A stretch of 46,300 nucleotides of DNA from Rhodocyclaceae bacterium. GTDB lineage: Bacteria; Pseudomonadota; Gammaproteobacteria; Burkholderiales; Rhodocyclaceae. The notes beneath the pieces were generated by a model, which worked only from the letters and a program-made list of their open reading frames with translations, made no database searches and was not told where the DNA came from. The stretch lies in assembly GCA_050305135.1 (NCBI GenBank), contig JBNLET010000242.1, positions 1 through 46,300 of the forward strand, read 5' to 3'. Positions 1 to 46,300 of this stretch are shown piece after piece. The translations under genes and the position numbers were made by a program. Position 1 is the stretch's first letter. Each line of letters opens with the position of its first letter.

Positions 1-129
1 GCACGCTGCCGAGCAGGCGGCCGTCGGCCGGATCGGCGACCGGCAGCATCTCGCCGTCGTCGGCGTCGCACCAGCGGCCCTCGATGTGGCACTGCTGGCG
101 GAACAGGGAGGGGTCTTTCAGGTTCGGCA
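1..129 (-). CDS. N-terminal 43 codons of a NAD(P)-dependent aldehyde dehydrogenase (succinate-semialdehyde dehydrogenase GabD-like); the gene runs off the window edge
   Basis: The reverse complement of 1-129 translates to MPNLKDPSLFRQQCHIEGRWCDADDGEMLPVADPADGRLLGSV. This matches the conserved GabD/SSADH N-terminus (LKDxxLFRQQ...G.W.DA). The ATG is at 129, 24 bp downstream of the potC-like stop on the same strand. Confidence 0.55.
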
Positions 130-152
130 TGATTCGGTCCAGGTTATGGAAT

Positions 153-977
153 TCAGGCGGCTTCGCCGCGCAGGCGCGCGTTGCGCCGGCGCAGCCATTC
201 GAGGGATACCAGCATCAGCGTGGACAGCAGCGTCAGCAGCGTGGCGACGGCGGCGATGGTCGGGCTGATGTTCTCGCGGATGCCGGCGAACATCTGGCGC
301 GGCAGCGTGGTCTGCTCGGGGCTCGCCAGGAACAGCGTCACCACCACCTCGTCGAACGAGGTCGCAAACGCAAACAGCCCGCCCGACACGATGCCCGGCG
401 CCACCAGCGGGAAGGTCACGCGGCGGAAGGTGGTGAGCGGATGGGCGCCGAGGCTGGAGGCCGCCCGCACCAGGTTGTGGTCGAAGTTCTGCAGCGTGGC
501 CGACACCGTCGTCACGACGAAGGGCACGCCCAGCACGGTGTGCGCCAGGATCAGGCCGAGGTAGCTGCCGGTCAGGCCGAGCGGCGCGAAGAACAGGTAC
601 ACCGCGACGCCGGTGATCACCACCGGCACCACCATCGGCGAGATCAGCACCGCGGTCAGCAGCGCCTTGCCGGGGAAGCTGACCCGGGTCAGGCCGATCG
701 CCGCCAGCGTGCCGAGCGCCATCGCCAGCACCGTCGAGGCCGGCGACACGATCATGCTGTTCATCAGCGCGCGCCGCCACGTGTCGGAGCTCAGGAAGTC
801 CTCGTACCAGCGCAGCGAGAAGCCGTCCAGCGGGTAGCTCAGGAAGGCGCTGCCGTTGAACGACAGCGGGATGATCACCAGCACCGGCAGGATCAGGAAC
901 AGCAGGATCAGGCCGCACAGCACCCGGTGTCCGTAGAACCAGATGCGCTCGGCGGGGGAGGCGTAGTCGGGAATCAT
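153..977 (-). CDS. ABC transporter permease, PotC/PotI-like (spermidine/putrescine family)
   Basis: I trimmed the 383-aa frame to the ATG at 977 (MIPDYASPAERIW...), which has an upstream GAGGA RBS. The product is 275 aa with six TM segments and a PotC-like EAA-loop region, and its start sits 11 bp after the upstream permease stop. Confidence 0.85.
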   Translation of the reverse strand: MIPDYASPAERIWFYGHRVLCGLILLFLILPVLVIIPLSFNGSAFLSYPLDGFSLRWYEDFLSSDTWRRALMNSMIVSPASTVLAMALGTLAAIGLTRVSFPGKALLTAVLISPMVVPVVITGVAVYLFFAPLGLTGSYLGLILAHTVLGVPFVVTTVSATLQNFDHNLVRAASSLGAHPLTTFRRVTFPLVAPGIVSGGLFAFATSFDEVVVTLFLASPEQTTLPRQMFAGIRENISPTIAAVATLLTLLSTLMLVSLEWLRRRNARLRGEAA

Positions 978-987
978 GGTAGTCCTC

Positions 988-2256
988 TCAGCGCTGGTTG
1001 GCGCCCGCGGGCGCGCCGAGATAGCGGCTATAGACGGCGTACAGCACCAGCGTCGCGGCCAGCAGCACCGCCGACAGCGCGGCCGCCATGCCCCAGTTGA
1101 TGGTCTGGTTGGTGTAGAAGGCGACGAAGTAGCTGGCCATCTGCTCCTTCGGCCCGCCGAGCAGGGCCGGCGTGATGTAGTAGCCCATGCAGATGATGAA
1201 GACCAGCAGCGAGCCGGCGCCGACGCCGGGCAGCGACTGCGGGAAATAGACCTTCCAGAAGCTCGCGAAGGGCGGGCAGCCGAGCGACACCGCGGCCCGC
1301 ACATAGACCGGCGAGATGCCCTTCATGACGCTGTACAGCGGCAGCACCATGAACGGCAGCATGATGTGCACCATCGCGACATAGACGCCGAAGCGGTTGA
1401 ACACCAGTTGCAGCGGCGCGTCGGTGACGCCCAGGCCCTGCAGCAGGCCGTTGACCAGGCCCTCGTTCTGCAGCAGCACGATCCAGGCCGCCACCCGCAC
1501 CAGCACCGAGGTCCAGAACGGCAGCAGCACCAGGATCATCAGCAGGTTCGAGATGCGCGCCGGCTGGGTCGCCAGCAGGTAGGCCAGCGGAAAGCCCATC
1601 AGCAGGCAGCACGCCGTGACGATGAAGCTCATCCAGAACGTGCGGCCGAGGATCTGCAGGTAGATCGCCTGGTCCGGATCCGAGGCGACGACGCTGCCGT
1701 CGTCGGCGACGCGATGGTCCACCGCGGCGAGCAGGTAGTAGGCGGTGTAGGGCGTCGAGTTGCGCGCCAGCAGCGACCAGGTGGCCGGCTCGCCCCATTT
1801 CTTGTCGAGCGCCACCAGCCCGCTGCGGGCGTCCGTGCCCTCGGCCAGCGGCATCTTGCGCGCCGTCTTGAACACCAGGCTGCGTATGCCCGGCGACTCC
1901 ATGTTGAGGCGCTTCGCGGCACGCGCCAAAACGGTCCTGCTGTCCTGCTTGGAGAGGTCTTCGGCCAGCGCCTGGAAGGCGGCGTCGGCCGGCAGGCCGC
2001 TGCCGTCCCACTGCTGCAGCGCTGCCATCGTGCGCGGCAGGGCCTCGACCACCTCGGGGCTGTGCACGCTGCGCATCATCAGCGAGGCGATCGGCCAGAT
2101 GAAGGTCAGGAAGACGAACACCGCCAGCGGCACGATCAGCGCCCCGAGCTTGAGCTTCTTCATCCGCTCGGCGCGGCGCAGGCGTTGTTTCAGGCCGGTG
2201 GTGGCTTGCGGATCGACGGCCGTCGGATCCAGCCCGGCTGTGGCAGTGGCACTCAT
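988..2256 (-). CDS. ABC transporter permease, PotB/PotH-like, with an unusually long (~150 aa) periplasmic insert after TM1
   Basis: 422-aa ORF with ATG at 2256 and an AGGAG RBS. The N-terminal TM helix is followed by a large soluble loop, then 5 TM helices carrying a typical BPD_transp_1 core (…LLPFWTSVLVRVAAW…). Confidence 0.85.
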   Translation of the reverse strand: MSATATAGLDPTAVDPQATTGLKQRLRRAERMKKLKLGALIVPLAVFVFLTFIWPIASLMMRSVHSPEVVEALPRTMAALQQWDGSGLPADAAFQALAEDLSKQDSRTVLARAAKRLNMESPGIRSLVFKTARKMPLAEGTDARSGLVALDKKWGEPATWSLLARNSTPYTAYYLLAAVDHRVADDGSVVASDPDQAIYLQILGRTFWMSFIVTACCLLMGFPLAYLLATQPARISNLLMILVLLPFWTSVLVRVAAWIVLLQNEGLVNGLLQGLGVTDAPLQLVFNRFGVYVAMVHIMLPFMVLPLYSVMKGISPVYVRAAVSLGCPPFASFWKVYFPQSLPGVGAGSLLVFIICMGYYITPALLGGPKEQMASYFVAFYTNQTINWGMAAALSAVLLAATLVLYAVYSRYLGAPAGANQR

Positions 2257-2355
2257 GGGGACTCCTGGCCGGACGGACCGCGACGGTCCGCCCGCTGGTT
2301 GTCGGTTACCTTCCCGGCGCGGCCCGGCGCTGCCGGTGCCGCGCGCGGGAGCGGC

Positions 2356-3408
2356 TTACTTGGCGGCCCAGGCGTTGAAGCGCTGCTCCAGGTCTTCGCC
2401 GTGCTCGACCCAGAACACGGTGTTGCTGGCCACCGCGTCCTTCAGGTTGGCCGGCGCGGTCGGCAGGTTGGCCGCCTGCTTGGCGTCCACCAGGCCGATC
2501 GCCTTGTTGTGGGTCGGGCCGTACGGGATCGCGCTCGAATAGACCTTCTGGTTCTCGGGCCGGCTGGCGAAGGCGATGAACTTGTAGGCCTCGTCGCGCT
2601 TCGGCGAGCCGCTCGGGATGGCCCAGTAATCCACGTCGTAGACGCTGCCGCTCCAGACGATCTTGAGGTTCTTGCCTTCCTTCTGCGCGGTCGCGATGCG
2701 GCCGTTGTAGGCCGAGCTCATCACCACGTCGCCGGAGGCCAGGAACTGCGGCGGCTGGGCGCCGGCCTCCCACCACTGGATGTGGGGCTTGATCTGGTCG
2801 AGCTTCTTGAACGCGCGGTCGACGCCCTCCTTGGTGGCCAGCACCTTGTAGACGTCGGCCGGCGCGACGCCGTCGGCGATCAGCGCGAACTCGAGCGTGA
2901 ACTTGGCGCCCTTGCGCATGCCGCGCTTGCCGGGGAATTTCTTCACGTCCCAGAAGTCGGCCCACGAAGTCGGCGCGGTCTTCAGCTTGTCGGCGTCGTA
3001 GGCCAGCACCGTGGACCAGACGAAGATGCCGATGCCGCATTCGCTCACCGCCGAGGGCAGGAAGTCGGCCTTCGGCGCGATGCGCGAGTAGTCGAGCGGC
3101 TCGTAGATGCCTTCCTCGCAGCCGCGCACCAGCTCGGGCGACTCCAGTTCGACCACGTCCCAGGAGACGTTGCCGGTGTCCACCATGGCTTTGATCTTGG
3201 CCTGCTCGCCGTTGTATTCGCCGGGCACCACCTTGCTGCCGTTGGCGGCCGCGTACGGTTCGTAGAAGGCTTTTGCCTGCGCCTTCTGGTTGGCGCCGCC
3301 AAAGGAGATGACGGTGACGTCGGCCAGCGCCGGCGCGCTGCTCCCGAGGGCGGTGATTGCGAGCGCTGCGGCGAGGCAGGACGAACGAACGGCGAAGCGG
3401 TTATTCAT
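2356..3408 (-). CDS. periplasmic substrate-binding protein of ABC transporter, PotD/PotF (polyamine-binding) family
   Basis: 350 aa starting MNNRFAVRSSCLAAALAITALGSSAPALA, a signal peptide. The ATG is at 3408 with a GGAGGG RBS. PotF-like motifs are present (SWDVVE, YDVDYWAIP). Confidence 0.85.
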   Translation of the reverse strand: MNNRFAVRSSCLAAALAITALGSSAPALADVTVISFGGANQKAQAKAFYEPYAAANGSKVVPGEYNGEQAKIKAMVDTGNVSWDVVELESPELVRGCEEGIYEPLDYSRIAPKADFLPSAVSECGIGIFVWSTVLAYDADKLKTAPTSWADFWDVKKFPGKRGMRKGAKFTLEFALIADGVAPADVYKVLATKEGVDRAFKKLDQIKPHIQWWEAGAQPPQFLASGDVVMSSAYNGRIATAQKEGKNLKIVWSGSVYDVDYWAIPSGSPKRDEAYKFIAFASRPENQKVYSSAIPYGPTHNKAIGLVDAKQAANLPTAPANLKDAVASNTVFWVEHGEDLEQRFNAWAAK

Positions 3409-3446
3409 GAAACCCTCCTGTAGGGTGTGGGTGGATCGAGCGAGTC

Positions 3447-4568
3447 CTAGCTCGGCTGCTGGATGGGGTCGAGCGCGCGCGCGTGTGCGGGATGCATGCC
3501 GACGTGGACCGTTTCCCCCTGCCTGAGCGAATGGTCGAGCTGGGAGATCGGGGTCTTGATCGTGAAGTCGTGCTTGCCGGCCAGATCGACCCGCACGCGC
3601 ACGTGGTCGCCGAGGTAGATGATTTCCTTGACGGTGGCGTCGAAGCGGTTGGCGCAGGCCTCCGAGCTGCCGTTCAGCAGCGCCCGCTCGGGCCGCACCG
3701 AGACCGTCGTGCGGGCGCCGGCACGGACGCCGCGCGAGCGTGCCTGCAGCGCCGCGCCGCAGTCCAGGCGGACTCGGCATTGTTCGCCGTCGACTTCCTC
3801 GACGGTGCCGTCGAGCACGTTGTTCTCGCCGATGAAGTTGGCCACGAAGGAGTTCTCGGGCTCCTCGTAGAGCTGCTCGGCCGAGTCGATCTGCTGGATC
3901 ACGCCGTGGTTGAACACCGCGATGCGGTCCGACATGGTCAGCGCCTCGCTCTGGTCGTGGGTGACGAAGACCACCGTGATGCCGAGCTGGGTGTGCAGGT
4001 GGCGGATCTCGAGCTGCATCTGTTCGCGCAGGTTCTTGTCGAGCGCGCCGAGCGGTTCGTCCATCAGCACCAGTTGCGGATCGAATACCAGCGCGCGGGC
4101 CAGCGCGATGCGCTGCTGCTGGCCGCCGGAGAGCTGCTGCGGGTAGCGGGCGGCGAAGCTCTCGAGCTGCACCATCGCCAGCGCCCGGTTCACCTTGGCG
4201 TCGATCTCGGCGGCCGGGACCTTGCGTACCTGCAGCGGGAAGCACAGGTTCTCGCGCACCGTCATGTGCGGGAACAGCGCGTAGTTCTGGAACACCATGC
4301 CGATGTCGCGCTTGTGCGGCGGCACCTTGTTGATCACCTGCTCGCCGAGCAGGATCTCGCCCGACGTCGGCGTCTCGAAGCCGGCCAGCATCATCAGGCA
4401 GGTGGTCTTGCCGGAACCCGACGGGCCGAGCAGCGTGAGGAACTCGCCGCGCTGGATGTCCAGGTTCAGGTCGCGCACGATCAGGGTCTCGCCGTCGTAG
4501 GTCTTCTGCACCTTGCGGAAGCTCACGTGCGCTTGCGCGGCGTCGGGCCGGGGGGAACTTCCTGTCAT
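3447..4568 (-). CDS. ABC transporter ATP-binding protein, PotA/PotG-like
   Basis: 373 aa with Walker A GPSGSGKTT, the LSGGQQQRIALARAL signature and Walker B VLMDEPLGALD, plus a C-terminal TOBE-like domain. The ATG at 4568 has an AGGAGA RBS. Confidence 0.9.
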   Translation of the reverse strand: MTGSSPRPDAAQAHVSFRKVQKTYDGETLIVRDLNLDIQRGEFLTLLGPSGSGKTTCLMMLAGFETPTSGEILLGEQVINKVPPHKRDIGMVFQNYALFPHMTVRENLCFPLQVRKVPAAEIDAKVNRALAMVQLESFAARYPQQLSGGQQQRIALARALVFDPQLVLMDEPLGALDKNLREQMQLEIRHLHTQLGITVVFVTHDQSEALTMSDRIAVFNHGVIQQIDSAEQLYEEPENSFVANFIGENNVLDGTVEEVDGEQCRVRLDCGAALQARSRGVRAGARTTVSVRPERALLNGSSEACANRFDATVKEIIYLGDHVRVRVDLAGKHDFTIKTPISQLDHSLRQGETVHVGMHPAHARALDPIQQPS

Positions 4569-4647
4569 CCTTGTCTCCTGTCGCTTCGGTATGCCGCCCG
4601 TGCGGCGGGCGAGTACTGGCGTCTGCTTGACGTCAGATTAGGATAGA

Positions 4648-4691
4648 AATGGGTCCGCAAATGAACCAATATTGCAGTAATTGATGGGTCC
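4648..4691. promoter_or_regulatory. two direct ATGGGTCC repeats 36 bp start-to-start, in the divergent promoter region between the ABC operon and the MocR-type regulator; candidate MocR/GabR operator
   Basis: ATGGGTCC occurs at 4648-4655 and 4684-4691. MocR/GabR regulators bind direct repeats spaced about 3.5 helical turns apart. A TGACGTCA palindrome at 4627-4634 and a GC hairpin (ccgcccgtgcggcgggcg, about 4593-4610) are also present. Confidence 0.3.
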
Positions 4692-4775
4692 AATTCATGC
4701 TGCGTTGCGATTCTGAACCGCGCCGAGCGGGCGGCAGGCCGCGCAGTACAACCGATCAGCGGATGGTGCTTTGCA

Positions 4776-6263
4776 ATGGACAGTCATCTCGCCGGCGAAC
4801 TGATCGCCCAGCGGTATGCCGAACAGCCCGATGCCCACGGCGTGCGCGACCGGATCTACCTCGCGATCCGCCAGCTGATCCTGCAGGGCGAACTGCCGCC
4901 CGGCACCGTCGTGCCGCCGAGCCGCACGCTGGCCGGCCTGATCGAGGCCGGCCGCAACACCGTCGTGCGGGCCTACGACCAGTTGCTGATCGAAGGCTAC
5001 CTGGAGGGGCGGGTGGGCGCCGGCACCTTCGTCTCCGAAGCGGTCCGCAGCGGCGAACGCGTGCCGCCGCCGAAACGCATGATCGGCACCCGCCGCGACG
5101 GCCTGTCGCGGCGCGGCAACCGGATTGTCGCCAACTCGTCCTCCAGCCGCATCCAGAGCGGCGCCTTCATGCCCGGCATCCCGGACGTCGCGAGCTTCCC
5201 GTTCGCCACCTGGCGCCGCCTGGTGGCGAAGCAGATCCGGGTCGAGCAGCGCCACCTGGCGCAGTACTCGGCCGGCGGCTACGGCCCGCTCAAGGTGGTG
5301 CTGGCCGAATACCTGCGCGTCACCCGGATGATGAACATCTCGCCGCGCCAGGTGCTGATCCTGAACGGTTCCCACCAGGCCATCGACCTGTGCGCGCGCC
5401 TGCTGTGCGACCCGGCCGACCGGGTGTGGGTCGAGGATCCCGGTTACTGGGGGGCGCGCAACGCGCTGTCGGCCTGCGACCTCAGCGTCTGCCCGATCGC
5501 CGTGGACGAGCACGGCATCGCGCCGAGCCTACAGGACTGGGCGCAGCCGCCACGCATGATCTTCGTCTCGCCGTCGTCGCAGTATCCGACCGGCGTCGTG
5601 CTGTCGCTGGAGCGGCGGCTGCAGATGCTGGACGCCGCCGAGGCCAACCGCACCTGGATCATCGAGGACGACTACGACAACGAGATCCGCTACCACAACC
5701 ACCCGGTGGCCTCGTTGTTCGGCTTGTCGAAGGCGCAGCGCGTGATCTACCTGGCGACCTTCAGCAAGGTCATGTTCCCGGGCCTGCGGTTGGCCTACCT
5801 GGTGGTGCCGGAGGACCTGGTGGACGCCTTCGCGGTCGGCAACGCCGAGCTCTACCGCGAGGGCCGGCTGATGGAGCAGGCGGCGCTGGCGGAGTTCATC
5901 GAGGAGGGGCACTTCTCGGCCCATCTGCGGCGCATGCGCTCGATCTACATGGAACGCCGCGACGCGCTGCTGGACTCGATCGGGCGCCGGTTGGGTGGCC
6001 TGGTGAGCGTCAGCGGCGGTCTGTCGGGCCTGCACCTGCCGTGCTTCTTCGAAGAGCCGGTGGACGACGTGGACCTGGTCGCCCGCGCGCTGGCCGAAGG
6101 CATCGTCGTGCGGCCGCTGTCGATGTACTACCTCGGCGACGAGCGCCGCCGGCCGGGCATGAACCTCGGCTTCGCGCCGGTGCCGGCCGAGCGGGTCGAC
6201 GGCGAGGTGGTCCGCCTGGCGCGGGCGATCGAAGGCTCGCGGCGCCTCGTTCGTGCCGGATAG
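4776..6263 (+). CDS. MocR/GabR-family transcriptional regulator (GntR-type wHTH fused to a PLP-dependent aminotransferase-like domain)
   Basis: 495 aa. The N-terminus RIYLAIRQLILQGELPPGTVVPPSRTLAGLIEAGRNTVVRAYDQL is GntR-type HTH. The C-terminal aminotransferase class I/II fold contains FSKVMFPGLRLAY, where the K is the candidate PLP lysine. Confidence 0.85.
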   Translation: MDSHLAGELIAQRYAEQPDAHGVRDRIYLAIRQLILQGELPPGTVVPPSRTLAGLIEAGRNTVVRAYDQLLIEGYLEGRVGAGTFVSEAVRSGERVPPPKRMIGTRRDGLSRRGNRIVANSSSSRIQSGAFMPGIPDVASFPFATWRRLVAKQIRVEQRHLAQYSAGGYGPLKVVLAEYLRVTRMMNISPRQVLILNGSHQAIDLCARLLCDPADRVWVEDPGYWGARNALSACDLSVCPIAVDEHGIAPSLQDWAQPPRMIFVSPSSQYPTGVVLSLERRLQMLDAAEANRTWIIEDDYDNEIRYHNHPVASLFGLSKAQRVIYLATFSKVMFPGLRLAYLVVPEDLVDAFAVGNAELYREGRLMEQAALAEFIEEGHFSAHLRRMRSIYMERRDALLDSIGRRLGGLVSVSGGLSGLHLPCFFEEPVDDVDLVARALAEGIVVRPLSMYYLGDERRRPGMNLGFAPVPAERVDGEVVRLARAIEGSRRLVRAG

Positions 6264-6317
6264 CGTAGTGACTCGCGTGCTGAGAAAGGGAATGCGTTTG
6301 GGATGATTCGGGCGTCG

Positions 6318-6475
6318 CTGGTCGGCTGAAGCCGGCCCTACGGGCCCGACCGAAGCGCGTTTCTCGGTAGGGCGGGCTTCAGCCCGCCTCGGACCATCGA
6401 TACATGCCAAACGTCTCGGTTCAGCGCCGCTGGCCGGCTGAAGCCGGCCCTACGAACCCGACCGAAGCGTGTTCC
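6318..6475. repeat. REP/BIME-like cluster: two direct ~47-bp copies plus one inverted core copy of GGCTGAAGCCGGCCCTACG
   Basis: 6318-6364 and 6429-6475 are near-identical (gctggNcggctgaagccggccctacgRRcccgaccgaagcgYgtt). 6367-6383, tagggcgggcttcagcc, is the inverted core. The cluster sits between two convergent genes. Confidence 0.5.
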
Positions 6476-6498
6476 CCGGCCGGCGCCCGTCGACCTCA

Positions 6499-7320
6499 GA
6501 AACGCGCGCGGAAATGCCACTCGCCGGGCGCCACGTCGTTGGCGATCGCACGGCGTGTGTCGGCATCGATGCGGGCGTCGTCGGCCTCGTACAGGCCGCA
6601 CAGGCGCAATGCGCGGCGCACGTGGATGTCGCGGCCGAGATGCTCGAACACCACCCGCGCGCAGCACGGCATCCGCTCGCCGCTGCCGGACACGCCGAGC
6701 CGCAGGCCGGTCAGCCGGGTGACGCGGTTCTTGAAGGACGGGAACAGGATGGTCTGGGTCAGCTCCAGCCCGGTCAGCGTCTCGTAGTCGTTGAGGAAGA
6801 TGCGGTCGGTCAGCAGGTGCGCCTTGCCGCGGTAGACGCCGTGGAAGGCCTTGCTGCCGGGCCGCTCCACCAGGCGCTCGGTGCGCTGGTAGTAGACGCC
6901 GCCGTCGCGCTGTTCGAGCGTCACCAGCGTGCGCAGAATCTTGCCGGGGCAGGCCATCGACAGATAGGTCTCGAAATAGCTGCCGAGGAAACGTTCCAGG
7001 CCCGGCGTGCCGATCGATTCGAGCTGCGCCAGGTGGGCCGATTCCGGCTTCGGGCCGGCATCGGTCGCGGTCGGGCGCGGCCGCACCTGGACCAGCCGTT
7101 CGAACTGGCTGCTCGGCAGCAGGATCTCGTGCTCGTCGACGCCGAAGAACTCGCACAGCCGGCGCAGCGTATGGCCGCCCGGCCGGTAGCGGCCGCTCAG
7201 GTAGCGGTTGAACTGGGGGCGGTTGATGCCGAGGCGGCGGCAGACCTCGGCGATGGACTTGTAGTAGCTGCACAGCAGCCGCAGGTTGCGCGCGAAGTCT
7301 TCGTTGATGTCCGAACTCAT
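6499..7320 (-). CDS. XRE-family HTH transcriptional regulator with ~200-aa C-terminal effector domain
   Basis: 274 aa from the ATG at 7320 (MSSDINEDFARNLRLLCSYYKSIAEVCRRLGINRPQFNRYLSG...). This is the only coherent part of the 1002-aa six-frame ORF. It is divergent from the agcS-aspA-ansA operon. Confidence 0.75.
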
Positions 7321-7581
7321 GGCGGTGGGCGGCCTCCGGTCACTGCATCTGGCGCAGTATGGCGCAGTTTGCGCGCCAGATGGCGACGCTGAGCTCCAGA
7401 TCGTCAAATTCTCCTGTCCTGCGTCTGTTGCTGAAATGGAGCCGCCCTTTGGCAACAGACGATGACAGCGGCCCCGACCGCAACAACAGGAGACTCCCGA
7501 TGCCAAACTCATTCCGCCCGTGCCGCGCGCGCCTCGTCGCGGCCGCCCCGCGCCTCTCGACGCCGACCGGAGGAAGCCACG

Positions 7582-9039
<1,458 letters not shown>

Positions 9040-9060
9040 ACGCATCCCCCTCCATGGAAC

Positions 9061-9082
9061 CCCCGGGGCAGGCGCCCCGGGG
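9061..9082 (+). other. GC-rich intercistronic stem-loop (9-bp stem ccccggggc / gccccgggg, 4-nt loop) between agcS and aspA
   Basis: Read directly from the sequence. There is no downstream U-tract, so this is more likely an mRNA-stability or processing hairpin than an intrinsic terminator. Confidence 0.3.
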
Positions 9083-9114
9083 ACAGACGAAAACTGCGAG
9101 AGAAACCTGCAATC

Positions 9115-10518
9115 ATGAACATCCGCCTCGAACACGACCTGCTCGGCGACATGGAACTGCCCGCCGACTGCTGGTACGGCATCCAGACCCAGCGCGCGGT
9201 CGACAATTTCCACATCACCGGCGTGCCGATCAGCCACTTCCCGGACCTCGTCAAGGCATTGGCGATGGTCAAGGCGGCCGCCGCCAGCGCCAACCGAGAA
9301 CTGGGGCTGCTGCCGGAGCACAAGGCCGAAGCGATCCTCGCCGCCTGCCACGACATCGCCGACGGCCGGCTGCACGAGGCCTTCGTCGTGGACCTGATCC
9401 AGGGCGGCGCCGGCACCTCGACCAACATGAATGCCAACGAGGTGATCGCCAACCTGGCGCTGGAAAAGCTGGGCCAGCCGAAGGGCGCCTACGACAAGTT
9501 GCACCCCAACGACGACGTGAACAAGTCCCAGTCCACCAACGACGCCTATCCGACCGCGGTGTGCCTCGGCCTGCAGTTCGCGGCCGAGCCGCTGCTAGCC
9601 TCGATCGCCAGCCTGAAGGGCGCGCTGCAGGAAAAGGGGCGGGAATTCGCCGACGTGCTGAAGATGGGCCGCACCCAGTTGCAGGACGCGGTGCCGATGA
9701 CGCTGGGACAGGAATTCGAGGCCTTCGCGGTCAACCTCGGCGAGGACATCGAGCGCATTCGCGAAGCCTGCCTGCTGCTGTGCGAGGTCAATCTCGGCGG
9801 CACCGCGATCGGCACCGGCATCAACACCCACCCGGACTACGCCCGGCTGGCCGTGCGCCAGCTGGCCGAGATCTCGGGGCGGCCGATGGTGCCGGCCGCG
9901 AACCTGGTCGAGGCGAGCTCGGACATGGGCGCCTTCGTGCTGTTCTCCGGCATCCTGAAGCGGCTCGCGGTCAAGCTCTCGAAAGTCGCCAACGACCTCC
10001 GGCTGCTGTCCAGCGGGCCGCGCACCGGCTTCGGCGAGATCCACCTGCCGCCGATGCAGCCGGGCTCCTCGATCATGCCCGGCAAGGTCAATCCGGTCAT
10101 CCCGGAGGCCGTCAACCAGGTCGCCTACCAGGTCATCGGCAACGACCTGGCCGTGACGATGGCGGCCGAGGCCGGCCAGTTGCAGCTCAACGCGATGGAG
10201 CCGCTGATCGTCTACAACCTGCTCAATTCGATCAAGATGCTCGACGGTGCCTGCCGCATGTTCGAGCAGCGCTGCATCCGCGGCATTCGCGCCGACCGCG
10301 AGCAGTGCCGGCAGCACCTCGACTACAGCATCGGCGTGGTCACCGCGCTGGTGCCGCACATCGGCTACGCCAATGCCTCGCGCATCGCCTCGGAGGCGCT
10401 GTCGAGCGGGGCGACGGTGCGCGAGCTGGTGGTGCGCGAGGGGCTGCTGAGCGAGCTGCGGCTCGAAGCGCTGCTGAGCCCGCAATCGATGCTGGTGCCG
10501 GCGGCCGTGGCGCCATGA
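9115..10518 (+). CDS. aspA: aspartate ammonia-lyase
   Basis: 467 aa with fumarase/aspartase family signatures: GSSIMPGKVNPV (SS loop) and TNMNANEVIAN. The full-length fit is strong. Confidence 0.95.
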   Translation: MNIRLEHDLLGDMELPADCWYGIQTQRAVDNFHITGVPISHFPDLVKALAMVKAAAASANRELGLLPEHKAEAILAACHDIADGRLHEAFVVDLIQGGAGTSTNMNANEVIANLALEKLGQPKGAYDKLHPNDDVNKSQSTNDAYPTAVCLGLQFAAEPLLASIASLKGALQEKGREFADVLKMGRTQLQDAVPMTLGQEFEAFAVNLGEDIERIREACLLLCEVNLGGTAIGTGINTHPDYARLAVRQLAEISGRPMVPAANLVEASSDMGAFVLFSGILKRLAVKLSKVANDLRLLSSGPRTGFGEIHLPPMQPGSSIMPGKVNPVIPEAVNQVAYQVIGNDLAVTMAAEAGQLQLNAMEPLIVYNLLNSIKMLDGACRMFEQRCIRGIRADREQCRQHLDYSIGVVTALVPHIGYANASRIASEALSSGATVRELVVREGLLSELRLEALLSPQSMLVPAAVAP

Positions 10519-11534
10519 CCGGCCGGGTGCTGATCCTGCATGCCGGCGGCACGATCGGCATGGCACCCTCGCCGCAGGGCTACAAGCCGGTCGGCGGCTT
10601 TGCGCAGCGCCTGCGCGAAAGGCTGGATGCGCAGGCCGGCGCGGCGTTGCCGGAGTTCGATCTGATCGAGCTGGCGCAGCCGATCGACAGCGCCGACCTG
10701 CGGCCCTCGCACTGGCCGGCGATCGCCCGGGCACTCGTCGAGCGCTGGCACGACTACGACGGCTTCGTCGTGCTGCACGGCACCGACACGATGGCCTGGA
10801 GCGCCTCGGCTCTGTCCTTCATGCTGCGCGGCTGCGACAAGCCGGTGATCTTCACCGGCGCACAGATCCCGCTGGCGCAACCGCGCAGCGACGCGCTGGC
10901 CAACGTCGAGGGCGCGCTGCTGTTCGCCGGCGCGCAGCCGGTGCGCGAGGTTGGCCTGTTCTTCGGCCGCCGGCTGCTGCGCGGCAACCGCAGCCGCAAG
11001 ATGTGCAGCGCGCGGCTGGACGCCTTCGACTCGCCCAATTGCCTGCCGCTGGCCGAGTTGGGCGTCGACGTCGAAGTGCGGCGGAGCAGCCTGCCGGCCG
11101 GCGCAGCGCGGCAGTTCTTCGTGCCGCAGTTCGACGACCGGGCGGTGGCCGTGCTGAGCCTGCATCCGGGCGTCTCGGCCGGCGCGGTCGACGCGATCGT
11201 CGCCGACGAACGCGTGCGCGGCCTGATCCTGGCGAGCTACGGCGTCGGCAACGGGCCGCATTCGGATGCCGCTTTCACGGCCGCACTGGCCCGCGCAGCG
11301 CAGCGCGGCGTGGTGATCGCCAACACCAGCCAGTGCCCCTACGGCGGCGTCAGCCAACAGGTTTATGCGAGCGGCGCGGCGCTGGCCGAGCTGGGCGTGC
11401 TGTCGGCCGGCGACATGACGCCCGAGGCCGCGTTCGCCAAGCTGCACGTGCTGCTGGCCGGCGGCGGCGACGGCGCGACGCTGCGCGCGGATTTCATGGC
11501 GTCGCTGTGCGGCGAGCGCGACCTGCAACAGTGA
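10515..11534 (+). CDS. ansA: L-asparaginase, type I (cytoplasmic)
   Basis: 339 aa from the ATG at 10515 (ATGA overlap with the aspA stop). The start is MTGRVLILHAGGTIGM, which contains the catalytic TGGTIG threonine motif, and HGTDTMAWSA is also present. Only this stretch of the 1308-aa frame is real. Confidence 0.9.
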   Translation: MTGRVLILHAGGTIGMAPSPQGYKPVGGFAQRLRERLDAQAGAALPEFDLIELAQPIDSADLRPSHWPAIARALVERWHDYDGFVVLHGTDTMAWSASALSFMLRGCDKPVIFTGAQIPLAQPRSDALANVEGALLFAGAQPVREVGLFFGRRLLRGNRSRKMCSARLDAFDSPNCLPLAELGVDVEVRRSSLPAGAARQFFVPQFDDRAVAVLSLHPGVSAGAVDAIVADERVRGLILASYGVGNGPHSDAAFTAALARAAQRGVVIANTSQCPYGGVSQQVYASGAALAELGVLSAGDMTPEAAFAKLHVLLAGGGDGATLRADFMASLCGERDLQQ

Positions 11535-12013
11535 GCCGACGGCGGTGGGCAGGGCGGCTCTGCACCGTCGCAGTACTACTCCAGCATTGCGCGCAAGCGC
11601 GGATCATCGCCTCCTTCGGCACGCCCGCAGCTTCCGGCATCCACGGCCATTGAGCCGTATTGGAACACTGCGCCCACTTGGCCGTGGGCGGTGTAACGCA
11701 TTGGAACGCGCCGACATCGGCGATCCGCGCTGCCTGCCCACGGCAGGCTCCGCGCCGGCGCCGACGGCCGTTCCGGCGGCTGCGCGGACGGCAAGGCGAT
11801 TCGCGCTGCCGGCCGGTACCGAGGCGGGCGCGCGAGCGACATAGGGCTCAAGTTATCGGGCGCGGGACCGATCCGTGCTAGTAACCCGGTCGGGACAGAC
11901 CCACAAAGCCGCAGCTGGAAGAGCGCCTGGGTGTGTCCCGCTTGGGATTACCAGACCGAAAGAGTGCCTTGCAGGTGGACACTGGCAGAGAGACGCATGC
12001 GCCACGCGTGAAG

Positions 12014-13138
12014 ATGGCGAGCAGTCGTCGTACCGAGCCCGACGAGGCGGTGCGGGAACTGGCGCGCGAGATCGCCCAGCCGGATGCCGGACTGGTGATC
12101 GTGTTCGCGTCTTCGGCCTTCGAGCTGGACCGTCTGGCGGCCCAACTGGCGGGGGCCTTCGGGTCCGCGACGGTGATCGGCTGCACGACCGCCGGTGAAT
12201 TCGGGCCGAACGGCTACCTCGAGGGCAGCCTGTCGGGGGTCAGCATCCACCGCGACGACCTGCAGTTCGAAGTGGGCCTGATCGCCGACCTGTCGCAGTT
12301 GGAATTCCGAGCGGCGCAGGCCTTCGCGCAGGACTTGACGGAACGGCTGCAGCAGCGCGTACCGCAGCTTGCGCCCGAGGACGCCTTCGCGTTCATGATG
12401 ATCGACGGCCTGTGCATGCGCGAGGAGGCGGTCGCGCGGGCCTTCTACGACGGCCTCGGCGGCATCGCGCTGGCCGGTGGGTCGGCCGGCGACGATCTGG
12501 CCTTCGTGCGTACCGCGGTGCTGTGCGATGGACGCTTCGTCAGCGACGCGGCGCTGCTGCTGGTGGCGACCACGCCGCACCCGTTCTCGGTCTTCAAGAC
12601 GCAGCACTTCGTCTGCGGCGACGAGCGGCTGGTGGTGACCGGCGCGATCCCCACCGAACGCATCGTGACCGAGATCAACGGATGCCCCGCCGCCGAGGAA
12701 TACGCCCGGGCCGTGGGGCTGCAGATGGATCGCCTCAACCCGATGATGTTCGCAGCCCACCCGGTGGTGGTGCGCATCGGCAACGCGGATTTCGTGCGCT
12801 CGATCCAGAAGGTGAATCCGGACGGCTCGCTGACCTTCTATTGCGCGATCGACGAAGGCATCGTCTTCCGGGTGGCGAGCGGCATCGACCTGATCGACAA
12901 CCTGGAAAGCTCCCTCGAACAGGTCGCGGCCCGGGTCGGGCCGCCGGCGCTGATTCTCGGCTGCGACTGCGTGCTGCGCCAGCTCGAGTCCAGGCAACGC
13001 CAGATCCGCGACCGGGTGGGGGCGCTGCTGGCGAAACACCACGCGCTCGGCTTCAGCACCTACGGCGAGCAATACTGCGGCCTGCACATCAACCAGACCT
13101 TCACCGGCATCGCGATCGGCCGGCGGGGCCCGAGATGA
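12014..13138 (+). CDS. FIST-domain sensor protein (FIST_N + FIST_C)
   Basis: About 374 aa. [38 protein letters not shown] is typical FIST N-terminus. The start is uncertain: a GTG at 11933 with a GGAAGAG RBS is an alternative. The stop overlaps the downstream GGDEF-EAL gene start (ATGA at 13135). Confidence 0.7.
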
Positions 13139-16100
13139 ATGTCGGCATGCTGTCGCTGCGCTGCGACCCGGAGGATGCGGCCGGCCTGCGCGACGAGATC
13201 TCGCGCCGCGATCGGATCATCGGCGCGCTGATCCACCAGGTCGAGCACAACCTCAATACGCTCGATACTGATTTCGGTCTGCTGCAGAACACCTACGTGC
13301 TCGAAGAGCAGGTGCGGGCCCGCACCGACGAACTGACGCGCCTGCTGCGCGAACTCGAAGCGGCCCGCAACGACGCCGAGGCCGCCAGCACCCGGCTCGA
13401 GACGGCCGTGGAATGCATCTTCGAAGGTTTCGCGCTGTTCGACCCGGAAGACCGCCTGCTGCTTTGCAACGAGGCGTTCCGACGGCTGTGGGGCTTCGAT
13501 GGCGAGGAGCGCGGGCGCAGCTTCGACGAACTGCTGGCGCTGGCCGGCGAGCGCGTCGGCGGCCTCGACGAGGCGTGGCTGCAAACGCGCCTCGAGGCGC
13601 ATCGCGCCGGCACCGGCAGCGACGAGTACGGCCTGCCTTGCGGGCGCTATCTGCAGGTGCGCGAGCGGCGTACCGCCGACGGCTGGACGGTCGGGATCTA
13701 CACCGACGTCACCGACATCAAGGCCGAAGAGGCCCGCTTGCGGCAGCAGCAACTGGCGGAAAAGACGCGCCTGCTGCAATCGACGCTGGACGCCATCGTG
13801 CAGGGGATCGCGGTGTTCGAGCGCGAACTTCGGCTGGCGGCCTGGAACAGCAACTTCTTCGCGCTGCACGACCTGCCGCCCGGCCTGGCCAGGGAAGGCA
13901 CGCCGCTGCAGGAGCTGCTGGCGCTCGATCCGGAGCTGGTTTCGGTGACTCGGTCCGAGTCGGACGTCGAGCGCCGGCGGTTCGACGGCATCGAGCGGTT
14001 CGAGCGCGACCTGGCGTCGGGGCGGGTGGTGGAGCAGTTCCGCTCGCCGATGCCAGACGGCGGCTTCGTCATCACCACCACCGACGTCACCGAACGCCGG
14101 CGCATCGAACGACAGGTGCGCGAACTGCTCGAGCACCAGCAGGTGATCTTCGACAACGCCCAAGTGGGCATCGTGTTCGTGCGCGAGCGCTGCATCGTCT
14201 CCTGCAACCAGCACATGGCCGAGATCTTCGGCTTCGAGGGCACCTCCGAGCTGATCGGCCGGGCAACCCGCATGCTGTACCCGAGCGAGGACTTGTGGGA
14301 AGCGGACGGCCGGGAGTGCTACGACGAACTGGCAAAGGTCGGCAGCAGCGACCGGGAGATCCTGCTGCAGCGTTGCGACGGGGCGCCGCTGTGGATTCGC
14401 CGCACCGGTCGGCCGGTCGATCCGAAGCGGCCGCAGGAAGGTTCGATCTGGGTCTTCTCCGACATCTCGAAGATGAAGCGCAGCGAGGAACAGCTGCGCC
14501 TCTCCCGGATCCTGTTCGAGAACAGCAACGAGGGCCTGGTGGTCACCGATGCCGACAACCGCATCCTCAGCGTCAATCGGGCCTACAGCAGACTGACCGG
14601 CTATAGCGCCGAGGAAGTCATCGGCCGGCGGCCCAACGTCACCAAGTCGGACGCCCATCCGCCCGAGTTCTACCGCGAAATGTGGCGCAGCCTGCTGGAG
14701 AACGGGCACTGGTCGGGCGAGATCTTCGATCGCCGCAAGGGCGGCAAGGTGTTCCCGAAGTGGCTGACGATCGGCGTCGTGCGGGACGAGGCGGGCGAGA
14801 TCTCGAACTACGTGGCGTCCTTCTCGGACATCACGGACCGCAAGGCGGCGGAAAAGAAGATCCGCTACATGGCCCACCACGACGGCTTGACCGGCTTGCC
14901 GAACCGGGTCCTGCTGCGCGACCGCTTCGATCAACTGCACCTGCACATCGCGCGCGAAGGCGGGACGCTGGCGATGTGCTTCCTCGACCTCGACCACTTC
15001 AAGCGCGTCAATGACACCTACGGCCATCGCTGCGGCGATCAACTGATCGTCGAGACCGCGCATCGCATCACCGGCTGCCTGCGCCAGTCGGACACGGTGG
15101 CGCGGCTCGGCGGCGACGAGTTCATCATCCTGCTCGGCAGCCGCCAGTCACCCGCGCAGTTCGCCCGCGTGGTGCAGAAGATCCAGCTGGCGCTGGACCG
15201 GCCGGTCGAAATCGACGGTCACCTGTACACCAACTCCGCCTCGATCGGCATCGCCGTGTGCCCGAACGACGGCAGCGACTTCGACACGCTGCTGCAGAGG
15301 GCCGACACGGCGATGTACCACGCCAAGAGCAGCGGCCGTTCGACCTACAGCTTCTTCGATCCGCACATGAATCGCGATACGGCGATGCGCCTGAGCATGT
15401 CGCAGCGCCTGCGCGGCGCGCTCGGCAACGGCGAGCTGCGGCTGGTCTATCAGCCGCAGCACTCGCTGCCGGAGCAGCGCATCGTCGGGGCCGAGGCCTT
15501 GCTGCGCTGGCGCTCGCCGGTGTGCGGCGAAACGCCGCCCGACCAGTTCATCCCGATCGCCGAGGAGAGCGGGCTGATCGTGCCGATCGGCGAGTGGGTG
15601 CTGCGCCAGGCGCTGCGCCAGGCGCGCGACTGGCACGACCGGGGCTTGATGCTGCGCGTCGCCGTGAACGTGTCGGGGCTGCAGATCCGGCGCGAAGATT
15701 TCGTCCAGGTGCTGGAACGGATCCTGGCCGAGACCGGGGTGGATCCCCAGCTGGTCGAGATCGAGCTGACCGAATCCACGATGATGGGCGACACCGAAGC
15801 GATCCAGAACACCTTCGACCAGATCCGGCGTCTCGGCGTCACGCTGGCGATCGACGACTTCGGCACCGGCTATTCGAGCCTCGCCTACCTGCGCCGCTTC
15901 CACGTCAGCCGGCTGAAGATCGACAAGTCCTTCATCCGCGATCTGTCGTCCGACGGCGAGAGCAGCGTCATCGCGCAGGCCATCATCCACATGGCGCACT
16001 CGCTGCGGCTGAAGGTCGTCGCCGAAGGGGTCGAGACCGCCGAGCAGCTGGCCTTCCTGAAGGGTGTCGGCTGCGACGACGCGCAAGGCTATCTGCTGGG

Positions 16101-16158
16101 CCGGCCAACGACGCCGGGGGAACTCGAAGCGGCCGCCCAAGGCGCGCTCGGCGCGTAG
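13135..16158 (+). CDS. multi-PAS sensor diguanylate cyclase/phosphodiesterase (PAS-PAC x3-4, GGDEF, EAL)
   Basis: 1007 aa. The GGDEF domain carries the catalytic RLGGDEF motif. The EAL domain has EALLRW and [10 protein letters not shown]. Several PAS/PAC blocks precede them. Confidence 0.9.
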
Positions 16159-16215
16159 CGGCGAGCGCGGTCGATCGCAGCCGGGCCGTGCGCGCCGGCG
16201 ACAGCGCTATCATGA

Positions 16216-16740
<525 letters not shown>

Positions 16741-16741
16741 G

Positions 16742-17218
16742 ATGCAGGTCTCGGTCGATCTGGCTGCGCAGCGCCTCGACCTGTTCGACGACGAAGGCGT
16801 GCTGATCCGCCGCTACCCGGTATCGACCTCCGGCAAGGGGCCGGGCGAGCAATTCGATTCCGGCTGCACGCCACGCGGCCTGCACGTGCTGCGGGCCCGC
16901 ATCGGCGCAGGCTGCGACCCCTACGCGGTATTCCGCGGCCGCCGGCCGACCGGCGAGCGCTGGTCGCCGCAACTGGCGCGGGCGCATCCGGAGCGCGACT
17001 GGATACTGGGCCGGATCCTGTGGCTGTCGGGTTGCGAACCGGGCTTCAACCGCCTCGGCACGGTGGACACGATGCGCCGCTACATCTACATCCACGGCAC
17101 CGGCGACGACCAGCCGATGGGCCGGCCGCTGTCCCACGGCTGCATCCGCATGCGGGTGGCCGACGTGGTCGAGCTGTTCGAGCTAGTGCCGGCCGGCACG
17201 CGGGTGCGGATCGCCTGA
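16742..17218 (+). CDS. L,D-transpeptidase (YkuD) family protein
   Basis: 158 aa with the catalytic motif SHGCIRM near the C-terminus. Confidence 0.8.
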
Positions 17219-17401
17219 AGCGCTCGCGGCGGCAGCGTCGCGCTGGACCACGCCGGCATTCCGTCGGGCGGGATTCGTCCGAACCCGAGACGCAACCGCG
17301 TTACCGAAAAATATTCCCCGAGCTTGGAGAAAGAGATGGCGCCGGTATTTGCTGCGCGTCCGGATTTCTTCGCCGGCGCAGGCCGCTCGCAGCGGGGCGC
17401 G

Positions 17402-18379
17402 TCAGGACTGCTGGTCGAGCGGGCTCTCGATCTGCCTCCGATAGGCGCCGGGCGGCAGGCCGAACTCGCGCTTGAAGGCGCGGCTGAAAGCGGCTTCCGA
17501 CGTGTAGCCGGTGTCGAACGCCACCTCGATCACCGATTTGCGAGTTGTTTGCAGAAGTCGCGCCGCCAGTTGCAGCCGCCAGCGCGCAAGGTAGGCCATG
17601 GGCGGTTCGCCGAGAAAACGGGTGAAGCGGTCAGCGAGGACGCTGCGGGCGGCGCCGGCCTCCTGGGCAAGCCCACCGAGCGTCCAGGCCCGGCAGGGAT
17701 CTCGGTGGATCAGCGCCAGCGCGGCGCCGACTACCGGGTCACGGGCGCCGGCGAGCCAGCCGGTCTGCTCGGGCGGCAAGGTCTCCATGTGGCGGCGGAG
17801 CGTCTCGATGAAGAGCGCCTCCGCCATTCTGGAGAGGAGCGCGGACCGCCCCGGGCGTCCAGAAGCGGCTTCCGACAGGAGATGCAGGATGGAGCTTTCC
17901 AGCCAGGCACCCGTGTCGCCGTCGCGGACGTTGACGGTGACCACCTTCGGGAGGCCCGCCAAGAACAAGCGTTCGGCATGACGTTCGCACCCAAAATAGC
18001 CGCAAACGAAGCGTGTCACCTCGCCACCGCCACCAATCCGATACGTCGCGAGTTCGCCCGTGAGATTGCACTGCACCGATGCGCGGCTGTCGGTCAAGGT
18101 CCGCGGATGGCCGCGACTGACGGTATGCGGGTCGCCGTGGGGAACAATGACCACGTCGCCGGCGGTCAGTTTCCTTTCGGGCTCGCCCTCGAAGGCAACG
18201 GTTGCCTGCCCGTCTGCAACAAGATGATAGCCGACCAGCCGCTCGGTCCCCGGCGCGAGCAAATGGGCCACGTCCCGCATTGGCGGCACCGCGAAGCCCC
18301 ACGGCGCGGTGCAGATCGCGTCATAAAATATGGCGGCGGTCATTCTCACTGACGCCAGGGCTTCAGAAAGTGCGTCCAT
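17402..18379 (-). CDS. AraC-family transcriptional regulator (cupin N-domain + HTH_AraC)
   Basis: 325 aa with the C-terminal tandem HTH …VIEVAFDTGYTSEAAFSRAFKREFGLPPGAYRR. Confidence 0.85.
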   Translation of the reverse strand: MDALSEALASVRMTAAIFYDAICTAPWGFAVPPMRDVAHLLAPGTERLVGYHLVADGQATVAFEGEPERKLTAGDVVIVPHGDPHTVSRGHPRTLTDSRASVQCNLTGELATYRIGGGGEVTRFVCGYFGCERHAERLFLAGLPKVVTVNVRDGDTGAWLESSILHLLSEAASGRPGRSALLSRMAEALFIETLRRHMETLPPEQTGWLAGARDPVVGAALALIHRDPCRAWTLGGLAQEAGAARSVLADRFTRFLGEPPMAYLARWRLQLAARLLQTTRKSVIEVAFDTGYTSEAAFSRAFKREFGLPPGAYRRQIESPLDQQS

Positions 18380-18575
18380 GGCCCAAATTCACCTCAACCC
18401 GCCTGCAAGTAATTGCGGACCCCCGGCAAAACCGCCAACCCTCCGCTCCACTATGCTCCAACCACTTCGGGATCGCATCCGGTCAACCCGAACGAAACCC
18501 GCCAGAACCGGCATGCACGGGTCCTACTGGAATCTTTCCCACGCGTGCCATTGCCAGCGAGTCAGGAGATACACC

Positions 18576-19472
18576 ATGTGCGCAAGTTCGTCTATCCGGA
18601 GCTCCCATCATCCGGCCACGGGTGAGGAAGCGCGGGAACGCCTCATCGCGACGATGCCCGTCACCGAGCTCGGGCTCACTCTCTCCGGCGTCGAGACGCC
18701 GGTCCTCGAGGGTGGAGAAGGCTCGCCGCTCGTCCTCCTGCACGGACCAGGGGAATACGCGGCGAAATGGTTCACGGTCATCCCCGCGTTGGTCGGGTCG
18801 CACCGGGTCGTCGCGCCTGACCTCCCGGGGCACGGTCGGTCGGTGGCGTCGGAAGGCGCCATAGACGCCGACCGCGTGCTCGATTGGCTCGATGCCCTGA
18901 TCGACGCCACCTGCTGCGAACCGCCGACGCTCGTCGGGCAGACACTCGGCGGAGCAATCGCGGCACGTTACGCCGGTCGAAGTGGCGCGCGGCTCGGTCG
19001 CCTGGTGCTTTGCGACTCCCTCGGCCTGACAGACTTCGCGCCGGCGCCCGCATTCGAGCGCGCGCTTGCCGCCTACATGGCGCGGCCGGATAACAAGACG
19101 CACGATGCTTTGTGGCGCCACTGCGCGCTCGATCTCGGCCGTCTGAGCGCGGGCCTGGGCGAATCCTGGGACTTGATGCGCGCCTATGCCATTGACCGCG
19201 CCAACGCAGCAGAGCTACGCCACACCTGGAATGCTCTGATGGAGGAATTCGGCCTGCCCGCGATCCCATCAGAGGAACTCGAACGCATCGCCGTTCCAAC
19301 AGCGCTGATCTGGGGTCGCGAAGATAGGGCGATCCCGCTCGCCGCGGCCGAGGCCGCGAGCGCCCGCTACGGCTGGCCTCTCCACATCGTCGAGGACGCC
19401 GCCGATGACCCCGCCATCGAGCAGCCGACAGACTTTGTCCGGGCGCTCCGGCGCGCCTTGCTCACCTCCTGA
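18576..19472 (+). CDS. alpha/beta-fold hydrolase
   Basis: 298 aa from the ATG at 18576 with an AGGAGA RBS. HGPGEYAAKW forms the oxyanion region, GQTLGG is the nucleophile-elbow GxSxG variant, and His is the C-terminal catalytic residue. Confidence 0.8.
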   Translation: MCASSSIRSSHHPATGEEARERLIATMPVTELGLTLSGVETPVLEGGEGSPLVLLHGPGEYAAKWFTVIPALVGSHRVVAPDLPGHGRSVASEGAIDADRVLDWLDALIDATCCEPPTLVGQTLGGAIAARYAGRSGARLGRLVLCDSLGLTDFAPAPAFERALAAYMARPDNKTHDALWRHCALDLGRLSAGLGESWDLMRAYAIDRANAAELRHTWNALMEEFGLPAIPSEELERIAVPTALIWGREDRAIPLAAAEAASARYGWPLHIVEDAADDPAIEQPTDFVRALRRALLTS

Positions 19473-19486
19473 TGCGGAGAGACGCC

Positions 19487-20652
19487 ATGACATTCGCAGA
19501 TACCACGAAGCCGGCTATTGCAGCCGACGTTCTTGCCGCTGCGCACGGTCTTGGGCCCGCTATCGCTGGGCGCGGCGAAGAGATCGAACAGGCCCGCCGG
19601 CTCCCGTGCGACCTCGTGGACAACCTCGCGGCGGCCGGTTGCTTCCGCCTGCTGCTTCCCGCCTCCCATGGCGGGCTCGAAGCCGATCTGGCGGACTGGC
19701 TCCGATTGCTTGAGATTCTCGCCAGGTTCGACGCTTCGACGGCCTGGACCGTCATGATCGGGGGCGGGGCGTGGATCGATCTCGCAGGCTTGCCGCGCGC
19801 GACGTTCGACGACCTCTTCGCGGCGCGCACCGGTGTAATCTTTGCCGGCGTGTTCAGCCCCTCCGGCACGATCGCAGCCGTTCCGGGAGGATACCGTATC
19901 ACCGGCCGCTGGAGCTTCGCGAGCGGCTGCGAGCATGCCGACTGGCTGTACGGCAATGCCGTCGAAAGCGGCGCGGACAGGACACCGCCCCTGCGCCTCG
20001 CGCTTTTCGCGCCCGACCAAGTGACGGTCGAAGATACATGGCGCCGGCCGGCCTCGCGGGCACCGGCAGCCATCACTTCCATGTCGACGATCTCTTCGTG
20101 CCGGAGGATCGAACGCTTGTGCCGCTCCGCGATACGCCCTGCTTCGAGGCGGCCATCGCGCGTGTTCCGCCGCCCGCTCTGCTTGCGCTCTCTGTTGCTT
20201 CGGTCGCCATCGGCATCGGTCAAGGCGCGCTTGAAGACATTCTTGCGCTGGCGCCCGAAAAGACCCCGCTGCTTGCGGAGACGACCCTTGCCCGGAACAC
20301 CCGCTTCCAGTTCCAGATCGCAAACGGCGACGCCACGCTCCGCGCGGCACGATCGCTGCTCCGCGAAAGCGCCGAGGAGGCTTGGGCGGCAGCCGCCGCA
20401 GCCGAGCCACTCACGCTTCGCACCAGAGCGCGAATCCGCGCTGCCGCGGTGTGGGCGGTCGAGCACGCCGCTGACGTGGCGACGACCGCCCAGCGCGCCG
20501 CCGGGGCAAGCTCCGTGCCATTCTCCACGCCCCTCGCGCGACGGCTGCGCGACATGAATGTCCTGACGCAGCACTTCCTCGTGTCCTCCGACACGCTGAC
20601 GACCGCCGGCGCCGCTCTCGCGGGCGAGGACATCAAGGCCCAGGTGTTCTGA
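19487..20652 (+). pseudogene. acyl-CoA dehydrogenase-like flavoprotein split by a -1 frameshift near 20040
   Basis: The N-terminal 185 aa (frame of 19487) and the C-terminal ~200 aa (frame of 19771, …AGLAGTGSHHFHVDDLFVPEDR…) are adjacent segments of one acyl-CoA DH/AidB-like fold. They join at ..VEDTW|..AGLAGTGSHHF. Confidence 0.5.
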
Positions 20653-20908
20653 TCTCGTGGGCGGTCAGCGAGCCTTGGGCTTTCTGCAAACCCATAGCTG
20701 AAAGGCGATCCGATCAATTGGCTGGTCGGAGTCACCCTTTAGCCTTTGAAGGTGTCGGCTGGCCGGGTCGCCAAGCAACGATCAGGCGGTGACGGTTGGG
20801 GACCTATGAGCGGGAGGAAGTGGGCTGTAGCCGGGGGATGCCATCGCGGGGTGCCGCGAGGGGCGGGATCTGTCAGGAAGGGTTTGTCGGCGCGCGCGGC
20901 CTCGCCGA

Positions 20909-21673
20909 TCAGTCCGGCGCGATGGTCTCGACCACGCTCCCCGACGCGCTGCCGTTCTCGGCCCAGCTGCGTTCCTCGAAGCGGATGCTGCCGTCGGCGC
21001 TGAACAACAGCACGGTCGAACAACGCGTGCCGTAGCCCGGCGCGCGGATGAAGATGCTGGACAGCAGCCGCTCCCACTGCACGCCGACGCCGGTGACCGG
21101 CAGTGCTTCGTCGGCGGCCGGGCGGTCGCTGTGCAGCATTGCGAACAGCGGTTCGACGTCCGGCAGCTTGCTCAATGCGGCCTCCATGCTGCGCGATGCG
21201 AGTTGCTGCTTCGGCCAGCCGGCGTCCAGGCTGGCGTTGGAGAGGGCATGCACGCCCGGATCGATCACCCTGCCGGCGGCGCGCCGGCTCTCGAACACGC
21301 CCAGCGAGCTGCCGTCGAACATCAGCAGGTTGAAGCCGTTGAAGTGGCGGGCGCTGCGCGACAGCTCGCCGAAGGCCGCATCGAGGTCGCACTCGCGCGC
21401 CAGGAAATGGGGCACCAGGGCGCCGCGCGACGGCGCATTGGCACGCAGCGCGGCCGGATCGCGGTGGTTGGTCAGGGCCGCGAAGCGCCCCTCGCTGGTG
21501 ACGCCGAGCCAGGTGCCGCCGGCCTGCTCGTCCTGGCCGGCGAACAGCGCACGGCCCTGATGCTCCCACCAGCGGGCCGGACGGGCCGGACGGACGAAGA
21601 ACTCGTCCCGGTTGGCGGCGATCACGAGCGGGAAATCGGGATGGCTACGCCAGGCAATACTGATCAGACACAT
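20909..21673 (-). CDS. NRDE-family protein (DUF833, TANGO2-like)
   Basis: 254 aa starting MCLISIAW, with the NRDE motif at aa 21-24 (…VIAANRDEFFVRP…). Confidence 0.75.
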   Translation of the reverse strand: MCLISIAWRSHPDFPLVIAANRDEFFVRPARPARWWEHQGRALFAGQDEQAGGTWLGVTSEGRFAALTNHRDPAALRANAPSRGALVPHFLARECDLDAAFGELSRSARHFNGFNLLMFDGSSLGVFESRRAAGRVIDPGVHALSNASLDAGWPKQQLASRSMEAALSKLPDVEPLFAMLHSDRPAADEALPVTGVGVQWERLLSSIFIRAPGYGTRCSTVLLFSADGSIRFEERSWAENGSASGSVVETIAPD

Positions 21674-21948
21674 TCGAACCACTCCACGTGCCGGCGCGAG
21701 CCGGGCGACAGCTGGCGATCGAAGCCGATGGCCGCCAGCCGGGCGTCCAGCAGTGCCAGCAGGCGTTCGGGATCCCGCACTTCCGAATACACTTCCATCA
21801 GCGTGCCGTCGGCGGGCTTGCGCCGCAGGCCGGCCCGGCAATCGCAGGCCGCCGCCAGCTCGGCCTGGATCTCGTGCAGCAGCGGCAGCATGGCCTCGGC
21901 CGCCGCGGGCAGCAGCCGGTAGTAGACGTATAGCTCACCGCCGCTCAT
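21664..21948 (-). CDS. small conserved hypothetical protein (DUF4936-like); its stop overlaps the NRDE start by 10 bp
   Basis: 94 aa starting MSGGELYVYYRLLP. The ORF has the compact GC3-rich character of native genes. Confidence 0.5.
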   Translation of the reverse strand: MSGGELYVYYRLLPAAAEAMLPLLHEIQAELAAACDCRAGLRRKPADGTLMEVYSEVRDPERLLALLDARLAAIGFDRQLSPGSRRHVEWFECV

Positions 21949-21955
21949 CGGCGCT

Positions 21956-22984
21956 TCAAGCCAGAGAATACGGCAGCGGCAGCAGTTCGGCGGCCGGGCC
22001 GTCGGGCGCGCCGAGACGGATTGCGCCGCCGTCCACGCTCGAACTCTGCAGTACCGCCAGGCACTCGATGCCGCCCTCGGGCGCCGCCGCCGCCATCACG
22101 ATCTTGCCGATCGACTGCTCACCGAAATCGGCCGAAAACAGGTCCTGCCCGACCTGTGCCTCGGTTCCGGCCGGAAAACGCAGCCGGTAGGTCCGCTTCT
22201 TCAGCTTGCCGAGGTACTGCGTGCGGGCGACGATTTCCTGGCCCGGATAGCAGCCCTTGTTGAAGCTCACGCCGCCGATCAGCTCGTAGTTCAGCATCTG
22301 CGCGACGAATTCCTCCTGCACCGGCTGCGTCACCCGCGGCAGGCCGGCCCGGATCTGCATCAGGTCCCAGGCGCCGGTGCCGGCGGCGCGGGCGCCGGCC
22401 GCCAGCAGGGCCTGCCAGCGGTCGGCGGCCTCGTTTGCGGCGGCCAGTACGATGAACATCCGCGGATTGATCTGCAGCGTGCGCGGCGCCAGCTCCGGCG
22501 CCACGCTCATCGGCGTGGTCGGCTGCTCCAGCCCGGCCGAGGCGAGGACGTCGGCGGCCTCCTCACCGGCCACGCCGATCAGGCCGAACTCGCCGCTCGC
22601 ATCCTCGACCCGCGTCTTGCTGCGCAGTACGTACATCGACAGCTTCTTGCGTACCTGTTCGTGCAGATCCGCCGACAGCGCCAGCATCACGCTTGCGTCG
22701 TCCTTCCACAGCAGCAGGCTGGCGATCATCCGGCCTTTCGCACTGTTCAGGCTGTTCCACTGCAAGGCGCCGTCGGCCAGCTTCTTGACCTCGTTCGACA
22801 GCAGGTTGTGCAGGAAATCGAGCCGGTCCTCGCCCGATACCCGGATCAGGCGCCACTGCAGCAGCGGTACCGCCACCGTGCCGGCGGCGAGCAGGCCCGC
22901 CGACTCGGCGGCCGAGGCGAATTCGTAGGACGTGGGCGGCGCGGCATCGTCGGCCAGCGCGAGGAACGGGTAGGGATTCATCAT
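21956..22984 (-). CDS. ygfZ: folate-binding Fe-S cluster repair protein YgfZ (GcvT-like fold)
   Basis: 342 aa from the tandem ATG ATG at 22984. The YgfZ hallmark KGCYPGQE is present near the C-terminal third. Confidence 0.8.
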   Translation of the reverse strand: MMNPYPFLALADDAAPPTSYEFASAAESAGLLAAGTVAVPLLQWRLIRVSGEDRLDFLHNLLSNEVKKLADGALQWNSLNSAKGRMIASLLLWKDDASVMLALSADLHEQVRKKLSMYVLRSKTRVEDASGEFGLIGVAGEEAADVLASAGLEQPTTPMSVAPELAPRTLQINPRMFIVLAAANEAADRWQALLAAGARAAGTGAWDLMQIRAGLPRVTQPVQEEFVAQMLNYELIGGVSFNKGCYPGQEIVARTQYLGKLKKRTYRLRFPAGTEAQVGQDLFSADFGEQSIGKIVMAAAAPEGGIECLAVLQSSSVDGGAIRLGAPDGPAAELLPLPYSLA

Positions 22985-23121
22985 CTTGAGCGAATTCAAT
23001 GTGGGGGGCGGTGAATGGCGTGAAGTATTATAGGGCGCCTCCGGCCCGCGCCAGTGCTTCGATTGCAGTGCACCATGGCGGCGCCGGTGTCCGATCGGCT
23101 TCCAGCTCGCACCCATCCACG

Positions 23122-24123
23122 ATGATCCGGCTTCTCGTCAGACTCCTGCTGTTCGCGCTGCTGGCTTGCGCGCTGCTGTCGCTCGCCGCTGCCTGGCTGG
23201 TGCAGCGCCCGCTCGCCATCGACGGCGGGCGGGCCGACTTCACGGTGGCCAGGGGCAGCACCGTGAGGGCGGCGGCGGCGGCGATGCGCGAGGCCGGCAT
23301 CGAGCTCGAGCCACGGCTCTTCTACTGGCTCGCCAGATTGTCCGGCAAGGCACGCCAGATCAAGGCGGGCAGCTACGAGATCGTAGCGCCGATCGACACC
23401 TGGCAGCTGCTCGAAAAGCTGACCGCCGGCGACGTGTCGCTGCGCGAACTGCGGCTGATCGAGGGGTGGACCTTCGCCCAGGTGCGGGCCGCGGTCGATG
23501 CCCATCCCGACCTGGTGCACGACAGCCTCGGCCTCGACGCCGGCGAGATCCTGGCCCGCATCGGCGCCCGCGAGACGGCGCCGGAAGGATTGTTCTTCCC
23601 CGACACCTATCTTTTCGATCTGCACTCCAGCGACCTGGACGTCTTCCGCCGCGCCTATCGCGAGATGCAGGCGCGCTTGCAGCAGGCCTGGCAGGCGCGC
23701 GCCGAGGGATTGCCGTTCGAGACGCCGTACCAGGCGCTGATCCTGGCCTCGATCGTCGAAAAGGAGACCGGCCGGGCCGACGATCGCCCGCTGATCGCGT
23801 CGGTCTTCGTGAACCGGTTGCGGCGCGGCATGCGGCTGCAGACCGATCCGACCGTGATCTACGGCCTGGGCGAAGCCTTCGACGGCAATCTGCGGCGGCG
23901 CGACCTGGAACGCGATACGCCGTACAACACCTACACCCGGGCCGGCCTGCCGCCGACCCCGATCGCGATGCCGGGCGCCGGTGCGATTGCGGCGGTCTTG
24001 AATCCGGCCGACACGAAGAACCTCTATTTCGTCGCGCGAGGTGACGGCAGCAGTGTCTTTTCGCGTACCTTGCAGGAACACAACCGGGCGGTGGCCCGAT
24101 ACCAGCTCGGACGAGGCCGATAG
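23122..24123 (+). CDS. mltG: endolytic murein transglycosylase MltG (YceG family)
   Basis: 333 aa with an N-terminal TM anchor (MIRLLVRLLLFALLACALLSLAAAWL). The YceG core has TPYNTYTRAGLPPTPIAMPG and the glutamate of ASIVEKETG. Confidence 0.9.
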   Translation: MIRLLVRLLLFALLACALLSLAAAWLVQRPLAIDGGRADFTVARGSTVRAAAAAMREAGIELEPRLFYWLARLSGKARQIKAGSYEIVAPIDTWQLLEKLTAGDVSLRELRLIEGWTFAQVRAAVDAHPDLVHDSLGLDAGEILARIGARETAPEGLFFPDTYLFDLHSSDLDVFRRAYREMQARLQQAWQARAEGLPFETPYQALILASIVEKETGRADDRPLIASVFVNRLRRGMRLQTDPTVIYGLGEAFDGNLRRRDLERDTPYNTYTRAGLPPTPIAMPGAGAIAAVLNPADTKNLYFVARGDGSSVFSRTLQEHNRAVARYQLGRGR

Positions 24124-24126
24124 ACA

Positions 24127-24741
24127 GTGAGCGAGGCAGGGCGGTTCATCACCTTCGAGGGCATCGACGGTGCCGGCAAGAGCAGCCAGATCGCTGCCGC
24201 GGTGGCCCACCTGCGGCACGGCGGCCGCACGGTCGTGCAAACCAGGGAACCCGGCGGTACGCCGCTCGGCGAACGGCTGCGGGAACTGCTGCTGCACGAG
24301 CCGATGCACCTGGAGACCGAGGCCATGCTGATGTTCGCGGCCCGCCGCGAACACCTGGCCGAGTTGATCCGGCCGGCGCTGGCACGCGGCGAGTGGGTCG
24401 TGTCGGACCGCTTCACCGATGCCACCTTTGCCTACCAGGTGGGCGGAAGAGGCCTCGACCCGGAGCGCTTCGAGGCGCTCGAGGCCTGGGTGCACGCGGG
24501 CTTCCAGCCTCACCTGACGATCCTGTTCGACCTCGACCCGGCCGTTGCCGCGGCGCGCGTGGCGGCCGCCGGCAGCGCGCCCGACCGCTTCGAGCGCGAA
24601 CGGCTCGATTTCTTCGGGCGCGTCCGCGACGCCTACCTGGTCCGCGCGAAGTCCGCCGCCGCGCGCTTCCGCGTCATCGATGCCACTGCATCGATCGAGG
24701 AGATCCGGCGCCAGGTGATCGACGCGGTGGCTTCGGCATGA
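24127..24741 (+). CDS. tmk: thymidylate kinase
   Basis: 204 aa from a GTG start. The P-loop is [14 protein letters not shown] and the DRF motif is VVSDRF. Confidence 0.9.
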
Positions 24742-25790
24742 GCAACTGGCCCGGCTGGCTCGACCGCCCGTGGGCGGCCTTGTGCGAGCGGCTCGACCGG
24801 CTGCCGCACGGCATCCTGCTGAGCGGGCCGCCGGGCGTCGGCAAGCGCCTGCTGGCCGAGGCGCTCGCTGCGCGCCTGCTGTGCCAGTCGGCGGCCGGCG
24901 CGCAGCAGGCCTGCGGGCAGTGCGCTTCGTGCCGGTTGCGCCTGGCCGGCACGCACCCCGACCTGCAGCTGGTGGTGCCCGAGGCCAGCCAGGAGGCGGC
25001 GGCCGAGCCGGCCGCGCGCAAGGGTGCCAAGCCCTCGACGCAGATCCTGATCGAGCAGGTCCGGGCGCTGCAGGCCTCGCTGGAAGTGACCGCCCACCTG
25101 GGCGGGCGCCGGGTCGCGATCATCGATCCGGCCGAGGCGATGAACGCCTTCACCGCCAATGCCTTGCTCAAGCTGCTGGAGGAGCCGCCGCGCGAGACGC
25201 ATCTGCTGCTGCTGAGCGCGGTGCCGCGGCGCCTGCTGCCGACGCTGCGCAGCCGCTGCCAGCAGTGGGCGCTGGCCAACCCTTCGGCGCAGGCCGCCGG
25301 CGAGTGGCTCGACGCGCAGGGCGTGCAAGGCCGCAACGGCCTGTTGCCGCTGCTCGGCGGATCGCCGCTCGAAGTGGCGAGACTCGCCGCCCTCGGCGTC
25401 GGCGAAGCGCTGGAGCGATTCGTCGCCGACATCGGCGCGCTGGCGCGGCACGGCGACGCGCTCGAGCTGGCCGGCCGCTGGGAGGCCTGGACGCGCAGCA
25501 AGGACGGGGCGGCGGCCGGACTCGACATGCCGACGCTGTCGGATTGGATGCTGCGCTGGTGTTGGGACCTGGTGGCCTCAAAATCCGGCGTCCCGGTCCG
25601 TTATTTCCCGGGCCAGGCGGAGCTGATGGCCGGCCTGGTCGGGCCGCTGCCATTGCCGCAACTGCTCGACTGTTACAATGAGATCGGGCAGATCCGGCGC
25701 AGCGCCAGTCATCCACTGAACCTGCGCCTGGCTGTCGAAGACATGTTGCTGCGCTACCAGCGCGCCATTTCAGGCAGGCAGAAGAGATGA
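24738..25790 (+). CDS. holB: DNA polymerase III subunit delta'
   Basis: 350 aa with an ATGA overlap to tmk. It has the degenerate P-loop [11 protein letters not shown] and the zinc module CGQCASC. Confidence 0.85.
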
Positions 25791-26152
25791 ACAAGCCAGT
25801 CAGAGCCCCGGGATCGCGTCCGGCGGTCGTATCGCTCAACATCAACTCCAAGTCCGCGCTGTACGCGGCCTACATGCCGTTCCTCAAGAACGGCGGCATC
25901 TTCGTGCCGACCGCCAAGAACTACCGGCTCGGCGACGAAATCTTCATGCTGCTGCAGCTGATGGACGATCCGGCCAAGCATCCGGTCGCCGGCACGGTGG
26001 TCTGGATCACCCCGCAGGATGCCCAGGGCAACAAGACCGTCGGCGTCGGCGTCCATTTCAACGAGGACGACACGGCCAAGGTCGTCCGCGGCAACATCGA
26101 GAAGATCCTGGCCGGACACCTGGGCTCCAATCGCCCGACCCACACGATCTGA
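25787..26152 (+). CDS. pilZ: PilZ-domain protein (type IV pilus assembly PilZ type)
   Basis: 121 aa, overlapping the holB stop. The tmk-holB-pilZ-tatD order is the conserved arrangement known from Pseudomonas/Xanthomonas. Confidence 0.8.
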   Translation: MNKPVRAPGSRPAVVSLNINSKSALYAAYMPFLKNGGIFVPTAKNYRLGDEIFMLLQLMDDPAKHPVAGTVVWITPQDAQGNKTVGVGVHFNEDDTAKVVRGNIEKILAGHLGSNRPTHTI

Positions 26153-26919
26153 TGTACGTCGACTCCCACTGCCACCTCGACTTTCCGGAACTGCTCGAAC
26201 GCGAGGACGCCATCCTCGCCGCGATGGCCGCCGCTTCGGTCACGCGCGCGATGTGCATCGGCGTCAAGCTGGAGACGATGGATCGCGTGATCGCGCTGGC
26301 CGAGCGGCACGACAACCTGTACGCCACGGTCGGCGTGCATCCCGACGGCGCCGACGTGGCGGAGCCGGACGAAGAAACGCTGCTCGCGCTGGCCGACCAT
26401 CCGAAGGTGCTCGGCATCGGCGAGACCGGGCTCGACTACTACTGGCACAAGGATGCGCCGGAATGGCAGCGGCAGCGTTTCCGCACCCACATCCGGGCCG
26501 CCCGGCGCTGCGCCAAGCCGCTGGTGATCCATACCCGCGACGCGGCCGAAGACACGCTGCGCCTGATGCGGGAGGAAGGCGCCGGCGAAGTCGGCGGCGT
26601 GATGCACTGCTTCACGGAATCGCAGGCGGTGGCCGATGCGGCGCTCGAGCTGGGCTTCCACATCTCCTTTTCCGGCATCGTCACGTTCCGCAATGCCAAG
26701 GCCTTGAAGGAGGTGGCCCGCCGGGTGCCGCTCGAGCGCATGCTGATCGAGACCGACTCGCCCTACCTGGCGCCGACGCCCCACCGCGGCAAGACCAACG
26801 AGCCCGCCTACGTGGTGCATGTGGCCGAGGAGATCGCGCGGCTGAAGGAAATCCCGCTCGACGAGGTGGCCGAGGCCACCAGCCGCAACTTCGAGCGACT
26901 GTTCCTGGGGGGGCGGTAA
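26152..26919 (+). CDS. TatD-family metal-dependent DNase (YcfH-like)
   Basis: 255 aa with the HxH motif MYVDSHCHLDF and later conserved E/H/D metal ligands. Confidence 0.9.
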   Translation: MYVDSHCHLDFPELLEREDAILAAMAAASVTRAMCIGVKLETMDRVIALAERHDNLYATVGVHPDGADVAEPDEETLLALADHPKVLGIGETGLDYYWHKDAPEWQRQRFRTHIRAARRCAKPLVIHTRDAAEDTLRLMREEGAGEVGGVMHCFTESQAVADAALELGFHISFSGIVTFRNAKALKEVARRVPLERMLIETDSPYLAPTPHRGKTNEPAYVVHVAEEIARLKEIPLDEVAEATSRNFERLFLGGR

Positions 26920-26920
26920 G

Positions 26921-27556
26921 GTGCGCTGGCTGAGGAAGCTGTTGATGGCCCTGATGCTCGCCGCGGCCGGCGGCGTCCTTGCCGGCAGCTACGAGGATGC
27001 ACTGGAGGCCGCTTCCAAGGGCAACACCGAGGCGCTGGCGGCGCTTCTGGCCAAGGGCATCGACCCGGATACCACGGACGAGCAGGGCAACAACCTGTTG
27101 CTGCTGGCGGCGCGCGACGGCCACGCGGACACTGTCGAGCTGCTGCTCCGCTATCGGGCGGATCCGATGAAGAAGAACCTGATGGGCGATTCGGCGCCGA
27201 TGCTGGCGGCCTTGAGGGGGCATCGCGCGGTGGTCGCGAAGTTCATCCAATCGGGCCGCCGGATCGAGGGCGAAGGCTGGACACCGCTGATGTACGCAGC
27301 CTTCGAGGGCCACCAGAAGATCGTCACCGACCTGCTGGCCGCCGGCGCCAGCATCAACGCCCGCGCCCCCAACCAGGCCACGCCGCTGATGCTGGCGGCG
27401 CGCAACGGGCACGAGTCGGTGGTCAAGCTGTTGTTGAAGGCCGGTGCCGATCCCAACCTGCGCAACGATCGCGGCCAGTCCGCCGCCGAGTGGGCGCTGG
27501 AGAACGGCAACAACGTGATTGCGGGCCACATCCGCAGGGCGCAGGCCGCGCGCTGA
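26921..27556 (+). CDS. secreted ankyrin-repeat protein (signal peptide + ~5 ANK repeats)
   Basis: 211 aa. There is a GTG start at 26921, with an alternative ATG at 26945. The signal peptide is RWLRKLLMALMLAAAGGVLA. ANK repeats recur as …G.TPLM.AA..GH..VV.LLL..GAD.N…. Confidence 0.75.
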   Translation: MRWLRKLLMALMLAAAGGVLAGSYEDALEAASKGNTEALAALLAKGIDPDTTDEQGNNLLLLAARDGHADTVELLLRYRADPMKKNLMGDSAPMLAALRGHRAVVAKFIQSGRRIEGEGWTPLMYAAFEGHQKIVTDLLAAGASINARAPNQATPLMLAARNGHESVVKLLLKAGADPNLRNDRGQSAAEWALENGNNVIAGHIRRAQAAR

Positions 27557-27584
27557 GGGCCGCCATCGGCGCGCGGCGCCCGGC

Positions 27585-29151
<1,567 letters not shown>

Positions 29152-29180
29152 CGCTGGGTTCGGCGCGACCATAAGCGCAT

Positions 29181-29260
29181 ATAGGGATAACATAGGGCGC
29201 ATAAGCGCTATAAGCAGGATATGCCGCCATGGCGTGGAAATAAACCCTTATCCGATCCTC
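29181..29260. promoter_or_regulatory. candidate enhancer (UAS) repeats: ATAAGCGC / GCGCTTAT-type inverted repeats and a TAGGG direct repeat, upstream of the sigma-54 promoter
   Basis: The sequence is ataagcgcatatagggataacatagggcgcataagcgctataagcagg. ATAAGCGC appears three times, once as an inverted copy. Confidence 0.3.
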
Positions 29261-29268
29261 ATCATCGC

Positions 29269-29284
29269 TGGCCCGCTTTCTGCA
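29269..29284 (+). promoter_or_regulatory. candidate sigma-54 (-24/-12) promoter TGGCCCGCTTTCTGCA, ~62 bp upstream of the REC-GGDEF gene
   Basis: GG and GC are exactly 12 bp apart (consensus TGGCAC-N5-TTGCW). It lies immediately downstream of the divergently encoded sigma-54 EBP gene and its candidate UAS. Confidence 0.45.
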
Positions 29285-29345
29285 TGGATGCTCGAATCCA
29301 GTCGATGGCCCTTGCCGCGCGCTAGTGCCCAACACAGGCGAATAC

Positions 29346-30314
29346 ATGACCCGGAAGCCGGAGAGCACCCGGCGGGCACCGATCGTTCTCGCGGTCGATG
29401 ACGTGCCCGCCAACCTGGACGTGCTGGTCGAGCACCTGCACCAGGAAGATATCGAGTTGACCGTCGCCCTGTCCGGCGAAGAGGGGCTGGAACTGGCCCG
29501 CAACCTGCGGCCGGACCTGATCCTGCTCGACGTGATGATGCCGGGCATGGACGGCTTCGAGGTCTGCCGCCGGCTGAAGGGCGAGCCGGAGCTGAAGGAC
29601 ATCCCGGTGCTCTTCCTGACCGCGGTGGACGAGGAGGTGGAGATCGAGCGGGGCTTCGCGCTCGGCGCTGTCGATTACGTCCATAAACCGTTCTCGCTGC
29701 CGATCCTGAAGGCACGGATGCGCAATCACCTGGCGCTCAAGCGCAAGAGCGACGAGCTGGCGCAACTGGCGTGCACGGACGGCCTGACCGGCGTCGCCAA
29801 CCGGCGCCATTTCGACCTTTCGATCGACGCCGAATGGCTGCGCGCGGTGCGCCATCGGCAGCCGCTGTCGCTGATCGTCATCGACGTGGACCACTTCAAG
29901 CGCTTCAACGACCGCTATGGCCACGGCGAGGGCGACCGGTGCCTGAAGCAGGTGGCGCTCGCCTTGGGCGGCTGCATACGGCGGCCGGGCGATCTGCTGG
30001 CTCGATACGGCGGCGAGGAGTTCGTCGCTCTGTTGCCGGACACCGGCGCCGAAGCCGCCGCTGCGATGGCCGAGAGGATGTGGCGGGCGGTCGCCGTGCT
30101 GGCCATCGAGCATGCCGGCAACCCGCCCGACGGCCGCGTCAGCATCAGTCTCGGGGTCGCGACCGCGATGCCGCAGCCGGGAGCGACGGCCGCGGCGCTG
30201 CTGGCCAGCGCCGACGAGCGCCTCTACCAGGCGAAAGCGGCGGGCCGCAACCGGATCGTCGGCGAGGGGGGCGCCGCCGCAGCTGCCGAAGGGCGGCGGG
30301 AGTCGCGCTCGTGA
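29346..30314 (+). CDS. response regulator with diguanylate cyclase output (REC-GGDEF, PleD/WspR-like)
   Basis: About 322 aa. The REC domain has LLDVMMPGMDG with the same DVMMPGMDGFEVCRRLK block as the neighbouring EBP. The GGDEF active site is RYGGEEF and the I-site is RRPGD. A GTG start at 29325 is possible. Confidence 0.85.
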   Translation: MTRKPESTRRAPIVLAVDDVPANLDVLVEHLHQEDIELTVALSGEEGLELARNLRPDLILLDVMMPGMDGFEVCRRLKGEPELKDIPVLFLTAVDEEVEIERGFALGAVDYVHKPFSLPILKARMRNHLALKRKSDELAQLACTDGLTGVANRRHFDLSIDAEWLRAVRHRQPLSLIVIDVDHFKRFNDRYGHGEGDRCLKQVALALGGCIRRPGDLLARYGGEEFVALLPDTGAEAAAAMAERMWRAVAVLAIEHAGNPPDGRVSISLGVATAMPQPGATAAALLASADERLYQAKAAGRNRIVGEGGAAAAAEGRRESRS

Positions 30315-32395
30315 ACCGGCGCGGCGGCCGGAGGCTGCGCCGTACGACGGCACTGCTGGCGACATTGCTTGCCGCGCTGCTGGCGAATCCTCCTTCGCGT
30401 GCCGGCGAAAAGGACGATGCCGAACTGCTGGCGCTGCTCGACCTGCTCGAGGAGCAGACGACGATCGCGACCCAGACGCGCATGAACGCCGACTACGTGC
30501 CGGGCATGGTGAGCGTGCTGCAGGGCGACGACATGCGGGCCCGCGGACTTGCCACGGTCGGGGACGCCCTCGGACAGGTGGCCGGCTTCCACGTCACGGT
30601 GGACAACGTCGGCGACGTGCGGGCGATCGTGCGCGGCGTCGGCGCGACGCTGAACGCCACCAACCTGAAGATCCTGCTCGATGGCGTGGTGGCCAACCGC
30701 CCGACCGACGGATCCGCCGACTGGGTGTTGCGGCTGCCGCTGACGCAGGTCGAGCGCATCGAAGTCATACGCGGGCCGGGTTCGGCGATCTACGGCGGAT
30801 TCGCTTTCTCCGGCGTGGTCAACGTCCTGACCCGCGAAGGCCGGGCCGTCGGCGCGGGCCTGGGCGGCGACGGGGCCCGGCAGGGCGATCTGCGGCTCGA
30901 GTTCGGTGCCGCCGGGCAGGCCCGGCTGCGGCTCGAGGCCGGCGCATGGACACGGAGCGACAGCGGACTGGAAACGAATCCGGACAACTTTGCCGCCGAT
31001 GGTCTGGGCTATTCGCCCGCGCGGGTGTTCGACGGCGAACACGGCCGCTATCTGCTCGCCGAGCTCGACGCCCTCGGCTATCGCCTGCAGTTGCGGCACG
31101 CGCTGCTGAGCCGGGGGGGCGGCTACGGACGGACGGCGGCGCTGCCGCCGGGGCTCCCGGCGCGGGAAGAAAAGGTGCTGGGTGCGAACCTGGGCAAGAA
31201 CTGGCAGCTCGGCGAGGCGCTGAGCCTGTCGGCCTCGCTCGGCATGCAGCAGACCGATCTGGAACACGCCACGTTCCTGCCGCTGCCGGCCGGCGCCTTG
31301 CCGCCCGCTGCGCCAGGCCCGCTGCCGCAGGAGAACTATCGCCGCGACGGCAGCGCCGATCGGGCATATTCGGCCGAACTCGGCCTGGTGTGGATGGCCG
31401 GCGCCTCGCAGCGCGTCTATCTCGGCGCCAGCCACGAGCGCAGCAAGGTCACCGATGCCTTCACCTCGCTTAGCGGCGCCGACGGCCGGACCCGGGTGCT
31501 GCCGGCCGAGCAGACCCTGGTGCTGCAGGGCTCGAAGCGGGCCCTGACGAGCCTGACGCTGCAGGACCAGGTGCAGTTGCTCGACGACGTCGAACTGACC
31601 GCCGGCCTGCGCCACGACCACTACGACGACTGGGGCGGCCATACGTCGCCCAGGTTGGCGGCGGTATGGCGCCCGGTCGACCACCACATCTTCAAGCTGC
31701 AGTATGCGGAAGCGTTCCGCCCACCCAGCCTGACCGAGTACTACCCGGGACCCGAGTCATTCCCCGGCACCACGTTGTCGGGGAATCTGAACGAAGAGCG
31801 GATCCGCTCGCTCGAGGCGGCCTACGTCTTCCGCCGGGCGGACCGGCGGCTGCGGCTGACCTTGTACCGCACCGAGGTGAAGGACTTGATCGAGTTCTTC
31901 ATCGAGCCGGGACGGCCGCCGGCGTGGCGCAACCGCGGCGACATCGAGACCCGCGGCGCCGAGCTCGAATGGGCGCAGCGCATCGGCCGCAGCGTGCAGT
32001 GGTGGGCCAACCTGGCCTACGTGGAGGCCGAGGATCACCTGGACGACGACCGGCGCCTGCTCGGGGCGGTGGACTGGCTGGCCGGCTTCGGCCTGGGCTG
32101 GCACCCGGACAGCCGCATCACGCATACGCTGGGCGTGAACTACGTCGGCGAGCAGGAAGGCTGGGAACTGCGGCGCGCCCGAACGCCGCAGCGCGAACGC
32201 TTCGACGACTACGTGACGCTCGACTATGCCCTCACGCTGGACGACCTGCTGGGACGGGACGGCCTGACCGTGGCCGCCGGCGTGCGCAACCTGACCGACC
32301 AGCACTACGCGAGCGTCGCGACCCCGGCGCAGTTCCCCGACGGGCTGCCGCATGGCGAGCGCGAGTTCTGGTTGCGCGCGGAATACCGCTTCTGA
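30311..32395 (+). CDS. TonB-dependent outer-membrane receptor (plug + 22-strand barrel)
   Basis: 694 aa from a GTG at 30311 overlapping the upstream stop. It has a signal peptide, then a TonB-box-like DELLALLDLLEEQTTIAT segment, a plug domain and a C-terminal aromatic terminus (…LRAEYRF). Confidence 0.8.
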   Translation: MNRRGGRRLRRTTALLATLLAALLANPPSRAGEKDDAELLALLDLLEEQTTIATQTRMNADYVPGMVSVLQGDDMRARGLATVGDALGQVAGFHVTVDNVGDVRAIVRGVGATLNATNLKILLDGVVANRPTDGSADWVLRLPLTQVERIEVIRGPGSAIYGGFAFSGVVNVLTREGRAVGAGLGGDGARQGDLRLEFGAAGQARLRLEAGAWTRSDSGLETNPDNFAADGLGYSPARVFDGEHGRYLLAELDALGYRLQLRHALLSRGGGYGRTAALPPGLPAREEKVLGANLGKNWQLGEALSLSASLGMQQTDLEHATFLPLPAGALPPAAPGPLPQENYRRDGSADRAYSAELGLVWMAGASQRVYLGASHERSKVTDAFTSLSGADGRTRVLPAEQTLVLQGSKRALTSLTLQDQVQLLDDVELTAGLRHDHYDDWGGHTSPRLAAVWRPVDHHIFKLQYAEAFRPPSLTEYYPGPESFPGTTLSGNLNEERIRSLEAAYVFRRADRRLRLTLYRTEVKDLIEFFIEPGRPPAWRNRGDIETRGAELEWAQRIGRSVQWWANLAYVEAEDHLDDDRRLLGAVDWLAGFGLGWHPDSRITHTLGVNYVGEQEGWELRRARTPQRERFDDYVTLDYALTLDDLLGRDGLTVAAGVRNLTDQHYASVATPAQFPDGLPHGEREFWLRAEYRF

Positions 32396-32444
32396 CGGCG
32401 ATGGAGCGGACACCACCGATGGCCACCGACGGATCCAGCCGACC

Positions 32445-33041
32445 ATGAAGACCGCGGCTTCAACCGCCAGAAGGTTTTTCGCGTTCCAGCTGACGCTGGC
32501 GGTGCTGCTGTTTTCGCTGCCGAGCGTCAGCTTGGTGGCGCAGTCCTTCGGCGAGCGGCGGGTGCATGTCGGTCTGAAGCTGTTCCGCACGCTGCTGGCG
32601 GCCGACACCGACAACGGCAGCAAGCTCGATGCCGACGGCAAGCTGCCGGTCTACCTGGCCTACGCCGACGATGATCGCGATGCGCGCGACTACGCCCGCA
32701 GCCTGTCCGTCGGCATGAAATCGGTGCGCGGCATCGAGGTCCGGGTGGAGGTGGCCGCGTTGTCGGAGCTGCTGCAGGGCGACATCGCGCCGGCGGCGAT
32801 CTTCGTCGCCCAGCCCCTCGAGGATGCCGAGATCGCGCAGCTGGTACGCTATTCGATCGAGCGCCGGGTGATCGTCTTCTCGCCGTTCGAAGGCGACGTC
32901 GAGAAGGGTGTGCTGGGCGGTATTTCGGTGGAGGCCACGGTGCGGCCACTGATCAACATGCGCACGCTGGCGGCCAGCGGCGTGGCGATCAAGGGTTTCT
33001 ACCTCAAGGTGGTGAAGCGCTATGGCGACGGGGACGACTAG
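32445..33041 (+). CDS. periplasmic YfiR-like (DUF4154) protein
   Basis: 198 aa with a signal peptide (MKTAASTARRFFAFQLTLAVLLFSLPSVSLVAQS). The size and context (TonB-receptor / DUF4154 / histidine-kinase trio) are recurrent. The family assignment is from memory and tentative. Confidence 0.5.
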   Translation: MKTAASTARRFFAFQLTLAVLLFSLPSVSLVAQSFGERRVHVGLKLFRTLLAADTDNGSKLDADGKLPVYLAYADDDRDARDYARSLSVGMKSVRGIEVRVEVAALSELLQGDIAPAAIFVAQPLEDAEIAQLVRYSIERRVIVFSPFEGDVEKGVLGGISVEATVRPLINMRTLAASGVAIKGFYLKVVKRYGDGDD

Positions 33042-34665
33042 CTCATCGCCGTCGCCGCCGTCGGCATTGCGCAAGGCGCTGGCCGGCGGAGCGCGCGCGA
33101 TGCAGCCCATCCTGCTGGCATCCGGCTTGCGCACGCATCTGACGATCAGCGCAATCTTCCTGCTGCTGTTCGCATCCTTCGTCTTTTCGCTCGGCCGCTA
33201 CTGGCAAGGCACGCTGGAACCGCGGCTCCACCTCACCGCCGAGACCCAGGCCAGGATCCTCGCCCAGTCACAGGCGGCCGCGCTGGTCGAGGCGATCGAG
33301 CACGGCCGGTCCGATCGGCTGCGGGAGCGGCTGTTCGATCTGATGCAGGAGATCCTGATCGTCGAGGATCCCGCCACCGGCGGGCGCATCGTGCTCGGGC
33401 TGGGCCTGCAGATGGACTACGAGTCGGTGCCCGTGGCGCGGGGCTCGGTGGATCTGCATGAGGGCATCAGTCGCTGCGGGCGCTGCTTCAAGGCCTCGAT
33501 ACCGCTGATCGGGCAGAGCGGCCAGTTGCTCGGCGTGGCGGACTTCCTGCTCAGTCCGCGCTACTTCGACACGCTGGCCGCCGAAATGCGCTCCAAGCTG
33601 ATCGCCGAATCGAGCATCGCGATGCTGCTGATGGTGGTGGTGTGGATCACGATGCTGGTGATGTTCCATCGGCTGCACAAGGCCAAGAAGGCGATCGAGG
33701 CCTCCGACCGGGCGAAGACCCGCTTCATGGCCAACGTGACGCACGAACTGCGCACGCCGCTCAATGCCATCCTCGGCTACACCCAGCTCTACAAGCAGGA
33801 TCGGGACCTGATGGCCAGCCACGGCCAGGGCATATCGTCCATCGACCGCAGCGCCGAGCACCTGCTGCTGATGATCAACGACATCCTCGACTTCTCGCGC
33901 ATGGGCGAGGACAACCTGGTGCTGCATCCGAGCGAGGTCGCGCTGGCCGGCTTCCTGTCCACGCTGGTCGAAATGACCGAGGTGCGGGCACGGCTGAAAG
34001 GCATTCGGCTGGAGCGCCGATTCGAGCCGGCGCTGCCGGCCGTCGTCCAGTTGGACGACAAGCGTCTGCGGCAGGTCTTGCTGAACCTGCTCGGCAATGC
34101 GGTCAAGTTCACCGAACGAGGCTGCGTGATCTTCGCGGTCGAGCGGCTCGACAAGCGGGGCGGCAAGACCGCTCGGCTGCGTTTCAGCATCCGCGACAGC
34201 GGCATCGGTATCGGCAGGGAGGAACTCGACAGCATCTTCATCGCGTTCCGGCAGCTGGACAATTCGATCACCCGCGCAGAGGGGTCGGGCCTGGGGCTGA
34301 CGATCAGCCAGCAACTGGTCGGGCTGATGGGATCCCAGCTCAGGGTCGAAAGCGAGCCGGGCGTCGGCAGCCACTTCTGGTTCGACATCGTGGTGCCGCT
34401 GCTGGCCGAGGCGGCGCAGCCCGAGGCACTGCCGTCCGGGCCCGAGCCGCCCGCCGGGCCCGGTCTTCGCCTGCCGCCCGCCGGCTATCTGGAGTCCCTC
34501 GCCGAGCAGGTCGGCCGCCACAACGTGCTGGCGGTCCGATCGCTGCTGGGCGAGCTGGAAGATCGGCCGGAATACCGCGAATTCCTGGCCTACGTGCAGC
34601 CCTTCGTGCGCAGCTACCGCTTCCGCCATCTGCTCGACTGGCTGGAGCGGGAAGCGAAGCAGTAA
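33022..34665 (+). CDS. membrane sensor histidine kinase (2 TM + periplasmic sensor, HisKA, HATPase_c)
   Basis: 547 aa. The H-box is FMANVTHELRTPLNAILGY, and the N, G1 and G2 boxes are LLNLLGNAVKF, DSGIGI and GSGLGL. The start at 33022 overlaps the upstream gene by 20 nt; an alternative ATG is at 33100. Confidence 0.8.
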   Translation: MATGTTSSSPSPPSALRKALAGGARAMQPILLASGLRTHLTISAIFLLLFASFVFSLGRYWQGTLEPRLHLTAETQARILAQSQAAALVEAIEHGRSDRLRERLFDLMQEILIVEDPATGGRIVLGLGLQMDYESVPVARGSVDLHEGISRCGRCFKASIPLIGQSGQLLGVADFLLSPRYFDTLAAEMRSKLIAESSIAMLLMVVVWITMLVMFHRLHKAKKAIEASDRAKTRFMANVTHELRTPLNAILGYTQLYKQDRDLMASHGQGISSIDRSAEHLLLMINDILDFSRMGEDNLVLHPSEVALAGFLSTLVEMTEVRARLKGIRLERRFEPALPAVVQLDDKRLRQVLLNLLGNAVKFTERGCVIFAVERLDKRGGKTARLRFSIRDSGIGIGREELDSIFIAFRQLDNSITRAEGSGLGLTISQQLVGLMGSQLRVESEPGVGSHFWFDIVVPLLAEAAQPEALPSGPEPPAGPGLRLPPAGYLESLAEQVGRHNVLAVRSLLGELEDRPEYREFLAYVQPFVRSYRFRHLLDWLEREAKQ

Positions 34666-34793
34666 AGCGGCCCGCGGATCGCAGCCGTTCCGACGGCGAT
34701 CGGCGGCGGGAGCGGCGACGTCGAGACGCCGAAGCGGCCATCGGCATCTTGCCGACAGGCCACCAGCCGTTGCCATGATGAAATTCGGATCCG

Positions 34794-34824
34794 TGACATA
34801 AAATGTCTTGACATTATATGTCAC
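34794..34824. promoter_or_regulatory. perfect palindrome GTGACATAAAATGTC-TTGACATTATATGTCAC overlapping -35 (TTGACA)/-10-like elements of the PspA-flotillin operon promoter; candidate operator
   Basis: Read directly from the sequence, about 60 bp upstream of the ATG at 34884. It is the only AT-rich patch in an otherwise GC-rich intergenic region. The 8-bp arms GTGACATA/TATGTCAC flank an internal ATGTC/GACAT. Confidence 0.4.
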
Positions 34825-34883
34825 AGCGTCTAGCCTCGAATCATGCAATTCGGGTCATCTCACCGCATACGCAAGGAGATCAC

Positions 34884-35300
34884 ATGAAGCAACTACAACA
34901 GCAGTTGCGCGGCATCGACGACGCGGTGTCGTCGGTCATGGGAGGGCTGTCGGTACAACTGCATCCGATACCCGGCGACGTGCCCGTGCTGCAGCTCAGC
35001 ATCGAGGGGCGCGACGAGCTGCCGGTGTTCGTGACGAGTTCCGACGCCCAGGTTCTGTGCATGTGCTTCCTGTGGCGCGATGACGAGGTCGATGCCGCGA
35101 AGCGCCTCGGCCTGCTCGAAACCATGCTCGAGCTGAACCCGTCGATTCCGCTGTCTTCGTTCGGCAAGGTGGGCGACCAGTTCGTGCTGTTCGGTGCGCT
35201 CAGCCGCAGTTCCGGTCTGGCCGACATCGCCGCCGATGTTGCCGCCCTCAGCGACAACGCGCTGGACGCCCTCGGCGCTTTGGCCGAATACCTCAACTAA
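34884..35300 (+). CDS. YjfI-like (DUF2170) small cytoplasmic protein, first gene of the operon (tentative family assignment)
   Basis: 138 aa from the ATG at 34884 with a good AAGGAGA RBS. The size and position, immediately upstream of a PspA-family gene, match the E. coli yjfI-yjfJ arrangement. Confidence 0.5.
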   Translation: MKQLQQQLRGIDDAVSSVMGGLSVQLHPIPGDVPVLQLSIEGRDELPVFVTSSDAQVLCMCFLWRDDEVDAAKRLGLLETMLELNPSIPLSSFGKVGDQFVLFGALSRSSGLADIAADVAALSDNALDALGALAEYLN

Positions 35301-35312
35301 CGGGAGCCCGGA

Positions 35313-36029
35313 ATGTCCGTCATCAACAAGATCGTCACGCTGCTGCGCGGGTCCATCCGCGAGATCGGCGAAAGCATCGTCGACAACAACGCCGACAGGA
35401 TCTACGAACAGGAGATCCTGGACGGCAAGAACAGCATCGACCAGGCCAAGAAGGACCTGGCCGGTGTCGTCGCCAAGGAAATGCAGAGCGCTCGCGAGAT
35501 GGATCGTCTGCAGGGCGAGATCGAGCGCTACGAAGGCACGGCGGTGGAGGCGCTGGGCAAGGGGCAGGAGGCGCTGGCCGAGGAGGTGGCGGGACGGGTC
35601 GCCGAGCTGGAGGCCGAACTCGAAGTGCAGACCCGCGCCCACGCCAACTTCGCGCTCCAGGTCGGCCAGTTGAAGGACCTGATCAAGAGCGCCGAGGCCA
35701 AGGTGCGGGAGCACGAGCGGGAGATCGCAGCGGTGCGCGCGACCGAAAGCGTCTACAAGGCGAGCCAGTCGATTTCGGACAGCATCGTCAGTTCGGGCTC
35801 CAGGCTGGGATCGGCGCGGGAGTCGCTGGAGCGGATCAAGAAGCGCCACGAGGATTTCGCCGACCGTCTTGCGGCGGCGGAAAGACTCGACGCCGAACTG
35901 GGCGAAAAGGCGCTCGACGCCAAGCTCGATGCCGCGGGAATCGGCGCCGACGCGGAGCGCCGAAGTCGCGTGCTGGCGCGCATCAAGGCGCGGCAGGAAG
36001 CGGCCCGGGGCGGCAGCGAAAAGGCATGA
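35313..36029 (+). CDS. PspA/IM30 (Vipp1/YjfJ) family protein, ESCRT-III-like coiled-coil
   Basis: 238 aa. The PspA-like N-terminus is MSVINKIVTLLRGSIREIGESIVD…YEQEI…, and the long heptad coiled coil matches the PspA_IM30 architecture. Confidence 0.8.
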   Translation: MSVINKIVTLLRGSIREIGESIVDNNADRIYEQEILDGKNSIDQAKKDLAGVVAKEMQSAREMDRLQGEIERYEGTAVEALGKGQEALAEEVAGRVAELEAELEVQTRAHANFALQVGQLKDLIKSAEAKVREHEREIAAVRATESVYKASQSISDSIVSSGSRLGSARESLERIKKRHEDFADRLAAAERLDAELGEKALDAKLDAAGIGADAERRSRVLARIKARQEAARGGSEKA

Positions 36030-36355
36030 GCCTGGGCCGCAAGCCGGCGCGCTGGCAGAGCTCGGATCGCGCCATCAAAGCCGTGCAGATCGCCTTCGAC
36101 GTGGAGCAGAACGTACTCGACGCGGTACGCCGCTCGGCCTTCGAAAACGATCGCTCGACGCCGGACGAGATCCGTCATCTGCTCGGCCTGCCGATATCCG
36201 GCCGGCCCAAGCGCCCGCGCCTGACCGTTTCGCTGACGCCCGACGACTACGACCTGCTGGCCCGTCGCTATGGTCTCGATGCCGCGGACCGCCTCGGCAT
36301 CAAGGAGCAGGTGACGCGGGAACTGATCGCGTTCGCCGCCGCCCGCGACCAATGA
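36026..36355 (+). CDS. small hypothetical protein with two ribbon-helix-helix-like segments
   Basis: 109 aa with an ATGA overlap to the upstream gene. KRPRLTVSLTPDDYDLLARRYG resembles a CopG/ParD-type RHH beta-strand plus helix, and AIKAVQIAFDVEQNVLDAVRRSA is a second similar unit. Confidence 0.45.
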   Translation: MSLGRKPARWQSSDRAIKAVQIAFDVEQNVLDAVRRSAFENDRSTPDEIRHLLGLPISGRPKRPRLTVSLTPDDYDLLARRYGLDAADRLGIKEQVTRELIAFAAARDQ

Positions 36356-36415
36356 GGCCGATGCTATTGTCCTGTAACGATCGCTTTGTCCGGATGTCTT
36401 GCCTGGGATGTGAAC

Positions 36416-37063
36416 ATGATCGGCTTTTATGACGCAGCCACGAGTTTTCCGACCGCGCTGCTGACCGTATTGCTCGCGGCAGTACTGGGCTATTGGCTGC
36501 TGGCCATCGTCGGGCTGGTCGAATTCGACGACGGCGGGCTGTCGCTCGACATGGACGTGGAGATGGACGGCGTCGAGCTGGGCGCGGTGGCGAGCTACCT
36601 GGTGGCGTTCGGTCTGAGCGGTGTGCCGATCTCGGTGGTCGTGACGCTGATCGTGCTGCTCGCATGGACGCTGTGCTGCCTGGCCGCGATGTGGCTGCTG
36701 CCGCTGCTGCCGGGTTCGGTGCCGGGCGCGCTCGGCGGAATCGCCGCCCTGGTGGTGTCGCTCGCTGCCGCGCTGCCGGTGACGGCGGCGGTGCTCCGAC
36801 CGATGCGTGGCCTGTTCGTCACCCATGCTGCGCGCTCGAACGCCAGCCTGATCGGCGAGTCCTGCAAGATCCTCACCCGCAGCGTCGATGCCGGCTTCGG
36901 CCGGGCCGAGGTCAGTACGCGCGGCGCCAGCCTGAACATCAAGGTATGGGCGCAGGCACCGAATGCGCTGAGACGCGGCAGCGTGGCGCGAATTCTCGAC
37001 TACGACGCTGCGAGCGGCCGCTACCAGGTCGTCCCGGAAGACGTCATCGGGGCTGAAAAATAA
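36416..37063 (+). CDS. YqiJ/NfeD-like inner-membrane protein (multi-TM N-domain + C-terminal OB-fold beta-domain), the usual flotillin partner
   Basis: About 215 aa, with an alternative upstream ATG at 36386. It has 4 predicted TM helices, then …GESCKILTRSVDAGFGRAEVSTRGASLNIKVWA…GSVARILDYD…YQVVP…, typical of the NfeD C-terminal domain. It sits directly upstream of the flotillin gene, as in yqiJK/yuaFG. Confidence 0.65.
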   Translation: MIGFYDAATSFPTALLTVLLAAVLGYWLLAIVGLVEFDDGGLSLDMDVEMDGVELGAVASYLVAFGLSGVPISVVVTLIVLLAWTLCCLAAMWLLPLLPGSVPGALGGIAALVVSLAAALPVTAAVLRPMRGLFVTHAARSNASLIGESCKILTRSVDAGFGRAEVSTRGASLNIKVWAQAPNALRRGSVARILDYDAASGRYQVVPEDVIGAEK

Positions 37064-37114
37064 TCGAACGACAACGGCCGGCACGGTCCGGCTTCGACTG
37101 AGCAAGGGGAATCC

Positions 37115-39226
37115 ATGGAACCGATCTACGTCGCAGTGGGCATTCTCGCCCTGCTGGTACTGATCCTGTTCGCCGCGTTCGCGAAGTTCTACCGCAAGGT
37201 GGAGCAGGGCTACGCGATGATCGTCAACACCTTGCGCTCCGAGCCCGAGGTGACGTTCACGGGTCGGATGGTCTATCCGATCATCCACAAGGCCGAGCTG
37301 ATGGACATCGCGCTGAAGACGATCGAGATCGATCGCACCGGCAACGAGGGCCTGATCTGTCGCGACAACATCCGCGCCGACATCAAGGTGAAGTTCTTCG
37401 TGCGCGTGAACAAGACCGCCGAGGACGTGCTCAAGGTGGCCCAGGGCATCGGCTGCGACCGGGCATCCAACCACGACACGCTGGAAGAGCTCTTCTCGGC
37501 GAAGTTTTCCGAAGCGCTCAAGACGGTCGGCAAGGCGATGGATTTCGTCGACCTGTACCAGGCCCGCGACCGGTTCCGCGACGAGATCATTCGCCAGATC
37601 GGCGACGACCTGTCCGGTTACGTGCTGGAAGACGCTGCGATCGACTTTCTCGAGCAGACGCCGCTGGCCAAGCTCGACCCGGACAACATCCTCGACGCCC
37701 AGGGCATCAAGAAGATCACCGAGCTGACCGCGGTCGAGCACGTGCGCACCAACGACCTGCGCCGCGACGAGGAAATGCAGATCAAGAAGAAAGACGTCGA
37801 GACGCGCGAGGCGATGCTCGAACTCGAACGCCAGCAGGCCGACGCCGAGGCCAGGCAGCAGCGCGAGGTGGCCTCGGTGCGGGCGCGCGAGATGGCCGAG
37901 ACGGCGCGGGTCGAGTCGGAGGAGCACGCCCGTTCCGAACTGGCCCGGCTGGAGGCCGAGCAATCGATCGCCGTGCAGCAGGAGAACACCCAGCGCGAAA
38001 AGGAGGTGGCCGAGAAGAACCGCCAGCGCGCGATCGCCATCGAGGAGGAGAAGGTGACCCGGGCGCGCGATCTCGAAATCGTCGATCGCGAGAAGGAAGT
38101 GACGCTGCAGCGTATCGAGAAGGACAAGGCGGTCGAGCTGCAGAAGAAGCACATCGCCGACGTGGTGCGCGAGCGCATCGTCGTCGAGCGCACCGTGGCG
38201 GAACAGGAAGAGGCCATCAAGGAGCTGCGCACGGTGGCCGAGGCCGAGCGCACGCGCAAGGCCACGGTGGTGATGGCGGAAGGCCAGGCGGAAGAGAAGC
38301 TGGTCATCGAGGTCAAGGCCGCCGAGGCGCAGGAACGGCGAGCCCACCACCGCGCGACCGAGGAGCTGACGCTGGCCGAGGCCCGGCTCAAGGTGGCCGA
38401 GAAGGAGGCCGACGCCAAGAAACGCGAGGCCGAGGGCATCGAGGCGCTGGAGGCGGCCGCCGGCCTGGCCCAGGCCAAGGTCATGATGGTCAATGCCGAT
38501 GCCAGCGAGAAGCAGGGGCTGGCCGACGCCAAGGTGAAGATCGCCGAATCCGAGGCGGTCGAGAAGTACGGCCTGGCCGAAGCCGAAGCGCTGCGCGCCC
38601 GGCTGGAGGCCGAAGCGGAGGGCAAGCGCAAGCTCGGACTGGCCGAGGTCGAGGTGCGTACGGCGGATGCCGAGGCCATCGTCGAGTCCGGCATGGCCGA
38701 GGCGAAGGTCGTCGAGGCACGCTTCGCGGCTGAAGCCAACGGGCTGCGCGAGAAGTTCGGCGCCATGTCCGCGATGACCGATGCGACCCGGGCGCACGAG
38801 GAGTTCCGCATGCAGTTGGACAAGTCGCACATCGAGACGCTGAAGGGCATCGACGCGCAGACCGGCATTGCGCGCGAACAGGCCGAGGTGCTGGGCAAGG
38901 CGCTGGGCAATGCGCACATCGACATCGTCGGCGGCGAAGGCGACTACTTCGAACGCTTCGTCAATGCGCTGGCGGTCGGCAAGGGCATCGACGGCGCGAT
39001 CCACAAGAGCGATACGCTGCAGATCGCCTTGAAGGACCATCTGAACGGCGATCGCGACTTGGTCGGCGACGTCAGGGACCTGGTCGGCGCGCTCGGCCAA
39101 TCGTCGGACGAATTGCAGAACCTGAGCGTCGCTGCGCTGGTGGCGCGCATTGCGCGGGACGGCACCGAGCAGCAGAAGAGTGCATTGAGCACGTTGATTG
39201 GCGGCCTCGGCAAAGGATTGCAGTGA
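37115..39226 (+). CDS. flotillin-family SPFH/Band-7 protein (YqiK/FloT-like), unusually long (703 aa) with extended EA-rich coiled coil
   Basis: It has an N-terminal TM/hairpin (IYVAVGILALLVLILFAAFA). The SPFH domain runs through about aa 200. After it comes roughly 400 aa of flotillin-type AEAE/coiled-coil repeats (…AEAEALRARLEAEAEGKRKLGLAEVEV…). A GGGGA RBS precedes the start. Confidence 0.85.
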   Translation: MEPIYVAVGILALLVLILFAAFAKFYRKVEQGYAMIVNTLRSEPEVTFTGRMVYPIIHKAELMDIALKTIEIDRTGNEGLICRDNIRADIKVKFFVRVNKTAEDVLKVAQGIGCDRASNHDTLEELFSAKFSEALKTVGKAMDFVDLYQARDRFRDEIIRQIGDDLSGYVLEDAAIDFLEQTPLAKLDPDNILDAQGIKKITELTAVEHVRTNDLRRDEEMQIKKKDVETREAMLELERQQADAEARQQREVASVRAREMAETARVESEEHARSELARLEAEQSIAVQQENTQREKEVAEKNRQRAIAIEEEKVTRARDLEIVDREKEVTLQRIEKDKAVELQKKHIADVVRERIVVERTVAEQEEAIKELRTVAEAERTRKATVVMAEGQAEEKLVIEVKAAEAQERRAHHRATEELTLAEARLKVAEKEADAKKREAEGIEALEAAAGLAQAKVMMVNADASEKQGLADAKVKIAESEAVEKYGLAEAEALRARLEAEAEGKRKLGLAEVEVRTADAEAIVESGMAEAKVVEARFAAEANGLREKFGAMSAMTDATRAHEEFRMQLDKSHIETLKGIDAQTGIAREQAEVLGKALGNAHIDIVGGEGDYFERFVNALAVGKGIDGAIHKSDTLQIALKDHLNGDRDLVGDVRDLVGALGQSSDELQNLSVAALVARIARDGTEQQKSALSTLIGGLGKGLQ

Positions 39227-39795
39227 GCCAGGCAAGAACCCCGCAGCGCTGTCCGGGCTGCCGCGGCGGCGACTGGTCGCATGCCCGCCTGGCCGAGCAC
39301 TTGGCGGCCTGGCGCTGCGGCGCCTGTGGCGGGCACTTGCTGTCGCTGGCGGACTATCGGCGCTGGCGCAGCGTACATCCAGCCGAGCCCGCGCTGGGCG
39401 AAGCGGAGGCTGCGCAGGGAGGCGATGCGCAATCCGACGCGGCACGGCTGTGCCCGGCTTGCGGCCGGATCATGAGTCGGCTGCGCGGCGGCAGCGATCC
39501 GGCGTTCGTGCTGGACCGCTGCAACGCTTGCCAGTGGCTTTGGCTGGACGCCGGCGAATGGCGACGGCTGCAGGGCAACGAACTGCACCGGCAGCTCGAC
39601 CGCGTGCTGAGCGACGGTTGGCAGCGGCGGCTCGAGGCCGACGACCGGGCCGCTCGAAGGGAGGACGACCTGCGCCGCCGGCTCGGCGACGAGGTCTTCG
39701 ACGAGGCGCTGCGCATCCGGGCCTGGCTCGAGCGCCTGCCGAGGCGGCAAGAGGTGTTGCGCCTGTTGGGCGGCGCGCCCCAGGACGGCGACTGA
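39223..39795 (+). CDS. double zinc-ribbon protein (two CxxC-N18-20-CxxC modules) with Arg/Glu-rich C-terminal helix
   Basis: 190 aa from a GTG overlapping the flotillin stop. The cysteine pairs are CPGC…CGAC and CPAC…CNAC. Its stop abuts the ATG of the giant gene (TGAATGATG). Confidence 0.5.
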   Translation: MSQARTPQRCPGCRGGDWSHARLAEHLAAWRCGACGGHLLSLADYRRWRSVHPAEPALGEAEAAQGGDAQSDAARLCPACGRIMSRLRGGSDPAFVLDRCNACQWLWLDAGEWRRLQGNELHRQLDRVLSDGWQRRLEADDRAARREDDLRRRLGDEVFDEALRIRAWLERLPRRQEVLRLLGGAPQDGD

Positions 39796-42700
39796 ATGAT
39801 GGCCGAACGCAACAGCGCCGAAGACACGCCGGCCGGCGACAGCGCCAGCTACGAACTGCTCCGCGAGCGTCTGCGCAGGCAGGCCGAGCGGCTCGCGGCC
39901 AAGACCGCTGCGCTCAACGAAGCGCGCCTGGGCACCTTCGGCCGCTCGGAAATGGAGCTCCTGGCGCGGCTCAAGGCGCGCACCGACAACAACTGCGTCG
40001 CGCGCGACATCGTGCGCATCGGCGATCTGCTGCTGTTCGGCTACAACGTCTTCGTCGGACTGCGGCAGGAAATCCGCGCCGAGGACGTCTTCGCGCTGTT
40101 CCGTCTCGAGCAGACCGCCGCCGGCACCACACTCGAGGCGGTGCCGCTGCAGGGGAGTCTCTTGGCCGAGGGGCGCTTTGCGGCCGACTTCCGCGAACTC
40201 TATACGTACTACAAGCATGCCAGCCTGACGCAGTTGCGAGTGGCCGGCGAGACGCTGCTGGCCGCCTTCCGGATCGGCCAGAAGCTGCAGGATCTGCGCG
40301 TCTTCCGCTGGCGCATCGAGGCCGACGGCAGTGTCCGCTACATCGACAACCGGGGCGAGCGCGACATCGCGCTGCCGGCCTCGCACGATTTCGAATGGAC
40401 CGCGCTGAGCAGGGCCGATCACGTCGGCGGCAAGCACCCGCACGTGAACATCCTCGACACCGTCTTCGTCGAGACCGTCGGCGGCGATCTGACGGTCAAG
40501 ATCGAGAACAACACCGAGAGCGGGCTCGGCATCTTCAGCGAACCGGTGGACGACCGCAACCAGTCGCTGGCCGACGCCGACTTCGCCTACGCCCGGCTCG
40601 GCTCGCTGATCCTGATCAAGGTCCGCCCGTACCGGGAAAAGCAGGACCGCTACCTGGTGTTCAATTCGATCACCAGCCAGGTGCTGCGCGTCGACGCCAT
40701 CGGCCGTTCCTGCGTCCAGTTGCCCGAGGACCACGGCATCATCTTCCCGGGCGGCTACTACCTGCAGTCGGGCGAGTCGAAGCGCTTCGAGCTGCCCGGC
40801 CAACTGGCCGAAGGTTTGCTGTTCAAGCGCATGCTGCGCTCGCCCAACGGCGAGGACGTGCTGTACGTCTTCTACCAGCCGGAAGAGGGCCACTACGCGC
40901 TGTTCGCCTACAACCTGATCGAAAAACGCCTCGCCGCGCCGATCGTCTCGAACGGCTATGCGCGCTTAGAGGACGGCCGCATCCTGGTCATGCAGGCGGA
41001 AGGCGCGGAGGCCTCGCGCCAGCACCCGATGCAACTGTGGCATACGCCGTTCTTCAGCGACGAACATGCGGCGCGAACGCCGGCGGCCGAGGACTTCTTC
41101 GGCCGGATCGGCAATGCGGACCTGGTGCGGGGGATTTCCGAGCTGCATGCGGTTGCCAGGGCGGCCGCCACCGGCAGTCCGACCCGTGCCTCGTACGAGG
41201 CACTGATCCGCCAGGCGATGCGCTGCCTCGATGGGTACTTCTGGCTGGCCGAGCCCGAGACCGGCGGCGTCGCCGAAGAATTGCGCGGCATTCTCGCCAG
41301 TGCGCGCGCGACGCTGGACGAGTTCGACAAGGTCGAATCGATCCGACGCAACAGCGAACAGGCGTTGTCGCGCAGCGAGCAGAAGCAGCGCGAACTGCTG
41401 TCGTCCATCGCCGGCATGCTGTGGAAGACCCCCACCGATTTCGTGCAGGCCCTCGCGAGCCTGCGAGAACAGCGCGGCCATCTGCACGGCCTGCGCGATC
41501 TGCGCTACGTGGACGCCGGGCGGGTCGAATCGATGGATGCCGCGCTGGCCAGCGAGGAAGCGCGGATCGGCACTCGGGCGGTGGCCTTCCTGGCGGACGA
41601 GCATGCCTTCGACGGCCAGGGCAGGGAGCTCGAACGCCTCGCCCAGGCGCTGCCGGCCAGCGAAACGAGCGAGGCGATCGATGCATTGGTGAGCGAGCTC
41701 GACGCGCTGGCGGCCGGCTTCGACCTGCTGACCGAACACCTCGGCAGCCTCACCGGCGGCGACGCTGTCGTGCGTACCCGCATCCTGGATCGGATCGCCG
41801 CCGTCTATGCCGAACTCAACCGGACACGGGCCCAGGCGCGGCAGCGGCGCAGCGGCCTGGGGGCGAGCGAGGCCGCGGCCGAGTTCGGCGCCCAGTTCAA
41901 GCTCTTCGGCCAGGCCGTCGACAATGCGCTGGAACTGGCCGATACGCCCGAGAAATGCGACGAATTCCTGACCCGTCTGCTGGCGCAACTGGAGGAGATC
42001 GAAGGCCGCTTTGCCGAGCACGAGCGCTTCCTCGACGACGTCGCAGGCAAGCGCGAAAGCGTCTACGAGGCCTTGTCGAGCCGCCGCCAATCGCTGCTCG
42101 AAGCGCGCCAGCGGCGCAGTCAGGCGCTTGCCGAAGCGGGCCGGAGAATCCTGCAGGGCATTCCACGGCGGCTGGCCAAGCTCGCCGACGCCGACGCGGT
42201 GCATGCCTACTTCGCGTCCGACGTTCTGATCGCCAAACTCAGGCAGCAGATCGAGTCGATCCGCGAACTCGGCGCCGCGGTGCTGGCCGACGAGCTCGCG
42301 ACCCAGCTCAAGACCGCCCGCGACCAGGCGATCGGTGCCGTGCGCGACCGCAGCGAGCTGCTCTCCGCCGACGGCAACACGCTGCGCTTCGGCAAACACG
42401 CGTTCACGATCAATGCGCAGCCGCTCGACCTGACCCTGGTGCCGCGGGACGGGAGCCTGAGCTACCACCTCAACGGAACCGACTACTTCTCACCGGTGCG
42501 CGACGCCAGGCTCGACACCTTGGGCCCGTTCCTGTCCCAGGCACTGCTGTCCGAAACGCCTGAGCTGTATCGGGCCGAATATCTGGCCGGCGCGCTGCTG
42601 AGCGAATGCATCGCCGGCCAGGGACCGATCGAGTGCGAGCTGCTGCAGAAGCATTGCCTGGAAGGCGAAGCCGGCCTCGAGAAGATGCTGGCCGTGGTGC

Positions 42701-45060
42701 GCCGATTCGCGGCGGATCGCTACCAGGAGGGCTACCAGAAGGGCGTGCACGACCACGATGCGGCCCGCCTGCTGCAGGCGCTGGTGCCGATGCAGAGCGA
42801 AGCCGGCTTGCTGGCATATTCGCCCGAGGCGCGCGCATTGTCGTATCTGTACTGGCATTTCGGAGCGGACGCGCCGGATCGTGCAGCACTTTCGCGCATG
42901 GCGCGGTCGAGCACCGCGATCGAAGCCTCGTTCGGCGACCGCAGCGCGCTGTCCAGGGTCGAGTGTGCGCTGGCCGAGCAGTTGGCCGCCTTCGCGCCGC
43001 GTTTCGGCTTCGACGGCGCAGACCGCCCGCTGTGCGCTGGCGCCGCGCGCTACCTGGTGCGCCAGCTGGCGGCTCCGCGCGGCGGCGAGGCCTGGGTCGT
43101 GTCTGGCAGCGGCGCCGATCTGGCCGGCGCGCTGCTGAAGCAACTGGAACAAGAGGGTCGCCTGTCCGACTGGCAGTCCGACCTGGCCGCCGCCTCGGCG
43201 CAGGATCGCTGGTTGATGGCGAGCGACTGGGCAGCCGCGTTCGCCGGCCGACAGGCGGCCGGCCCTTGGGTCATGGACGCCGCGACAGTACTGCTGGGCG
43301 GTTCGGAGCGACAACGGCACAACGTGCGCCTCGACGCCCGGGTCGACGGCCTGCTCGGCGAGCACGAGCGGATCACGGACGGGGCCTCGGTCCTCAACCT
43401 GAACGATTTCTGGCGCCGCTACGACGATCACGCGACAAAGATCGTACCCGCCTTCCGCGCGCTGCAGCAACTGCGCATGTCCCTGGTCAAGGAGGAGCGG
43501 CGCCGCCTCGGGCTCGAGCAGTTCAAGGCCAATCCGCTCTCGTCCTTCGTCCGCAACCGGCTGATCGACCAGGTCTATTTGCCGATCATCGGCGACAACC
43601 TGGCGAAGCAGATCGGTGCCGCCGGCGCGGCCAACCGCAGCGATCGCATGGGCATGCTGCTGCTGATTTCGCCGCCCGGCTACGGCAAGACGACGCTGAT
43701 GGAGTACGTGGCGGATCGCCTCGGCCTGGTCTTCGTTCGCATCAACTGCCCGGCGCTCGGCCACGGCGTCAGCTCGATCGATCCGTCCGGCGCCGCGAGC
43801 GCCGCCGCCCGGCAGGAGCTCGAGAAGCTTAACCTCGGCTTGGCGATGGGCAACAACGTGATGCTGTATCTGGACGACATCCAGCACACCCGGCCCGAGT
43901 TCCTGCAGAAGTTCATTTCGCTCGCCGACGGCACGCGGCGCATCGAAGCCGTGCCCGACGGCAAGCCCGTGACCTGCGACCTGCGCGGCAAGCGCTTCGC
44001 GATCGTCATGGCCGGCAACCCCTACACCGAATCGGGCGAGCTGTTCAGGATTCCCGACATGCTGGCGAACCGGGCCGACATCTACAACCTGGGTGACGTG
44101 CTGTCCGGGCACGAGTCACTGTTTGCCGCCTCCTATCTCGAAAATGCGCTGACCGCCAACCCGCTGCTGATGCCGCTCGCCTCGCGCAGTCCGAGCGATG
44201 TCCACCTGCTGCTGCGGATGGCCGACGGAGAGGACATCCCAGGCAGCGAGTTCGCGCATCCGTACAGCGGCGTCGAACTGAACGAACTGGTCGAGCTGCT
44301 GCGACGAATGAGCCGTGCCAGGGCCCTGCTGCTGAAGGTCAACCGGGCCTACATCGAATCGGCCGCGCAACAGGACGCCTACCGCGACGAGCCTCCGTTC
44401 AAGCTCCAGGGCAGCTACCGCAACATGGCCAAGCTGGCGGCCAGGATCACGCCGCTGATGAGCGAGGCGGAACTCGACGAACTGCTGCGAGACCACTACC
44501 GCGGCGAGGCGCAGACGCTGACCGCCGGGGCGGAGGAAAACCTCCTCAAGCTCGCCCACCTGCTCGGCTCGCCGAGCGCGGAAGAACGCCTGCGCTGGAA
44601 AGAGATTTGCGAAGAATTCGTGCGCCGTCGCAAGCTCGGCGGCCCCGACGCCGACGGCAGCATGCGGCTGGCCGGCAGCGTGCTAGAGGTGGCCCGCGCA
44701 GTCGAAGCGCTGAAGCCCGGGGCGGGGGTCGATCGCGCACTGCGCGACGGGCTCGACGGCATCAACAAGGCCGTGGCGGAGATCCGGCCCAGCGTCAACG
44801 TCGAGACGCCGCAGCCCGACCTGAGTGGCGTCGAGTCGGCACTGCGGGAAATGCAACAGGCCTACGAAAAGGTGTTGTTGCCACTCGTCAATGCCACCTA
44901 TCTCAAGATGCGCCTCGACCACAGCCTGTGGGACGAGGTCAAGAACATCACCGCGATGATGGAGAAGGCGTCGCTCAAGTCGTGTGCCGACAAATCGCCG
45001 ACGGCCGGGAAGACAACGAAGGCAAGCCGGACGAAGGGCAGTCCGGCAAGCAAGGGTTGA
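39796..45060 (+). CDS. giant 1754-aa protein with a single recognisable AAA_5 (MoxR/dynein/McrB-type) P-loop ATPase module near aa 1285-1435; the remaining ~1250 N-terminal residues and ~300 C-terminal residues are unassigned
   Basis: The frame is uninterrupted and GC3-rich. Walker A is LLLISPPGYGKTTLMEY (nt ~43669-43695), and Walker B is MLYLDDIQH (nt ~43861-43881). The sensor/arginine-finger region FAIVMAGNPYTESGELFRIPDMLANRADIY matches the AAA_5 pattern (…NP…G…L..AL.NR). Several coiled-coil stretches are present. Confidence 0.8.
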   Translation: MMAERNSAEDTPAGDSASYELLRERLRRQAERLAAKTAALNEARLGTFGRSEMELLARLKARTDNNCVARDIVRIGDLLLFGYNVFVGLRQEIRAEDVFALFRLEQTAAGTTLEAVPLQGSLLAEGRFAADFRELYTYYKHASLTQLRVAGETLLAAFRIGQKLQDLRVFRWRIEADGSVRYIDNRGERDIALPASHDFEWTALSRADHVGGKHPHVNILDTVFVETVGGDLTVKIENNTESGLGIFSEPVDDRNQSLADADFAYARLGSLILIKVRPYREKQDRYLVFNSITSQVLRVDAIGRSCVQLPEDHGIIFPGGYYLQSGESKRFELPGQLAEGLLFKRMLRSPNGEDVLYVFYQPEEGHYALFAYNLIEKRLAAPIVSNGYARLEDGRILVMQAEGAEASRQHPMQLWHTPFFSDEHAARTPAAEDFFGRIGNADLVRGISELHAVARAAATGSPTRASYEALIRQAMRCLDGYFWLAEPETGGVAEELRGILASARATLDEFDKVESIRRNSEQALSRSEQKQRELLSSIAGMLWKTPTDFVQALASLREQRGHLHGLRDLRYVDAGRVESMDAALASEEARIGTRAVAFLADEHAFDGQGRELERLAQALPASETSEAIDALVSELDALAAGFDLLTEHLGSLTGGDAVVRTRILDRIAAVYAELNRTRAQARQRRSGLGASEAAAEFGAQFKLFGQAVDNALELADTPEKCDEFLTRLLAQLEEIEGRFAEHERFLDDVAGKRESVYEALSSRRQSLLEARQRRSQALAEAGRRILQGIPRRLAKLADADAVHAYFASDVLIAKLRQQIESIRELGAAVLADELATQLKTARDQAIGAVRDRSELLSADGNTLRFGKHAFTINAQPLDLTLVPRDGSLSYHLNGTDYFSPVRDARLDTLGPFLSQALLSETPELYRAEYLAGALLSECIAGQGPIECELLQKHCLEGEAGLEKMLAVVRRFAADRYQEGYQKGVHDHDAARLLQALVPMQSEAGLLAYSPEARALSYLYWHFGADAPDRAALSRMARSSTAIEASFGDRSALSRVECALAEQLAAFAPRFGFDGADRPLCAGAARYLVRQLAAPRGGEAWVVSGSGADLAGALLKQLEQEGRLSDWQSDLAAASAQDRWLMASDWAAAFAGRQAAGPWVMDAATVLLGGSERQRHNVRLDARVDGLLGEHERITDGASVLNLNDFWRRYDDHATKIVPAFRALQQLRMSLVKEERRRLGLEQFKANPLSSFVRNRLIDQVYLPIIGDNLAKQIGAAGAANRSDRMGMLLLISPPGYGKTTLMEYVADRLGLVFVRINCPALGHGVSSIDPSGAASAAARQELEKLNLGLAMGNNVMLYLDDIQHTRPEFLQKFISLADGTRRIEAVPDGKPVTCDLRGKRFAIVMAGNPYTESGELFRIPDMLANRADIYNLGDVLSGHESLFAASYLENALTANPLLMPLASRSPSDVHLLLRMADGEDIPGSEFAHPYSGVELNELVELLRRMSRARALLLKVNRAYIESAAQQDAYRDEPPFKLQGSYRNMAKLAARITPLMSEAELDELLRDHYRGEAQTLTAGAEENLLKLAHLLGSPSAEERLRWKEICEEFVRRRKLGGPDADGSMRLAGSVLEVARAVEALKPGAGVDRALRDGLDGINKAVAEIRPSVNVETPQPDLSGVESALREMQQAYEKVLLPLVNATYLKMRLDHSLWDEVKNITAMMEKASLKSCADKSPTAGKTTKASRTKGSPASKG

Positions 45061-45132
45061 ACCAAGCTCGCGAGCGAACTTCCCGCCGATTGATCGGTGC
45101 GGCAGCAGGGGACTGGCCGGCAGGCGCGTGCG

Positions 45133-45345
45133 CTACTCGGCCCAGTCCCGGCGCACGAATGCTCGCCACAGGCCCGGGTCGTGCGCACTCGGGGTGGCCT
45201 GCCCGATGAGGGCGTCGAGGCTGTCGGTAGGGCCGAGGTGGGCGCGGCCGGCAAGTCGGCCGGCTCGGTAGATCAGCAATTCGGGCAAGTCGTCGGGCAG
45301 GTAGTCGCCTATGAAGGGGGCGTGTTCGTCGAGGTCGAGCCACAT
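45133..45345 (-). CDS. 70-aa ORF, possibly a real small protein or the C-terminal remnant of a gene truncated by the adjacent AT-rich insertion
   Basis: MWLDLDEHAPFIGDYLPDDLPELLIYRAGRLAGRAHLGPTDSLDALIGQATPSAHDPGLWRAFVRRDWAE has native-like GC. Its 5' end abuts the point where GC content collapses, about 45350. Confidence 0.3.
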   Translation of the reverse strand: MWLDLDEHAPFIGDYLPDDLPELLIYRAGRLAGRAHLGPTDSLDALIGQATPSAHDPGLWRAFVRRDWAE

Positions 45346-45592
45346 TCGTCATGTTGTCGAAAATGCATGACATGCATTCATTGTGCCGAAACTCGACGAG
45401 GTTCCGTTGTCGATTTCTAGTTTGCTTCTCTGGGGCGCCGAGAACGCTGGCCACTTGAATGGTGCTGGAGCCGAGTGCAACCGGGCCGATGCTTGAGTAT
45501 GGGTCGATCTGAGCCGTATGGATTCTTGCGTCTTGCGAGTAGCCTATTAGCCTCCAAACCAACTCTGTGCCCATCGAACAGGTCGGTGCCTT

Positions 45593-45985
45593 CTAAAGAG
45601 AAAATGGCTGCATCTTACTGATTCTGTGATCCCATGCGCCCCTTTCGAACAAAGTTAACGCTCTCTGAGATATATCTTCGTCATGAAATCCCGTCAATGT
45701 AATTCCCACCTTCAGGAATACAATGAATCCGAGATAGTGCATTGGATTGGGGTCGGCTGTCATGATCTTTGCCAAGACCAGATGTGACTCTTCTCCGAAA
45801 ATATTGACGCCAAGAAACGTAATATTCTCCATTTGGCGTCCGAAGCCAATGTGAGTAAGTTTGTAAGGGGTTGAGGAGGCGTATGCCAACTTCATGAACG
45901 ACCTAAACTCTACGCGCTGCTTGAGCCAATTCTTGCTTATATGCTCTGCCGGACCCAGGATATTCTCAACATCGGCTGGAAGCAT
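45593..45985 (-). CDS. hypothetical 130-aa protein encoded in low-GC (foreign) DNA
   Basis: The ORF lies inside the ~45350-46180 AT-rich segment. There is no convincing RBS and I recognise no motifs. Confidence 0.3.
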   Translation of the reverse strand: MLPADVENILGPAEHISKNWLKQRVEFRSFMKLAYASSTPYKLTHIGFGRQMENITFLGVNIFGEESHLVLAKIMTADPNPMHYLGFIVFLKVGITLTGFHDEDISQRALTLFERGAWDHRISKMQPFSL

Positions 45986-46181
45986 TCCAAATGTCAGCGA
46001 TCCGGCGCCGCTGTAAGGTCTTAGGTTGAAGGGCAGGGGAAACGCACTTATTTGTCATCGTTGGCGCCTTGAAATGCCACCGTCGTCGACTTTCTGAAAA
46101 AGTCGTTCACTTTCAGTGCGATATGCAAGCATCTTGTGAACTCTCTGGATTTCCGGTCCACTCTCGCTTTTTGGGAAAGCG

Positions 46182-46300
46182 ATGGGATCGAAGACATTGG
46201 CGGCGTACTTTTCCGAGATCGAGGATCCCCGACGCACGGGGTTCGCACATCGACATGACCTGGTGGAGATCCTAGTGGTCGCGACGTGTGCCTTGTTCAG
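46182..46300 (+). mobile_element. 5' end of an ISAs1-family (H-repeat-associated) transposase gene; the IS continues beyond the window
   Basis: Translation from the ATG at 46182 gives MGSKTLAAYFSEIEDPRRTGFAHRHDLVEILVVATCALF. This matches the conserved ISAs1 N-terminal domain (…HF..I.DPR……H.L.DIL.I..CA.L.G…). Confidence 0.6.

Follow-up and report, generated by a model that had tools for sequence, protein, structure and literature searches.

The window analysed here is a 46,300-nucleotide stretch of a Rhodocyclaceae genome (contig JBNLET010000242.1), and toward its end lies an operon that includes a giant ATPase gene. The elements of this operon are, in order of position:

34793-34824, no strand: 15-nt inverted repeat overlapping a TTGACA hexamer (arms 93% complementary)
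34884-35300, +: DUF2170 protein of the YjfI/BacA type (PF09938, E=5e-27; the start is an ATG preceded by AAGGAG)
35313-36029, +: PspA/IM30 protein of the YjfJ/BacB type (PF04012, E=2e-35)
36026-36355, +: small conserved protein, 109 aa, possibly a ribbon-helix-helix regulator (weak FitA-like RHH match, E=0.06)
36416-37063, +: multi-transmembrane (TM) protein in the YqiJ/YuaF position, 215 aa (3-4 hydrophobic segments; position)
37115-39226, +: flotillin-family (SPFH) membrane protein, 703 aa (BLASTP to YqiK; cluster name)
39223-39795, +: double zinc-ribbon protein, 190 aa (Zn_ribbon_TFIIB, E=1e-6; two CxxC...CxxC pairs)
39796-45060, +: giant ATPase, 1754 aa, orthologue of PA3728/BacE (intact reading frame, GC3, Pfam, homologues)

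Start and stop codons overlap or abut within the operon. For example, the start of the 109-residue gene overlaps the PspA stop, the zinc-ribbon start overlaps the flotillin stop, and the ATG of the giant gene follows straight after the zinc-ribbon TGA. An NtrC-type regulator gene is also found near the operon.

The giant gene is one unbroken open reading frame. Its length by itself is no proof of a gene, since the window is 68% GC and also holds overlapping artefact frames of 1121 and 1230 amino acids. The frame is identified as a real gene by its codon-position bias and its full-length homologues. Its GC3 of 0.87 matches that of the neighbouring genes (0.84-0.90), bearing out the first-pass annotation of a clean frame with native composition. 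The product has no TM-like segments and is a soluble, cytoplasmic protein of ∼190 kDa.

The inverted repeat, 60 nt upstream of the first gene, is a candidate operator/promoter for the operon. A sigma-70 promoter scan gave nothing above background, and no acceptable sigma-54 −24/−12 element was found upstream of 34884, whereas a sigma-54 promoter has been reported upstream of bacA in Pseudomonas aeruginosa.

A conserved three-gene membrane module

The window flotillin aligns with Escherichia coli YqiK in BLASTP (E=8e-37, 28% identity over 460 aa) and, judged by that match, the upstream neighbour is a true flotillin. The cluster to which it belongs at >90% identity bears the name ‘flotillin family protein’. 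A single N-terminal TM helix (aa 1-29) is followed by KFYRK, and the bulk of the protein is predicted to be cytoplasmic. The multi-TM protein has no BLASTP similarity to E. coli YqiJ and no Pfam matches; we call it YqiJ-like by its position and because Ravi et al. equated this gene with YqiJ/YuaF (PMC11237479). The same two-gene core, a multi-TM protein and then a flotillin, makes up E. coli yqiJ-yqiK and Bacillus subtilis yuaF-floT. Those operons, however, lack the giant ATPase, and the window flotillin is ∼150 residues longer at its C-terminus than theirs.

A flotillin gene lies upstream of the giant gene, on the same strand, in 76/76 loci with upstream sequence, and the two genes are direct neighbours except in three of these. 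Beta- and Gammaproteobacteria, Myxococcota, Actinobacteria, Acidobacteriota and a Clostridia metagenome-assembled genome (MAG) are represented among the loci. Wherever the flank is long enough, a YqiJ-like gene precedes the flotillin gene. The YqiJ-like multi-TM protein, the flotillin and the giant ATPase form a conserved three-gene membrane module, and such linkage denotes functional association, not direct contact. A soluble AAA+ protein of this size, always found with a single flotillin lineage in six or more phyla, offers a handle on flotillin function, assembly and dissolution.

The DUF2170-PspA pair joins this module only in Proteobacteria. A linked PspA occurs in about 31-34 of the 76 loci, all of them proteobacterial; more than half of the loci, including every one outside Proteobacteria, lack it and retain the flotillin and YqiJ-like genes. 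The constant partner is therefore the flotillin together with the YqiJ-like protein, and not PspA, which had earlier been placed in a joint lattice with flotillin. The window DUF2170 protein matches the NCBIfam BacA model at E=8e-11, below the model cutoff, and its fold is described in the literature as that of a CesT/Tir-like chaperone. The 109-residue protein occupies the same position in a few Gammaproteobacteria and in those Betaproteobacteria loci that bear the PspA pair. In ten loci a zinc-ribbon gene separates the flotillin gene from the giant gene; these come from Betaproteobacteria, apart from one MAG labelled Gammaproteobacteria. One more zinc-ribbon copy is placed downstream of the giant gene, in locus L032.

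No conserved partner was found downstream of the giant gene, where only small gene clusters recur across loci. These are a PLD-like group and a ∼200-residue membrane protein whose sequence looks rhomboid-like. A vWA/MIDAS partner, which the first-pass annotation expected of a MoxR-type ATPase, was sought next to the gene: none is conserved beside the ATPase, and no vWA domain was found among the proteins of the window operon.

Domain architecture of the giant ATPase

The predicted domain order is N-terminal helices, a beta-propeller of ∼6 blades, a helical-bundle rod, a middle domain, the AAA+ module and a variable tail. The corresponding features are:

39892-41241, +: DUF3686 region, aa 33-482 (PF12458, E=1.2e-191)
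41095-42360, +: helical rod, aa 434-855, helices up to 58 residues (predicted structure)
41602-41853, +: DUF7902, aa 603-686, inside the helical rod (PF25472, E=9.2e-23)
42367-43530, +: middle domain, aa 858-1245, a small beta-sheet and helical domain (high-confidence prediction)
42718-42759, +: invariant middle-domain motif R975-x3-G-Y-x2-G-x-H985-D986-x-D988 (conservation)
43543-44145, +: AAA+ alpha/beta core, aa 1250-1450 (AAA_5 profile, motifs, AF2)
43669-43695, +: Walker A SPPGYGKTT, aa 1292-1300, with K1298
43861-43878, +: Walker B MLYLDD, aa 1356-1361, with D1360/D1361
43939-43980, +: predicted pre-sensor-1 hairpin, aa 1382-1395 (AF2)
44017-44085, +: sensor-1 N1408 (NPYTESG, aa 1408-1414) and Arg finger R1426 (ANRADIY, aa 1424-1430)
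44146-44625, +: AAA+ lid and post-lid helical region, aa 1451-1610
44410-44421, +: LQGSYRNM with candidate sensor-2 R1542 (invariant in 27 and 79 orthologues)
44626-45057, +: variable C-terminal tail, aa 1611-1754, helices and then a disordered K/S/T-rich end (conservation, pLDDT)

The DUF3686 match covers profile positions 2-448 of 448. This region, rich in invariant polar residues, comprises N-terminal helices (aa 17-62) and a beta-propeller-like domain (aa 69-415), modelled by AF2 as 25 strands grouped by four, or ∼6 blades of 4 strands. In Foldseek searches against the PDB, the matches to the propeller region were all beta-propellers, with IFT-A best at 1.5e-7 and WDR91, DPP-IV, prolyl oligopeptidase, the clathrin terminal domain, Sec12 and TolB following at 1e-4 to 1e-3; all had poor TM-scores. 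IFT-A and clathrin heavy chain, among the top matches, have the same order of a propeller and then helices. The rod resembles talin- or spectrin-like helical bundles in structure. The invariant site of the middle domain could represent a second activity or a regulatory site. Toward the C-terminus, conservation drops to 0.09-0.44 in the tail, and the last ∼24 residues have pLDDT <50. The ∼1250 N-terminal residues, once read as a motif-free coiled coil, are thus better described as a propeller followed by a helical rod and another conserved domain, with two Pfam families among them. Known enzymatic domains had been named as a possible alternative for this region; it does fall in a Pfam family, but one without a known enzymatic function.

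The giant ATPase carries one AAA+ module near its C-terminus, which its motifs and predicted fold assign to the MoxR/dynein superclade. The remainder of the C-terminal half is predicted to be helical, in keeping with the single module first described, and the SPPGYGKTT, MLYLDD, NPYTESG and ANRADIY motifs all lie exactly where they had been located. Pfam AAA_5 matches at 27.7 bits against a gathering cutoff of 22 (profile positions 2-126 of 139) and is above cutoff in 27/27 orthologues. The AF2 model places strands at aa 1382-1385 and 1392-1395, between the helix at 1367-1375 and the sensor-1 strand at 1401-1406, with a local pLDDT of ∼70-84. The profile and this predicted pre-sensor-1 hairpin uphold the earlier assignment of an AAA_5 unit of MoxR/dynein type. 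Beta2 and the helix after it are joined by a conserved stretch of 18 residues (NCPALGH..S.DP), which may or may not be a helix-2 insert and is modelled with low confidence as a loop. Walker B is an invariant LYLDD, in which Asp stands where hhhhDE has its catalytic Glu, and R1542 is a candidate sensor-2 by its position.

When the AAA module was searched as a single sequence against 1.8 billion proteins, only 843 relatives were returned, which marks the module as a distinct lineage. Searching the PDB with the full-length protein, with a profile of 45 sequences and with the middle domain gave either P-loop-level matches at E>0.02 or none, and no solved relative. Aligning the AAA-module profile to E. 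coli RavA with hhalign gave 12% probability, a value that is uninformative because RavA was a single-sequence target.

The MoxR family (RavA, CbbQ, NorQ) shares with the window module an AAA_5-type core, a predicted pre-sensor-1 hairpin and a sensor-1 Asn that lies in an NP context ahead of E..G...P..L..R, and CbbQ and NorQ are among its best structural matches. One rival reading is that the ATPase leaves the flotillin scaffold itself untouched and uses it as a platform, acting as a MoxR-style chaperone in the maturation, insertion or extraction of other proteins, membrane or peripheral, that are gathered in the flotillin microdomain. We consider this unlikely. MoxR proteins proper are stand-alone proteins of ∼300-500 aa, whereas the window protein is six times larger, with ∼1250 residues of N-terminal domains, and has DD rather than DE in Walker B. 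AAA_3, the Pfam MoxR model proper, matches only 8/27 orthologues, and weakly. In addition to the missing vWA/MIDAS neighbour, no candidate client gene is conserved, as the flotillin and YqiJ-like genes are the sole constant neighbours.

A second possibility is that the protein is a Vps4-like disassemblase that recycles polymers of PspA, the bacterial ESCRT-III, its target being the PspA/YjfJ protein encoded four genes upstream. The classical/Vps4 AAA clade lacks a pre-sensor-1 hairpin in the established AAA+ classification, and one is predicted here. Further, the classical AAA profile PF00004 matches over profile positions 1-38 only, and a Pfam search found no MIT domain in the giant ATPase. 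The presence of PspA and DUF2170 in the window operon and in the proteobacterial loci noted above speaks for such a role, as do the co-induction of PA3728-PA3732 in P. aeruginosa (PMC12041424) and the ESCRT-III/Vps4 analogy that Ravi et al. draw for PspA-AAA+ associations in general (PMC11237479). Nonetheless, with most loci keeping flotillin and YqiJ-like genes and no linked PspA, we regard a PspA disassemblase as improbable, more so than a chaperone.

Family membership and the P. aeruginosa Bac system

The giant protein is a typical member of the DUF3686/DUF7902 family of giant AAA+ proteins. At E≤1e-3 it has 6082 homologues, with full-length matches of 60-75% identity in Rhodocyclales and Burkholderiales and of 43-63% identity across phyla, so the ‘orphan’ of the first-pass annotation belongs to a widespread family. 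With the LQGSYRNM motif as a search pattern, full-length copies were recovered from at least 595 species in many phyla (43-75% identity overall). Architecture is constant: family proteins of 1590-2036 aa place the AAA module at about residues 1200-1650, and the window protein shows the family's single C-terminal AAA+ module at about residues 1250-1600 of a 1600-2000 aa protein. It also has all of SPPGYGKTT, DDIQH, MAGNPYTE, PDMLANRAD and LQGSYRNM, which are invariant in 79 orthologues.

The orthologue in P. aeruginosa is BacE (PA3728, PA14_16190), which is 48% identical over 1733 aa and has the same Pfam domains. It is encoded in bacABCDEF, the ‘biofilm-associated cluster’, whose order of DUF2170, PspA, YqiJ-like, flotillin and giant ATPase genes is common to the window, each window protein matching the corresponding Pseudomonas frame. 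The window adds the 109-residue protein after PspA and the double zinc-ribbon protein before the ATPase, whereas the PLD-like bacF, downstream in P. aeruginosa, has no counterpart after 45060. Five of the six published RT-PCR primers (PMC10948618) map exactly onto the P. aeruginosa locus.

Co-transcription and induction by stress or phage are known from the P. aeruginosa literature. bacE is co-transcribed with bacA-D and is 8.9-fold up in a bacA mutant (PMC10948618), and phage infection induces PA3728-PA3732, an effect present in every infected sample (PMC12041424). On standard carbon sources a pa3728 transposon mutant shows normal growth (bioRxiv 10.1101/2025.04.01.646390), a result that attaches no phenotype to the gene. 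Ravi et al. (2024) described the same operon type and protein architecture as in the window, proposed roles in membrane dynamics, and reported that an abbreviated flotillin/YqiJ/ATPase operon is more widespread, with which our linkage counts agree (PMC11237479). The window gene is thus an ordinary orthologue in a family already catalogued and discussed in print. To that account we add the AAA_5 and pre-sensor-1-hairpin assignment, the conserved middle domain with its HD-x-D motif, and the equivalence to BacE. What this work contributes is a correction of the ‘orphan’ label and a sharper domain map rather than a discovery. Biofilm formation, virulence, stress caused by phage and recurrent mutation in cystic-fibrosis isolates have all been linked to the operon of the P. 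aeruginosa orthologue.

Defence systems often contain giant NTPases, and the operon might be a conflict or anti-phage system in which a flotillin/PspA membrane sensor is coupled to an NTPase, in some species with a PLD-family effector. The phage induction of PA3728-PA3732 fits such a system, as does the PLD-superfamily gene found after the ATPase in at least seven loci besides that of P. aeruginosa. However, the PLD gene is missing from the window and most loci, and induction by phage is the very response that defines ordinary Psp envelope-stress systems. PADLOC gave no matches beyond P-loop noise (IetA, E=0.003). The giant ATPase gene is not mobile: among 72,556 plasmid records 13 have it, and among 50,697 phage records none does. 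Its chromosomal synteny is kept across phyla at 43-63% identity, with no island-like turnover seen. An anti-phage role is accordingly very unlikely.

Possible roles at the flotillin scaffold

Since the giant gene always stands next to a flotillin gene, its product most likely powers the remodelling of a flotillin membrane scaffold. We somewhat favour, over all other readings together, a ring-forming cytoplasmic AAA+ mechanoenzyme that would remodel this scaffold under membrane stress. The giant protein would be the ATPase component of the YqiJ-like/flotillin/ATPase module, and its AAA+ modules, one per chain, would assemble into a ring. ATP binding and hydrolysis, involving K1298, D1360/D1361, N1408, R1426 and R1542, would then move the rod and propeller arms. 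The flotillin (SPFH) oligomer in the cytoplasm, and possibly also PspA polymers in Proteobacteria, would be held by these arms, which would let the scaffold be built up, taken apart or reshaped under membrane stress. The predicted cytoplasmic location of the flotillin bulk, together with an ATPase free of TM segments, is consistent with this remodelling, and the low TM-scores of the propeller matches and the normal growth of the pa3728 mutant count against it.

A narrower version, which we hold only tentatively and would not bet on, casts the protein as a dedicated flotillin motor. Here a ring-forming, midasin/dynein-like mechanoenzyme would grip the flotillin cage with its propeller-rod arm and drive ATP-dependent assembly or disassembly during envelope stress. 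If this were true, SPFH scaffolds would have their first known energy-driven remodeller. Midasin/Rea1 and dynein are likewise AAA_5 motors with long non-ATPase arms, a likeness that is architectural only. They have six AAA modules per chain, whereas the window protein has one and would need to oligomerise, and it has neither a MIDAS domain nor a microtubule-binding stalk. HflK/C-FtsH and Vps4-ESCRT-III provide a working analogy: each couples a membrane scaffold, whether SPFH cage or ESCRT-III/PspA polymer, genetically or physically to an AAA+ protein. Yet FtsH and Vps4 are of the classical AAA clade, FtsH being a membrane protease and Vps4 having a MIT domain, and the window protein has none of these features.

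Databases usually label the family ‘DNA repair ATPase’ or ‘MoxR-like ATPase’, and the PF12458 description reads "ATPase involved in DNA repair". A repair function has in its favour this description, the NCBI product names and weak, P-loop-level RuvB matches; it is hardly credible. Matches to the RuvB models reach 20 bits where the cutoff is 282 and extend over just ∼50 residues around Walker A. The giant ATPase was searched for nuclease, helicase and DNA-binding domains, and none was found. In the literature library searched, nothing linked DUF3686 to DNA repair, or ‘DNA repair ATPase’ to flotillin. The conserved neighbours are all membrane proteins, and ‘DNA repair ATPase’ is a misleading database name that can hide a component of membrane biology.

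The giant gene and its family

The giant ATPase gene is an unbroken ORF of 1754 codons (39796-45060, +), and its ATG abuts the TGA of the preceding gene. Length is no proof of a gene in this stretch (G+C 68%), because ORFs of more than 1000 codons (39198-42563, +, 1121 aa; 35753-39445, -, 1230 aa) overlap real genes in other frames, as does a 649-aa ORF (38944-40893, -); all three are high-GC artefacts. The giant ORF is a real gene, as the first-pass annotation had held, since its third-position G+C (0.87) equals that of its neighbours and full-length homologues exist. The motifs reported there also proved exact in position: Walker A at aa 1292-1300 (nt 43669-43695), Walker B at aa 1356-1361 (nt 43861-43878), and the sensor/Arg-finger motif as NPYTESG (aa 1408-1414) and ANRADIY (aa 1424-1430). 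Directly past the gene, at 45061-46300, G+C falls from ~0.68 to 0.555 and the small ORFs have no Pfam match; a possible boundary of foreign or degraded DNA.

The same annotation called the protein an orphan, motif-free outside its AAA module, and neither description survives. In Pfam, residues 33-482 fall under DUF3686 (PF12458, described as ‘ATPase involved in DNA repair’; E = 1.2e-191, whole profile covered) and residues 603-686 under DUF7902 (PF25472; E = 9e-23), with weak AAA, AAA_22 and AAA_5 matches at residues 1285-1411. Among 5.8 billion proteins searched there were 6082 homologues, the best 120 of which are full-length (1650-1820 aa), 60-75% identical and from Rhodocyclales and Burkholderiales; their names include ‘DNA repair ATPase’ and ‘MoxR-like ATPase’. 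Relatives occur in at least 595 species (scan of one genome per species), and from these 80 loci were compared. Their proteins show 43-63% identity along practically the whole length and represent Beta- and Gammaproteobacteria, Myxococcota, Actinobacteria, Acidobacteriota, Zetaproteobacteria and one Clostridia MAG. The AAA module alone, searched against 1.8 billion cluster representatives, matched 843 proteins at E ≤ 1e-3 and 331 at E ≤ 1e-30, and it lies at about residue 1200-1650 in every full-length member (1590-2036 aa) of that library. These counts and the fixed module position mark a large, old family of constant architecture, sharply apart from other AAA+ lineages. The window protein almost certainly belongs to this DUF3686/DUF7902 family; its gene is an unexceptional orthologue in a family that is catalogued yet uncharacterised.

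Taking the database label ‘DNA repair ATPase’ literally is scarcely credible: beyond the name, such a role has in its favour P-loop-level similarity to RuvB and nothing else, and that similarity falls far under family cutoffs. An anti-phage or conflict system is very improbable, given that PADLOC yielded no match, phage records contain no copy and plasmid records hardly any. Megaplasmid-borne copies were seen in Deinococcus and Hymenobacter.

Domain architecture and the AAA+ module

The protein was modelled with AlphaFold2 as two overlapping halves from 47-sequence alignments (mean pLDDT 77 for the N-terminal and 76 for the C-terminal half). The N-terminal half is predicted to hold helices at aa 17-62, ~25 beta-strands in fours at aa 69-415 and long helices of up to 58 residues at aa 434-855. 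In the C-terminal half, a small sheet and helical domain at aa ~880-1240 (pLDDT >90), which carries an invariant motif, is followed by the AAA+ core (aa ~1250-1450), a lid with additional helices as far as aa ~1610, and a variable tail. No hydrophobic segment was found in the protein, and sequence searches detected no solved structure.

Assigning the core to one MoxR/dynein-type AAA_5 unit, as first suggested, is reasonable. The AAA_5 profile scores above gathering over positions 2-126 of 139 in 27 of 27 orthologues tested; classical AAA (PF00004) matches the window protein over its first 38 profile positions only. The motif MAGNPYTESGxxFxIPDMLANRAD is invariant among orthologues, and we take it to fit the MoxR pattern of a sensor-1 Asn in an NP context, then E..G...P..L..R with an Arg finger. 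A predicted beta-hairpin (aa 1382-1385 and 1392-1395), between the post-Walker B helix and the sensor-1 strand, is in the model the pre-sensor-1 hairpin, which the classical Vps4/FtsH clade lacks. The module is a distinct lineage and not MoxR proper, because AAA_3 matches weakly, in 8 of the 27 orthologues, and because a vWA partner, for which the first-pass annotation advised looking, is absent from the operon proteins and from conserved downstream genes of related loci. A MoxR-style chaperone for client proteins inside flotillin domains is unlikely.

Two features are atypical, Walker B and the pore loop. Walker B reads LYLDD in 79 of 79 orthologues, with Asp at the position where a catalytic Glu is usual and an invariant I-Q-H following; this replacement of DE suggests, from sequence, unusual or slow hydrolysis chemistry. 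No aromatic pore loop was found after strand 2 in the orthologue alignment, so action as a lever or clamp, in the manner of midasin, dynein or MoxR, is favoured over substrate threading.

The operon and its P. aeruginosa counterpart

The giant gene is the last of a tightly packed same-strand operon.

Genes of the operon, with the basis of each assignment
34884-35300, +, DUF2170 / YjfI-like protein (Pfam and other evidence)
35313-36029, +, PspA / IM30 (Pfam)
36026-36355, +, 109-aa protein (weak ribbon-helix-helix match, E = 0.06)
36416-37063, +, 215-aa multi-TM protein (hydrophobic segments)
37115-39226, +, 703-aa flotillin-family protein (similarity to YqiK)
39223-39795, +, 190-aa double zinc-ribbon protein (Pfam, sequence)
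39796-45060, +, giant ATPase (intact ORF)

The 703-aa protein is a homologue of the E. coli flotillin YqiK (BLASTP 8e-37, 28% identity over 460 aa), and the cluster to which it belongs at >90% identity bears the name ‘flotillin family protein [Nitrogeniibacter aestuarii]’; it has no Pfam match, with neither Band_7 nor flotillin even at E ≤ 1. Its single N-terminal TM helix precedes basic residues, which would place most of the protein in the cytoplasm. Its C-terminus is ~150 residues longer than that of YqiK, and the giant ATPase may dock on this extension.

The first operon gene is preceded, 60 nt away, by a 15-nt inverted repeat (GTGACATAAAATGTC / GACATTATATGTCAC, 34793-34824; arms 93% complementary) that overlaps a TTGACA hexamer. 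As a candidate operator, this repeat could be bound by the 109-aa protein, with its weak ribbon-helix-helix match. A search ahead of the window operon revealed no -24/-12 element; sigma-54 dependence is reported for the P. aeruginosa bac operon. Just 5′ of the operon are an NtrC-type sigma-54 response regulator (27585-29207, -), a TonB-dependent receptor (29771-32395, +) and a HisKA/HATPase sensor kinase (33022-34665, +). Farther off is a large multi-PAS GGDEF-EAL protein of c-di-GMP turnover (12412-16158, +; ~1250 aa).

P. aeruginosa carries these genes as its bacABCDEF operon (PMC10948618). The P. aeruginosa orthologue P0289 (1746 aa, ‘DNA repair ATPase’, 3222-sequence cluster) shares 48% identity with the window protein across 1733 residues. 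Its locus runs DUF2170, PspA, 213-aa protein, 688-aa protein, giant ATPase, PLDc_2, YaeQ, RecJ and M4 peptidase, and five of six published PA14 RT-PCR primers match it exactly, at the bacC/bacD, bacD/bacE and bacE/bacF junctions. This identity, gene order and primer placement equate the giant protein with BacE (PA3728 / PA14_16190). The six bac genes are co-transcribed, and BacE rises 8.9-fold in a bacA mutant (PMC10948618). PA3728-PA3732 are induced in every phage-infected sample (PMC12041424) and also in a stressed suppressor strain (PMC13637947). PA3728 is recurrently mutated in cystic-fibrosis isolates (PMC8190622), and a pa3728 transposon mutant grows normally on glucose, succinate and fumarate (bioRxiv 10.1101/2025.04.01.646390). 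We found no study testing the giant ATPase itself.

The conserved unit and a proposed mechanism

The window operon proteins served as queries against the ORFs from the 80 related loci. All 76 loci with any upstream sequence have a flotillin gene ahead of the giant gene on the same strand, and the multi-TM gene is present in every locus with sufficient flank. DUF2170 and PspA occur in ~31-34 loci, exclusively proteobacterial; the zinc-ribbon protein is almost exclusively betaproteobacterial, and the 109-aa protein occurs in Betaproteobacteria and a few Gammaproteobacteria. This distribution makes the multi-TM protein, flotillin and giant ATPase the constant unit and PspA a proteobacterial addition. 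An abbreviated flotillin/YqiJ/ATPase operon has been described as more widely distributed (Ravi et al., PMC11237479). E. coli K-12 has yqiJ-yqiK alone, without the giant ATPase. A Vps4-like PspA disassemblase is quite improbable, being weakened by the lack of linked PspA in most lineages and by the wrong AAA clade.

Downstream of the giant gene, no gene is generally conserved across the related loci. A PLD-like gene follows it in Pseudomonas and a few other lineages; in Pseudomonas this PLDc_2 (HKD phospholipase-D superfamily) gene is bacF/PA3727. In some Pseudomonas loci a ~200-aa membrane protein of putatively rhomboid-like sequence sits before it. These observations come from locus L084 (12260-12952) and from the regions 3′ of the giant gene in L018, L021, L023, L025 and L028. 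The window has neither gene downstream of the ATPase.

The giant protein is soluble, with a single conserved AAA+ module and large domains of protein-binding type, and across the related loci its gene is inseparable from those of a flotillin that faces the cytoplasm and of a small multi-TM protein. Stress-induced co-expression with PspA is known from the literature in one species.

AAA+ proteins generally form rings, and the modules of the giant ATPase may do likewise. Nucleotide cycling would then shift its rod and propeller arms, which would bind the flotillin oligomer and, in Proteobacteria, perhaps PspA polymers too; such binding could assemble, dissolve or reshape the scaffold. Functional partnership with flotillin is probable, direct remodelling of the scaffold a tentative proposal, and the overall picture of an armed ATPase remodelling a flotillin scaffold somewhat favoured. 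The putative lever-arm ATPase of the first-pass annotation is the best reading and partly supported, but it is not new: an ATPase with a long arm on the flotillin system had already been proposed in print.

On the P. fluorescens SBW25 megaplasmid pQBR103 (L083, 86.5-103.6 kb), genes of E. coli type, yjfK-yjfL-yjfM-yjfC (DUF2491, DUF350, DUF1190 and glutathionylspermidine-synthase family), run directly into the multi-TM/SPFH/‘DNA repair ATPase’ triad. This arrangement merges the two PspA-context operon types of Ravi et al. (PMC11237479).
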